From NCBI GenBank assembly GCA_030704615.1, contig CM060731.1, forward strand, positions 78,988,001 through 79,052,000: a stretch of 64,000 nucleotides of DNA. The letters are read 5' to 3'. Both the position numbers and the translations under genes were made by a program. The notes beneath the pieces were generated by a model. It did no database searches, was not told the origin of the DNA, and was given only the letters and a program-made list of their open reading frames with translations. Shown here in pieces: positions 1-64,000 of this stretch. This DNA comes from Takakia lepidozioides. Taxonomy: Eukaryota > Plantae > Bryophyta. Each line of letters begins with the position of its first letter. Positions within the stretch are counted from its first letter, which is position 1.

Positions 1-1146
1 ATGCAGGAAGGGGTGAAGCCTAACCAGGTCACATTTGTTTGCATTTGCATCGCATGTGCCAGCCTGGCAGCACTGGAAAAGGGCAAGGACATCCATGCTG
101 ACCTTATGAAAGCTGGAATTGTGCCAAATATCATCTTGGACACTGCCCTAGTGGACATGTATGCCAAATGCGGGAGCATCGATGATGCAAAGGGAGTGTT
201 TGACAATATGGCTGAACGAAATGTGGTGTCATGGAATGCGATGATCGCAGGACATACCCAGCATGGTGGTCATAGGAAGGCCCTGCAACTATTTGAAGAA
301 ATGCAAAAGGTAGGCTTGAAGCCAGACCGTATCAGTTTTATATGTGTGCTCTCTGCATGTAGCCATGGTGGCCTAGTGGATGAAGGCAGACACTACTTTG
401 ATTCCCTGAGTGACTATCATGGCCTCACTCCTACCACGGAGCACTTTGGCTGCATGGTGGACCTTCTTGGCCGTGCGGGGCAATTGGATGAGGCAGAAGA
501 CTTCCTGAACAAAATTCCAATCAAGCCAAATGCTGGGGTGTGGAAAGCCTTGCTTGGTGCCTGCAGAATTCATGGCCATGTGGAGGTGGCAGAACGTGCA
601 GCAAAATCTATCCTCAAGTGGGATCGACAGGACGCCGCAGCGTATGTGTTGCTATCAAACATATACGCTGCAGCTGGCAGGTGGGATGATACTGCAAAGG
701 TGAGAAAAATGATGAAGGTCAGAGGTGTCAGAAAGGAGCCAGGTCGCAGCTGCATTGAGGTTGGCAATGGGGTTCACACCTTCATGGTAGATGACAAATT
801 GCATCCACAAATTGAGGAAATCCATGGTGAGCTGAGAAGATTGTCTGGGCAGATGAAGGAGGTAGGGTATTTGCCTGACACACGCTTTGCGTTGCACAAT
901 ATGGAGGGGGAGCAAAAGGTATTCTCTCTGTGCCACCACAGTGAGAAGCTGGCCATTGCTTTTGGGCTGATCAGCACAGCCCCTGGGATGCCTCTCCGTG
1001 TCATCAAGAACCTTCGGGTGTGTGGTGACTGCCACACTGCCACCAAGTTTATCTCAAAGCTTGTGGGCCGAGCAATAGTCGTACGGGATGCAAACCGCTT
1101 TCACCACTTCGAAGATGGGATCTGTTCTTGTGGGGAGTACTGGTGA
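1..1146 (+). CDS. PLS-class pentatricopeptide repeat protein with E and DYW cytidine-deaminase domains (organellar C-to-U editing factor); 5' part probably lies upstream of the window
   Basis: Uninterrupted ORF with P/L/S repeats (ALVDMYAKCGS, NVVSWNAMIAG, CMVDLLGRAG), E domain (YVLLSNIYAAAGRW), PG box (KEPGRSCIE), HSEKLA and CGDCH zinc motifs, ending CSCGEYW-stop. Confidence 0.96.
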   Translation: MQEGVKPNQVTFVCICIACASLAALEKGKDIHADLMKAGIVPNIILDTALVDMYAKCGSIDDAKGVFDNMAERNVVSWNAMIAGHTQHGGHRKALQLFEEMQKVGLKPDRISFICVLSACSHGGLVDEGRHYFDSLSDYHGLTPTTEHFGCMVDLLGRAGQLDEAEDFLNKIPIKPNAGVWKALLGACRIHGHVEVAERAAKSILKWDRQDAAAYVLLSNIYAAAGRWDDTAKVRKMMKVRGVRKEPGRSCIEVGNGVHTFMVDDKLHPQIEEIHGELRRLSGQMKEVGYLPDTRFALHNMEGEQKVFSLCHHSEKLAIAFGLISTAPGMPLRVIKNLRVCGDCHTATKFISKLVGRAIVVRDANRFHHFEDGICSCGEYW

Positions 1147-1209
1147 AACAATGAGTTTCTTCTAAGGTTCACTCTCCAAATCTCTGCAGCTGCTCGGTTC
1201 GTTCACAAA

Positions 1210-1470
1210 TTCGTTTCCTCTTTGCTCAAAGGTAGACTCCCTGACTTTAAATTTCAGTCTATTGCTGGCCATTCACTTCATCCTTAAGGTCCTCACCCCT
1301 GGAAACAGATTCAGGGAGGTTTTATGCCTAACTTCATTTTCTTCAGACATTCTATGTGCTTGCAACATGAACTTAATTACTTCAGCCGCCAACTTAGCTT
1401 CATCTAGCAGAGTTCTTCCTGCCTAATATTCAAAATCTCCTCTACCCTTTTCCGCCAGCATATTGTAAGA
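1210..1470 (-). mobile_element. Degenerate LINE fragment, same family as the LINE at 11313-13191
   Basis: Reverse complement of ~1300-1355 (tgtctgaagaaaatgaagttaggcataaaacctccctgaatctgtttcc) matches 12645-12690; reverse complement of ~1215-1260 matches 12754-12815. Confidence 0.8.
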
Positions 1471-2991
1471 ATTTACTGTGGTTTCCGAACTCCATGCTAA
1501 GCAACCAAACCTTACGTACAAGGTTAGGAGAAGAAATCATGAGACATTTCGCCGTAGCCTTATGGCAGTAGACCCTGAGAGACAGATAGACAGACAGACA
1601 GAGTTCTTACATTTCTGCACCGACGGGGTGCTGGGCAAGTGTTCTGTGCAGGGGTGCTCGTGGCATGTTCTACACCCTGGGAAGACAGGTATGTGTATCA
1701 TTTGCTATACCCTGATTTCATATTAATTTTTATGTTATCACCCCTCCAAGTATTTTGTGACTTAGAGACCTGTCTAACTACTGAAGCTCATATTAGTCCC
1801 TCTTTGTTCTCACACAGCCCATCCCCAATGCTACTTCTGTCCTCACATCTTCATCTCTCCGCTCGAACTAGCTGGTACGAGAAAGAAATGCTGCATATCT
1901 ATGTTGACTAGGTTTCACTCTATTGAGTTGATCGACCTGTTGTTGCTTTTTGAATGGAGGTTGTATACATTCAGTACTTGTTTATTTATCATGCGAGCAC
2001 CTAAGGAAGCACGGAAGCTCCCAGTGAAGCATCTCCTGATGTAGGCCTTTTTGGTTGTAAGGTTGTGAAGTTGGGGTAAGGCCATGTTTATATGAAATGT
2101 TCTGGCCATAGATCTCATGCCCAATTGGAAGGCAGGAGAGGGGAAGGGGGGGAAGGGTATATGTCTCACATAATGATGAGTATATTCGAATAAAAGGATG
2201 ATGACTCGCATAGTCATTGTTTCACTCTTTGAGTTTTTACAAGTAAATCACTCTCGATACTCGTAACCAATTTCAAGCCACTAGGTCTGTTTGCCAGTGT
2301 CTATCTGTTACTACCATGTCATATTTGTTTGAACTGGCTACAGATACAAGAAGCAATGTGCTGCTTGAGTTGAAGATTAAACAGATAATCTCTCATGCTA
2401 TCTATTGAAAATTATGGTATAAACTGGCTGAGAAGTGAGACAGCGTGTGCTTGAGCCTGCTGAGGGGGAGGGGTGCTCTAAAAACGCACAATTGGTAAGA
2501 GGAGAGGTGTGAGCAACCAGCACTACCTAGAGCTTTGCCCTTCCGTTGTTGAGCTGCTACCGTCAGCCGAACCAAGTTACATTCACCCACACAAAAGTGC
2601 CCAAGTGAAAGTTGACCTTCTCAAAGAACCCATCTACATCTCTCTCTTGCATCCTACCATCACCCCAAGCTAATAATCAAGAAACCCCTTTCTCCTAAGA
2701 AGATGACAAGCTGTGGGTGTACTACCATGGGCACTACCATGGGGTTCTGTACGGCCTGGACACAGGTCTCTCAGAAATGCTTTGGACATAAAGGTGCTTT
2801 GCATTGGACGTAAGGGCTCCGCCGGTCCCGAGGCCGTCCCATGTTTCTGACAGCCATCGTGGTGTGAAATCCATAACCCTAAACCTACAGGTCTCTCCGT
2901 TTCGTGCTGCAACTCTCTTTGCGCTGCGGGCTACGACTGCTTGCGCCCTCTCTACTCTTGGCGTTTGCCGAGCCTCTGCAATCCAGCCATC

Positions 2992-3459
2992 ATGGGTCGT
3001 ATGCACAGTGGCGGATGAGCTCTAGCTTCTGCTGGCAAACTTGCGTGCGTGTTTCTGTAATTTGTTGATCCGTGGACGTAGGGTGAATGTCTGTTGTGTT
3101 AAGCAGTTGCTTTGTCTGATATGCAGGAAGGGTATGTCCTCATCGGCCCTGCCATACAAGAGAACTCCCCCCGGCTGGCTGAAGATCACATCCCAGGAGG
3201 TGGGTCACTCGTGAGATTTCGTTCTCTTCTCATGGCTGTGTATTTGGTGTGGCGGTGACGTTTGGGTGTTGTACTAGTGTGTTTACAATCTGTTTCTGTG
3301 TGGGTGTTTCGATATGTAGGGTTGAGGACCATATTTGCAAGCTGGCAAAGAAGGGTCTGACGCCATCACAGATTGGTGTAATTTTGAGGGACTCTCATGG
3401 CATTGCGCAAGTTAACAGCGTGACGGGGAGCAAGGTCCTCCGCATTTTCAAGGGCCATG
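2992..3459 (+). pseudogene. RPS13: 40S ribosomal protein S13 (uS15) pseudogene, three 5' exons only
   Basis: Exons 2992-3014 (MGRMHSG), 3127-3199 ([24 protein letters not shown]) and 3320-3459 ([27 protein letters not shown]). Intron 1 begins AT rather than GT, there is an extra G after the intron 2 acceptor, and no LAPEIPEDL exon was seen downstream. Confidence 0.88.
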
Positions 3460-3638
3460 GTAGCTCTTAACCCTACCACTTAAACACTACATTGCAATCT
3501 TTTGGCAAGTGACAATTTTAAGAGGTGAAAAGTCAGTCGGAGCCATCAAAGTTCTCCCATCCTATGTGTAGTGTAAAAGGTGTTCCCTTGGCTCGTCTGT
3601 CTCATTCTCATTCTCGAGTTTTTCTCTCGTCTTAGCGT

Positions 3639-3870
3639 ATGGAACGCATAGTCACGATGGAGCACATTAAGCATTCCAAACTTGAAGAAGGCATGGCTTT
3701 CCTTGGAGCGATTAAAGCAGACATCGGGGTGGAGGGGTTCACAGAGATGGTGCACAAGTTGGTGCTTCTTCAATTCGGAGAAGCAGGCGAGGTTTCGGAT
3801 GTTGTGAGAACAGCTGAAGACCTGTTGAAGAAGTCGCCCGTCCTTCCGACAGTTCCATGAGCTCTGTAGG
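3639..3870 (+). other. Possible degenerate PAH (Sin3 paired amphipathic helix)-like coding fragment
   Basis: EEGMAFLGAIKADIG...DVVRTAEDLLKKSPVL, then (frameshifted) RQFHEL, loosely follows the PAH pattern. Weak by-eye resemblance only. Confidence 0.25.
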
Positions 3871-4464
3871 CCCACACATGTTATCCTGAGGAAGAGGAAG
3901 GCATGGAATGGGAAGGGCAGAAAGAGATAGCAAGGAAGAAGGTAGCAAGGCACAGAAAGTTGGACAGCAAGTTTGATCAAACAGGCAGCCTCCTCTTGGC
4001 TTACTACCTCTCTATCTTCTCCAAATCCCTCACTTGCGGCTTTTGCAAATTTCAGCGTTGCTTAACACCTTCAACAGGTTGAGACAGGAAGATGGGCTGG
4101 TAACAACGAAATTAGATGGGCATGTACGTAACAAAATTGTAGGTCAGATGTCCTCACCTGGAGCTATGCACACAGAACCATTACAAAAACGACAACTTAG
4201 TTTTATGAATCCTCCAAGTTTACGTTGTACATCTGATGGGTGAAAACGCAAGGTCGCACTTACACACGCTTCTCCCAATCCCTTCGATGTGTAGCCACAC
4301 CCCAAGGATGTTTACTAGACTACGCTGATAGGAATGAGCAAGACTCAAAAGATCACTTGCCATAAGATTGTAATCTAAGTATACTTCACCGGTGTTTCCA
4401 ATTTGCTAGGCACTCGATGCACTGCGGTGCCGATGACTCCGCATAAACAAGCTGATATTCAACT

Positions 4465-6015
4465 AGAACTAGGGTAGCCTATGCCATTGGCCCAAGTGTC
4501 CACTGTCATCTAAGTTCAAGTGCAATCCCCTATGTATCCAAGTGTGTCTCCTATGTATTTCGAGGCCCCAGGTGTGTGAAGATATACTAAAATGAAGTTG
4601 GATATTGTGAGACCAAGTAGACCAAGTTGGCCCATGTGTGAAGAATTGAAATCTAGTACCAAGTGCAATTTCCTCAGTATCCAAGTGCGCCTCGCATGTC
4701 GAGGCTCATCTAAGCCCAAGTGCAATCTTCTATTCATGTATCCAAGTGCATCTCCCATGTAGAGGCCCAAGTGTCCAGTGTCATCTAAGCCCAAGTGCAA
4801 TCTCCTATGTATCCAAGTACGTCTCCCATGTCAAGGCCCATTTATTTTTTTCCATAAATTTATTGAGTAGTAATATATCCAATCATTATTGTTATATCTC
4901 CGTCGAGGCTCCAATTATCAATATATGAAGCAAGCCGGTTTGTTTGTTTGTTTTGTTTTGTTTTGTTTGTTTGTTTTGTAGCGTTGAGATCTCCCAATCC
5001 GCGGGGCCAGCCCTGGTGCTTGGTACCATTGGAAAGCCCTCGATGAGGAGGGGTGCACCGACTTGGTCTCGTGATTTTTGGACCTGCGGTGTGGGAGATG
5101 TGGAATTTCAAGTATTTTTAGTCGTCAAAAATTCGGGAAAATAGCAAAGTGGGCTTTCCTCGACAATGATTGGAGCCTCGACATGACATATATCAATAAT
5201 GATTGGATATATTACTACTCAATAAATTCACGAAAAAATTAAATTGTGCCTTGACATGGGAGACGAACTTGGATACATAGTAGATTGTACTTGGGCTTAG
5301 ACCACATTGGACACTTGGGCCTCTACAAAGAGATGCACTTGCATGGATAGGAAATTGCGCTTGGTCTTAGGTTTCAATTCTTCACACATGGGCAAAAGAT
5401 TTCAATTCGTTACACACATGGGCCAAAGACACATGCTACCCTAGAGGTCGCACTTGGGCCTCGACATAGAGGACGCAGTGGGATACATAGAAGATCTTAC
5501 ACTTGGGCTTAGATGACGGTGGACCCTTGGGCCAACGGCACAGGCTACCCTAGTCAATATATGAAGCGAATCATTTGTTTTATTTTGTAGCGTCGTTGAG
5601 ATCTCCCAAACCGCGGAGGCCCAGCCTTGGTGCTTGGTGCCGTTGGAAAGCCCTCAATGAGGAGGGGTGCATGGGCTTGGTCTCATCATTTTTGGACCTG
5701 CGGTGTAGGAGAAGTGGAATTCCAAGTACGTTTGGTCACTGGAAATTCGCAAAAAATTGCAAAGTGGATATATCAATATATGAAGCCTCGACATGGGAGA
5801 TTGCAAACATAGCAAAATGGGCTTTGTTGGAACAATGACGTAGAGATCTCCCAAACTGCAGGGTCTCTGGATACATAGGGGATTGCACTTGGACTCAGAT
5901 GACATTGGACACTGGAGGTCGCACTTGGGCCACTACATGGGAAAAGCACTTGGATACATAGGAGATTGCACTTGGGCTTAGATTTCAATTCTTCACACAT
6001 GGGCCAATGGCATAT
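4465..6015. repeat. Block of modular interspersed repeat (module A: cacttgggc/gcccaagtg short-period units; module B: ~220-bp gttggaaagccctcgatgaggagggg unit)
   Basis: Module B copies at ~4940-5160 and ~5575-5760 among module A units in both orientations; the same family recurs throughout the window. Confidence 0.9.
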
Positions 6016-6017
6016 GC

Positions 6018-6397
6018 TAAGGCTAGATCTCTTCAACCAGCAGGAAATTGAGATTGTCAAATCACACCGGTACCTAGGTCTGGTTATCCACTCCCCCAAA
6101 TACCAATTTGCAGCCACTGCCCTGGACAGATTGACTAAAGGTAAGGCAGCCTCAGTCCACCTTCAGGCCAAGTGCAAACAAATACATCTGCGTCACCCCC
6201 CAACCAAAAAGTGGCTTTTTGACACTGTCGTCAGCCCTGCTACCATCTATGGTTGTGAGTTCTGTGTTCCTATCTCCTGGTGGGAAAAGTCGTGTGTAAA
6301 GAATTGATCTCCCACACTGCAGTTTGGATTCTCCAAAGACTATGGGCTGCAGGTCAATCTTAGCAAGACCAAGATCATGGTCTTCAATGGCCAGGCT
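6018..6397 (+). mobile_element. Two scrambled fragments of a LINE reverse transcriptase
   Basis: QEIEIVKSHRYLG...LFDTVVSPATIYGCE (RT thumb region) is followed by DYGLQVNLSKTKIMVFNG, which normally precedes YLG. Confidence 0.75.
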
Positions 6398-6436
6398 GAC
6401 CGTAGACATAGGAGACGCACTTGGATAGAGAGAGAG

Positions 6437-6512
6437 AAGACTCCGGCCAAGGCCGGCGTAACTAAGAGTCACTTCGCCTTGCGGCTACTGCCCCCTTTCG
6501 GGGGTGGGCCCT
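6437..6512 (+). repeat. Short GC-rich hairpin repeat next to (GA)n; inverted copy at 28720-28812
   Basis: agactccgg...gccggcgtaa...cacttcgcct...gcggctactgccccctttcgggggtgggcccta, with the reverse complement at 28720-28800. Confidence 0.75.
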
Positions 6513-6854
6513 ATGTGAAAAAAAGGTGTCCAGGGGACACCTAGTGACCAAAGGGAGGTGGCACTCATGGCGCCGGGGTACCGTAGGTATCCATGGGACC
6601 CCGCGGGTACTCGAGATACCTAGAGGGTAGGGGGAAGGTTGGATTCAAATTGTCATTTGTTGGTAATGATAGCTGTGAGAGAACGAAGCGCAGGTGGATG
6701 GCTTTGAATGTGGATGGCTTTGAATGGATGGCTTTGAAGCCTTTATGAATAGGAGTGATGGGGATGTTAAGGTTATCATGAAGTGCATGCTTTGTTTGGT
6801 TTTGGCCTACAAGGTGGCCTGGATGGGGGGTTGTAAGAGGGTAGAGGTGAGTAG

Positions 6855-7420
6855 ATTCGCACTTGGATACATAGGAGATTGCACTTGGACTTAGATGACA
6901 CTAGACACTTGGGCCTCTACATGGGAAATGCACTTGAATACATGAATAGAAGATTGCACTTGGGCTTAGATGGGCCTTGACATAGGGGACGCACTTGGAT
7001 ACATAGAAAATTGCACTTACATCTTAGATTTTAATTCTTCACACATGGGCCAAAGGCACATGCTACCCTAGAAGTCGCACTTGGGCCTCGACATAAGAGA
7101 CGCACTCGGATACATAGAAGATCTTACACTTGGGCTTAGATGACACTGGACATTTGGGCCAACGGCACAAGCTACCCTAGTTGTCCTTGGAAAGCCCACT
7201 TTGCTATTTTTTGCAAATTTCCAACGACCAAAAATACTTCAAATTTCATATCTCCCACAATGCAGGTCCAAAAATTATGAGACAAAGTCGGTGCACCCCT
7301 CCTCTCCTCATCAAGGGCTTTCCAACGGTACCAAGCACCAGGGCTGGGGCCCCACGGTTTGAGATATGCTACAAAACAAACAAAACAAACAAACAAACTA
7401 CCTTGCTTCATATATTGATT
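6855..7420. repeat. Block of the modular A/B interspersed repeat
   Basis: Module A units 6855-7180; inverted module B ~7190-7415. Confidence 0.88.
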
Positions 7421-10400
7421 TGAACTGCAAAAAATTACTGGGCATTCCTTATACATATATACATATACATATCCCCTCAAGTGTGAGTCCAAAGTTTACA
7501 GCTTCACATCTCATGTGATGCGAACAGTAGCACTTAGATGGGGCTTGCTTTGGGGACCTGAGTAGCTCTTGCATGCTCAGTTTCAAGCCAAACCACAAAA
7601 GCCACTCCCCTCCAACTCCACGAACAGAACATTTAAATGAACACAGTGCGTTGTACACACTAACAGTGCCAACCCCAAATAGATTTGTATCCCCTGTAGG
7701 AGCTGCAGATAACACCTGCATTCCAGCCCTTTAGCATTCAAAGGTTCAGATGCCTAACCACCAAGTGGCACCTCTACATCAACAGTACAAGGGCACCCAT
7801 GATAACCCCGAAAACCGGCTAGACCAGCATCCTCACGAAGCAGGACAGAAAAGGCTAGTCTTCGAGGATCTTCAGAATTCAAGGTGTGACAGACATGGGA
7901 CCCCACGTTTCCCCAACCATGAGCTCACCCAATTCTCCAGTTGTAAAAATATACCTTCATCAATAGCAGGAATAACCCCATCAGACATACTTTACTAGTA
8001 GTTGTCATTAATGCTCTGCAGCTCGGCACAGGCACATGTGTGAACATCCTGCATGAGGGATGTTTGACCCATTCTGGAACATGAGGAAGTGGAGAGAAAA
8101 CTATATCTTCTTCAACTGTCCAATCATGAGACTCGTGGAGACAACTCTTTCCAGAGGTTGTTTATCCTTCTCAGAGGCATTTCATAAAATGAGTGGTTGC
8201 TTCCGTTGAGGAAGCACTTGAGTGCACCTAAAGTGTCCAACCTACGTCTCCAAAGAGACTGATTGTGCAGCTGTACACAATGTCTCTCTACTGATGAGGG
8301 CGTCAGCCACTACAAATATCATGAATGTATGCCATATAGATTCGATGTGTACAAATGTGTGCAGATGAAAGAGAGTCTACTAGATCACCCTTCCTGGTTT
8401 TAGATGGATGGGGAGAATGAGGGCTTGGAAAGCCCACTGTTATCCCTTTCCCTCAAAAGTTGTGCCACAGCTCAAAGGTTCTGACTGCATAACTGACTGC
8501 TCTTATGGTCCTGTCCATGAGGCAGTGCCACAAAAGAGAACTGTCTGTGCATAAAAGAGGTGCATAAACCTGTGACCAAAATCATGCAACTGGCGAAGTT
8601 GACAGCGACCCATGCTCTGGAGCCAACAGAAAGATGTAAGGAATCGGGGGAGGGAAACATGCACACCTTTTATTTGAGGATGGAACTGAACCCTTTAGTA
8701 CATTAGTGGAGTGAAAGGGGCCCTCACTGAGGCACACCTGTGCTTCTGTCAATTTGTGAAATAAGACGACTACAAAAACAAGTTTGATCAGGCCCTCACA
8801 GCTTGAAAGCCCATGGTGATCTGTTTGGAAAAAGTATATGATCTTTAAATGCATGCAATGTCTATGAGCAGTCCTACCCCATAACTGCAATCCAGAGGAT
8901 GCTGATGCCCAGAGGACTCTCCTCTTTCCACATCAACACAGATGTTTGACTGCACAACTCAAGCAAGGGTTACTCTAGCGTAATAAGCACTGCAACCTCT
9001 AGCCATTGCCTGTCATCACTATAAACGAGTGATGTAATTCATAGGCATTTCAACCCGTAATTCAGTACAATAATGGACAATGTTGCAACTCATGAGCATC
9101 AGCTCGGAAAGGGATGCCACTGGCACAACCTCTTCAGGTGTTTAGCACCATCAGTGAGCTCCCCAAGACAAACTATGCCAACAACATCCCTCCTATCCAT
9201 GTATGCCAGAAGAACTCTAAAGCAGGCGCAATGTGGAAACCTGAGGCTGGTCAGGTACATCAATAACAACAAACACCTTGGTCTTCAGTTCCTGGCCTGG
9301 GTTGCTTCTTGATGCCTAGATCTTGACCATCTTCCATGTATGAACTCCTGATGTTATCCACACAGGATGAAGCTCACCTACACCAGGATACATGGTATCT
9401 CTATCTCTATTCCTTCCATCCTTCAGAAGAAATAGAGAAGATTGCGGCGGACACCACAAATTGATGTCAGTTCTCAGAATAGAGAGCAAGCCAAATATAT
9501 GATTGGAATTAGGAAACTGGCACATAGGCCTTTGGCTTGGGTTTTACTTCTGCTTCACTCACGCTCAGCACAAATATGGCATCAGGTTCATGCCTGCACC
9601 AACTTATCCCAAAGTTACATTTGTCAAGCCGTGAATCCACCAGAACATGTGCTTCAGGACAGACATAACAAAGCAACCCATAGCTAGCATGCAAGCAATT
9701 CAGGGATCAGAAAAAATGACCACTTATCTTCAAGTCTTCAGAAGTACCCAGTTGCAGCTGACAGTAGATACATCGATTTTATAAAAATGATTAGATTTTG
9801 GGAATGATCATGCAATGAACTGTGATAGATGAAGCCAGAAGCTGGCTGTTGTTGAATAGAAGCTAAAGCACCCATGCTTACTTTGGATGAGATGGACAAA
9901 GAGAGGGAGGAGAAATGAGAAAGCAGTATTCATTTAACCAACGGTCTCTTGTCAAAGAAGAGATGAACAGAACAGGAAAAGTGGAGATCTTACAGTTTCT
10001 CGTCCTCCTCAAAGGTATAGCTTGAGGCCACAGCCAACAGGTGACCATCTCTGCTGAAAGAGAGTGCAGCAATGTTACTTGGATATCTTGGATACTGCAA
10101 GTGGCATACTTTGAGTGTTAAGACCTGCATGTAAGGTTTCCAAATTGAACAATAAAACCCATTCTAAAATAAAGTAACTACATTGATTGCACAACTATTT
10201 ACAGTAGTTCAGCTAGAGAATTGCTCTCACCTCCCCGAAGCAAGTATGATGAGATTGGAAATGTACCGCAGCATCTATAGTGCTGAAGCACAATTCAGTG
10301 AAACTGTACTGAGACCTGCACAACCACTTTATAGTAACTTGTTTGCCTACACACATGCTACACATTTGAAGAACAGATTATACCTGGTACAAGCGCTTCT

Positions 10401-11275
10401 GGTTGTTACCATCCCAAACATTGACAAAGCCATCAGAACCACCTGTTGCAAATGTCCCATAGCTGCAGCACCACACAAAAAAGCTCTCTTGAAGTCCTCC
10501 AAATTAGATATGTACTTCCACAATATTTCGAGCATTTTGTGAGGTACTCCATAGAGCCGATGCTTGAAGCCTCACAAGAATTTTCCGTCAATATGCTTGT
10601 AAAGTACATGAAGGAAGAAACATTGAGAAACTGTTGCCACAGCAGACCACGCTACAAGGATAGGTGGTACTAACATTGGGTGAAAGGCGATGGCATTGAT
10701 GGGATAGAATGCATCTCGCATCTCAGACTTTGGGTTGCACTTGAAGGCGTACCTGTATCACATTACAACTGTCATCTACTTTCAAAGTCTAACAAGATGC
10801 TGTAGCCACAAGTGGTGACAAATGTGAAGTCAACGTCTAATAGCTTGAAGACATACATAGAGACCAAGGATGCACCCTTTAGCCTTCTTGTTTCATGATT
10901 GAGATCATTGTCGCAATGAAAGGTTTTCTCCACTAACCATGTCTATGCTCTTTAGATAGGCAATATACACAGCAAAGGAATGCTTGCTACAATTAGAGAA
11001 GGACATGACAAACAATCATTGAAAAGAGAGTGTACTAGTTGGCTTGCCCTGCTTCTGACAGGTCAAAAAACTCCATGGCAACACGACCTTCCACTGAACT
11101 GACAGCATAACCTGCAAGGTACAGCACACTTCAGGAGTTACCAACCCACCTCTTTATGCCAAAATATCTGTCCCAACTTTGCTTACTGACTGCCACAATT
11201 GAGGCAGGTGCTCGTGCCCTTACATCTTTCATGGACTTGATTGAAATCCAATTGGGTCCTGTGTTCTAGGTGTTG

Positions 11276-11276
<1 letters not shown>

Positions 11277-11312
<36 letters not shown>
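11277..11312. repeat. (CT)n microsatellite, left flank of LINE
   Basis: Perfect CT run. Confidence 0.98.
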
Positions 11313-11314
<2 letters not shown>

Positions 11315-13187
11315 GGGTCATTGTCAATCTATACAAGAAGGGTGACAGAGAAGAACCGGGGAACTACCGTGGCATCACGCTCCTCAATGCTGTTGGCAAG
11401 ACATTCTGCAGAGTTATAAGTACTCGTCTCGAGGTTGATCTGGAGTCTAGAGGTTGTTTCCACGAAGGCCAAGCTGGCTTTCGGCGAAACAGGGGCTGTG
11501 TAGATCATATCTTCACTCTAAGCCAGATTATTCAGGGAAGGAAAAAAAAAGGGAAACCCACTTATGTTTTTTTCCTGGATGTCAAAAAGGCTTATGACAC
11601 AGTGTGGAGAGATGGCCTATGGTTCCGCCTCTGGTCTTGTGGGATCAAGGGAAAGATGTGGAGAGTTGTCCACAACTTGTATGCTCACACCAAAAGCTGT
11701 GTCACTGTTAACGGACAGAAGTCCAACTTCTTTGACATAGACCAAGGTGTAGCTCAAGGATGTACTCTCTCCCCTCTGCTCTTCAATGTTTTCATCAATC
11801 AACTTCTCGAGGATGTGGAAAGTGAGGGATTTGGGTTAAGAGTGGGTGATACCACCATACCAGCCCTTATGTTTGCGGATGACTTCGCAGGCATAGGGGA
11901 GACTCCAACCAATCTCCAGGAGTTGATTGATTGCGCGAAGAGATACTTTGATCTTTGGGGGCTAGAGGCTAATGTCAGCAAATGTGCAGTGGTAGCATTC
12001 AACGACAGAGGAGAGGGAGGAAGTGATCTTAAGTGGCAGTGGGGTAGCCAAGAGATCCGGGTCCTCCCTTCCTACACTTACCTGGGCATTGAGTTTTCCT
12101 CCAATTGTAATTGGGATGCACATATCCGGAAAGTTGTTCAAACTGGCAAGGGCAAAGCTCTGGGGCTCACTAAATTTTTCCACTGCAGAGGGGTCAACTC
12201 TGAGGTTAAGAAAACCATGCTTTGTCACGTTATTAGACCTGCCTTGGAGTACGGATCTGCTATATGGGTTGATAACTCCAACCAGGCTAAGTCTCTAGAA
12301 TCCATTCAAGTGGGGGTGCTTAAGGAGTGTATGTCAGCATGCTCCAAAACAGCCAATGTGGCTGTTCGGGGTGAGTTTGGCATTCCATCCTTAAGCTCCC
12401 GACGAGATGAATTCAAGGTCAGATGGTGCGGTCAGCTGCAACATATGCCCAACACCAGATATCCTAAGTTAATCGACTCTATATCTTGGAAACAGGACCG
12501 CCCTGTCAAACAGGCTAAGTCCTGGCAGAAGAGAGTAGAAGAGATTCTCAAGGACCTGGACCTGGATCCGCAAGTCTTGACCCTGCTGGATAAATCTGAC
12601 TTAGAGGCTGTAGTGTCCAAAGCCATGTCTGTTGCCATGAGATTGTCTGATGAAAATGAAGTTAGGCAGAAAACTTCCCTGAACTTGTTTCCAGTCAGTG
12701 ACATGGGGGAGGACATCTTGGATGACCTCAAGGGTCTACCCACTCTCGGCACTAGACTGAAATTTAAACTCAGGGCAGGAAGCCTACCTTTGAACAGCAA
12801 ACAGAAGCAGAGAGGAAAGGGAGAGTGCAATTGCCCGTTGTGTGGGCAATCTGAAGACAGTATTCATTTTCTGATACACTGTCCGGGGTTCTCTCACCAA
12901 AGAGACGCTCTCTTCAACTCTATCAAGGGAATTGTGCCTGTACCCCTGTTTACCAACTTTGAAAGTCTCGAGGCTGAGCCAAAAGCCGCCCTCCTGAGGC
13001 CTAGTTTTTGGGCAAATCACACACAGCAGATTGATGCTTGTGTGAAGGGATTTCTAGAGGATATCTGGAAAACCCGGATTAATTCTTTATATGAAGGTAA
13101 GTCTTACTACCAACGTCAGCCCCTGACAGAGGTAGGTTCTGTTCCTTTTGTTCCCGCTCAAACTGGGCGCGGGGTCAATGGCCACAA

Positions 13188-13191
<4 letters not shown>
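11313..13191 (+). mobile_element. 5'-truncated non-LTR retrotransposon (LINE; clade not determined) in BUB3 intron 4, antisense to the gene
   Basis: Open frame from 11314: YKKGD..NYRGITLL, QAGFR, FLDVKKAYD, GVAQGCTLSPLLF, FADD, YTYLG, C-terminal CPLC...H...C finger. No stop or frameshift; endonuclease absent. Confidence 0.95.

Positions 13192-13233
<42 letters not shown>
13190..13233. repeat. (CT)n microsatellite, right flank of LINE
   Basis: Perfect CT run. Confidence 0.98.
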
Positions 13234-13236
<3 letters not shown>

Positions 13237-13828
13237 CTAGACTGAAGCCCAGGCCCTTCTGAGGCCTAGTTTTTGGGCAAATCATACACAGCAGATTGAT
13301 GCTTGTGTGAAGGGATTTCTAGAGGACATCTGGAAAACCCGGATCAATTTTTTGTATCAGGGTAAGTCTTACTACCAACATCAGCCCCTGACAGAGGTAG
13401 TTTCTGTCCTTTGTGTTCCGCTCAAACTGGGCGCGGGGTCAATGGCCACAAGGCTACGGCAAAACAACGTCTTATGAGTACATTCTCCACTAGACTGAAA
13501 TTTAAGCTCAGTGCAGGGAGTCTAGCTTTGAACAATAAACACATGGAGATAGTCAATGCCCAATATGTGGGCGGCCTGAAGACCATATCCATTTTCTGAT
13601 ACAATGTCCAGGATATTCTCATCAGAAAGTGACCCTCTTCAGCACCTGTTAGGTGGGCAGCTCACACAAAGCAGATTGATGCTTGTGCGAAGGACTTTTT
13701 GGAGGCAAACCCGAACCAATTCTTTACACCAAGGTAAGTCCAACTACTGGAGTAAGCCCCTCACAAAGGTAGTGTCTGTTCCGCCCAAACTGGGTGCAGG
13801 GTGAATGGCCACAAGGCTACGGCAAAAA
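13234..13828 (+). mobile_element. Two tandem 3'-end fragments of the same LINE
   Basis: Both (13234-13465, ~13487-13828) start ccactagactgaa, end aatggccacaaggctacggcaaaa, and are followed by cgtcttatga(g/a)tacattctc. Confidence 0.88.
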
Positions 13829-16753
13829 CCGTCTTATGAATACATTCTCTCAGTCTCTCCATGGTCGATGCGAAGGTGATATGCAACCACAAACCTACCT
13901 GTGCCATTGGGGAGGCACCGGACACAACATGTATTCTGTTTGAGAGAGGATTTGCGGTGCTGCTCTGCACGTGGCATATGACGTAGATCATAGACAGTGA
14001 TGTGGCATCCTGCAGTGGCCACCACCAGGCAGTGTCCAACCAGTGACATACTGTACACACGGTCGGACTGCACATACGTCCCAACCCTAGTACCCCCTCT
14101 TGCATCCCAGCAGCCCACTGTTTTGTCCCAGCTTCCTGTCACAACTTGGCCTGATCTTGCCCACAATGCAACTGTGGTTAGTAACATGTCTGGCATTGAA
14201 GACCTCGGTAAACTTGAGTGTCCATACAATTGCCCTAGACCTAACGAAGACTAGGCTAACATTTGAGGATGACCACCCCCAAAACAGCAGCACCAAAAAT
14301 GAGCTGATGCATGTCACATGTGACACAGGCCTTCAGCACCAATCAAAGAGATGATTTTATTTCAGCTCACCTGTTGCATGTGAGTACTCTACGCATGGCA
14401 CAAGTGCGTCATGCATTCCTAAAAGATCCTCTCTTCCCGTGTTGAAGTCATACCTGCACGAACAGAGCCACTTAGAGACAACACCACTTGCCAGATACCG
14501 GAAGCACCAGATAGTGCACTGCAACGGACAAACATAGAAACGACAGAGGAAACAGCTCAGTACGGAAGGAGTGCATGGGTTATCAATATTTCGTTATACA
14601 GTACAACAGTAGGACTTGATGGCGAATTCTATAAAGTATTTAATCGTTCATGCATATCTCACCTTAGTCGATTCCCAAGAACACAAGTGAATGTCCAATC
14701 TGTCTAGCGTATAAGGGAGCCGAGAGATTAATGACCAGTTGGGAGCAAATGGCATCAAGCATTTCCAACTGTTAGCAGTGACACTGCTGAATACATAAGC
14801 GGCCATGCCAGTAACTTGGTAGTGCTTTAACATAAGAGGGATACCACTTGAACTGCTCAAAAGTCTGGACAGAATGCGCACATGGAATTAGAGCAAACAT
14901 GTCAAAGAGTCAACAAGAAGTACCTACAGACAGTGCCATATCCGGCACTGAAACCTGAAGAATCATCGCGGAAGCAACAGTCCAGCACAGGTCCTCTGTC
15001 TGAAAACTGGCCCTTCAGTACATTCGCACTTGCATCATACAGGCGCACCTTCTGCATCCATTCTCCTCCCCATCACTATAGCACATCTGTGCGCCAGACA
15101 AGCAAGAATCACCGGACCCTATGCATTGTGAGAATTATTCCCTCTTTTCTGCAAAAGCTTGAACGGATGCCTCGTCTACCTACAGAAAGATCACAGAGCC
15201 GATACAACATACTTACAGTGTCCCAGGAGGAAACCAGAAGGTGATCGCTATTGTCAGAGAAGCGCAGATTTGAAATACTATCGGAGGGTGGCGACTCCAG
15301 CTCCATCCCTGCCCCTGCTCTTTGGCCCCTTCCTATCATTTCTCCCTTCTTCCTCCCTCTCCCTTCTTCCTCGCAAACCAGTGTGCTCGAGGAAGACGGA
15401 GAGAGCGGGGACGACAAGTTTGAAATGGCCCAGTCTCGATGGTTTCGAACTCAAATCGTCTGAGTTTTGGTTTTCCACAACTCTAAGACGCTGTCAGCAA
15501 TAGTATTCTAGTGACGATAGAAGGTGGGAGACTAGTGACATTGTAACTTAGTGACGGAGGAGGTTGGGTAAGTAGCGTGTGAGTTGGCCAACTCACACGA
15601 GCACAGAGGCATCTTCCGCATATTCCACAAGAATGTGTAGAATATGCGATGGTGAAACCAAAATGTGCTCATGCGAAAAAACATAGGAAGCTATCTATAA
15701 ACCATGCTCACGCGACAAATCTTATGAAATTAATCGGCCACGTGAGCACATAGACCCACAAATATATCTGCCAGAACTCAAAGGTCAGCGAACGAAACAA
15801 TGAGGCATTTTGGTCCAACATTGTGTGTAGAACATCCCCAAGAACCACCCCAAAAATGGGTTTCGCCAATGTATCTTGGATTTCGCCAGCGAAACTTGGG
15901 TTTCGTTGGCAAAATTAGGGTTTTTTTTCTTTTCTTTTCTTTTCTTAAGGTTTCTCCCTTTGAAGCTCCTTTTGTATGTTTAAGATTATAGACACCATGT
16001 AGATCCTATTAACGCAGAAAGACCCTATGTCCATTATTTCCGCCAGCATACATATCACCCTCGTAACCGTGGATCATGTTCATGCGGAGTTTTTTTTGTG
16101 TTCACGCCGTTCCTACTCACACTCTACTCATGCCATGTCAATCCCCTAGTGACGGACTCAACTTAAGTCTACTAGATCTACTTTTATAGATAAACTCAAA
16201 ACAATATCCGTAGAATGAATTGGTTGATTACAATCCTCACTTACCACCAAGATACTCAGAATGCGGATTGTGAGATAAAGAAGAGAGGAAGAAATAACGG
16301 ATATAAGGTAGAGGTTAGGGCTCTGTGATTGGCGATGTCTGTGCCATAGGGACTTAGGTTTTTCTCTGTCTTTTTCTCTGTCAGCCTGCTTAGTTATGTT
16401 AGGATCGCACTTTCTTTAGGTCATTGTCTGCGGAGCAGATATTGTTGTTCCCCTTCCACTCATGTTTAGCATGATGGTGTTGAAGAGCTTTTTTTGTTGT
16501 TGTGGTTTTTGTGTTTTGTTTGTTTGTTGAGGGTTTAGGCATCTTTTTCTCGATTTGTTTGGCTCTCCTTGTTATCGGGGCTGGCTTGGTTACTACTGCA
16601 ACGAACTGTTATCTAAGAGGTTGAGTAATACGCACGCGCGCTCCAAGGCATATTTTGCATATTCTCTGTAGAATACCTAGAAAATATTCCATAGCAAAAC
16701 AATTATTTGCGAAACTGATAAATCTTTTTTCCATTGTTCACATGAGGCTTGAG

Positions 16754-18762
16754 GCCTCTCATTTTAAGATAATAGGGTCTTCAATGCGCACGTGCGATGT
16801 GGCCGGTGGGCCCCGCGCACGGACGCCCAGCTCCCCAGCACCCCGCCGCTACGCGCGGTCGCCCAGCCGCGGGCGCGGCTGCAGCAACCGCGCCCGCGCC
16901 CCCGTCCGCCGCGCGGCCAGTCCCCCGCCCACGAGTCCGCTGCCCTCCAGTCCGCTGCTGGCCAGTCGGCTGCCCAGCAGTCTGCCAGTCCGCCTGCCAG
17001 TCCGCTGGCCAGTCCCCTGCCATCCAGTTCATCGGCTCGGTGAGGTTCTCACTTGCTGCGGTGTTTCCATTCCATTCTGTGTCCTCTTCTTGCTTAGGGT
17101 GAGTCTTTTCATATGACTTATATCTGTCGCTCTGTCGCTCATTGTCCTTGCACCTTCGTTTCATTCTGCAGCGATGGAGGATGCTTGTGAAAAGGGTGGA
17201 GCGGACTGGTTGGATTTTGTGCACCAAACCAGACTGAAGAAGGAGCGAAGGTACTGGTACTCACCAGACGAGTTTGATCATAAAATAGTGGAAGCATTTG
17301 TAGACCTCCGCGCCCGGAAGCCCAAAAACTCAAATTGGCAGAAGGACAAGCTCTTATGTCCCTTCTGTGAAGAGGTAATCAAGGACAAAATCCAACTAAA
17401 TCGGCATTGTGTTGACATGGGTTGCAAAGGAGACTGTTGCAATGATTCCACGGGATTTCAAGCCTTGGCCGATACTGAAAGAAATGTCGATTGTCAAAGA
17501 GGCCACAATGCGCTTGCGCTGATCAGTGCTTGCCCCCCGCACTTTGGAATTAGACGAAGTGCGCGCACGGTATGGCGTCCATTGTGGTGGCCCGTCAATG
17601 GAGGATTTGCAAGTGCAGGGAACGCCGGACGCTCCCAGAAAACGTAAACTGAGTGATGGGGCCCAAAAAAAAAAAAGGCAAAAAAAGGAGAAGGCTGCAA
17701 GGTCTGCTCGCGAGGCAAGGGCAAAATCCACGCAACAGACTGAACCCCGTCCTGGGCGGCAGACCCACACCATCAGTACTGATACTGAAAGTGAATCTGC
17801 TCAGGGCCTGGAAGGGGTGACAAGTGCAGTGGACATTGACTTGCCTGACCAGACTCGGCAGCAGACTCACACAAATATCGCGACCCATGCCATCGATTTA
17901 GGGTCAAAACCAAAAACTCAACAGAGCACTGAAGGGCCAGTCTGCCCTGGCACATTGCGCCTCGTTGACTTTGGGCTTTTCCCACCAGAGTGCCCACCAA
18001 TTGGGGATCCAAACTTCTTCCGTTATTTCTACAGAGTTGCCCAGTCAGGTCTGCTATGCACATTCATCCGACAAGCAGAACAGAACTGGTTGAACAGCTT
18101 TGAAGATGAAGATGACGATGATGAAGTAGAGGAGATAATGGTCAGTCTAACCGCCCAGTCTGTTCTCTGTGCTGTTTGAGTCCATCATCGGGGTCACGTT
18201 GCCTATTCAGTCTGGTCAGTCCGCTGCGTTCTCTCCTCAGTCCGCTGGCTCACTCCGCTCGTCAATTAGTCTGTTTTATATCGCTGCATTACTTACTGAG
18301 TCCGTTTGTCAATCCACTGGTATAGTCTACTAGTTGCCTCCACCCTACGTACGCACGTTACAGTCTGCTGGTCTGTGAGTCCAGTCCGCTGCATGAGGTG
18401 AATATAGAGTCCACGTCCATGTTCCTGACGTCGAAGTTCTCTGCCGTGTACCAGGATGAACGTGTTTCTATTCGTAGGGCCATTCAGGCTTGGCGGATAC
18501 CTAGCAATGATGCTCCTTTACAAGCGACTGCAGTGTGTGCGGAAATGGACCACGTGCGAGAGTACATATTATTGAAGTATCCTGGGTCATCTGCTACTAT
18601 AGCGACATTACATATTCAAGACGCGTCGGGAGGGAATGCGTCTGGGACAGCCGAGTCTGCCATCCAGCAGACTCCCTTCAGCAGCCTGTCATCCAGCAGA
18701 CTCCAATGGAGCAGACTCCCAACGAGCAGCCTGTCATCCTGCAGACTCCTCTCCAGGAGCCC
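16754..18762 (+). mobile_element. Truncated, internally deleted copy of the MULE (one TIR plus the 5' part of its second gene)
   Basis: 16754-~17025 is the reverse complement of the TIR ending at 63933. ~17030-18762 is near-identical to the reverse complement of ~62035-60265 (MEDACEKGGADW...), with a frameshift near 17430. About 1.5 kb between TIR and gene is missing. Confidence 0.93.
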
Positions 18763-19574
18763 AATATCCTTTCACCCAGTTTTTTTTTTTTTTTTTAATT
18801 GTCACAAAAAATCCAGAATTTTACTTCAAAATTTAATGTAATAAAGGGATTTGTCTACGGTATAATGTATCCATCCTTGTGAAGTTTCTCATATTTCATC
18901 CAGCTCTAATCCATCAGGATGAAATCAAGTAAAGATCACCTAAAGTTCAAATATGATTCCAGTGATACACATGGATTGATGTTGAGACCATAATCTTAAC
19001 AGTGGCTATGACATTTGAACCTTCTTAGAACTTGTACTCTTTAGATCCAAGTGATGTTGCGGCTTCAAATGAGTTCGTGGCTAATGAAAATTAATTTTTT
19101 TTTGGGTCCGGCATTTGACTTATGCATGGAATGTCCTTGTTTATGTACATGCTTTGAAATTATACCAAACATAATACCACTATAAGAGTATCAACGTATA
19201 AGAATTTCATATATTAAACCCCACCGAACACACATCCCAATTTCAACATGATACATTTGTAAGAGTATCGAAACAATATTATTTTCAATCATTCTCAAGA
19301 TGGACGGTTAATATCCTGTCATCCACACCCTTCAAAACTTCACAGATTTGTTTGCGTGGAAATAAAAATGCATCTCATTGCATTCAACGACAAAGATTGT
19401 TGGGATGTTGGGATTATTCAACTGATCGAATGTTGTGGTCAAACCATTTTCTCCATGCAATTTTGAAATACAGTTACAAATTGGGGTAAAATAATTATTT
19501 AAAATCGGGTCTAATTAACTGTTGCAAAATAATAATAATAATAATAAATGTGTTAGGAAACAAAGGGTTTTACA

Positions 19575-20690
19575 ATCAATATATGAATCGAGACGTTTGT
19601 TTTGTTTTGATTTGTAGCGTCGTTGAGATCTCCCAAACCGCGGGGCCCCGGCGCGGGTGCTTGGTGCCGTTGGAAAGCCCTCGATGAGGAGGGGTGCACC
19701 GGCTTGGTCTCATGATTTCTAGACCCGCAGTGTGGGAGATCTGGAATTCCAAGTGCTTTTGGTCGTTGGAAATTCACAAAAAATAGCAAAAATGGCAAAG
19801 TGGGCATTCGTGGGACAATGGTTGGAGCCTCGACAGGAGAGATATCAAGGGAAAGGTCTCCAGTTCAAATCTGGTCGTAGGCTCTCTGGAAAAAAAAAAA
19901 TGATTAGATACGGGATTGCACTTGGACTTAGATGACATTTGGGCCTATACATGGGAGATGCATTTGGATACATGAATACAAGATTGCACTTGGGGTTAGA
20001 TTTCTATTCTTCACACATGGGCCAACGGCATAGGCTACACTAGAGGTCGCACTTTGGCCTCGACATAGGAGACCCACTTGGATACACAAGAAATTGCACT
20101 TGGGCTTAGATTTCAATTCTTCACACATGGGCCTTGACATAGGAGACACTACTTGAATACATAGGGGATTGCACTTGGACTTAGATATCAATTCTTAACA
20201 CATGGGCCAATGGCACAGGCTACCCTAGGCCTAGATCTCCCAAAGAGGAGGGTCTCTAGATACATAGGGATGGCACTTGGACTTAGATGACACTGGACAC
20301 TTGGGCCAACGGCACAGGCTACCCTAGTCAATATATGAATTGAAACGTTTGTTTTGTTTTGTTTTGTTTGTTTGTAGCGTCGTTGAGATCTCCCAAACTG
20401 CGGGGCCCCAATCCCGGTGCTTGGTGCCGTTGGAAAGCCCTCGATGAGGAGGGATGCACCGGCTTGGTCTCATGATTTTTGGACTAGCGGATCACATTAC
20501 ATTGTTGCTCTCTGTTCATTCATGTACCACATATTTCTTTGTAACTAAACAAACATCCACCTTCATTTTAGTATATCGATGTCAATTCTTCAGTCACACA
20601 TGGGCATCGACATAGGGGATGCCCTTGGATACATAAGGGATTGGACTTGGGACTGGACACTTGGGCCAACGGCACGGGCTACCCCAGTAT
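19575..20690. repeat. Block of the modular A/B interspersed repeat
   Basis: Module B at ~19595-19890 and ~20345-20490 with module A units between. Confidence 0.88.
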
Positions 20691-22559
20691 TACCTAAAGA
20701 TAGAGTGAAAAAAAATCCAAAATTTTAAAAATATAGCCTAGTATAAATATACCTTTTGTACGCACGTGATATGAAAAAAATACATATAGTGACCTCCCCA
20801 GGTGAAAACATGTAACTCATATAACCGGGGCTGAAAAAAAATAAAACCCCCGTGATCATGGCTTATGTTTATGTTGTGCTAACGTGAGCATGTTCACTCA
20901 CGTTGTGCTCACACGATACCAACCCCTTAACGTAAGATGTACCGACCTACCTAAGGTACCATATCCCTATACTCGGTTAGCTGGCATATTTATGCCAATA
21001 ATTTAAAAAAAAAACCTGATACATTAAGCATGTTCCCCAAACTATATCTTCGCTTTAGACAACTTCATAATATATATTTCTTGTCCTTCTTGTTCACTTG
21101 AAATCATACAAATATAATCTTGAAGCCTATACGTTATCAAATGCTGAAGTCCATGGATTATGGGGTCGTTTACAATGGAGAAGCAAGTGTGGCCATGTAT
21201 ATGGATGGGATGGGCGTAGCATAGCGCGCAATGTTTGTTAGGGTGTAACAAAGTCCAAAATAAGTTACGTCATTGGTTACCTATGTATTGGCCCTATCAA
21301 AATTGTAGGGTTTATTTAATGTGCGCAACAATAACCGTATAATTTGATGTCCAAAAGTCTCGGGGAAGACACTCCCCATATAGTTTAGGGAATCACGTGC
21401 GATAAAGAGGTATTTCTATGGGGGTATTACCTTTTTTTTCCTTTTTTCATCCACCCTATAATTATTTATTTTTGTAATATGCACAATTATCTAGCATGCT
21501 ATTTTTTTTTATTTGACTGTAATCATCAAATATTTGACACCCTATAATAACATAAAAATAAAACAAATCTCTTAGGGTGCCAAATATTTTATTGCTCAAC
21601 GCTCTAATACATCTATCAAACGAATGAGAAAAATTGTTGCATATTTTTAGTGTAGTGAAAAAATATTCCTTAGGTGAGAGAGCGAGGTACCTTATAGCAA
21701 ATGAATAAATCGGAGCTTCCAGCAACACAATGAGATCAACAACTAGCATATCAGAAGACAAAGTGAGAAGAAAATAAAGCAACCCTACACCAAAATGCAT
21801 CCTCCCTAAACCAAGTCATCTCATCCAAGCCGAGTCCAAGTCCCGTCATGTAGGTCCAACTAGTCATTTATGAAGTCTCAATACAAATATATCATAGAAT
21901 GAATAACACATGTCCCTCGCATTGTGACACCCTATGTTAATTTTAAAAAATCTCTAATTGGAACATATATTCATAACCGTATTTTTATTTATATCCGGTA
22001 TCCACAAATAAGGACACCCAATTTTATTTCTAAAAATATTATAAATTTTATTTTCAAAGAATATATGTTACCCTATATTTTTTTTACGTCGGTTGGAAAA
22101 AAATGGAAGTGACTTCCCTTGGCCAAAAGTGGTTGGACAAGCCATGTAACGGATGCGAAGATGAGACCCACTTAGATATCTAGGAAGTTTGTGTAAATGC
22201 GGGATGCCTGGGTTAGTTCTTTGGTTTCTCTTGCAATGTATGACATAGGTCTCGTATGTGTGTTATATTGGCCAAGAATCTAGCCTTGGTTGATATTAGC
22301 CAAAAACAAGTATGTATGCGACAAATGAATAGGGTCATTAGAGGGGTTGGTATTTGGTTGATTAATGGACCCAAGTCAAGCCATCTGGTATGATATGTCG
22401 TTACCCACTATGTTTGTATGAGATTGGACTTTGTCTGTGTGAATTTGTAGCAGCAAAGAAAAAACAATATCCACGATTGCTTTAATAAGGTTAGTGTTAT
22501 ATGGTGGACTTGCGAGGATGGTTTACAACTTTGATTGATGAGATTGTAGAGGGAGACCA

Positions 22560-23800
22560 AGCTATTCGTAATCAGATAGTAGGTTGAAAGAGGTTGATAT
22601 GAAAGAGATTCTAAGGCATCATCTACAACTATGAGCTGTTATGCATGTAAGATGTTATGACAACCAAAGAGACATTTATATGTTTTTGAGTTAACCGTAA
22701 TTAAATTTATTCCATATTCCCTCATGTGCCTCTTTAAAGTATATATATACATTGTTGGGGCGGGAATTTCAATGAAGAGAGGTCTGTGAAATTTGGGATT
22801 GGCATGGCGAAGATTTGTTGCGTTGATGTCCAAAGTGGTCGTGGGGTCACAACTTTATTTGGGTTGATTCAAGGGTATGTGTTGGGTGAATATAGCCGAA
22901 GTGAATACTCCAAGGGAGTATGCTAGTACAGAGCAAATTATAATGGTTTAAGTTTTAGGGTTTATGCGTGCCCACTTAAGTACTTCACTAGCCGTAACTG
23001 CAAACCCACGTCTTCGCCATTGATGAGATCTGGATACCCCAAAGAACTAAAGTATTGGTCTGTTTTGTATAAGTTGGAGTAGCAGCTACTCCATCCCAAT
23101 GGGCATGTAAGAGAACTTAGATCAGTAGTACGAATGGGTGAATTGCAGCTCCATGGTTATAAAGAAGTCTAGAAGGAATGTAGGAATGTTGAGTAGGAGT
23201 GTGCAAGAGAGAGTTACTTATTGTTTTAGGGTGTTCGGGTAGCTGGAGGTCTTGTGCATAACGATGAAGGAGTATGGAGATATGCAATGCAAATGTAGAC
23301 AGCCTGTGGGGGCATAAGCGGTGGAGAGGGTTGAAATGGAGCTTTTCCTATAGCTAAACCAATCTTTGTAGTGTAATGTTTCCAATGTAAGGTATCACAA
23401 GTGGAAATCATGTGGGTCAATAAGTCTAGAGCCACTTGATTTATATGTAAGCTATAAGATTGTCGGTATATTGTATTGCATAAAGAATTTGAGAGTGGCT
23501 TATTTACGGGGTTTAACATCTGTGTTCAAAAGATGTATTGTGGGCTTGAATCCTAGGCATTTTCCAGGGATGAAGTTGGATGTTAGTTGGTGCATCTGTG
23601 TTCAAAGTGCAGATGTGCTATGTTTGAGTATTAAGAGAGTTCTAGTGAGTAGGAAGGGGGTGCATGCAATGGGTTTGATGGTCGGCATGTGTGTTAGGCC
23701 ACAATATTTAGAGGCAACATGCTTAAGAAGGCCTTGATAGATATTTCCCAATTTACCAACATCATTTAAAGCTTTGGCTTGCCATAGCCTAAGAAAATGT
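22560..23800 (-). mobile_element. Highly degenerate LINE-like RT remnant
   Basis: Broken minus-strand remnants in RT order (DTLHW, QGC-like, LG-like). Many stops; boundaries approximate. Confidence 0.3.
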
Positions 23801-23817
23801 TTGCATGCACAGGAACC

Positions 23818-24033
23818 AGCTTGTTTTTACAACGGAAATCATAGAGAGGTATGAGCGCGCAACTTTGTTTAATTTACAACGGGAATCACAGAGAGGTATG
23901 AGCACTCAACCTTGTTTTTACAATGAGAATCACAAAGAGGTATGAGTGGTCAACCTTGTTTTTAGAGCGGAAATCATAGAGAGGTATGAGCACTCAACCT
24001 TGCTTTTACAATGGGAATCACAGAGAGGTATGC
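23818..24033. repeat. Minisatellite, ~44-bp unit x ~5
   Basis: Unit ttgtttttacaa(t/c)gggaatcacagagaggtatgagcactcaacc. Confidence 0.92.
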
Positions 24034-24284
24034 AGCTAAGCACTCACTTTAAAAACTAGAGCTACCCAATAAATAACGCCCCTTCCATCATGAGCGTGAA
24101 ACTAAAGCTCGTTAACTTACAAGATGTAGCTTTTGCTTGTAGGTTGTGCCCCTAAATGCACGGAACAACGCAGCCACGGTTGGCTATATTTAGAGATTGC
24201 AGAATTGCGTATGCGCTGGGATTGGCACGTCTTGTGATTCATCTTGAGCTGCACTTTGAATAGGAGAGATTAGCAATTGGTCCC

Positions 24285-25662
24285 TTAATAGGGTTGCATT
24301 TTTCCACAGTCCCGATTGTTGCCTGGATCCACATTCAATTGGTTGCAGTAATTCACGTAGTATGTGACACGGTTCTGTGCCTCAGGATTGACTTGTCCGC
24401 ACTCGATGTCCGTTTATTATGTTAATGGTGAGACTGAATCCTAGATATCTGTCGGCATCATAGTCGGTTTGGCTTGGGGACCAATTTCCAACCATAACAT
24501 CACGGCACGACGGTATATTTCTAGATGGGGTTGTCCAGAACCACATAGACGTCATGAACGATATGGTTGGGTCTGAACTTACCAAGTCGGGTTGTGATAA
24601 GATATCAGAACGGCCAATAGCCCAACCAGCAACTCCATAGTTATAGTTCCTGCATCGTCGTGGAATAGCACGTTAGTGAGCCCGCCTTTTGTCTCAACAG
24701 TATATGGAAACTTAGAAATCCTTGCGTCTTGAGATTATCGGTCGTGATCTTTAGTAGCCGGTACAATATTTCTCTCATGAATTTAAATACATAAGTTTAA
24801 CATGCACTTTTTGATCCATACATTGTTGCATAAACAAAGCGAGGTGCTCAATGATCACGCAAATGCAGATTATACTATGGAGCAGCAAATTGAATGTAAG
24901 AGATTTGATTTATATAATTTTTCAAATCAGTGGGCTGATTTTTGTTCACCATGAGAGCTGCAGAGGGCCACGTCCGAAGTATGATTGTCCTGGGGCACAT
25001 GGATACTTGGTATTGTTAGAGTCACAGTAGTCGTCATTCCCAGGGAGCTCGTTGATGTAATATAGCCCTATTGCCATTGAAGCACGAAAACAAGTGTAAC
25101 AGTTCAGACTCAAACTAAATGCGAAAACTTGAATCGGGACTTATGTGCTAAAATTTGTACTGAGTTCATTCATTCTAAACTGAGTACTTCACAAAATCAA
25201 TTGCTCAAGTGATTGAGTGACCGTAGAGTTACTACTGTAGAGTGCGATGCCACTGATGTTTGTAAGCTGCAGAAACTATGCACCCCTCCATTCACCTTCT
25301 TCGACTGAAATTATTTTGACTCAAATCGAAGGTACCACGATACCTGTTGTTTCTTGTTGTACATGAGCGGCGAACGCTGCGATCTCTCGCAACTGGGTCG
25401 AATAGTCGCCCGTGGTTCCAAAAGTTGAGTGTATTTTTGTCGCACTAATGAATGAATCGTATGTGTAGAAACTGTTCCGGTTCGGGAAGAGACTGTCAAA
25501 CACTTGACTGGTGATTATGTCTCCCACCCAGTTGCGCTTTGGGGTGCTGACAAGCATATCGTGTGCACAAAGTATTTCGTTCCCGCAATTCTGAGCCATA
25601 CACATATAGATTACGGATGTAAGTACTGTCCAGAATACTACTATATACTGTATAGCTCCCAT
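24285..25662 (-). pseudogene. Glycoside hydrolase family 19 chitinase (signal peptide, no hevein domain), 3 exons, frameshift in exon 3
   Basis: Exons 25662-25344 (FYTYDSF..REIAAFAAHVQQETT), 25067-24950 ([24 protein letters not shown]) and 24649-24285 (NYNYG..SMWFW..NIING/IECG..YCNQLNVDPGNNRDC). The frame shifts at ~24408 (aac gga c atc gag tgc). Confidence 0.92.
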
Positions 25663-26189
25663 TTTCCGGGAACAAAGTTTCGAAGGAGATTCATGAGAAT
25701 GGCGAGGAGATCATACCGAATGTAAAACTAAGATTCAACTATTGCATCTGAGGTCTTTGGAGACTGGTGGTTTCTATCTGGACATAGGGCTTTAGTATGG
25801 ATCAATCGTTCAGACATTCATTGAGGAAAAAAACTCTTAACTACATGAAGCCAAAAATCCCACTGTTTCACAAGCCGAATCTCGCAACGTGCGCTTGGAG
25901 GACTGGAATAAAGTTGTCATACGCTCTCGAGTTCTTATACTGCTCCACCTTATACGCCTGCATATCCCACTTACCCTTTGTGGGTCTGTTTGACTGGCCA
26001 TAATACCATGTTGTCTCTCCGCCATAAGAAGGCAAAAGAATCGGGGCTTCTCCTCCGACTTTCCCGAAAGCATCTCAATTATTAGGGATTGCGCATTAGC
26101 AAGATTCAGCTTCCAGAAGCCTAACCCCTCTGACTGAAACCCACTCATTCCATGCATTCATTGGCAATTGAATTCTATGGATTGTTATA

Positions 26190-26530
26190 TGTTTCAATGT
26201 TTGGGGCGGGAGGTCATATGTTCCATGAGACGCATAGTAACTGCCTACCATCAATTATCAAGGAACATGAATGAAAATTGTTTAGGGCCGGATTTTATAT
26301 GTTCCATGATACGCCTAATAACTTCCTACCATAAATTATCAAGGAACATGAATGAAAGTTTTTTGCGGTTGGAAGTTATATGTACCATGAGACGCCTAGT
26401 AATTGCCTACCATCAATTATCAAGGAACATGAATTAAAATTGTTTAATGTGGCCAAAACTTATATGTTCCATAAGAGTACAACCTAGTGGTTGACTAGCT
26501 ATTATCAAGGAACATGGACAAAAATTGCTC
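26190..26530. repeat. Tandem repeat, ~81-bp unit x ~4, upstream of the chitinase
   Basis: atatgt(t/a)ccat recurs at 26216, 26297, 26378 and 26462; each unit holds an atgttcc...ggaacat inverted pair. Confidence 0.9.
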
Positions 26531-28406
26531 AGTATGGTTCGTAGCAGTTGTTATACATCTACGTAATGCATTTCAGGTGTGGCTTCTTTTGTATTCTAAT
26601 GGGGGATTCCTTGACAATATTTTAGAGTAGATTTTTGAAATTCTAGGGTAGACTCAAAAAATTGTGAGTAAGAATTGGACGGTATGGATGTTGGTTAATC
26701 CTACGGTAACTTGATCCAATGGCTGGAATGGATTACAGTGGAACCACTAGACCACTAAGGATTCTCGGGCTTTAAGTGATATTTTTGGGAGTCCGACAAG
26801 ATGGAATCCCGAGCGGCCCAGTGCATCTGCATTACATAATGTGTTTCAATTTTTGTGGCTATAAGTTAGATGTTCTCCATGTGACGGAGCCCACCAACAA
26901 ATGTCAAGGAATCAATATATGAAGGAAGTTAGATGTTCTCCATGAGACGGAGCCCACCAACAAATGTCAAGGAATCAATATATGAAGGAAGCCAGTTTGT
27001 TTTGTTTTGTTTTGTTTTGTCACGTTGAGATGTCTCCAACCGCGGGCCCCAGCCCTGGTGCTTGGTAACGTTGGAAAGCCCTGGATGAGGAGGGGTGCAC
27101 GGGCTTGACCTCATAGTTTTTGGACCTGCTGTGTGGGAGATGTGGAATTTCAAGTACTTTTGGTCGCTCAAATTTCCGAAAAATAGCAAGGTGGGCATTT
27201 GTCGGGCAATGGTTGGAGCCTCGACAGGAGAGATATGAATGGAAAGGTCTCCGGTTCAAATCTGGTCATGGGCTCCGTGGAAAAAAAATGATTAGATATG
27301 GCTTGCTTCATATATTGATGCACTTGGACTTAGATGACATTGGACACTTGGGCCAACGGCACAGGCTACAGTTTGTTTGTTTGTTTTGTTGTTTTGTTTT
27401 GTCACGTTGAGATGTCCCAAACCGGGAGGGCCCATGCATGGTGCTTGGTACCATTGGAAAGCCCTCGATGAGGAGGGGTGCACGGGCTTGGTTTCGGAAT
27501 TTTTGGACCTGCGGTGTGGGTACTTTTGGTCGCTGTAAATTCATGAAAAATAGCAAAGTGGGCTTTCCTGGGACAATGATTGGAGCCTCAACGGGAGATA
27601 TATCAATAATGATTGGATATATATTACTACTCAATAAATTCATAGAAAAAAATAAATGGGGCCTTGACATGGAAGACGTACTTGGATACATAGGAGATTG
27701 CACTTGGTCTTAGATAACACTGGACACTTGGGCCTCTACATGGTAGATGCACTTGGATACATGAATAGAAGATTGCACTTGGGCTTAGATGGGCCTCGAC
27801 ATAGGAGACGCACTTGGTCTTAGATTTCAATTCTTCACATGGGCCAACAGCATAGGCTACATTAGAGGTCGCATTTGGGCCTCGACATAGGAGATGCACT
27901 GAGATACGTAGAAGATCTTACACTTGGGCTTAGATGGCATTGGACACTTGGGCCAACGGCACAAGCTATCTTAGAGGTCGCATTTGGGGCTCGACATAGG
28001 AGACACACTTGGATGGATCGGGGATTGCACTTAGACTTAGATGACACTGGACACTTGGGCCAATGGCACACGCTACCCTAGTCAATATATGAAGGAAGTC
28101 AGTTTGTTTGTTTGTTTAGTTTTGTAGCGTTGAGATGTCCCAAACCACAAGGCCCCAGCCCTGGTGCTTGGTACCGTTGGAAAGCCCTCAATGAGGAGGG
28201 GTGTACCGGCTTGGTCTCATGATTTTTGGACCTATGGTGTGAGTGATGTCGAGTTTCAAGTACTTCTGATCACAGGAAATTCGTGAAAAATAGCAAAAGG
28301 GGCTTTCCTAGGACAATTATTGGAGCCTCGACGGGAGATATACCAATAATGATTGGATATATTACTATTCAATAAATTCATGGAAAAAAATAAATTGGGC
28401 CTTGAC

Positions 28407-28687
28407 CAGTGTTTATTTTTCAAATTTTCAAAATAACAGGAGTGACTACTGAGTTTTGCAAGAAATAGCCATATTTTCTATTCATCTCCTGAAATTTGGA
28501 CAGAATCATCCTCCTCTATACTTTCATCCAAGTATATATCATCCATATTAGGCAAATTCATCCAAGATTTATAATTTGTTTTGGAGAAGTTTGGCGATTT
28601 CATCCATGAGAAAATAGGAAATTTATGACATAATATTCGATTTTTATTTTTGAGGTCGAAAAAGTGCGAAATTTAATAAAAACACTG
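28407..28687. mobile_element. hAT-type MITE (281 bp)
   Basis: TIRs CAGTGTTT.../...AAACACTG; perfect 8-bp TSD gccttgac (28399-28406 and 28688-28695). Confidence 0.9.
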
Positions 28688-28719
28688 GCCTTGACATAGG
28701 AGACGTACTTCAATATATA

Positions 28720-28812
28720 CTATAGGGCCCACCCCCGAAAGGGGGCAGTAGCCGTGAGGCGAAGTGGCTCTCAATTACGCCGGCTGCGTCCGGAGTCTTT
28801 TTTATCTCTCTC
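28720..28812 (-). repeat. Inverted copy of the hairpin repeat at 6437-6512
   Basis: cccccgaaaggggg stem-loop and flanks match the reverse complement of 6437-6512. Confidence 0.75.
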
Positions 28813-29824
28813 TACATAGGAGATTGCACTTGGGCTTATTAGATAACATTGGACACTTGGGCCTCTACATGGGAGATGCACTTGGTTAGTACATGAATTG
28901 CACTTGGGCTTAGATGGACCTCGACATAGGAGGCGTACTTGAATACATAGGAAATTGCACTTGGTCTTAGATTTCAATTCTTCACACATGGACCAACGGC
29001 AGAGGCTACACTAGAGGTCACATAAATGGGCCTCGACATAGGAGACGCACCGGGATACATAGGAAATTGCACTTGGTATTAGATTTCAATTCTTCACACA
29101 TGGGTCAAAGGTATAGGCTACCCTAGAGGTCGCACTTGGGCCTCGACATAGGAGACGCACTGGGATACATAGAATATCTTACCCTTGGGCTTAGATGACA
29201 CTGGACACTTCGGCCAATGGCACATGCTATCCTAGAGGTCGCATCTGGCCTCGACATAGAAGATGCACGAATTGGATACATAGGGGATTGCACCTTGGAC
29301 TTAGATGACACTTGACACTTGGGCCAACGGCATAGGCTACCCTCGTATGAATGAAAATTGTGCCACATAGTTGGTCGCAGTTGTGTGAACAAGTTGGTAA
29401 ATTAGCCATATGTAACTATTGTGTGGACATGAAAGTTAGTGTTCTAGGCGTGTTGACTATTGGCTATCTAATTGCTGTTACGTACTGCCATCCGTGCATG
29501 GAAAGAAACGGAGAACAATTGGAATCAATACATGAAGCGAGACGTTTGTTTTATTTTGTTTGTTTTGTAGCGTCGTTGAGATCTCCCAAACCGCGAGGCC
29601 CCAACCCCGGTGCTTGGTACCGTTGGAAAGCCCTCGATGAGGAGGAATGCACCGGTTTGGTCTCATGATTTTTGGACCTGCGGTGTGGGAGATATGGAAT
29701 TTCAAGTACTTTTGGTCACTGGAAATTCTCGAAACATTGCAAAGTGGGAATTCTTGGAGTCTTGACAGGAGAGATATCAAGGGAAAGGTCTCCGGTTCAA
29801 ATCTGGTCATAGGCTATGTGGAAA

Positions 29825-30685
29825 GCCCGTCACAGCCCCACAGGCCACTGGGCACAGCCTGTCACAGCCCCTCACAGCCCGTCACAGCCCCACAGGCGAG
29901 TGGGCACAGCCTGTCACAGCCCCTCACACCCCCACAGGTGAGTGGGCACACCCTGTCACAGCCCCTCACAGCCCCACAGGCCATAGGGCACAGCCTGTCA
30001 CAGCCCCTTGTAGCCCGTCACAGCCCCACGGGCCACAGGGCACAGCCTGTCACAGCCTGTCACATCCCGTCACAGCCCCACAGGCCACAGGGCACAGCCC
30101 CTCATAGCCCATCACAGCTTGCCATAGCCTGTCACAGCCCGTCACCATAGGGCACAGCCTGTCACAGCCCGCCACAGCCCATCACAGCCCATCACAACTT
30201 GTCACAGCTCGCCACAGCCTGTCACAGCCCGTCACAGCCCCACAGGCCTCAGGGCACAGTCTGTCACAGCCCGTCACAGCCCCACAGGCCTCAGGGCACA
30301 GCCCGTCACAGCCCCAAAGACCACTGGGCACAGCCTGTCACAGCTCACCACAGCCTGACACAGCCCGTCACAGCCCCACAGGGCACAGGGCACAGCCTGT
30401 CACAGCTAGCCACAGCCTATCACAGCCCCTCATAGCCCGTCACAGCTTGCCACAGCCTGTCACAGCCCGTCACAGCCCCACAGGCCACAGGGCACAGCCT
30501 GTCACAGCCCGCCACAGCCCATCACAGCTTGCCACAGCCTGTCACAGCCCGTCACAGCCCCAAAGGCCACTGGGCACAGCCTGTCACAGCCCCTCACAGC
30601 CCCACAGGGCACAGGGCACAGCCTGTCACAGCCCCACAGGCCTCAGGCACGGCCTGTCACAGCCCCTCACAGCCCGTCACAGCCC
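29825..30685 (-). repeat. Degenerate (cacagcc/ggctgtg)-core tandem array in the retroelement leader
   Basis: Dozens of cacagcc cores; the same array in the opposite orientation at 41715-41985. Confidence 0.95.
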
Positions 30686-32221
30686 CATCCATGGCCGCTC
30701 TGGCAGTTTAGCCATTTCTCCAAGGGGTTTAGCCACGCCAAGCTAGGGTTTGTGTCTCTTGGATCCTAGGCTTCTTTCCACCGAGCTATGGCAGCTGTGA
30801 GGAAATCAGCAAGGTATTCTTGCTCTTTCGGCTCCCACACACCACCATAGTAGCCCTAAGCCATGAGGTGGTTGTCACAAACCAAGCCTTCTTTCTCACT
30901 TAGCCTCCCCAAACACGCCACTAAACTCAATGGCAAACAACCAAGCCCTGCTGGTTCCCAGCCCTTGTGAGCACTCATTCAAGCACTCTCCTTGGCCATA
31001 GCATCTGTCTTAGAGCCTATTCCAGCCCCCTACACCTGCTGCTTCAAGAGTTGCGCTCCCTTCAAGCTTGAAGTTGAAACCCCAACTCACATAGGCCCTA
31101 CAAGTGCTTTTCTTTCACTCCAAGTGGAAACCAGCCCTAGACCTTCCGTTCTAGCTCTCTAAAGCTTGAAAACAAGAGCCTCAATGGGCTGAAGGCATGC
31201 TCCACACATGCCCCACTCTCACCATAAGAGAATCAGCTCCTTTGCTTCATTTCTTGCACCCACAAACCTGAAAATACAAGCTTCAGCAGGCTGAAAGCAT
31301 GCTCCACATGCCCTACAGGGAAACCAGCCCCTTCCTTCCTTTCTTGCACTCCCACACCTGAAAGTGCAAGCCTTCACCAGGCTGATAGCATGCTCCACAC
31401 ATGCATTGCCCTCACATAAGGGAAGTCAGCCCTTCCATCTTCCTTGCTTGCCCTCCCAGCTTGAAGATGGAAGCTTCAATGAGCTGAATACATGCTCCAC
31501 ACATGCAACCTCTTCACACAAGAGATATCAGCCCCCTATCTTGGCTCCTTGGCTCCTTGATGCTCTCTAAGACAAGACTAAGCACTCCACAGCCTTTGCC
31601 AAGCTCGTGAAACCCTAAGGCTTACATTTCCAGCCACAAGACACTTCTCTTGTGGTGCAAGAGCTCTTCTTCCAAGCTCTGAAACCCTAGGTGCACATTC
31701 CATGGCCTTGCCGCACCTCTTAGCTCCTGTTCCAGCCCTGCTCTTGCCATGACAAGAGCCCTCTCAATGCTGAAGCTCAAGATTGAAACCCAATCTCACC
31801 ATACTCCACAAAGTGCACTGATTTGCCCCAAACCAAATCAGCCCTTTCGCTTGGTCTTGCAATCCTTCACACAATGAAAGCTCGCATTCCCAAGTCCAGT
31901 TCTCAGCTTTGCCACCAAAGCCACTATAACCTGCTCTTGACTGGTCCTCTTCCCAATCGTGCTTGCTCATGCATGTACACGATCTGAAACCATCAAGGTG
32001 CTCTGGAATTACCTACAGCATGGTGCTTTCATCTCTGAAGCTGAAGATCGAATGCCAAGGTCTACCACCTCGTAACCCACATCGCCTCCGCTTCTAACAA
32101 CCAAGAGCTCCACGGTGCTCCTTGCATAACAACTTGGTTTCTCTCATTCTCAAGAAAAAACCACAAGTGCTACAACTAACTCGTATCTGGCACTCACAGA
32201 TACGAGCTAATCTTTCTCGAG

Positions 32222-32538
32222 TGATAAAGAAGAAGAATACAAGCACGAGCTCACAAATCTGAAACATAAACTCATGCATATATAACCTCATCACTCAAAT
32301 ACAAGTCAAGCCAAGTGCATCCCACGCCATGGGGAATCCACACTACGGCGCCATAGCTAGGCGCGGTGAGGCTCAACTCGAGAAAGATGAGCCTTCCGCG
32401 CTTGCTGTGAAGATAACCACTCCAGGGCCTAAATCTGCCTTGACCCTTGGATTGACACTTGGGCCAATCCCAAATGTCAATATGTAAAAGCTAGCTATTT
32501 CCTAGCTAGTTTCACACTAGTGGTAAAATAACTTGACA
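32222..32538 (-). repeat. Terminal repeat A1 (317 bp) of the Gypsy-like element
   Basis: Near-identical to 53325-53641 (about 4 substitutions by eye). Confidence 0.95.
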
Positions 32539-33536
32539 ACTCTCTGCATCATCGGCGTGTTTTTTGAAGGTTTGCCACGCACGTTTCTCGGCAAGGTTGC
32601 GAACATCTTGCTCCAACAAGAAATCATCGCGGGTCCATGCATCGCCCAAGCCGGTGTTGTTCATCACGTGCTCTTTATGCTCCATCATGATTTGGGCGAC
32701 CGACAGGCCTCGGCACAAACACTTGACGACCCAGGCTTTCAATTCCTCGCTAATGTGTGGTGCATAGGCGTGGCGGGTGTTCCTGAACTCTGCGGACTTC
32801 CCATGCAAGGGTTTCCCTTGCGAGGGTTTCCCTTGCGCATCTGTATGCTCCATGTTGTTGTAGTACGTGAGGACACAGATGTCAGGGGCGAGATAGCATT
32901 GCTGGACCTTGAAACAGCATTGGCAACCACGTTTGTAAGACTCTTCATACTCCGACTTCTTTCTCCTTGGGCCTTTATGAGGGCAAGATGTTCCAGCACC
33001 CACAAGAGGTCCTCCACGCTTCTGTTTTGGATCCTCCACTATTGCCTTGTTGGTGCGTTTGTCATCAGGACCGTAGCAGCATTGATACCTGGACATAAAA
33101 TTCTAAAATCGATATCCAACGACTTAAGAAAGCATAAAATCAGAGAACTCGTGAAACCTAAAAATGGCAACAGACATGCAATGAACGTCAAAATGACTGA
33201 GGATGGTGCACACATAATACTGGACATAAATGTGTTGGCTTTGGGTGCTTTTCGCGAGCCGGGTTCCACTTTAGAATGGACATTCATCCAAAACTGAGTG
33301 GGGTAGTCCTCCAAACTCTCCTCTCCCAGGACGAAGTCACCAACTCTATCCCAAGGTATGCAGGCCTTTTCAACAATCACTCGCACACCCATAAACCCAT
33401 ATTGCGTCTCACTCTTCCAATGGAGATCCTTCCTGTTGAAGGGTCCTGGTTTTGCTGTTTGCAAACATTGTCGAAGAGGCCGTATAAGCGGGCTTTCCGT
33501 GATCAGTATATCATCGGGTTTTGCTTCCACGTCCAT
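32539..33536 (-). pseudogene. MULE transposase, N-terminal part
   Basis: IPWDRVGDFVLGEE, YQCCYGPDD, KRGCQCCFKV, HAYAPHISEELK, TRDDFLLEQDVRN, KKHADDAES; continues in frame at 53823 (VRMWRDQNPAFIFFYQ). Confidence 0.88.
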
Positions 33537-33680
33537 GCCCTATACAGTACAAAGGACAAGCTTCTGAACATGCAAGAAACGCGCCGCAGTACAAGACACA
33601 ATCGACAACGTGCCACGAGAACAGTGCGCACGTCCGCGGCTGCTAGCAAGTGGCAGGCGGCAGGGATGCAAGTTTGAATT

Positions 33681-34027
33681 GCAGCCCTAAAAATGGAGGG
33701 CTCGGATGGGTTATGGGAATGGACGGTGGCGATCCTGCGCCGTCAGCGGACTGGATGGCAGGGGACTAGGCAGCGGACAGGCGGGCAGACTGCTGGGCAG
33801 CCGACTGGCCAGCATCGGACTGGCAGACTGGAGGGCAGCGGACTCGTGGGCGGGGGACTGGCCACGCGGCGGACGGGGGCGCGGACGCAGTTGCTGCAGT
33901 CGCGCCCGCGGCTAGGTGACCGCGCGCAGCGACGGGCGGGTGCTGGGGAGCCGGGTGTCCGTGCGCGGGGCCCACCAGCCACATCGCACGTGCCCATTGA
34001 AGACCATATTATCTTAAAATGAGAGGC
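33681..34027 (-). mobile_element. MULE left terminal inverted repeat (~350 bp)
   Basis: Matches 63587-63933; terminus GCCTCTCATTTTAAG; flank 34028-34036 is the reverse complement of ATTGCAATG. Confidence 0.92.
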
Positions 34028-34229
34028 CATTGCAATAGTTGTATGAACGTTTATTGAGAACAAAATTTTGTTTTAATTGTAATAAATAATAACAACCTAC
34101 AATTTTTGTCAATACATAACAATAAATAGTGTATGTGATTCATAAATGTAATGACCAAAGTTGATACATTTATTGTAGTAGTTGATTTTTTTTATATCCC
34201 TTAAGACTCTTTAATGCCGCCGTAAGGAG

Positions 34230-35810
34230 TCCAATGGGCAATTATAAATAATAATCTACATATTTTTATTTCCTCCCTCTTAGGACTCCTTAGGGTTGTC
34301 CTAAGGAGTCCTAAGAATAATTATAAATAATAATCTATATCTTTTCATTTTCCCACTCTTAAACTTCTTGGGGGTGCCTTAAAGAGTTTTCTAAGGGCGA
34401 CTATTTATAGTAATTCATATATTTCTATTTCTCCTCTCTTTCAACTTTTTAGGGCCACCATCTGAAAGTTTATTTAAAGATAGATGTCCATGCATTATAA
34501 ATGGATATATGAATATTTATCGAAAATAAAATTTCAGTAAATAGCTGTATGAACGTGACAAAATTTTGTTTTAATTGTAATAAATAGTGACAACCTACAA
34601 ATTTTGTTGGTAGATACCAATAAGTGGTACATCCGATTCATAAATTTAATGACCAAAGTCGATACATTTATTGTAGTACTTGATTTTTATTTTTATTTTC
34701 CTAAGGAGTTTTAAGGGCAATTATAAATAACATATATATATATATATATATATTCTTTTTCTTCCTCTTAGGACTCCTTAGGACTGTCCTAAGGAGTCCT
34801 AAAGGCAATTATTATTTATTTATTTATTTCTCCTCTTAGGACTCCTTAGGACAGTCCTAAGGAGTCCTAAAGGTGTATATATATATATATATTTTTTTTT
34901 CTTCCTCTTAGGACTCCTTAGGACTGTCCTAAGGAGTCCTAAAGGCAATTATTATTTATTTATTTATTTCTCCTCTTAGGACTCCTTAGGACAGTCCTAA
35001 GGAGTCTTAAGGGCAAATATATATATATTTTCCTCCTCTTAGGACTCCTTAGGACTGTCCTAAGGAGTCCTAAGGGCAATTATAAATAACAATTTTTTTC
35101 TTTCTTTTCTTAAGACTCCTTAGGACAGTCCTAAGGAGTCTTAAGGGAAAAAAAATATATATATTCCTCCTCTTAGGACTCCTTAGGACTGTCCTAAGGA
35201 GTCATAACAGCAATTATATATATATATATATATATATATTCCTTTTACGAGTCCTTAGGACAATCTTAAGGAGTCCTAAGGGTAATTATATATTAAATAT
35301 ATATATATATATTCTTTCTCTTAGGACTCCTTAGGACTGTCCTAAGGAGTCCTAAGGGTGTATATATATATATATATTTCTTCCTCTTAGGACTCCTTAG
35401 GACTGTCATAAGGAGTCCTAAAAATAATTATAAATAATTTGTTTTGTTTTGTTTTGTTTTGTTTTTTTTCCTCTTCTTAGGACTCCTTAGGACTGTCCTA
35501 AGGAGTCCTAAGGGCAATTATAAATTATAATTGTTTTTTTTTTTCTTCCTCTTAGAATTCCTTAGGACTGTCCTAAGGACAATTATAATTAACATTTTTT
35601 ATTTTTTTTTCCCTCCTCTTAGGACTCCTTAGGACTATCCTAAGGAGTCCTAAGGGGAATTATAAATAATAATTTATATGTATTTATTTTCTCGCTCTTA
35701 GGACTCCTTAGGGCCATCCTAAAGAGTCTTAAGAACAATTATAAAAAATAATTTATATCTTTTTATTTCCCACCTCTTAGGACTCCTTAGGAGTGCTCTA
35801 AGGAGTTATA
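34230..35810. repeat. Array of ~37-bp palindromes (CTTAGGACTCCTTAGGAC-W-GTCCTAAGGAGTCCTAAG) with AT-rich spacers
   Basis: About 20 copies, best preserved at 34765-35660, within an AT-rich element with longer direct repeats at ~34040, ~34490 and ~35870. Confidence 0.95.
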
Positions 35811-36719
35811 TATATAACAATTTATTATTGTAATTTATATATTTCTTTTTTCTCCCTCTTGCGATTATCTAGATAGATGTCCATGCATTAGAAATGGATG
35901 TATGAACATTTATCAAAAATAAAAAATTGTTTTAATTGTAATAAATGATGATAACTTACAATTTTTGCTAGTAGATACCAATAAACGGTACATCCGATTC
36001 ATAAATATAATGACCAAAGTCGATACATTTATTGTAGTACTGAATTTTTTAATTTCCCTAAGGAGTCGTAAGGGCGTCCTGATGATAATTTATAACAATT
36101 TATTTATTTGTTTAGTTTTACTTATTTTTAGTTACCATCTTTTTAGTCATCACCTAAATTAAAATTATTAAAAGTTTAGTTATCAAAGTTATATTATTTT
36201 ATGAACTAAATTAGTAGATGTTTACTATTTAAAATAATCAAAAGTTATTTTAAATCTGACTGTTACTTTATTGCTACATGGAACTAAACATAGGCTTATT
36301 ATTCCACTTAAGTTTAGAAATGGTTTGGCATCCTTCTATCTTTGCTAGACTGAGCAATCGGTGAACCAGATGCGTTTCTAGCACTTGTCCCGTTGTGGAT
36401 GCTCTAGGAGGCTTCCCTTGATTGTATTGCCTTATGGCCCTGTTGAGGTTATTTTTTCGTCGTTGTTTTTTTTTTTGTTTTTTGTTTTTTGTTTTTTTTT
36501 CTTCTTGGGTGAACAGGGGACCATGCCCTGGATTAGATTTATTAAGTTTCTCCCGGGAAAAACAATTAATACCCCTGATTACACCATGAGGCACACACAC
36601 AGTAGTCAGTGAGAATTGAACCGACCTCCTAAATTTGAGTAACAAGGCCTCTGTCCCCTTTACTTTTTTTTCTTTTAAAATAAAAAATAAAAAAAATCTT
36701 TAAGTTTATAGTCTTGTAC

Positions 36720-37560
36720 TATTGTGTGCTCATCATAGTCTTTGTATAGGTGAATGTGGGTTTACCGTTTGAGCAATTATGGGTTGTCCATTGAACAAAA
36801 TCAATATACACATATGCGATCAGAACTATCCTTATTTCTATAAATCTCAATCTATATATGAGAGCTCCATGTAACCTCCAAAGGCCTTGCATGGACTTGA
36901 CAATGGTAGTGCCCTTTGTATATATATTGCCAATGAGCATGATCAAATTTTGCAAATATCCAAGATCAAACATAATAGCTAGCATGCAGGCAAGATCAAT
37001 GGACCCAAATGCATTCTTAAAAGCAATGTATAATGTTAAGTATAAGTCTTCATGAATGAAACGTGCATCTTCTAGGGCAGAGATAATGAGCTGGTTTTGT
37101 CGAGTTGTGTTTGTTGCAGTTCTAAATTTCTCCTGCGAGTCAATGAAGATTTGGTGTTGTTCTCCAAATGATGTGAGGAGGGTGTTGAGGGTGCCGGGAA
37201 ATAATATATAGGATATTGGCGAGAGCTATAGGCCTGCAATTGCCTTATTGGGTAGGTCATATTTTTTGTAATGAATATGAAACGACAATTTTTCTAGCAT
37301 TTGGGTATTTAATGGAGTTGATAGCACATTATAAAGAAGTGATGCTGGTGTGGGTCTAATGCTTTGAGTATTTCATTAGCTATGTTGTACGGGCCTGACG
37401 TGTTGGAGTTGGAGAGGGATTTGAGGCATGAGCGATAGATCTCTACGGTGAGGTATGTGCTAAAGTTGATTTGTAGGAGTCATCTTTGTTCAAGTTTGAA
37501 TCCATCTATATCAAGCCAAGGTAGTGTTTGGCTTGACATGTACTACCACCATATTTTTCT
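36720..37560 (-). mobile_element. Degenerate LINE RT fragment
   Basis: Minus-strand NCRPIALANILY (~37240-37205) and YIAFKNAFGSIDLACMLAIMFDLGY (~37030-36955), broken by frameshifts. Confidence 0.75.
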
Positions 37561-38037
37561 GGAAGACTCGGTAATCAAAGGAAGGTTCATCCGATCCAGT
37601 TGGATCGCATAACTCACTTCATATCACCAAACCCTAAATTCACTTGATATCAAACAAACTATATCTTTATTTTTTGTAGAGAAACACTAGTAATTTCCAC
37701 TAAGTTATAAAATCTTAATATGCACTTTGGCGATTGAATATTTTAAGCTAGTTTCTTTTGGAAACTAGCTTTGGAAACAATGGAATAATGTAAGAACTTA
37801 ATACATGAGTACAATCTGATTGTACTTTTGTCTTGGGACAGTGTACACTCCTCCGTCGGGCCCTATTGTGATCCAATCTTCCCCACCCCATTTTAACTAT
37901 TTTAGAATTGGTAAGGTGATGGGGTGAGATGCAAGGTTTGGATGTCTTTATCACCCGGTCAGTGTGGCTTGTATCATCCCGATCTATGTCACTTCTTTGT
38001 CTGGTGTAACTTCCTCCTAGTATATATTATACTTCCA

Positions 38038-38500
38038 AGTCAAATTTCATGATACCAAGTGAGAATTATGTTATGGTTTTAGTCATGGTTAACTAGAATT
38101 ACCTACTTCTAGTTAACTACGATATTTTGGATATTTATTTGTATTTTGTATGTTGGGACTTCATTTGGTCTCATATGCCAAGTGCGGTGTCAAGCCTCAC
38201 TTGGGACACGGGGATAGGTTTTTCCCCTTGTGAGGGTTGAGGAGGCTCATCTTCTATTTCAAAGGCTATGCTCGCTGCATTGAGCTCTCACTAGTCATGG
38301 TGGTGGAGTTGTGGCAACATTTTGTTTACTCTCACGAAGCCAAACGTGTCCCATATGTGTTTCAACGTGTTTCGGATATTGGGTTCGTCGCGGGGGAAGT
38401 AGATTTTCATCAAGCATGATTTTCTAGGATTGTGTGCTTGGATTGTGTGTAGACAGCGATGTGTGTTGTGGCACGATGCTTGGGTGCAGTGTGCACGACA
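38038..38500 (+). mobile_element. Possible solo terminal repeat (A+B-like) of a related retroelement family
   Basis: Ends gacagcgatgtgtgttgtg...gcacgaCA, like repeat B; patchy similarity to repeat A (ccaagtg, aggctcatctt). Left boundary uncertain. Confidence 0.4.
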
Positions 38501-38569
38501 GTTACAATAATTGGAGTTCCACTGATCCCTTCCGTGTCACCTCGGATAATCACTGTCGTTTTACATTAA

Positions 38570-41500
38570 TACTAGGGTAGCCTATGCCGCTGGCCCAAGT
38601 GTCCAATGTCATCTAAGTCCAAGTGCAATCCTCCATGTATCCAAGTGCGTATCCTATGTCGAGGCCCAAATGCGACCTCTAGGGTAGCATGTGCAGTGGG
38701 CCCAAGTGTCAAGTATCATCTAAGTCCAAGTGTAGGATCTTTTTATGTATCCCAGTGCGTCTCCTATGTCAAAACCCAAGTGCAACCTCTAGGATAGCCT
38801 GTATCTTTGGCCCATGTGTGAAGAATTGAAAATCTAAACCAAGTGCAATTTCTTATGTATCCAATGCGTCTTCTATATGGAGGCCCAAATACGACCTCTA
38901 GTGTAGCCTATGCCGGGGTGAAAGCAGACTACGGTGTCTATATTTTTGTGTCACAACAGTGTTTTACATGACATAGTTTGATTCAATTGTACCTTAGAGA
39001 CAAATTTTTATTACAATGATGAAATGGGACTCACTCTTATGTTTCCAACTACTACAAGATATAATCTTTAAATTCTCACCAAGACATGAAGAGGATTTGT
39101 CAAAGTAATGGACTTTAGAAAATTGCACACGCAGTGTCACACTCCATAAAAAGACTTCTTATGGACTTTTTGCACTCACTATAGAAAACAAATATGATAA
39201 AAAGGACTCATATTAGTATTTCTCTACTCTTTAAGATAATAAAGTCATATGGAAAATATCAAAAAAATGAAATTTCTTATTTTCTATATATTATTGTGAG
39301 CCTCGAAAAACTGATTTTTGCCAAAGTACATGAATGCATGAAAACAAAGTAAAACAATGGACTTGCTTCATTAAAAGATACATTTCATGTAAATGAAGAG
39401 TAGCCCCAGTCCCACTATACGATATAACGAGAATATAAAATATAAATAATAAAAATAATAAAAATAATAGCTTGTACTAGGAAAAATAGAAATAATGCCA
39501 TAGTGTCTGTTACTGTCAACTTTAGATGGTTCATATCTCTTAGCATAGATGAATCTAGCGATTACAATTTTTTCATAATCATCAAATCAAAACTCTGGAA
39601 AACCTTGGGACTTCTTGTGTAGGCCACACAGCGGACTTTTTCTAGCCACCTTAGCTTGCTTTCACCCGCCGCTGGCCCATGTGTGAAGAATTAAAATCTA
39701 AGTCCAAGTGCAATCTCCTATGTATCCAAGTGCGTCTCCTATTCGAGGCCCAAATGGACCTCTAGGGTAGCCTGTGTCGTTGCCCCAAGTGTCCAATGTC
39801 ATCTAAGTCATCTAAGTATAATCATTACTTTCCCTCAGAGCCTACGACCAGATTTGAACCGTCCCTTGATATCTCTCCCGTCGAGGCTCCAACCATTGTC
39901 CCATGAATGCCCACTTTGCCTTTTTGCTATTTTTTGTGAATTTCCAATGACCAAAAGTACTTGGAATTCCACATCTTCCACATCGCAGGTCCAAAAATCA
40001 TGAGACCAAGCCCGTGCACCCCTCCTCGTCGAGGGCTTTCCAACGGTACCAAGCACCAGGGCTGGGGCCTTGCGGTTTGGGACATCTCAACGTGACAAAA
40101 CAAAACAAAACAAAACAAACTGGCTTCCTTCATATATTGACTAGGGTAGCCTGTGCCGCTGGCCCAAGTGTCAAGTGTCATCTAAGCCCAAGTGCAATCT
40201 CCTATGTATCCAAGCGTCTCCTATGTCGAGGCCCAAGTGCGACCTCTAGGGTAGTCTGTGTCGTTGGCCCATGTCTGAAGAATTGAAATCTAAGACCAAG
40301 TGTTCATATGTATCCCAGTGCATCTCCTATGTTGAGGCCCATCTAAGCCCAAGTGCAATCTCCTATGTATCCAAGGGCATCTCCCATGTGCGTCTCCCAT
40401 GTCGAGGCCCATGTAAGCCTAGTGTGCAATCTCCTATGTATCCAAGTACGTCTCCCATGTCAAGGCCCGATTAATTTTTTTCCATGAATTTCATTGAGTA
40501 GTAATATATCCAAGTTGGCCCAAGTATCCACTATCATCTAAGCCGAAGTGTCCAGGTGTAAGATCTTCTATGTATCCCAGTGCATCTCTTATGTCGAGGC
40601 CCAAGTGCGACCTCTAGTGGAGCCTATGCCGTTTGGCCCATATGTGAAGAATTGAAATCTAAGACCAAGTGTAATTTCCTATGTATCCAAGTGCATCTCC
40701 TATGTCGAGGCCCATCTAAGCCCAAATGCAATCTTCTATTCATGTATCCAAGTGATCTCCCATGTAGAGCCCCAATTGTCCATTGTCATCTAAGCCCAAG
40801 TCCAATCTCCTATGTATCCAAGTGTGTCCAATGTCATCTAAGTCCAAGTGCAATCCCCTATTATCAAAGGGCGTCTCCTATGTCGAGGCCCAAATGCAAC
40901 CTCTAGGGTAGCCTTTGCCGTTGGCCCAAGTGTCCAGAGTCATGTAAGCCCAAGTGCAATCTCCTATGCATTCAAGTGCATCTCCTATGTTCAATCCCCT
41001 ATGTATCAAAGTGCGTCTCCTATGGTGAGGCCCAAATGCAACCTCCAGGGTTAATTGGTCACGTTGAGACGTCCCAAATTGCAAGGCCCCAGCCCTCGTG
41101 TTTGGTACCGTTGGAAAGCCCTCGACGAGGAGGGGTGCACGGGCTTGGTCTCATGACTTTTGGACCTGTTGTGTGGGAGATGTGGAATTCCAAGTACTTT
41201 TGGTCGCTGGAAATTCACAAAAAATAGCAAAAATGGCAAAGTGGGCATTCCTGGGACAATGGTTGGAGCCTCGATGGGAGAGATATCAAGGGAAAGGTCT
41301 CTGGTTCAAATCTGGTCAAACAAAACAAAACAATATATGAAGGAAGCCAGTGCCATATGTGAAGAATTGAAATCTAAGACCAAGTGTAATTTCCTATGTA
41401 TCCAAGTGCATCTCCTATGTCGAGGCCCAAATGCAACCTTTAGGATAGCCTTTGCCGTTGGCCCAAGTATCCAGGGTCATGTAAGCCCAAGTGCAATCTC

Positions 41501-41714
41501 CTATGTATGCAAGTGGGTCTCCTATGTCGAGGCCCAAGTGCGACCTTTAGGGTGGCCTCTGCCGTTGGCCCAAGTGTCCCAAGTGTCAACTAAGTGTAAT
41601 CCCTTACGTATCCAAGTGAGTCTCCTATGTCGAGGCCCATCTAAGCCCAGTGCAATCTCCTATGTATATCCAATCATTATTGATATTTCCCGTCTCTAGG
41701 GCCCATCTAAGTCC
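38570..41714. repeat. Large block of the modular A/B repeat
   Basis: Module A runs with module B at ~39840-40135 (inverted) and ~41060-41320. Confidence 0.9.
38916..39667. mobile_element. Non-autonomous TIR element (752 bp) with 4-bp TSD, possibly Sola-like
   Basis: TIR GGGTGAAAGCA/TGCTTTCACCC (imperfect to ~25 bp); TSD GCCG at 38912-38915 and 39668-39671; the empty site ctatgccgctggccc is present at 38582. Confidence 0.85.
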
Positions 41715-42701
41715 ACGGGCTGTGGCCTTTGGGGCTGTGACCCCTGTGACCTGTGTCGGGCTGTGACAGGCTGTGCCCTGTGGCCTATGTGGTGAGGGGC
41801 TGTGATAGGCTGTGGCCTTTGCGGCTGTGACCCTGTGACCTTTGTAGGGCTGTGACAGGCTGTGCCTGTGGCCTTTGGGGTTGTGATGGGGTGTGATAGG
41901 CTGTGACATGTGGCCTTTGGGGCTGTGACCCTGTGACCTGTGTAGGGCTGTGACAGGCTGTGGCCTGTGAGCTGTGTGGGCTTGTGCTGGTCTGTCGTGG
42001 CCAGTGTTGACCTGTGGGTGGCCCGTGTTGACTCGTGGAGGCACTGGTGGACTGCCTAAGGACTGGCATGTGGTCTGGAAGGCCGAATTTTGAAGCTCGT
42101 GGAGGGCGGTTTGAGGAGTATCTTCATGATATTCCCATGGTCATGCAAGTGAGGGAAGAGAGGAGAGGAAGAGTGTTGGGATGAGGGCATGTTGGGGTTA
42201 GGCATTGCTTTAGCTTCTCTTCCTCGTAGTTTCCACCCTCTCATTAGGCCAAGACCTTTCCGTAGGTGGAGGCAAGAGTCAGTCCGGGTTTGGGCTGGGG
42301 TGTCCTTGCAGGAGCAACACCGTGGAGTTGTTTTTGGTGTGGGGGAGTTGTCGTTCTGATTTCTTGTGTTTGGATCCCCTCCATACCTGCATGCTTGACT
42401 GTGCGCCATGCTAGTTTTGTGTGGGCGCTTGTTTTTATAGGTGATTGGTCCGGATTTGATCACCGGCCAGTCCTAGAGCATGCTGTCGATGGTGAGGCTG
42501 GGGTGATGACCAGCCAGACCATCATTGTTTCTCCTATGGTGAGGTTGGAGGTGATGACCAGCCAACCATAGGAGTGCTTGCGGTGGATGCAGGTACAGGT
42601 GTAGGCTATGTTAGGAACTTAGTATTCCAAACCATAAGCCGCAACAGGTTCTCTACCCGGTTACCTTGTGGAGAGGGGTTTAGGGACATGTTCATGACCG
42701 G

Positions 42702-45619
42702 TTGAATGTCAACACGGAGGTGCCACTAGTTGCTGGGGACAGTGCCGGTTCGAGCACTAGCGATACTAGTGGGTACACGAGACGAGGTGTGCGGTTTAGG
42801 CCACCTTCACCTCCTGTGTCTTCCACGGAAGGTTCTGATTCGGATTGTGAATCAGGAGGACTCATACCGGCAGTGCAAGTTGTTTCTTTGCCATTGTTGT
42901 GGGACACAATAGAGGAGATGTATGGAGCTACCAAGGGGCCACGAAGGTACTCTGGGGCGGTGGGCACCATCGGGTTGGATAATTTTATCCAAGAGTTTGA
43001 TAGTTGGTGTGATTTGCAGCAAATGCGCAATCCACAACTATTTACGCCGTTCATGGCATGGAAAGGGCTGTTTCAGCACCTTGAAGGGCCGCCTATGGAT
43101 GATTACCATGAGTTCAGGCGGGGGCATGAGGTTGAGATCGAGGAGTGGAGGATGTACTGGTCACCCGACTATGTCTCCATCACTACGGGCACTAGAGCCA
43201 CGAGGGCAGTGGCTACACCTGCCGCTGCACCGGCAGCTTCAGCAAGTAGCAGTGGAACTAGTGGGACTGGTGGTACAGTAGCTACGACGTCCACCCAAGC
43301 CACTACCGCACCAGCACTAGCACCCGTGCCTGCCTTCAACCCTGTTGTGGAGTTCTTCGAAGAGTTGAGAGGGAAGTACCAAGGGGTGAGGACAGAGAAG
43401 TTGCGGAGCTTGCAAGAGTTCCAACGGAAGCCGACCGAGAGCTTGAGGGAGGCTTTCACTCGCATGAGGCGCTTGATAAATGTAACCCAAGGGGTTACGG
43501 AAGCTCAGGCAGTCCAATTCTGGTATGGGATATTGGACAAGGAGCTGAGGAGAAGGGTGCGGGATGCAACTCTCCTACAAGCGCCCAACCCACCTTAGCA
43601 AATGTGTTTTTGCTGGCAGAGCGGATAGAGCTCAACATGGTGGAGGAACGAGTGGTCATGGTGGGATTTGCTAAGGAGACACCACGGGGTAGTGGTGCTC
43701 CTAGCCAACCACTACCTCAACGTGCTCAAGGCAACAAGGGGGCTCAGGTGAAGCTCAGGGAAGGGCAGAGAGGACCTCAGATGCAGGGGTCTCTCCCTTC
43801 ATTTGCTGGCCAACAACGGGCGGATGTGGTGTGCTGGACATGTGGAGGACCCCATGTCAAGAAGGATTGCCCAGAGGCAGGCAAAGGGTCGGCATATGCA
43901 CAGCCTGCACAGTTGCAGTGTGGGCATTGTGGCAAGCACAGGCATGGAGAGGCCCAGTGTTATGGTTTGCATCCTGAGTTGCGCCCAGGCCAGTTCCAAG
44001 GGAACAATGGTGGCCGGGGGCGAGGTGGAGCAGCCCAAAGAGGACGAGGTGGCCAGCCACAAGGTGTAGGCCACGGGCAAGCTCAATGTGGCCAAGGACG
44101 CGGAGGTCAGGGTGTTAACCAAGGCATGGCCAACCGGCTTCAGCAGCTAGAGCGGAGGCTCGCTGCCATGGCTACAGCTCAGGTGGTACCGGCTCTAAGG
44201 CCGGATGGTCCACCTCCTGCTCCTGAGGGAGGAGATATGGGAGGCATGGGATTCATGTGTGGAGCAGCACTACCACTAGTGCAGGTGGAGTCTGCTGCAG
44301 CCGTGACTCGAGGAGCAGCACGAGTTCCTGAGCCACGAGGTGCAGAGGTGGAGTTGGATCCACAGCGTGGGGAGGCAAGCCGTCAGGCTAGGCTTCCTCA
44401 GTCATTCACATTGGCGGAGACAGTGTCGACGCCATCCATGGCACCTAGTTCTCGCCCGACGGTTACCGAGGCGGAGGTTACTATGCCATTGGGGAGAGCT
44501 ACACGGGTAGCACCACTACCTAGTGTTGCCAAGGCTGCGGCAGCTAGTTTGCTGCTAGGAGTGGCCACATCTGTGTGCCAGGCTCCATTGTTCTCGGCTA
44601 CCATGATTGCGACGCCGGGGGTAAAACCAGCTGAGGTGTTCAGGCTGGCAGCTACACTCTGTGAGAGTGGGGAGGTTACTTCATCTTCTGCGGAGATAGT
44701 GGGAGGTGTAGTGCCGGAGGGATCCTCGGATTTGAGGGTCAAGACTGCCACGGCGGCGCCATGGCAAGCTGCAGCTGCCAGGTTGATGGAGCTGCCAGCT
44801 AGGCCAGCCATTGAGCGCGCCATGGTGACACCTGGAGTTGTCATGTTAGACAACCAGGATGGCATTTTCTGTTTGAGTGGACCGGCAGGCAAGAGGTACC
44901 GGCCACTGCGGGTCTTGTTGGACTCGGGAGCTCAGCCATTGATGCTGGGCAGAGCTGCTATTGCAGGCTTGGGCCTCACGGAGGCGGATATGGATCCTTG
45001 TCCTTTCCAGATACAGACGTCTCTGGGAGGATCGGAGCAGGCTCGGGGCATGTCACGGCGTGAGTTGGCTATCAGACTACGGCCGGATCACCCTATAGAT
45101 GGCTCAGTGATGCGAGCCAAGGCCATTGTGACAGACGTAGTCTCATACGATGTCCTGGTTGGTGGGGCAGTGTTGTACCCCATGGGCTTCACCCTGGATT
45201 TTTGGGAGGAGTCAGCTTCCTATAGGCCTGCATGGCAGTCAGGGGAGGGCCGGCGTGTGCAGCTCCCTGTGACGTTCATAGGAAGAGTTGCGGTTGCCCA
45301 GCGAGGCAAGATGCCGACACTAGCAACATTCACAGCGGCAGTGAGTTGGCCTAGAGAGTTGCTTGAGGGCAATGCTCATTCAGAGGATGTACCACCTCCG
45401 GGAGAGCAGGATGACATGTATGGTATGGCGGAGTTGCCTACCATGATTGCTCAGACTCCATTGTGGGGCACGAGCAAGGATTTGCAGCGGGATGCTGATC
45501 GACGGGTGCAACAAGCCTGGGTGGAGGCTTTTGTACCGTCAGGAGAGGAGGAGAGTGCGGGGATTGCACCAGGACCACCTCAATTGTCTCCATTGGACAC
45601 CACACCTATTGTGTGGTAG
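42702..45619 (+). pseudogene. Gag (two zinc knuckles) and aspartic protease
   Basis: FQRKPTESLREAFTRM gag motif; CWTCGGPHVKKDC and CGHCGKHRHGEAQC; VLLDSGA and YDVLVG protease motifs. Frameshift ~43590; in-frame TAG at 45617. Confidence 0.9.
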
Positions 45620-46345
45620 TATCCAGATGAAGGCATTTGTCTTCTGGACTTGTTTGGCGGGATCAGCACCGGATTGGCTGCTGTGTTACAAGCAGGTGTA
45701 CGAGTTTGGCGTTACCTGTATGTGGAGAGGGATGAGACTGCACAACACGTTTCACTTCGCCATGTTGCTCAGTTGGTGCAGCGGTACCCTGAGTTGTTGT
45801 CGGTGTCTGCAATTCGTGGATATCAGCAGGCCTTGCCAGCAGACATTTTGTTGCTGGGGGCGCAAGATTTGGAGCGGGTTGGCTCCATTGATCTGGTAGT
45901 GGCAGGTTGGCCCTGCCAAGGGCATTCATCAGCCGGGCATGGCAATGGATTGCGAGACTCGAGGTCGGGTCTGTTTTGGGAGATGGTGCGGGTTTTGCGC
46001 CACTTGCAGCTTCATCAAGCTGTATCTCCAGCATATATCTTGGAGAATGTGCCACTAATGGGCGATTCTCGGGCCAGGGTGATGGCCAGTGTGCATCAAG
46101 TCCGGTCGTGGCTTGGGTCAGCGTGTTGCTAGATGCAGCTACAGTGGGGTCACGGGCTCATCGTCCACGGCTATGGTGGACTAACTTGATGCCACCCGCA
46201 CTGCTCAAGTGTGCATTTGATGGGGTGCAGCGGCCAGCACATCTCACAGTGGATAACATTCTGGACACAGGGAGGCAGTCTCAGCGTGTGAGACACGATG
46301 ACCGTTCGCCTTTGGCAGTGGTCAACAAGGTGGGTCAACCACTCC
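45620..46345 (+). pseudogene. C5-cytosine DNA methyltransferase domain within the pol frame (C-terminally truncated)
   Basis: Motif I LDLFGG (45644), motif IV GWPCQG (PCQ 45911-45919), motif VI ENV (46043), motif VIII HRPRLWW (~46160). 1-bp frameshift ~46122; motifs IX-X absent. Confidence 0.93.
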
Positions 46346-49110
46346 TTTCAGCAGAGACGTACAAGAAGTGCGAAAGCTCCAAGACATCGGAAACGTGGTA
46401 CTCGTTGACACGTGAGGCTTTCATGGAGTACATGTACACGGTGAGATACATCTTCCTTCATCTGCCCTTTCCACATTCCTGCTTCCACATGTTTGTTTCT
46501 GTTTGTTTTCCTTGCCCTTGGGTTGATGCAACTCTCGTGCATTCCCTTGCAGCAAGACATTGCAGATGCAGGGGAGCGTGGCAAACTGGAATACTATAGG
46601 TCAACCCCTGAGGAGAGAAGGACAGCAAAGGGGGTTGAGACTCACATCCAAAAAGAGATGACCGCTACAAAAATGACTATAATGAGTGCTTTTGTGAAGC
46701 AGTTGAGAATTGCCGACCCATCATTCGGATCACAGTTTCTCTTGGAGATAAAAAACCATTATAACAAGCCAGGCAAGCCAGAGATGGCCCAGGAGAAGTT
46801 ACACAGGTTGTCTACCGCCGTTGTGTCTTCAGAACAGAAGGTGAAGTGGCTACAGATATGGAACTCCAATCCCACAGTTAGGGATACCCACATGTTCCCC
46901 AGGCCGGAGAAAGAGAAGAAGACCCAGCGTGTCATTCCAGTCAGTGACAATGTGCTGGACACGTGGCTTCACAAGGCCACTTACTGGAGCCAGGTGTGAT
47001 GTCCTTTCCTGTGTCACTTTCTTTTCTCTTTTCCTGTCCTTCTCTTTCCATTGCCTCTCACATTCGCTGTGATTTTTTTTGGGTTCATTCTTGCATTTGA
47101 ATTGTTTTGCAGTTGGAAGAAAGGGCACGGTCGGTTCTGCATACTCAGCTGGCTGACTATGGCATCACTATGACAGCACCAAAGGTCTCCTTCGAAGCAT
47201 ACATGAGGAAATGGAGAGCCACAGTGTGGCACTCTTGTTTCTTTAGAGAGTTCAGCAAGGAGGGTGGCATCAGTCGAACACATGACCTTGACCAGCAAGA
47301 AAAAGGAGATGAAGCCTGGAAATGATGCCTTTACAGGTGCACACCCTGGGCCGTTCAGGCTACTTAGTGTGCTGTGGTTGCAATGTACTGTGACGCATAC
47401 AGTTTAAGGGGGTCTTCCTGGTGTGATGGAAAAGCTGAGAGACAATAATTGCATTGCATAATGAGGCTGTCTCTGTTCCTGCAGGTACATAAAGTTTGTT
47501 CTCATGGAAGAGAATTGCTTGGACAAACATCCAGATTTCGTGGACCTCTGGCTTGTCCCTGCTGGCAATCAGACCATGTTTACTACTGGGATCTTGCATG
47601 ACTGGGGCCCAGACCATCTTTCTTCTTGTGGTTGGTATTTGGATTGCCCTCCCTCTGAGACCCCAGCTCCGGAGGTGTCTTTGAGGAGAGAGAATGAGCG
47701 AATTGCAGCCACTGCCGCAGCAGCCGACCTCGACATTCATGAACGAAATTTGAGGACTCTTGCAGAGAAGGAGCCTCCCGCTCAGGATACCTCGGGTAGA
47801 GGTAGAAAGGCAAAGGGGAAAGATTTTGCTGGTGTTGTGGGGAAAGGAAGGGGTAGAGGGAAGGTGGCACAAGGGCAGGGAAGTGTTGCAGATATTGGCC
47901 CAGTGGTGCATGTCCAGCAGACTCCACCGCATGGTAGGGGATCCGTGAGAAAGAACAAGGGGGTGGTTGATCCCAAGGACCCGTACCATGCAGTGGAACA
48001 TCCGACGAGGGTCATTCGCCCTACCAGGTTGGAGATGGCCAACGTCGGATTCCTTGCAATGATGGAGTCCAAGAAATCTGATTACAAGGGCGAGCCATCA
48101 CCAGTGTGGGAGAGGATTGTAGAGTTCCTCGGCACGGTGCGTGTTCTCTTTTGCTTCTTCTCTGCAGTGGGCATGGATCGTTTCAATCCTCTTGAGTATT
48201 CCATTGTAATTTTGTTTGCAGGCTAAAATGACCAAATCCTGGGTGAACGGGAAGGAGAAGCAATATGCAGCCGAACTCATAATCTTGGACATCCCTGATG
48301 GGTTGGCAGTCCCGGATGTCCCTCCATCGGGTGCTTGTCCGGGTTGGAATGCTTTTGATGAGCGCTACTGGCGGTGGGTTTTCTCCTTTTGCAATTTTTT
48401 CCTATCCGATGCAGGTGTTTTGGTGCTCATACAGTCCGCCGACGTTCGCTGTCGCCGTGCACTTGCCAGCTATTTGAAAGCCTCGAGCATGAGAGTCCTG
48501 AAGACATGGAATTGTGTGAACAACATGTACCTTACGAAGGGGGATCGTCTGGGAGAGATGGTAAATTTTCCTTCTTCTTTCTCTTCTTGGTGGTTCTCGG
48601 ATGGAGTTGTGTAGGTCGCTCAAACTCGTATGTAGGGGCCTGATTTTTGAAGCTTCTTAGTTCCTTCTGGATGTGTTGTTCGCAGACTTGTTTGTTTGAA
48701 GCTGTTTGTCTCGTCCGAGTGCATCCACCAACGACTCCAGCCGGCATTTCGGAGTTCGCCATCACTCATGGGGGCAAGTTCATAGACGACAGGACAGATC
48801 CTCCAACGGATGACATGCACCACAACTACGTCGACAACAATGTCTGTTTGCGAAGGGGGAATGGGGTTCCTTGTAGAAGGGCGAGGGAGAGGAGCCCGGC
48901 TTTCATTCAAACGATTGTGGAGTGCTGCACCTACACAGACGCCAAAGTTCTGGATTTGTCAATGGGCACAGGTTCGTCTCTTCAACAATCGGATTTCATG
49001 AGGTTTGATTCAGCTTGCACTTTCAGTACTTCCCACCGTTCCATATGTGTCTTCAATGTCTGCTTCCTTCATTCTATTCCACTGCAGGTGCTTCGTACCA
49101 CGCTTGCTGT
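46346..49110 (+). pseudogene. Spliced gene fragment ending in a beta-class amino-(N4C/N6A) DNA methyltransferase-like domain, inserted in the retroelement
   Basis: GT-AG exons near 46346-46440, 46553-46993, 47112-47337, 47484-48136, 48222-48560, 48686-48971 and 49088-. Motif IV-like LIILDIPDG (48288), FLSDAGVLVL, RERSPAFIQTIVECCT, motif I VLDLSMGTG (48947). Confidence 0.72.
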
Positions 49111-49111
49111 G

Positions 49112-49755
49112 GTGTAGGGGCGTTGAATGAAGCACGCACCCTGTCACACACCATGCACCTAGCCACGAACTGTTGCACCTCTTTATGCATACCACGCCAC
49201 CAATACTGCCCCTGCAGTAAATTGTGAGTGCGTCGCACTCCAAAATGCCCCAACTCCTCATGGGCATGCCGCACTAACCGTGCACGCTGTGTGGGGTGAG
49301 GCACAATCCTCACTCGACCATCCTCCCACACTCGAAGTAGGTGTATCCCCTCCCACTTGAACCTCTTGGCTCGTTGTAGGATCCGATCCCTCTCCCTGGC
49401 AGTCACAATGGCTGCCGTGTCTCCCGTGCGGAGGTAGTCCAACACAGCCGAATCCTCATGTATATCTCTGGCACCACCTAGCTCATCACTAGCCTTAGGG
49501 TCCTCAGACACTCCGTCTACAGTCATCCCTGTTGTAGGTCCAATCTGACCTCCCAATGCCAAGATAAACAAAAATGCAGATGCGTGCCATCCCGGCACCA
49601 TCTCCTCGTCCGTCTCACCATGCCACCGAGCTCCAGTGTCATCCTGCTGGCTCATGCATGGATTGCGACTCAATCCATCCGCATCCCGATTGACCAAACC
49701 CGGTCGATGCACAACCTGAAAGTCATACTCCTGGAGTATAAGTGCCCACCGTGCA
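49112..49755 (-). pseudogene. Inverted Gypsy pol segment: RNase H C-terminus and integrase HHCC zinc-binding domain
   Basis: ARWALILQEYDFQVVHRPGLVNRDADGLSR; HEELGHFG...CMVC...FNAP. Confidence 0.92.
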
Positions 49756-49905
49756 GGGGGGTGCTATTCTGTGAGCCTGGAGGCGTGAGCCTGTGAGCCC
49801 AGGAAACCGTGAGCCCAGCACAGGCTCACGCCACGTCAGCATACATACACGGCCTATTTCCGCGGGTGTCACCTATTTCCGCGGGTTGATCAGCCATTTC
49901 TCGGG
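49756..49905. mobile_element. Probable terminus of the DNA transposon carrying the amino-MTase gene
   Basis: Abrupt switch from Gypsy pol to GGGGGGTGCTATTC, then clustered gtgagcc/ggctcac and cctatttccgcggg subterminal repeats. The partner end was not found. Confidence 0.5.
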
Positions 49906-50460
49906 AATGCAGAGTGGATATGTTACATCCATTGTATCCATTGCATCCATGCAGACGTTATCAACATACCAAGCCCTCACAAGTTTATGTGGGTACGTCG
50001 TGAGGAGGTGCACACTGACATGATCTAAAGCGGAACCCTGCGAAATCTTTTCTTACTCACCACCCTTGCGAACATGCCAGGTATGTGCGGGAGCATCATG
50101 GATGCTCATTAGATTTGAGAATGCCTCACAGCTCTTTGATGAGGTGGACTTCACCGTGATGGATTCACCAACCATTCTTCTAGCTGGAATGGTTTGGAGA
50201 CCAACGACCAAATGATGCGGGAATGCTGTACACGAACCAAAGTCGTTTGTTTGTTTTTGCAATGCACTGAAGTCTGTGAGGTCCACAGAACACTAAATAG
50301 ATTGAAGGAACAATCCGGGCAGTCCATGCAACCCCCATCTCCAACAATAGTTTGTTCCCATTAATGTGCATCCACGCACACATTGCAAACAGGACAACAA
50401 GGACACACAACCATCCCATTTCAAATTTGGCCCCGAATAAAACCAAAAGAAAACTTCATA

Positions 50461-51000
50461 TCAAGTGTCACAGTCATCAGAATCAGTCTTGACCTCCTGT
50501 GCTATGTCATCCACAAAGATTCTGGCCCCAGCACCACGTCTTCTACCACGGCCGGCAATGGGTGGACTCCGAGTGCCATGAACGGTCATGCTTGTTGCGA
50601 GTGCCTCCGCATAGACAGGTAGCACGCAAGACCGAGGAGGACTGGAAAGAAGTCCAAATAGGTGTGATAGCCGTGGAGGGCAAGTGGAAGCACGCAGACT
50701 CCTGCACATGTCGACAAAAACCCATTCAGAACACAATATGCAATACACAAGTCCAACGAAGAGGATGTCTGCCATGTGAACTTTGCCTCAAGAAGAGTGA
50801 TTCTCGATATTGAAACAACAATGCAAGCATCCACAGGTTGAACTTACTCACAGGCAAAGTCGGAGTCCAGCTCCTTGTCGGAAGTCTCCTCTGTATCAAT
50901 ATCAGCGGGACGGGGCTTTGGAAGAGAAGTGTGTCCACCCAAACCCATCAGGAGGTTCTTGTAAATCTCAGCATCCCCTTCAATCCCAAAGAGATGTCAC
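50461..51000 (-). pseudogene. Inverted 3' exons of the amino-MTase-like gene
   Basis: The minus strand from ~50999 reads (TGA, likely CGA)HLFGIEGDAEIY, the expected continuation after GTGASYHAC; donor gtaag at ~50847; probable last exon ends at 50461. Confidence 0.7.
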
Positions 51001-51478
51001 CAATCATGGGATTGGGCTACAGGTGGAGTCTTGACTTCGCAGGACCGTTGCCACTGACTATGCGCCACCACAGATATGTGTTGGTGATGGTGGAGCACTT
51101 CTCCAAGTGGATTGAGTTGGTTCCATTGCCTGACAAGGCTAGTGAGGGGGCTGCGTATGCATTCTTGGATCGTGTGCTTAGCCGATTTGGTGCTCCAGCT
51201 GAGGTACTCACGGACCAAGGGAGAGAGTTTTTGGGGGAGTTTTCAGGCTTTGTGTGATAAAGCCTTGATAGACCACCGCACCACTTCTCGGGATCATCCT
51301 GAGGCCGATGGCTTAGCAGAGAGAGTTGTTCAGACGGTGAAGAGGGGTTTGCGCAAGTATGGCTTGCAGAAGGGACACCTAGGAGATTGGGATCTTCAGG
51401 TTCCTTGGTTAGCCATGGGCTACAGGTTCAGCAAACAAGCATCACTTGCCTCCTTCTCACCATATTTCCTTCTCTTTG
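51001..51478 (+). pseudogene. Gypsy integrase catalytic core (DDE)
   Basis: GYRWSLDFAGPLP, VEHFSKW, VLTDQGREF, HPEADGLAERVVQTVK, FSPYFLLF; frameshift ~51235. Confidence 0.93.
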
Positions 51479-52312
51479 CAGAGATCTGGGAAGATGGCTT
51501 TGCATCCTACAATGCCTACGGAACCATTTCAGAAATGGGGACTAGACTTTGTTGGACCAATTAACCCACCAGCCCAGAATACACAGAACAAGTACATAAT
51601 TACAGCCACTGATTATACTACGAAGTGGGTGGAAGCTAAAGCTTTGAGGGACGACACAACCAAGTCCACAGCAAGGTTCCTGTATGAGAACATACTTACA
51701 CGATTTGGCTGTCCCTTGGAATTTATCAGTGATCAGGGAAGTCACTTCATTAATGAGACCATTGAATTATTGACTAAAGAGTTCATGATTGTGCATAGGA
51801 AGAATACAACATATTACCCACAGGGTAATGGACAGGCAGAGGCTACCAACAAAATACTATGTACTATCTTGGCTAAGATAGTCAATGCAAACAGAACGGA
51901 TTGGGATACAAAGTTGCTGACAGCTTTGTGGTCATACAGGACTTCCTATAAAGTCACCACTAAGTATACACCATTCCAATTAGTTTATGGTATGGAAGCT
52001 TTACTTCCAGTGGAATTCCTGTTACCTACCATGAGAACGGAATGGGGGAAGAGAATGGAATTGCAAGATTCCATTAAGGTCAGAAAACATGAATTATACC
52101 ATGTGGGAGAAAAGTACGTGCTGATGCAGCTGATAATATGACCAGAATACAGATGAAAAGGAAGGAACAGTTTGATGAAGGCAAGTTAAAGACTTTTAAG
52201 ACGAGAGATTTGGTTCTATGGCTGCAGAAGAAGGGAAAGATTAAAGCTTCTAAGCTTAAATCACCATGGAAAGGACCTTATGTCATACAAAAGATGTATG
52301 ATAATAACACCG
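51479..52312 (+). mobile_element. Integrase core fragment from a different Ty3/Gypsy lineage
   Basis: PFQKWGLDFVGPI, TDYTTKWVEAKAL, ISDQGSHF, YYPQGNGQAEATNK, TPFQLVYG, WKGPY; more AT-rich than its flanks. Confidence 0.9.
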
Positions 52313-52898
52313 CCATTTGCCTGCAGCCATTCGTAGGGACACTGCTCAAGTCCTTAACCTTGACGATCCGGACGTGTGGGTACGTGCATGTGATCAGCGT
52401 GCAGAGTTGTTCAAGAAAGTCATGCCCATGGCTTTTGAGAACCTTGCCATTGCACAGCACCGTGATACGCTGAGGTATGCCACTATACGTGGTGGAGGAT
52501 ATCGTCCTGGGGTTCGGAGGTTTAGCCCTAGTGACTATGTTTATTTGCAGCAGACTGCTCCTACGACTCTGGATGTTACTGCAGGGCGTGTTATTCTGAG
52601 GGTTCGAGAGGTGTTGCCCTCAGGGGTCCTGATCTTGGAGGGTCGGGATGGCATGACTTGGAAGGACCATGTGCGTAATTGTGCGCCATGTCACCTTCCC
52701 AATGTCGATGACAGAGTTGACCCAAACTTGGCAGTGGTACCTGCAGGTTTGAGGTGCATGCTCTGTGGGTCTGCCAAAGGGGCAGCCACCATGCTGGTGT
52801 GTGATCGATGCTCAAGGGGTTGGCATATGGGATGCTTGACACCACCTCTTGATAAGGTTCCTGACGGAGATTGGTTGTGTCCACACTGCTTGGGATAG
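52313..52898 (+). pseudogene. Integrase C-terminal region with PHD finger
   Basis: AFENLAIAQHRDTLRY...; C4HC3 finger CMLC..CDRC..HMGC..WLCPHC, then stop. Confidence 0.92.
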
Positions 52899-53156
52899 TG
52901 GCAGTGGACATGACTGGAGGCAGCTAACAAGACATGGGAGGCCAAGCTCATAGGAGTCAATACATGAGATCCCAAGCTCAAGTTCACAGGTTGCAAGACG
53001 GCGACTAACGATGGGGCAATTCTTGCACCCGGCCTCTTGATCTATCGAGTTTGAGTGTAGTAGGGATAGTGGTGGAGGACTTAGTGAGGCTATGGTCACT
53101 ATCACATCTTGTGGCTACCTGGACTTAGAGGGACCTAAGCACCAGCTAGGGGGGCG

Positions 53157-53322
53157 ATTGTGTGGACTAGTGACTGCCATAGTTGGCAACATAGTGGCAG
53201 CCTAGTGACTGACTAGTTGTAGCCTAGTGGTGGACTAGTGATATACTAGTGTGTGGTGTGCACATGTGTTGTGTGGTTTTGGACAGCGATGTAGTTGTGT
53301 AGCGATATGTATGCGCACGACA
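53157..53322 (+). repeat. Repeat B1 (166 bp), directly after the purine tract
   Basis: Near-identical to 53641-53818; ends CACGACA. Confidence 0.95.
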
Positions 53323-53324
53323 GC

Positions 53325-53641
53325 TGTCAAGTTATTTTACCACTAGTGTGAAACTAGCTAGGAAATAGCTAGCTTTTACATATTGACATTTGGGATTGGC
53401 CCAAGTGTCAATCCAGGGGTCAAGGCAGATTTAGGCCCTGGAGTGGTTATCTTCACGGCAAGCGCGGAAGGCTCATCTTTCTCGAGTTGAGCCTCACCGC
53501 GCCTAGCTATGGCGCCGTAGTGTGGATTCCCCATGGCGTGGGGTGCACTTGGCTTGACTTGTATTTGAGTGATGAGGTTATATATGCATGAGTTTATGCT
53601 TCAGATTTGTGAGCTCGTGCTTGTATTCTTCTTCTTTATCA
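53325..53641 (+). repeat. Repeat A2 (317 bp)
   Basis: Copy of A1 (32538-32222); starts TGTCAAG. Confidence 0.95.
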
Positions 53642-53818
53642 TTGTGTGGACTAGTGACTGCCATAGTGGGCAGCATAGTGGCAGCCTAGTGACTGACTAG
53701 TTGTAGCCTAGTGGTTGGACTAGTGGTGGACTAGTGGTATACTAGTATGTGGTGTGTACATGTGTTGTGTGGTTTTGGACAGCGATGTAGTTGTGTAGCG
53801 ATATGTATGCGCACGACA
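53641..53818 (+). repeat. Repeat B2 (178 bp), right terminus of the retroelement
   Basis: Copy of B1 with a ~12-bp internal duplication; followed by GAGT. Confidence 0.95.
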
Positions 53819-53822
53819 GAGT

Positions 53823-55771
53823 GTGCGCATGTGGAGAGACCAGAATCCTGCGTTCATTTTTTTCTATCAAGAGGAGAAATTAGAGCCAACATTCGAGCAT
53901 TTTGATGGAGATTTGACATTCACTATTGGCATACAGACTCCGTGGCAGAAACGACGAATGTTGGAACTATGACATGACCGTATCGTTGCATGTGATGCAA
54001 CCTTTGGGACAAATCATGACAAGGTACTATTTGAACGATTCCATGGACTTGTACGAGCATGATAGCATAGTACCATGCAACATTCACATAATATTTGGTG
54101 TGCTGACCCTTTCTGTATGTTTAGGGTTGTGTACGTTGCGGAAGACCGAGAGGCAGACCCATTGTGAACCGCTACAGACCTCATCACTCTTATGAAGTCT
54201 TCTCGTGCAGAACTGAGCGGAATTTGCATGCTCTGACCATCTTACATTGTGCATTCCAACAGTTCCCATTGTACACGTTGATGGTCTTCGACGAGTGGTT
54301 GAACGGTATACCAGTTGCCTATATCATATCCGCGAGGAATCGGACAAGAGACCTGGTTCCGTGGATGAGAGCCTTGCGCGATTCACTCCTCGTAGATTTG
54401 CCGAGCTGGCGACCCAATGCCTTCATTGTGGATGATGCCGAAGCAGAAATCAACGCTATTCGGTAAGTCTGTTGGTCCACAGCACCGGTCCATTGTCGAG
54501 GTCCATTGCAGCAGTCCATTGCTACAGTCCACTGGCAGACTCCTGTGGCGAAACCCGATGGCAGTTCGCTGGGCAAATCCACTGGTAGTCCGCTGTCAAG
54601 TCCGGTCATCAGTCCCTGGCAAGTCCGCTGGTAGTCCCCGGCAAGTCCGTTTGGCAGTCCGCTGCCAAGTCCACTCAGCAGTCCCTGGGATCGGCCGTCC
54701 GCTGCCAAGTCCGCTCGGCAGTCCCTGGCAAGTCCGCTCGGCAGTCCGCTGTGGCAGTCCGCTGATGCAGTCCGCTGCCCCAGTCCTAGCTAGGGGAAGT
54801 CCAATGGGGAGGTCTGCTGGGTAGTCCAATGGGGTTATTCCAGCACATCAACGTCATGGCATTGTACTGTCCACTGGGCGAGTCCAATGGCTCTGCCCGC
54901 TGATACAGATCGCTGTTACAATCTACTCCGGCAGGCCACCATTGCAGTCCGATCCCAAGACTCTAATGTGTACCATCTGTGTTGTGCATAATTGTTTTTG
55001 ATTCCTCTGCCTTTAGCATGTCCGCAAGGCATGGGTGAAGCAATCATGCAAAAAAACGAAGGATCCGGTGACCGCTGTAAACTTGTTGAAGGATATGGGA
55101 GACCTCATGTACTGTAGAGGGGGACCACGCAACGAGAAAAGAGCACTTCGGTGGGTTGCAAGGAGAATCCGTCGTATGAGGTCAAAATACCCGAAAGGAC
55201 ATGAATTTATTGACTATATCGAATAGTACTAGAAGCCCAAAATAGCAATGTGGTGTACAGCAGTCTGCCATGTCCCTCATGCGAGCCAAGACACAAACGC
55301 AAGCATTGAGGCATATCATGGAAATCTGAAGGCAAGACTTGCCATGGGGAAAGGCAAGATGAGTGGTCGTAGAGTGGACTGGCTTATATGGGAACTCACT
55401 GGCCGTGTGCTAACACACTACTGGTACGCAATCCATTTGAAGACCCACGGGTTCATAAGAAATGACAAACACGAAAGTACATATCCAGTTCTATACTTGC
55501 GGCACAAGACATTCCTGCTGTGAGTGTTACTCTTCCCTTGGGTCCTGGTGAACCAGCCTACGTTCTCAGCAGCAACCACCCCGGCACAACATACATTGTT
55601 TACAATCCTGATTGCGATTGGGGTTGTTGCACGTGCCCATGGGCAATGAAGGGAAACTTATGCAAGCATCAGGTCCGTGTCCTAAAGATGCTTCACCTTG
55701 ACCTGCATGATGGCCTCCTTGTGCGCGCTTGTGCACAGTCTCCCAACGGACTCCTCCAGTCTCCCAACTGA
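53823..55771 (+). pseudogene. MULE transposase, C-terminal part (DDE and SWIM)
   Basis: GIQTPWQ, CDATFGTN (D 53994), FPLYTLMVFD..GIPVAY, FIVDD (54431), CL*HVRKAW, DTNASIEAYH (E 55308), CTC..GNLCKH SWIM. Introns present; premature stops at 53970, ~55014 and 55224. Confidence 0.92.
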
Positions 55772-56229
55772 CTCCCACACAGTCTCCCAAGCATAGTCTC
55801 CCAACGGACTCACGCACAGTCTCCCAATAGAGTCACAGTCAACAGACTGCGAGCGCCAGTAAGCCAGTCTGCTGGTCAGTCTGCTGCCCACTCCAAAAGT
55901 CTGCTCACCACACTTCCACCTCATCCCTGCAACTTATGCCAATCCAGTGTCCCAGCGGACTCATGGACATGGTGCCTCCCAGACTAGGTACCAGACCCAG
56001 TAGTCCTAGCCTCGGCAACATACTGCTCGCACATTCAAGCTCAGCAGACTCGGGTGCACAGTGCATGGAAAAATTGACACCATTGTGTCCATTGAGTTTA
56101 GTGACAACATTACAAAACATGCCAACACCCACAGTACACAAAAAGTGCTCATTACCACTGGAATAGTAAGCGAAAAGACTCGCATTTTTTATTTCGGTAC
56201 ATAGACTTCATAGGACAAGTACATCATAC

Positions 56230-59200
56230 TCATGAGAGCAGTTTATCTACATTGTCCAACCCCCGCACGATATACTGGGCACACTGCATTCGCTGCCCAA
56301 GTGCAAACTTGAAAGTAAACCAGTCCTTCGTGAAAGGTGTTCCTGTCTCTGGCTTTGCAGTCTTGGAGACATTTGCTCTGACTTTTACCCACTCATAAAA
56401 CACTTGAATGAATGACATGACGTAAAAGTCACACTCCCAGCTGAATGGTTGCTGGGGCACATCAGGCGCGTGGAACTGAAATGCTTGGACAATCTCATAC
56501 CACTCTGGTGAGTCCATCGAGTACCCTAAGCACTGCGCATGAAACTTCCGAATCCACCCTAGAACAAAGGGACATTTATGCAAATCCCTGATAGAGTTCA
56601 GGTGAGTGTAACAGCCCTTGCGGAGGTCGATGATACAAACACTCCAGTGCCCCCTGCAATGGTATCAAACAACATGGCGTCATTGCACAATCATGATGGG
56701 CAGACTCAGCAGACTGACACTCAGCAGACCGACCACTCAGCAGACTCAGCACTCAGCAGACTCAATCTTCAAACCCAGTCCACTGCACAAATACAGAGGT
56801 CAACTTAATCGCTCAGAGTCAAGACGACACTGCGAAACCAGACTATGACTCAGGAGACAGTCTCAGCAGATTCAGAAGAGTTCTTACTCGTCCCCAATTG
56901 GCACCAAAATGAAATCGCACTCTTTCAAGTCCTTGCCCAGTTGTTCAGTGCTTAGGCAACCTTTCAAGACCTCCAAAAGGCTTTCATGTTGCCCCACCCC
57001 CAATGACTTCAACACCGTCCACGTCGACGTTGAAAGAACAGCAATAGTGTTGGTGAACGCAGCCTCAACCGACTTCTCATAGAATCGACACCACAGCTCC
57101 AGGAGTCTATCTGTGCACTCCGACTCAACCTTCTGGACCGCCTTTATGTCATCCAGCGACAGTCCGCATTCAAACCGTGGGTCCCCTTCAAAAAACATCA
57201 GCATGGAATTACCCGCCTTCACATGCACAGCATGTGCCTTGCCAAACCGAGCACCCATCCTGCACAGAGCAGACTATCCTTCGGGAAGCCTCATGTACTG
57301 AACAGAGTGACGTCAACATGGTATCAAACACTCTACAGGCTGAACAATTCATCAGACTGACCACAACAGAGCGCAAAGCACTTAACGACAAAGACAGACG
57401 AAGAGACTGAGCACAGTACTCACATGTGCTGCTCTAGAAAACGACCCACATCTTTGTCCATGTCCAAGGCTAGCTTGCGGTTCTTGTTCATAAAGACGCC
57501 AGACTTTTTCTTCGCCGGTCTCTTGGTACTCCGACCCTCGACAGTCCGCTTCTTGGTTTTGCCTCTCCCCTGGGAAGCAGGGACAGCTGTAGGCGGGCTG
57601 GATAGAGCAGACAAACGGAGCGCTGCCGCCCTACTTCGCAATAGAGGCTGGTCAGCAAGTTTGTTTACACTTGCTGGACCTGTCTTTGCAGCTTCGTGGG
57701 TTGCATGCGTAGAACTGACCCGCGCATCGGGGGGCGTGCTCATCCCCACACCTTTCTTGGTTGTCGATCCCATGTTTGCAGCATGGGCGGAAGATGTCAT
57801 GTCTTCAGAAGTAGACAGTCTGCCGATGGAGGGACGAACATCCTGTGAGGATACCGAGCAAAATGTCGAATTAGCCCAATTTCACAATGTGCTAAAACAT
57901 AAACAACAATGCTGTAAGAGGAAATGGCACAACCTGCCCAAGGGGTGAGGGAGCAGACTCCATGTAATCCAGCACTATACCAGACGGTGTCTACGCCGCA
58001 TGTGGTTCCTTGTGAGTGTGCCTGCCAGCATGTTCAGTCTGTTGCTCAATGTGGGCAGTCTGCTCGGCCGCCGGTTCTTCGTCAGTCCTTTCGTCTGTGA
58101 ACTGTGCAGTCTGTTGGCAACTCTGCGGTTCAGTCTCTTCCTCAATGTGGGCAATGTGCTCGGTGGCAGGTTGGTCGTCAGTCCTTCCCTCTGTGAAGTG
58201 TGCAGTGTGCTGGTCAGGCCGTGCACTCTGAACTGTGCAGTCATAGCTGAGCTGTGCAGTCTACCGCTCCGAGCCATCCTGGTCAGTCTTTCCATCTGTG
58301 ACATGTGCAGTCTGCTGGTTAGTCTGCGGTTCAGTCTGCTCATCAATGAAGACAGTATGCTGCCCCGCCATAGGTTGCTCGGCAGTCCTTCCATGTGTCC
58401 ACTGTTCAGTGTGTTGGTCAGTCTGATGGACAGCCGGCTGGGTGTTCGGATCTCCATGGACTTGGGAAACATCAAGAACATGTATGGAAGACCCACCGGC
58501 AATTGCTTCCTCAGACTCTTCTGTAAGATCTATGATACGGTTTTGCGTTCCCAGATTGAGTTCGGTCATCACGTAAGACTCATCTATGGCTTTCGCCACT
58601 GAGCGCACGAAAACGGGACTAACCTGGAAGGTCATAGAAGGCAGGCCACGGGGAGCTGGATAAGAATGCTTTACCGGTGACCTGATGACGTCGTCAGTGA
58701 ATGTGCCTGGGGGAAAAGTGGACTCGGTCAAAACACTCATACTGGCAGATCCAAAAACATGTTGTTGGGAACTCAGCAGAAATTCGTCCACAGGGGTCCC
58801 GGTGAGGCCAGTGCATCCGAGTCTATTGCACAATCCAGGGAACAGACTGGTTGTTAGTCTCCTAGATAGTCTGCTCGACCATCTGCTGAGTGAGTTCGCC
58901 AGTGTGATGCACAGTCTGCTGAGGGGCAATCTGCTGGCTGGATTCGTCGGTCTGCTACACGGTCTGCTGTACAGTTTGCTGAGGGGCAGTCCGGTGGCCA
59001 TGTTCACTGGTCTGCTGCACAGTCGGCTGAGGGGCAGTGTGTTGGCCGGTCTGTTCTCCGGTCTGCTGCAAAGTCTGCAAAGTTCACTGCTCGCTCAGTA
59101 CTGTTTGCACATACTGAGTATATGTGTGCGGGGCAGTCTGCTGGGAGTGATCCGGCCTATTACCCGGGACAGTCTGGTGCACAAGCTCGGTCTCCAGCAC

Positions 59201-61894
59201 TTGGGCAGTCTGCCCACATGTGTCGTGGGGAATATGTTGTTCGACATTCTTGTGGCCAGTCTGCTGGACAGTCTCCCGAACTCCTTGTAAATCCTGGACA
59301 AGGTCCCTTGCACCTCTGGCAAAAGAGTCGAAAGCAGCTTGCACTTGCTTGTCTCCCAGATCAACTCACCCTGCAACACATGTTTATGCAAATGTGAACT
59401 TGTAAAAAAGTTGGCAAAAGAAATTGAGCTGAAACACGAAAGTTGCCCATAACATTTTACCTTCCAAGAGATTTCCGACGAGGCCAATGTCCTTGATTTG
59501 CCGGCACATGCATGCTCCATCGAGATAAGCAATGGCGCCGATGCGGTCTTCAGTTGGGATCCCACACCACATGACTTTGAAGACATTGGGATTCTGCAAA
59601 ACAATGTCGAATACTGCTCGCTCCATCACCAATGCAAACCAGTGCAATGCGTCATCCACCACAAACTTCTGTGAATGGTCTGTTCCATGGAGTAAGTCCA
59701 TCCTCAAACTATGCAAATCCTTCATCAACTTGTTGTATGAGCGGAAATTGCCAAATTGCATCCATCTGTGTTGTAGGAAGGAAGCTGCCATGCACTCAAA
59801 GTCCTCCTCAGTCAATCCGAACAAGTGCTTTCTTCGCACCCCAAAGGTTGGATGTGCCATAGGCATATGTCTGAGGTCTTCAGGCCGTGGGTCATCCATG
59901 AGAATCAGCTGCACAAGTAGAGGCGGCGCATTTTGGTCGCTTGTGGCTTCAATGGCAACAGCAGAGGCGGCTTCTAGAACATGGTTGGCTTCCTCAATAG
60001 AAAACTCCATGGAATAATGAAAGGGTACAAATGACCACCGGCGGTCCGCAACAATCCGGTTGAGCTCATTATGCCAATCCAAATGGGGATTAATTTCTCC
60101 TATCCTAAGCCGGGGAAGTGTGAGGTCTTCAGCTCCGGGTCGAATTACCGGTGATGGCGATCGCCAAACTGCAAAAAGCGCCGTGCTATGTGAGAGAAAC
60201 GCAGTCTGCTGGTCCGCAGTCTGCTAGATGACAGGACTTCCCATTGGCATGGGCTGCATGATGGGCTCCTGGAGAGGAGTCTGCAGGATGACAGGCTGCT
60301 CGTTGGGAGTCTGCTCCGTTGGAGTCTGCTGGATGACAGGCTGCTGAACAGGAGTCTGCTGGATGACGGCCTGCTGAATGGGAGTCTGCTGGATGGCAGA
60401 CTCGGCTGTCCCAGACGCATTCCCCCCCGACGCGTCTTGAATATGTAATGTCGCTATAGCAGCAGATGACCCAGGATACTTCAATAATATGTACTCTCGC
60501 ACGCGGTCCACTTCCGCACGCACTGCAGTCGCTTGTAAAGGAGCATCATTGCTAGGTATCCGCCAATCCTGAATGGCCCTATAAATAGAAACACGTTCAT
60601 CCTGGTACACGGCAGAGAACTTCGACGTCATGAACATGGACGTGGACTCTATATTCACCTCATGCAGCGGACTGGACTCACAGACCAGCAGACTGTAACG
60701 TGCGTACGTAGGGTGGAGGCAACTAGTAGACTATACCAGTGGACTGGACCAGCGGACTGACAAACGGACTCAGTAAGTAATGCAGCGATATAAAACAGAC
60801 TAATTGACGAGCAGAGTGAGCCAGCGGACTGAGGAGAGAACGCAGCGGACTGACCAGACTGAATAGGCAACGTGACCCCGATGATGGACTCAAACAGCAC
60901 AGAGAACAGACTGGGCGGTCAGACAGACCATTACCTCCTCTACTTCATCATCGTCATCTTCATCTTCAAAGCTGTTCAACCAGTTCTGTTCCGCTTGTCG
61001 GATGAATGTGCGTAGCAGACCTGTTTGGGCAACTCTATAGAAATAACGGAAGAAGTCTGGATCCCCAATTGGTGGGCACTCTGGTGGGAAAAGCCCAAAG
61101 TCAACGAGGCGCAATGTGCCAGGGCAGACTGGCCCTTCAGTGCTCTGTTGAGTTTTTGGTTTTGACCCTAAACCGATGGCATGGGTCGCGATATTTGTGT
61201 GAGTCTGCTGCCGAGTCTGGTCAGGCAAGTCAATGTCCACTGGACTTGTCACCCCTTCCAGGCCCTGAGCAGATTCACTTTCAGTATCAGTACTGATGGT
61301 GTGGGTCTGCCGCCCAGGACGGGGTTCAGTCTGTTGCGTGGATTTTGCCCTTGCCTCGCGAGCAGACCTTGCAGCCTTCTCCTTTTTTTGCCTTTTTTTT
61401 TTTTGGGCCCCATCACTCAGTTTACGTTTTCTGGGAGCGTCCGGCGTTCCCTGCACTTGCAAATCCTCCATTGACGGGCCACCACAATGGACGCCATACC
61501 GTGCGTGCACTTCGTCTAATTCCAAAGTGCGGGGGTCAAGCACTGATCGGCGCAAGCGCATTGTGGCCTCTTTGACAATCGACATTTCTTTCAGTATCGG
61601 CCAAGGCTTGAAATCCCGTGGAATCATTGCAACAGTCTCCTTGCAACCCATGTCAACACAATGCCGATTTAGTTGGATTTTGTCCTTGATTACCTCTTCA
61701 CAGAAGGGACAGAAGAGCTTGTCCTTCTGCCAATTCGAGTTTTTGGGCTTCCGGGCGCGGAGGTCTACAAATGCTTCCACTATTTTATGATCAAACTCGT
61801 CTGGTGAGTACCAGTACCTTCGCTCCTTCTTCAGTCTGGTTTGGTGCACAAAATCCAACCAGTCCGCTCCACCCTTTTCACAAGCATCCTCCAT
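56230..61894 (-). pseudogene. Second MULE gene: multi-exon protein with C-terminal Ulp1/C48 SUMO-protease-like domain, convergent with the transposase
   Basis: ATG at 61894; Gln/Thr/Pro-rich repeats; C-terminal DFILVPIGDE|GHWSVCIID..HLNS..VPQQPFSWECDFYV gives His/(Asp->Asn)/Gln/Cys in C48 order. Confidence 0.8.
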
Positions 61895-63586
61895 CGCTGC
61901 AGAATGAAACGAAGGTGCAAGGACAATGAACGACAGAGCGACAGATATAAGTCCTATGAAAAGACTCACCCTCAGCAAGAAGAGGACACATAATGGAATG
62001 GAAACACCGCAGCAAGTGAGAACCTCACCGAGCCGATAAACTTGGAGTTGTTACGAAGGCGAGCGTGTTTGCGACGCTTCGCGGCTCAGCGCGACTCTCC
62101 ACACCTCGGGAAGAACGGTCGTCTTTTGTTACGGTGATGGAAACGCAAAGAGGAAAACAAAACAGTGCAAAACTGTGCGAAGAAACAGGCGCGAAGAGAA
62201 TGGAGAAAATAGAAGTAGAAGGGGGAAAGCGGGCATGGCACTGCCAACGTGGCGCGATTTCACAGGCGCCAACTATCCGCCGTCATCGCATTGAATACGT
62301 CCACCGAACGAACGCATCGTACTAAATTCATCCACGCTCATCGCAAGTGCAGCAAACTCATTTCCCATCGGGCCGAGAGTCCACCGGACCGCCAGTCCAG
62401 CGGACTATTCGCTTTGCTGAGGCGAAGCGGCTTCATATTGGAGGCACTTCCCTGCCAGCGGAATGAAGACAAAAGAGAGTAAGGGGAGAACAGGAAAGTC
62501 GAACACACCCATTGCGAACAGACTCGCGGCACAACAGACTGATGCATGCACAGTCCAACAGACTTATATCCATAGAGGAGAACTGTCCAGCAGACGGACG
62601 TTTCGCCAGACTGGCGGGAGAACAAGCCAAAAGACTGACCGGAGGGAAAATAAGAAGTCAAATTGACTTAGTGCAACAGACTTCCGACACAACAGACTGA
62701 CAAATTCACAAGTGCAACAGACTGATATCCCAACAGACGGACTTCCAGCAGACCGCCTCCAAACTGATTGTTATGCACGCGATAAGGGGAATATCCGGAG
62801 CACTGACGGGCCAGCGGACCCACTGTGAACAAACTCGCGACACAACGGACCTCAAACATCCACGCGCATTTGCAGATGCAATTGTCTCAGACATCTCCCG
62901 TCGTGGCTCAGACATCTACATTCAGCAGGTGCGTGTGGATGTTTGAGGACCTTACGACTGGATGGTGTTCCGTGACGACTCGAATTGCTTTTTTGTGCTG
63001 CCATCTCTTATATAATACCATGTGGATCCATCACAAAGCTGGGTTTCTTAAAATTCTCCACCCTTTTCCACAACTTATGCACGACGGATGCAAGCCGCTA
63101 TACTTGGTCACATAAACAGTCCCATCGTCCGATACGAAATCTGCAATACACGCCCCCATGTGCATACGCTTCCACCATTTTCGCGCCCATGTTATCCATG
63201 GGTTCCTTTAACGAACTAAACTTGTGAAGGCTCTCATGAGGGATGCAGTACGAAGGGGCTAAACGTATCATGACGGATCACAAGCAGAGGACGTTATCGA
63301 CGACAGATGTCCGCATTTTCCATATTTATGACATAGAACCAAACCATAAAACGAATGTTCCCGAAAGCACAACAAGAAGGCAAAAATAGTGGAAGCATAT
63401 GCATGATGGTGGTTGTAGTGCCGAGACAATCCTCTCATGTTCAAGCACACGCTTCATCATCATCATGAACATCGCGCGCAAAAGAGGAACAGTCGCGTGC
63501 ATGGAAACGCCTACCGCAACATCGGACAACAAACAGCCGTCAAAAGAGAGCGGTCGGGATTTGGTGGGAAGATCATTGCCATTTTC

Positions 63587-63933
63587 GCAGCCCTAAAAAT
63601 GGAGGGCTCGGATGGGTTATGGGAATGGACGGTGGCGATCCTGCACCGTCAGCGGACTGGCGGGCAGACTGGCGGACTGGCAGACTGCTGGGCAGCCGAC
63701 TGACCAGCAGCGGATTGGCAGACTGGAGGGCAGTGGACTCGTGGGCGGGGGACTGGCCGCGCGGCAGACGGGGGCACGCGGCGCGGTTGCTGCAGCCGCG
63801 CCCGCGGCTGGGCGACCGCGCGCAGCGGCGGGCGGGGTGGGCGGGGTGCTGGGGAGCCGGGCGTCCGTGCGCGGGGCCCACCGGCCACATCGCACGTGCC
63901 CATTGAAGACCCTATTATCTTAAAATGAGAGGC
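63587..63933 (+). mobile_element. MULE right terminal inverted repeat
   Basis: Matches 33681-34027; followed by ATTGCGATG (63934-63942), an 8/9 match to the left TSD ATTGCAATG. Confidence 0.92.
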
Positions 63934-64000
63934 ATTGCGATGCACCGACATCTTGAATAAACCTTCATGAGTTAGTATCTATGTAAAAAAGAGTCCTAAG

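Follow-up and report, generated by a model that had tools for sequence, protein, structure and literature searches.

Split direct repeats and a palindromic junction within the predicted LTR of a Ty3/Gypsy-type retrotransposon family represented in Takakia lepidozioides

The accepted view of LTR retrotransposons and retroviruses is that linear DNA is the integrating form and circles are by-products; in the standard scheme the primer-binding site and the purine tract set the ends of the linear reverse-transcribed copy. Transposition through a circle junction, in which abutted ends separated by a short spacer are cleaved by a DDE enzyme, is familiar from IS3/IS911 and IS30. We know of no well-studied Gypsy-type element that inserts at an internal palindrome from end-joined DNA. 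For retroviruses, the available sections of two papers indicate that HIV-1 integrase is able to cleave the palindromic two-LTR junction (PMC1905944) and that two-LTR circles may feed integration (PMC1905944, PMC4372172). Among Gypsy elements, a DIRS-like repeat structure combined with Gypsy domains is given for KnitGypsy-Dnmt3 of Klebsormidium nitens in the legend of Fig. 4c of de Mendoza et al. 2018 (PMC5890265); the accessible part of PMC6673714 contains nothing further on repeats. Gypsy-7a_cRei of Chlamydomonas has a PHD finger, yet its LTRs are described as near-ordinary in the portion of the source at hand (PMC9940879).

The element described here lies in a 64-kb stretch of Takakia lepidozioides DNA (64,000 nucleotides, hereafter the window). 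An earlier reading made from the letters alone (the sequence-only reading) had proposed an insertion bounded by GAGT, with a left end consisting of a repeat A alone and a right end composed of purine tract-B1-GC-A2-B2, and each of these parts was located. Repeat A1, which forms the left end and was inverted after insertion, begins with TGTC and spans 317 bp (32222..32538, minus strand); it is identical to A2 at 313 of 317 positions, all 4 differences being transitions. At the right end, a polypurine tract read in the sequence (53148..53156, plus; tract proper 53148-53154) directly precedes repeat B1 (53157..53322, plus), identified by blastn and terminating in GACA. Repeat A2 (53325..53641, plus), placed by comparison with A1, is followed by repeat B2 (53641/2..53818, plus), also found by blastn, which terminates in GACA at the base where other copies exit the stretch. 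Between B1 and B2 there are 5 substitutions over 166 bp, along with a difference of one 12-nt unit. The palindrome with its 2-bp spacer at the B1/A2 joint, GACA-GC-TGTC (53319..53328, unstranded), is the putative integrase cutting site; its sequence, GACAGCTGTC, occurs once in the 64-kb window, and the motif and 2-nt spacer recur in 23 other insertions. The A2/B2 joint (53636..53646, plus) matches the bases 5' of the primer site and the bases 3' of the purine tract, as would be expected if the predicted right end of a linear copy had been bluntly joined to its predicted left end. A blastn search of the right end against the window returned two B and two A copies only, both B copies lying in the right end itself, in agreement with the earlier statement that no B copy was seen upstream of gag.

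The two GAGT target-site duplications (32539..32542, minus; 53819..53822, plus) are on opposite strands and adjoin the two halves of a single open reading frame: the left-flank frame, on the minus strand, ends at GAGT and the right flank carries on in frame. Among homologues of the left-flank frame, 54 of 150 also match the right flank, the match picks up at the next residues across GAGT in 10 of the 10 homologues displayed, and a Pfam MULE domain was detected in one of six long homologues scanned. By these matches, the GAGT duplication bounds the insertion as proposed and splits one predicted MULE-type transposase gene in frame. The enclosing Mutator-like element, whose terminal repeats are 360 bp long and whose MULE-type transposase is decayed, runs along the minus strand at 34027-32539 and resumes on the plus strand at 53823-63933; this element was the target of the retrotransposon. 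Its 9-bp duplication, containing one mismatch, is likewise split between strands (34028-34036, minus; 63934-63942, plus). These two target duplications, one nested in the other and each divided between strands, establish that a later inversion flipped the left end of the retrotransposon. An array of 10-bp units is also divided between strands (29824-30700, minus; 41715-42000, plus; inverted similarity), which together with both duplications indicates that the inverted block spans from the inside of the array to beyond 34036.

The inversion sets 29824-34036 (minus) against 41715-63942 (plus), with one break within the 5' tandem array of the element. Inverted copies of an interspersed repeat, at 29523-29829, 39846-40140 and 41055-41317, flank the break region, and AT-rich tandem arrays (29-30% GC) at 34000-36100 adjoin the inverted Mutator end. 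Elsewhere in the window, a second copy of the right part of the Mutator-like element (16753-18763) is inverted and 96% identical to 60262-62042. A 666-codon open frame at 11245-13245 contains a reverse transcriptase (RT) domain (PF00078, E 5e-34) unmatched by the RT of this Gypsy family, and probably belongs to a LINE-type element.

Internally, the 5' untranslated part with its tandem array (29824-30700) lies within the inverted block (29824..32209, minus; similarity search), with the remainder of the array and of the untranslated part at 41715..42683 (plus; inverted similarity to 29824-30700). The segment at 42909..46359 (plus) is collinear with Marchantia protein P0128 and encodes gag with zinc knuckles, a protease-like motif (LLDSGA) and a C5 cytosine methyltransferase (PF00145, E 7e-13), with frameshifts near 43580 and 46120. 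The methyltransferase (45620-46340), at 69-75% identity to its top named liverwort and Sphagnum matches, had been overlooked by the sequence-only reading, as had the self-priming site described below; the features that it did list stood. An inverted piece (49107..49763, minus; PF17921, E 3e-17, and tblastn) holds the end of the RNase H region and the integrase zinc-binding domain. The integrase core, recognized from its translations by D, D and E motifs, lies at 51000..51480 (plus; PF00665, E 2.5e-11) with a frameshift near 51240, and the C-terminal part of the integrase with a PHD finger occupies 52315..52898 (plus; PF00628, E 2.2e-11; 79% to a Marchantia protein). Named protein relatives are closest in Marchantia (79%), Calypogeia (74%) and Sphagnum, followed by Pleodorina and Cymbomonas.

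Three inserts interrupt pol (46360-49070, 49760-50990 and 51480-52315). The third consists of part of an unrelated integrase and lies within the core, and other copies run uninterrupted through 52315; the first two gave no Pfam match. Neither a Pfam scan of open reading frames nor tblastn revealed an RT core between gag and integrase in the window copy. The window copy retains protease, part of RNase H and integrase, and it is dead: RT is missing, and the integrase is frameshifted and interrupted. Tyrosine recombinases gave no family match in 27 window ORFs or in 67 ORFs of L017, L077 and the window, a scan that degenerate short pieces could escape. The earlier assignment of the enzyme as a DDE integrase is borne out by the integrase domains and by the absence of the recombinase family from the ORFs scanned.

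Relatives were drawn from a scan of metagenome contigs in which 508 were confirmed and the best 80 loci (L numbers) were kept; viral contigs scanned for relatives yielded 0 loci. Copy counts refer to these relatives and to contigs from sequencing runs X1, X5 and X6; X1 may be the source sample of the window. Four relatives in two families are full A...B-A-B elements: L009 (duplication TCTC), L017 (CATA), L070 (GCAT/ACAT) and L077 (CCAA). The sequence-only reading had asked whether independent insertions, each with its own 4-bp duplication, all show A...B-gc-A-B; these four have the A...B-A-B form, with one mismatch in the duplication of L070. Across the dataset, TG...CA ends with a 4-bp duplication are seen in the window plus six independent insertions, exactly in L009, L017, L077/L059 and L012 and with one mismatch in L070 and L011; L035 was unmatched at the offset used. 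A 5-bp duplication that includes the terminal A was also considered and was rejected, as it fits the window, L017 and L012 and fails in L009, L070 and L077.

Left ends could be placed at 12 loci representing nine insertions, and when the window is added 10 of 10 begin at A without a preceding B. Ordinary LTRs at both ends of other copies, which the sequence-only reading had named as refuting its proposal, were not found: none of the 10 left ends carries B, and right ends are B-A-B or B. We distinguished 33 right ends in three families from 42 loci with a placed B, of which 11 are B-A-B, 21 are B only and one is unclear; the tally leaves out 38 of the 80 loci, which were too short, belonged to families 4-5, had no reference or were damaged. 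All but one (32/33) terminate at (G/A)ACA of B. The B/A junction is present in 23 further insertions from at least five families with the same motif and a 2-nt spacer, mostly GC or transition variants; the interiors of A and B share little between families, whereas the junction motif is conserved. Run X1 contains 32 contigs that exit at 53322 (flank agreement 0.37) and 16 that enter at 53325 (0.42), the flanks being mixed in both groups; run X6 gave one exit and one entry, and run X5 one exit. Element ends coincide exactly with the CA and TG of the junction and are accompanied by 4-bp duplications. The split-repeat layout is a general trait of the family and not a one-off.

More intact relatives show the coding order lost from the window. 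L009, L017 and L077 have gag-protease-(methyltransferase region) followed by RT-RNase H-integrase-PHD, and the protease-RT-RNase H-integrase order with Gypsy-type RNase H and an H2C2-DDE integrase was found in full-length L009, L017, L032 and L077. PF00145 is present in the window copy and L017 and had no match in 16 L077 ORFs scanned. The position of the methyltransferase varies: some relatives have it ahead of RT, others between the RNase H and integrase domains (P0025 versus P0036, P0054 and P0179), so that it has either moved or been captured twice. Two loci have aberrant right ends, each either a rearranged copy or an assembly effect: in L002 (integrase end +297 to +812) B-A is followed by an inverted half A, and in L033 (integrase end +4 to +285) half A and then B directly follow the integrase.

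The priming signals suggest how such copies relate to a linear molecule. A 13-nt stretch at A positions 151-163 (32376..32388, minus) is a perfect complement of the sequence directly after A1 (32210..32222, minus); the former is the predicted RNA 5' end and self-primer and the latter the predicted self-priming primer-binding site. In 8 of 11 left ends, which come from three families with differing sequences, the perfect complement is 9-17 nt long, compared to a maximum of 8 nt in 150 control windows; the other three left ends have 6-nt complements only, and the best match of L017 is elsewhere in A. A G-run is present in 62 of 66 loci with at least 300 nt downstream. Tf1/Sushi elements are known to self-prime and Tcn1 is predicted to do so, according to the available text of PMC6317226. 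With priming just after A1 and a purine tract placed ahead of B1, the linear copy would have B-GC-A as its LTR. From this placement we infer that the inserted element is a permuted linear molecule, opened at the GC junction and with its A end joined to its B start. The DIRS-like circular cDNA suggested by the sequence-only reading is not supported as stated, the primer site and purine tract being placed as for an ordinary Gypsy linear copy with B-GC-A at both ends; any circle would more likely be an end-joined two-LTR circle.

We consider it somewhat likelier than not that this Ty3/Gypsy-type family, whose copies begin and end at GACA-GC-TGTC, has an integrase that cuts the palindrome within the LTR, while the true cDNA ends are joined together. 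The RNA would start in the middle of A1 and self-prime after A1, and the usual copying would give linear DNA with B-GC-A at both ends. End joining would then unite the free ends (the A end and the B start), leaving the A2/B2 joint as a scar. The integrase would cut after CA on both strands at the junction adjoining the primer site, producing CA-3'OH ends with 2-nt 5' overhangs that would resemble processed retroviral ends and be inserted with a 4-bp stagger. One junction would have to be favoured over its twin, the simplest cause being that the left LTR becomes double-stranded first. A...B copies could come from cutting a one-LTR circle or from cutting both junctions.

The scar predicted by this scheme can be compared across insertions. 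The A2/B2 joint is a precise blunt join in 9 of 12; of the imprecise joints, L009 has filler and a purine-tract remnant, L069 a loss of 7 nt and L068 a loss of 2 nt, and these three could postdate insertion, that of L068 lying within an AT repeat. In L009 (10830-10870) and L014, the filler of about 17 nt is copied from nearby sequence and two purine-tract bases are retained. Indels affect 3 of 12 A2/B2 joints versus 0 of 23 B/A junctions (Fisher p 0.034), a comparison biased by the selection of some B/A junctions with a fixed-spacer motif. In family 2, B1 and B2 diverge by 0.073 within a copy versus 0.120-0.132 between copies, and a copy's own B1 is nearest in 4 of 6 cases; family 1 shows no such signal (0.074 within versus 0.059-0.075 between; own B1 nearest in 1 of 4).

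Since the two junctions of a two-LTR circle are identical, the mirror product A-B-GC-A...B should arise as often as the form seen here; it was observed 0 times, versus 6 for that form (binomial p 0.016). Because it is absent, the bias to one junction has to be assumed. The majority of right ends with B only (21/33) counts against the simplest circle model and fits one-LTR circles or double cuts. These ends are not mirror products in L011, L012 and L059, the three loci with both an intact B and a left end, which start with A alone. They can also be secondary, by deletion or short-read collapse, since L059 and L077 represent a single insertion site, assembled with an A...B structure in one contig and with A...B-A-B in the other. 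The B of L059 is a mosaic of L077 B1 and B2 states (6 B2-like, 4 B1-like), a pattern that does not separate deletion from assembly collapse.

Other routes to the same layout deserve consideration. A route like that of PAT and Ngaro, which is the one taken up by the sequence-only reading and which we regard as unlikely, would copy the whole A...B-A-B from RNA, join the ends on the internal B1/A2 template and cut the new junction, with B2 and the joint simply inherited. Its appeal is a repeat layout identical to that reported for PAT, Ngaro and VIPER in the available part of PMC4157794, and both the 9/12 precise joints and the absent mirror product fit the use of one new junction. However, the primer site that follows A1 and the purine tract that precedes B1 persist from family to family despite changed sequences, and priming after A1 would leave B2 uncopied; the L009 joint, with its tract remnant and filler, and the tendency of B2 to follow its own B1 in family 2 also argue against this route. 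Less probable again is that cutting precedes joining with no free circle, the integrase holding and inserting the left-junction halves of a linear copy and host repair then sealing the end of A to the start of B in the chromosome. Product and scar would be identical to those of the end-joined circle, and failed repair or a second cut could account for the B-only ends (21/33), but the same unexplained choice of a single junction is needed, along with a chromosome break per insertion.

TG...CA ends and 4-bp duplications are normal in Gypsy elements and would also follow from ordinary integration of a linear copy that already ended in A and B, with the junction as a relic. We find this very improbable, given that neither the primer site nor the purine tract lies at the actual ends of the element and that the junction motif is kept though the A and B interiors diverge between families. 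The heavy rearrangement of the window copy, with its inversions, inserts and lost RT, might by itself have suggested a one-off recombinant, tandem insertion or misassembly; this is hardly credible and is refuted at the family level by four independent full-length relatives with their own duplications, by the 11 different B-A-B right ends spread over three families and by the many run contigs that enter or exit at the same bases.

Returning to the reading in which an end-joined copy is cut within its LTR, we hold at even confidence the broader proposal that a distinct green-lineage branch of Ty3/Gypsy moved its attachment site into the LTR, such that the integrase would be a nuclease specific for a templated GACA-GC-TGTC palindrome, and end-joined two-LTR DNA, which leads nowhere in most retroelements, would be the sole route to fertile offspring. 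More speculatively, the cytosine methyltransferase of the element may shield from cutting both the second junction and the numerous junctions in the genome. If the mechanism is true, the family would provide a natural test of circles as genuine integration precursors and an integrase specialized for junction cutting, and protein relatives in Marchantia, a laboratory model, make testing practical. Surveys that demand two LTRs, as the plant reference survey did according to the available text of PMC6317226, would overlook split-repeat elements.

Full-text literature gave no account of the layout in land plants and none of the mechanism, most subscription papers, theses and Repbase lying outside that coverage. 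The sequence-only reading knew of no description in land plants; the type itself is not undescribed, the repeat layout being already in print for the algal KnitGypsy-Dnmt3, as given in the accessible text of PMC5890265. That single earlier mention makes the layout less surprising.

Relationships were assessed with an RT-RNase H tree of 60 rows rooted at the midpoint, in which L032 was left out for its short match and the RT-less window copy was not placed. A branch with 100/99 support has on one side 37 rows comprising split-repeat loci, methyltransferase-bearing proteins of Marchantia and Closterium, K. nitens protein P0255 and chlorophyte PHD elements, and on the other side chromodomain-bearing, seed-plant and animal rows; the label 'split' was given to L022 and L024 by junction motif alone, and 'chromo' is assumed for the Chara and seed-plant rows. 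P0255, which we do not equate with KnitGypsy-Dnmt3, takes a weakly supported position (81/79) between two split-repeat families, and the methyltransferase search named no Klebsormidium protein among 90 matches.

The available text on KnitGypsy-Dnmt3 (PMC5890265) mentions neither a junction palindrome nor primer sites and is likewise silent on duplication length, a PHD finger, mechanism and land-plant members, whereas the DIRS-like A...B-A-B arrangement, the Gypsy domains and the C5 methyltransferase within the polyprotein are shared with the family described here. Canonical Ty3/Gypsy elements, including Tf1/Sushi and Tcn1 (PMC6317226, as far as available), have in common with it the gag-protease-RT-RNase H-integrase order of intact relatives, a DDE integrase, TG...CA ends, a short duplication, a purine tract and self-priming; they differ in that here no full LTR stands at both ends, the ends fall inside the primer-predicted LTR and the integrase C-terminus has a PHD finger. 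The chromodomain that defines chromoviruses such as Tcn1 and Chlamyvir is replaced by this PHD finger, and the family is split from PF00385 rows in a tree without reference-named Tcn1, Phygy and Selgy. IS3/IS911 and IS30 are DNA elements whose transposase makes the junction, whereas here reverse transcription would copy it. Split direct repeats of the A1-B1-A2-B2 type are shared with PAT, Ngaro and VIPER, according to the available portion of PMC4157794. In the present family, however, a DDE integrase replaces the tyrosine recombinase, there are 4-bp duplications and an LTR-type primer site with a purine tract, and the methyltransferase is of the C5-cytosine type rather than the Dam-like type of PAT, Ngaro and VIPER. 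Finally, cleavage of two-LTR circles by HIV-1 and foamy virus integrases, as reported in the accessible parts of PMC1905944, PMC4372172 and PMC1180852, likewise involves a DDE integrase and an internal cut of a CA-spacer-TG palindrome; there it is a side route acting on an end-joined junction, whereas here the palindrome, with its 2-nt spacer, would be templated in the LTR and its cleavage would apparently be the normal route.
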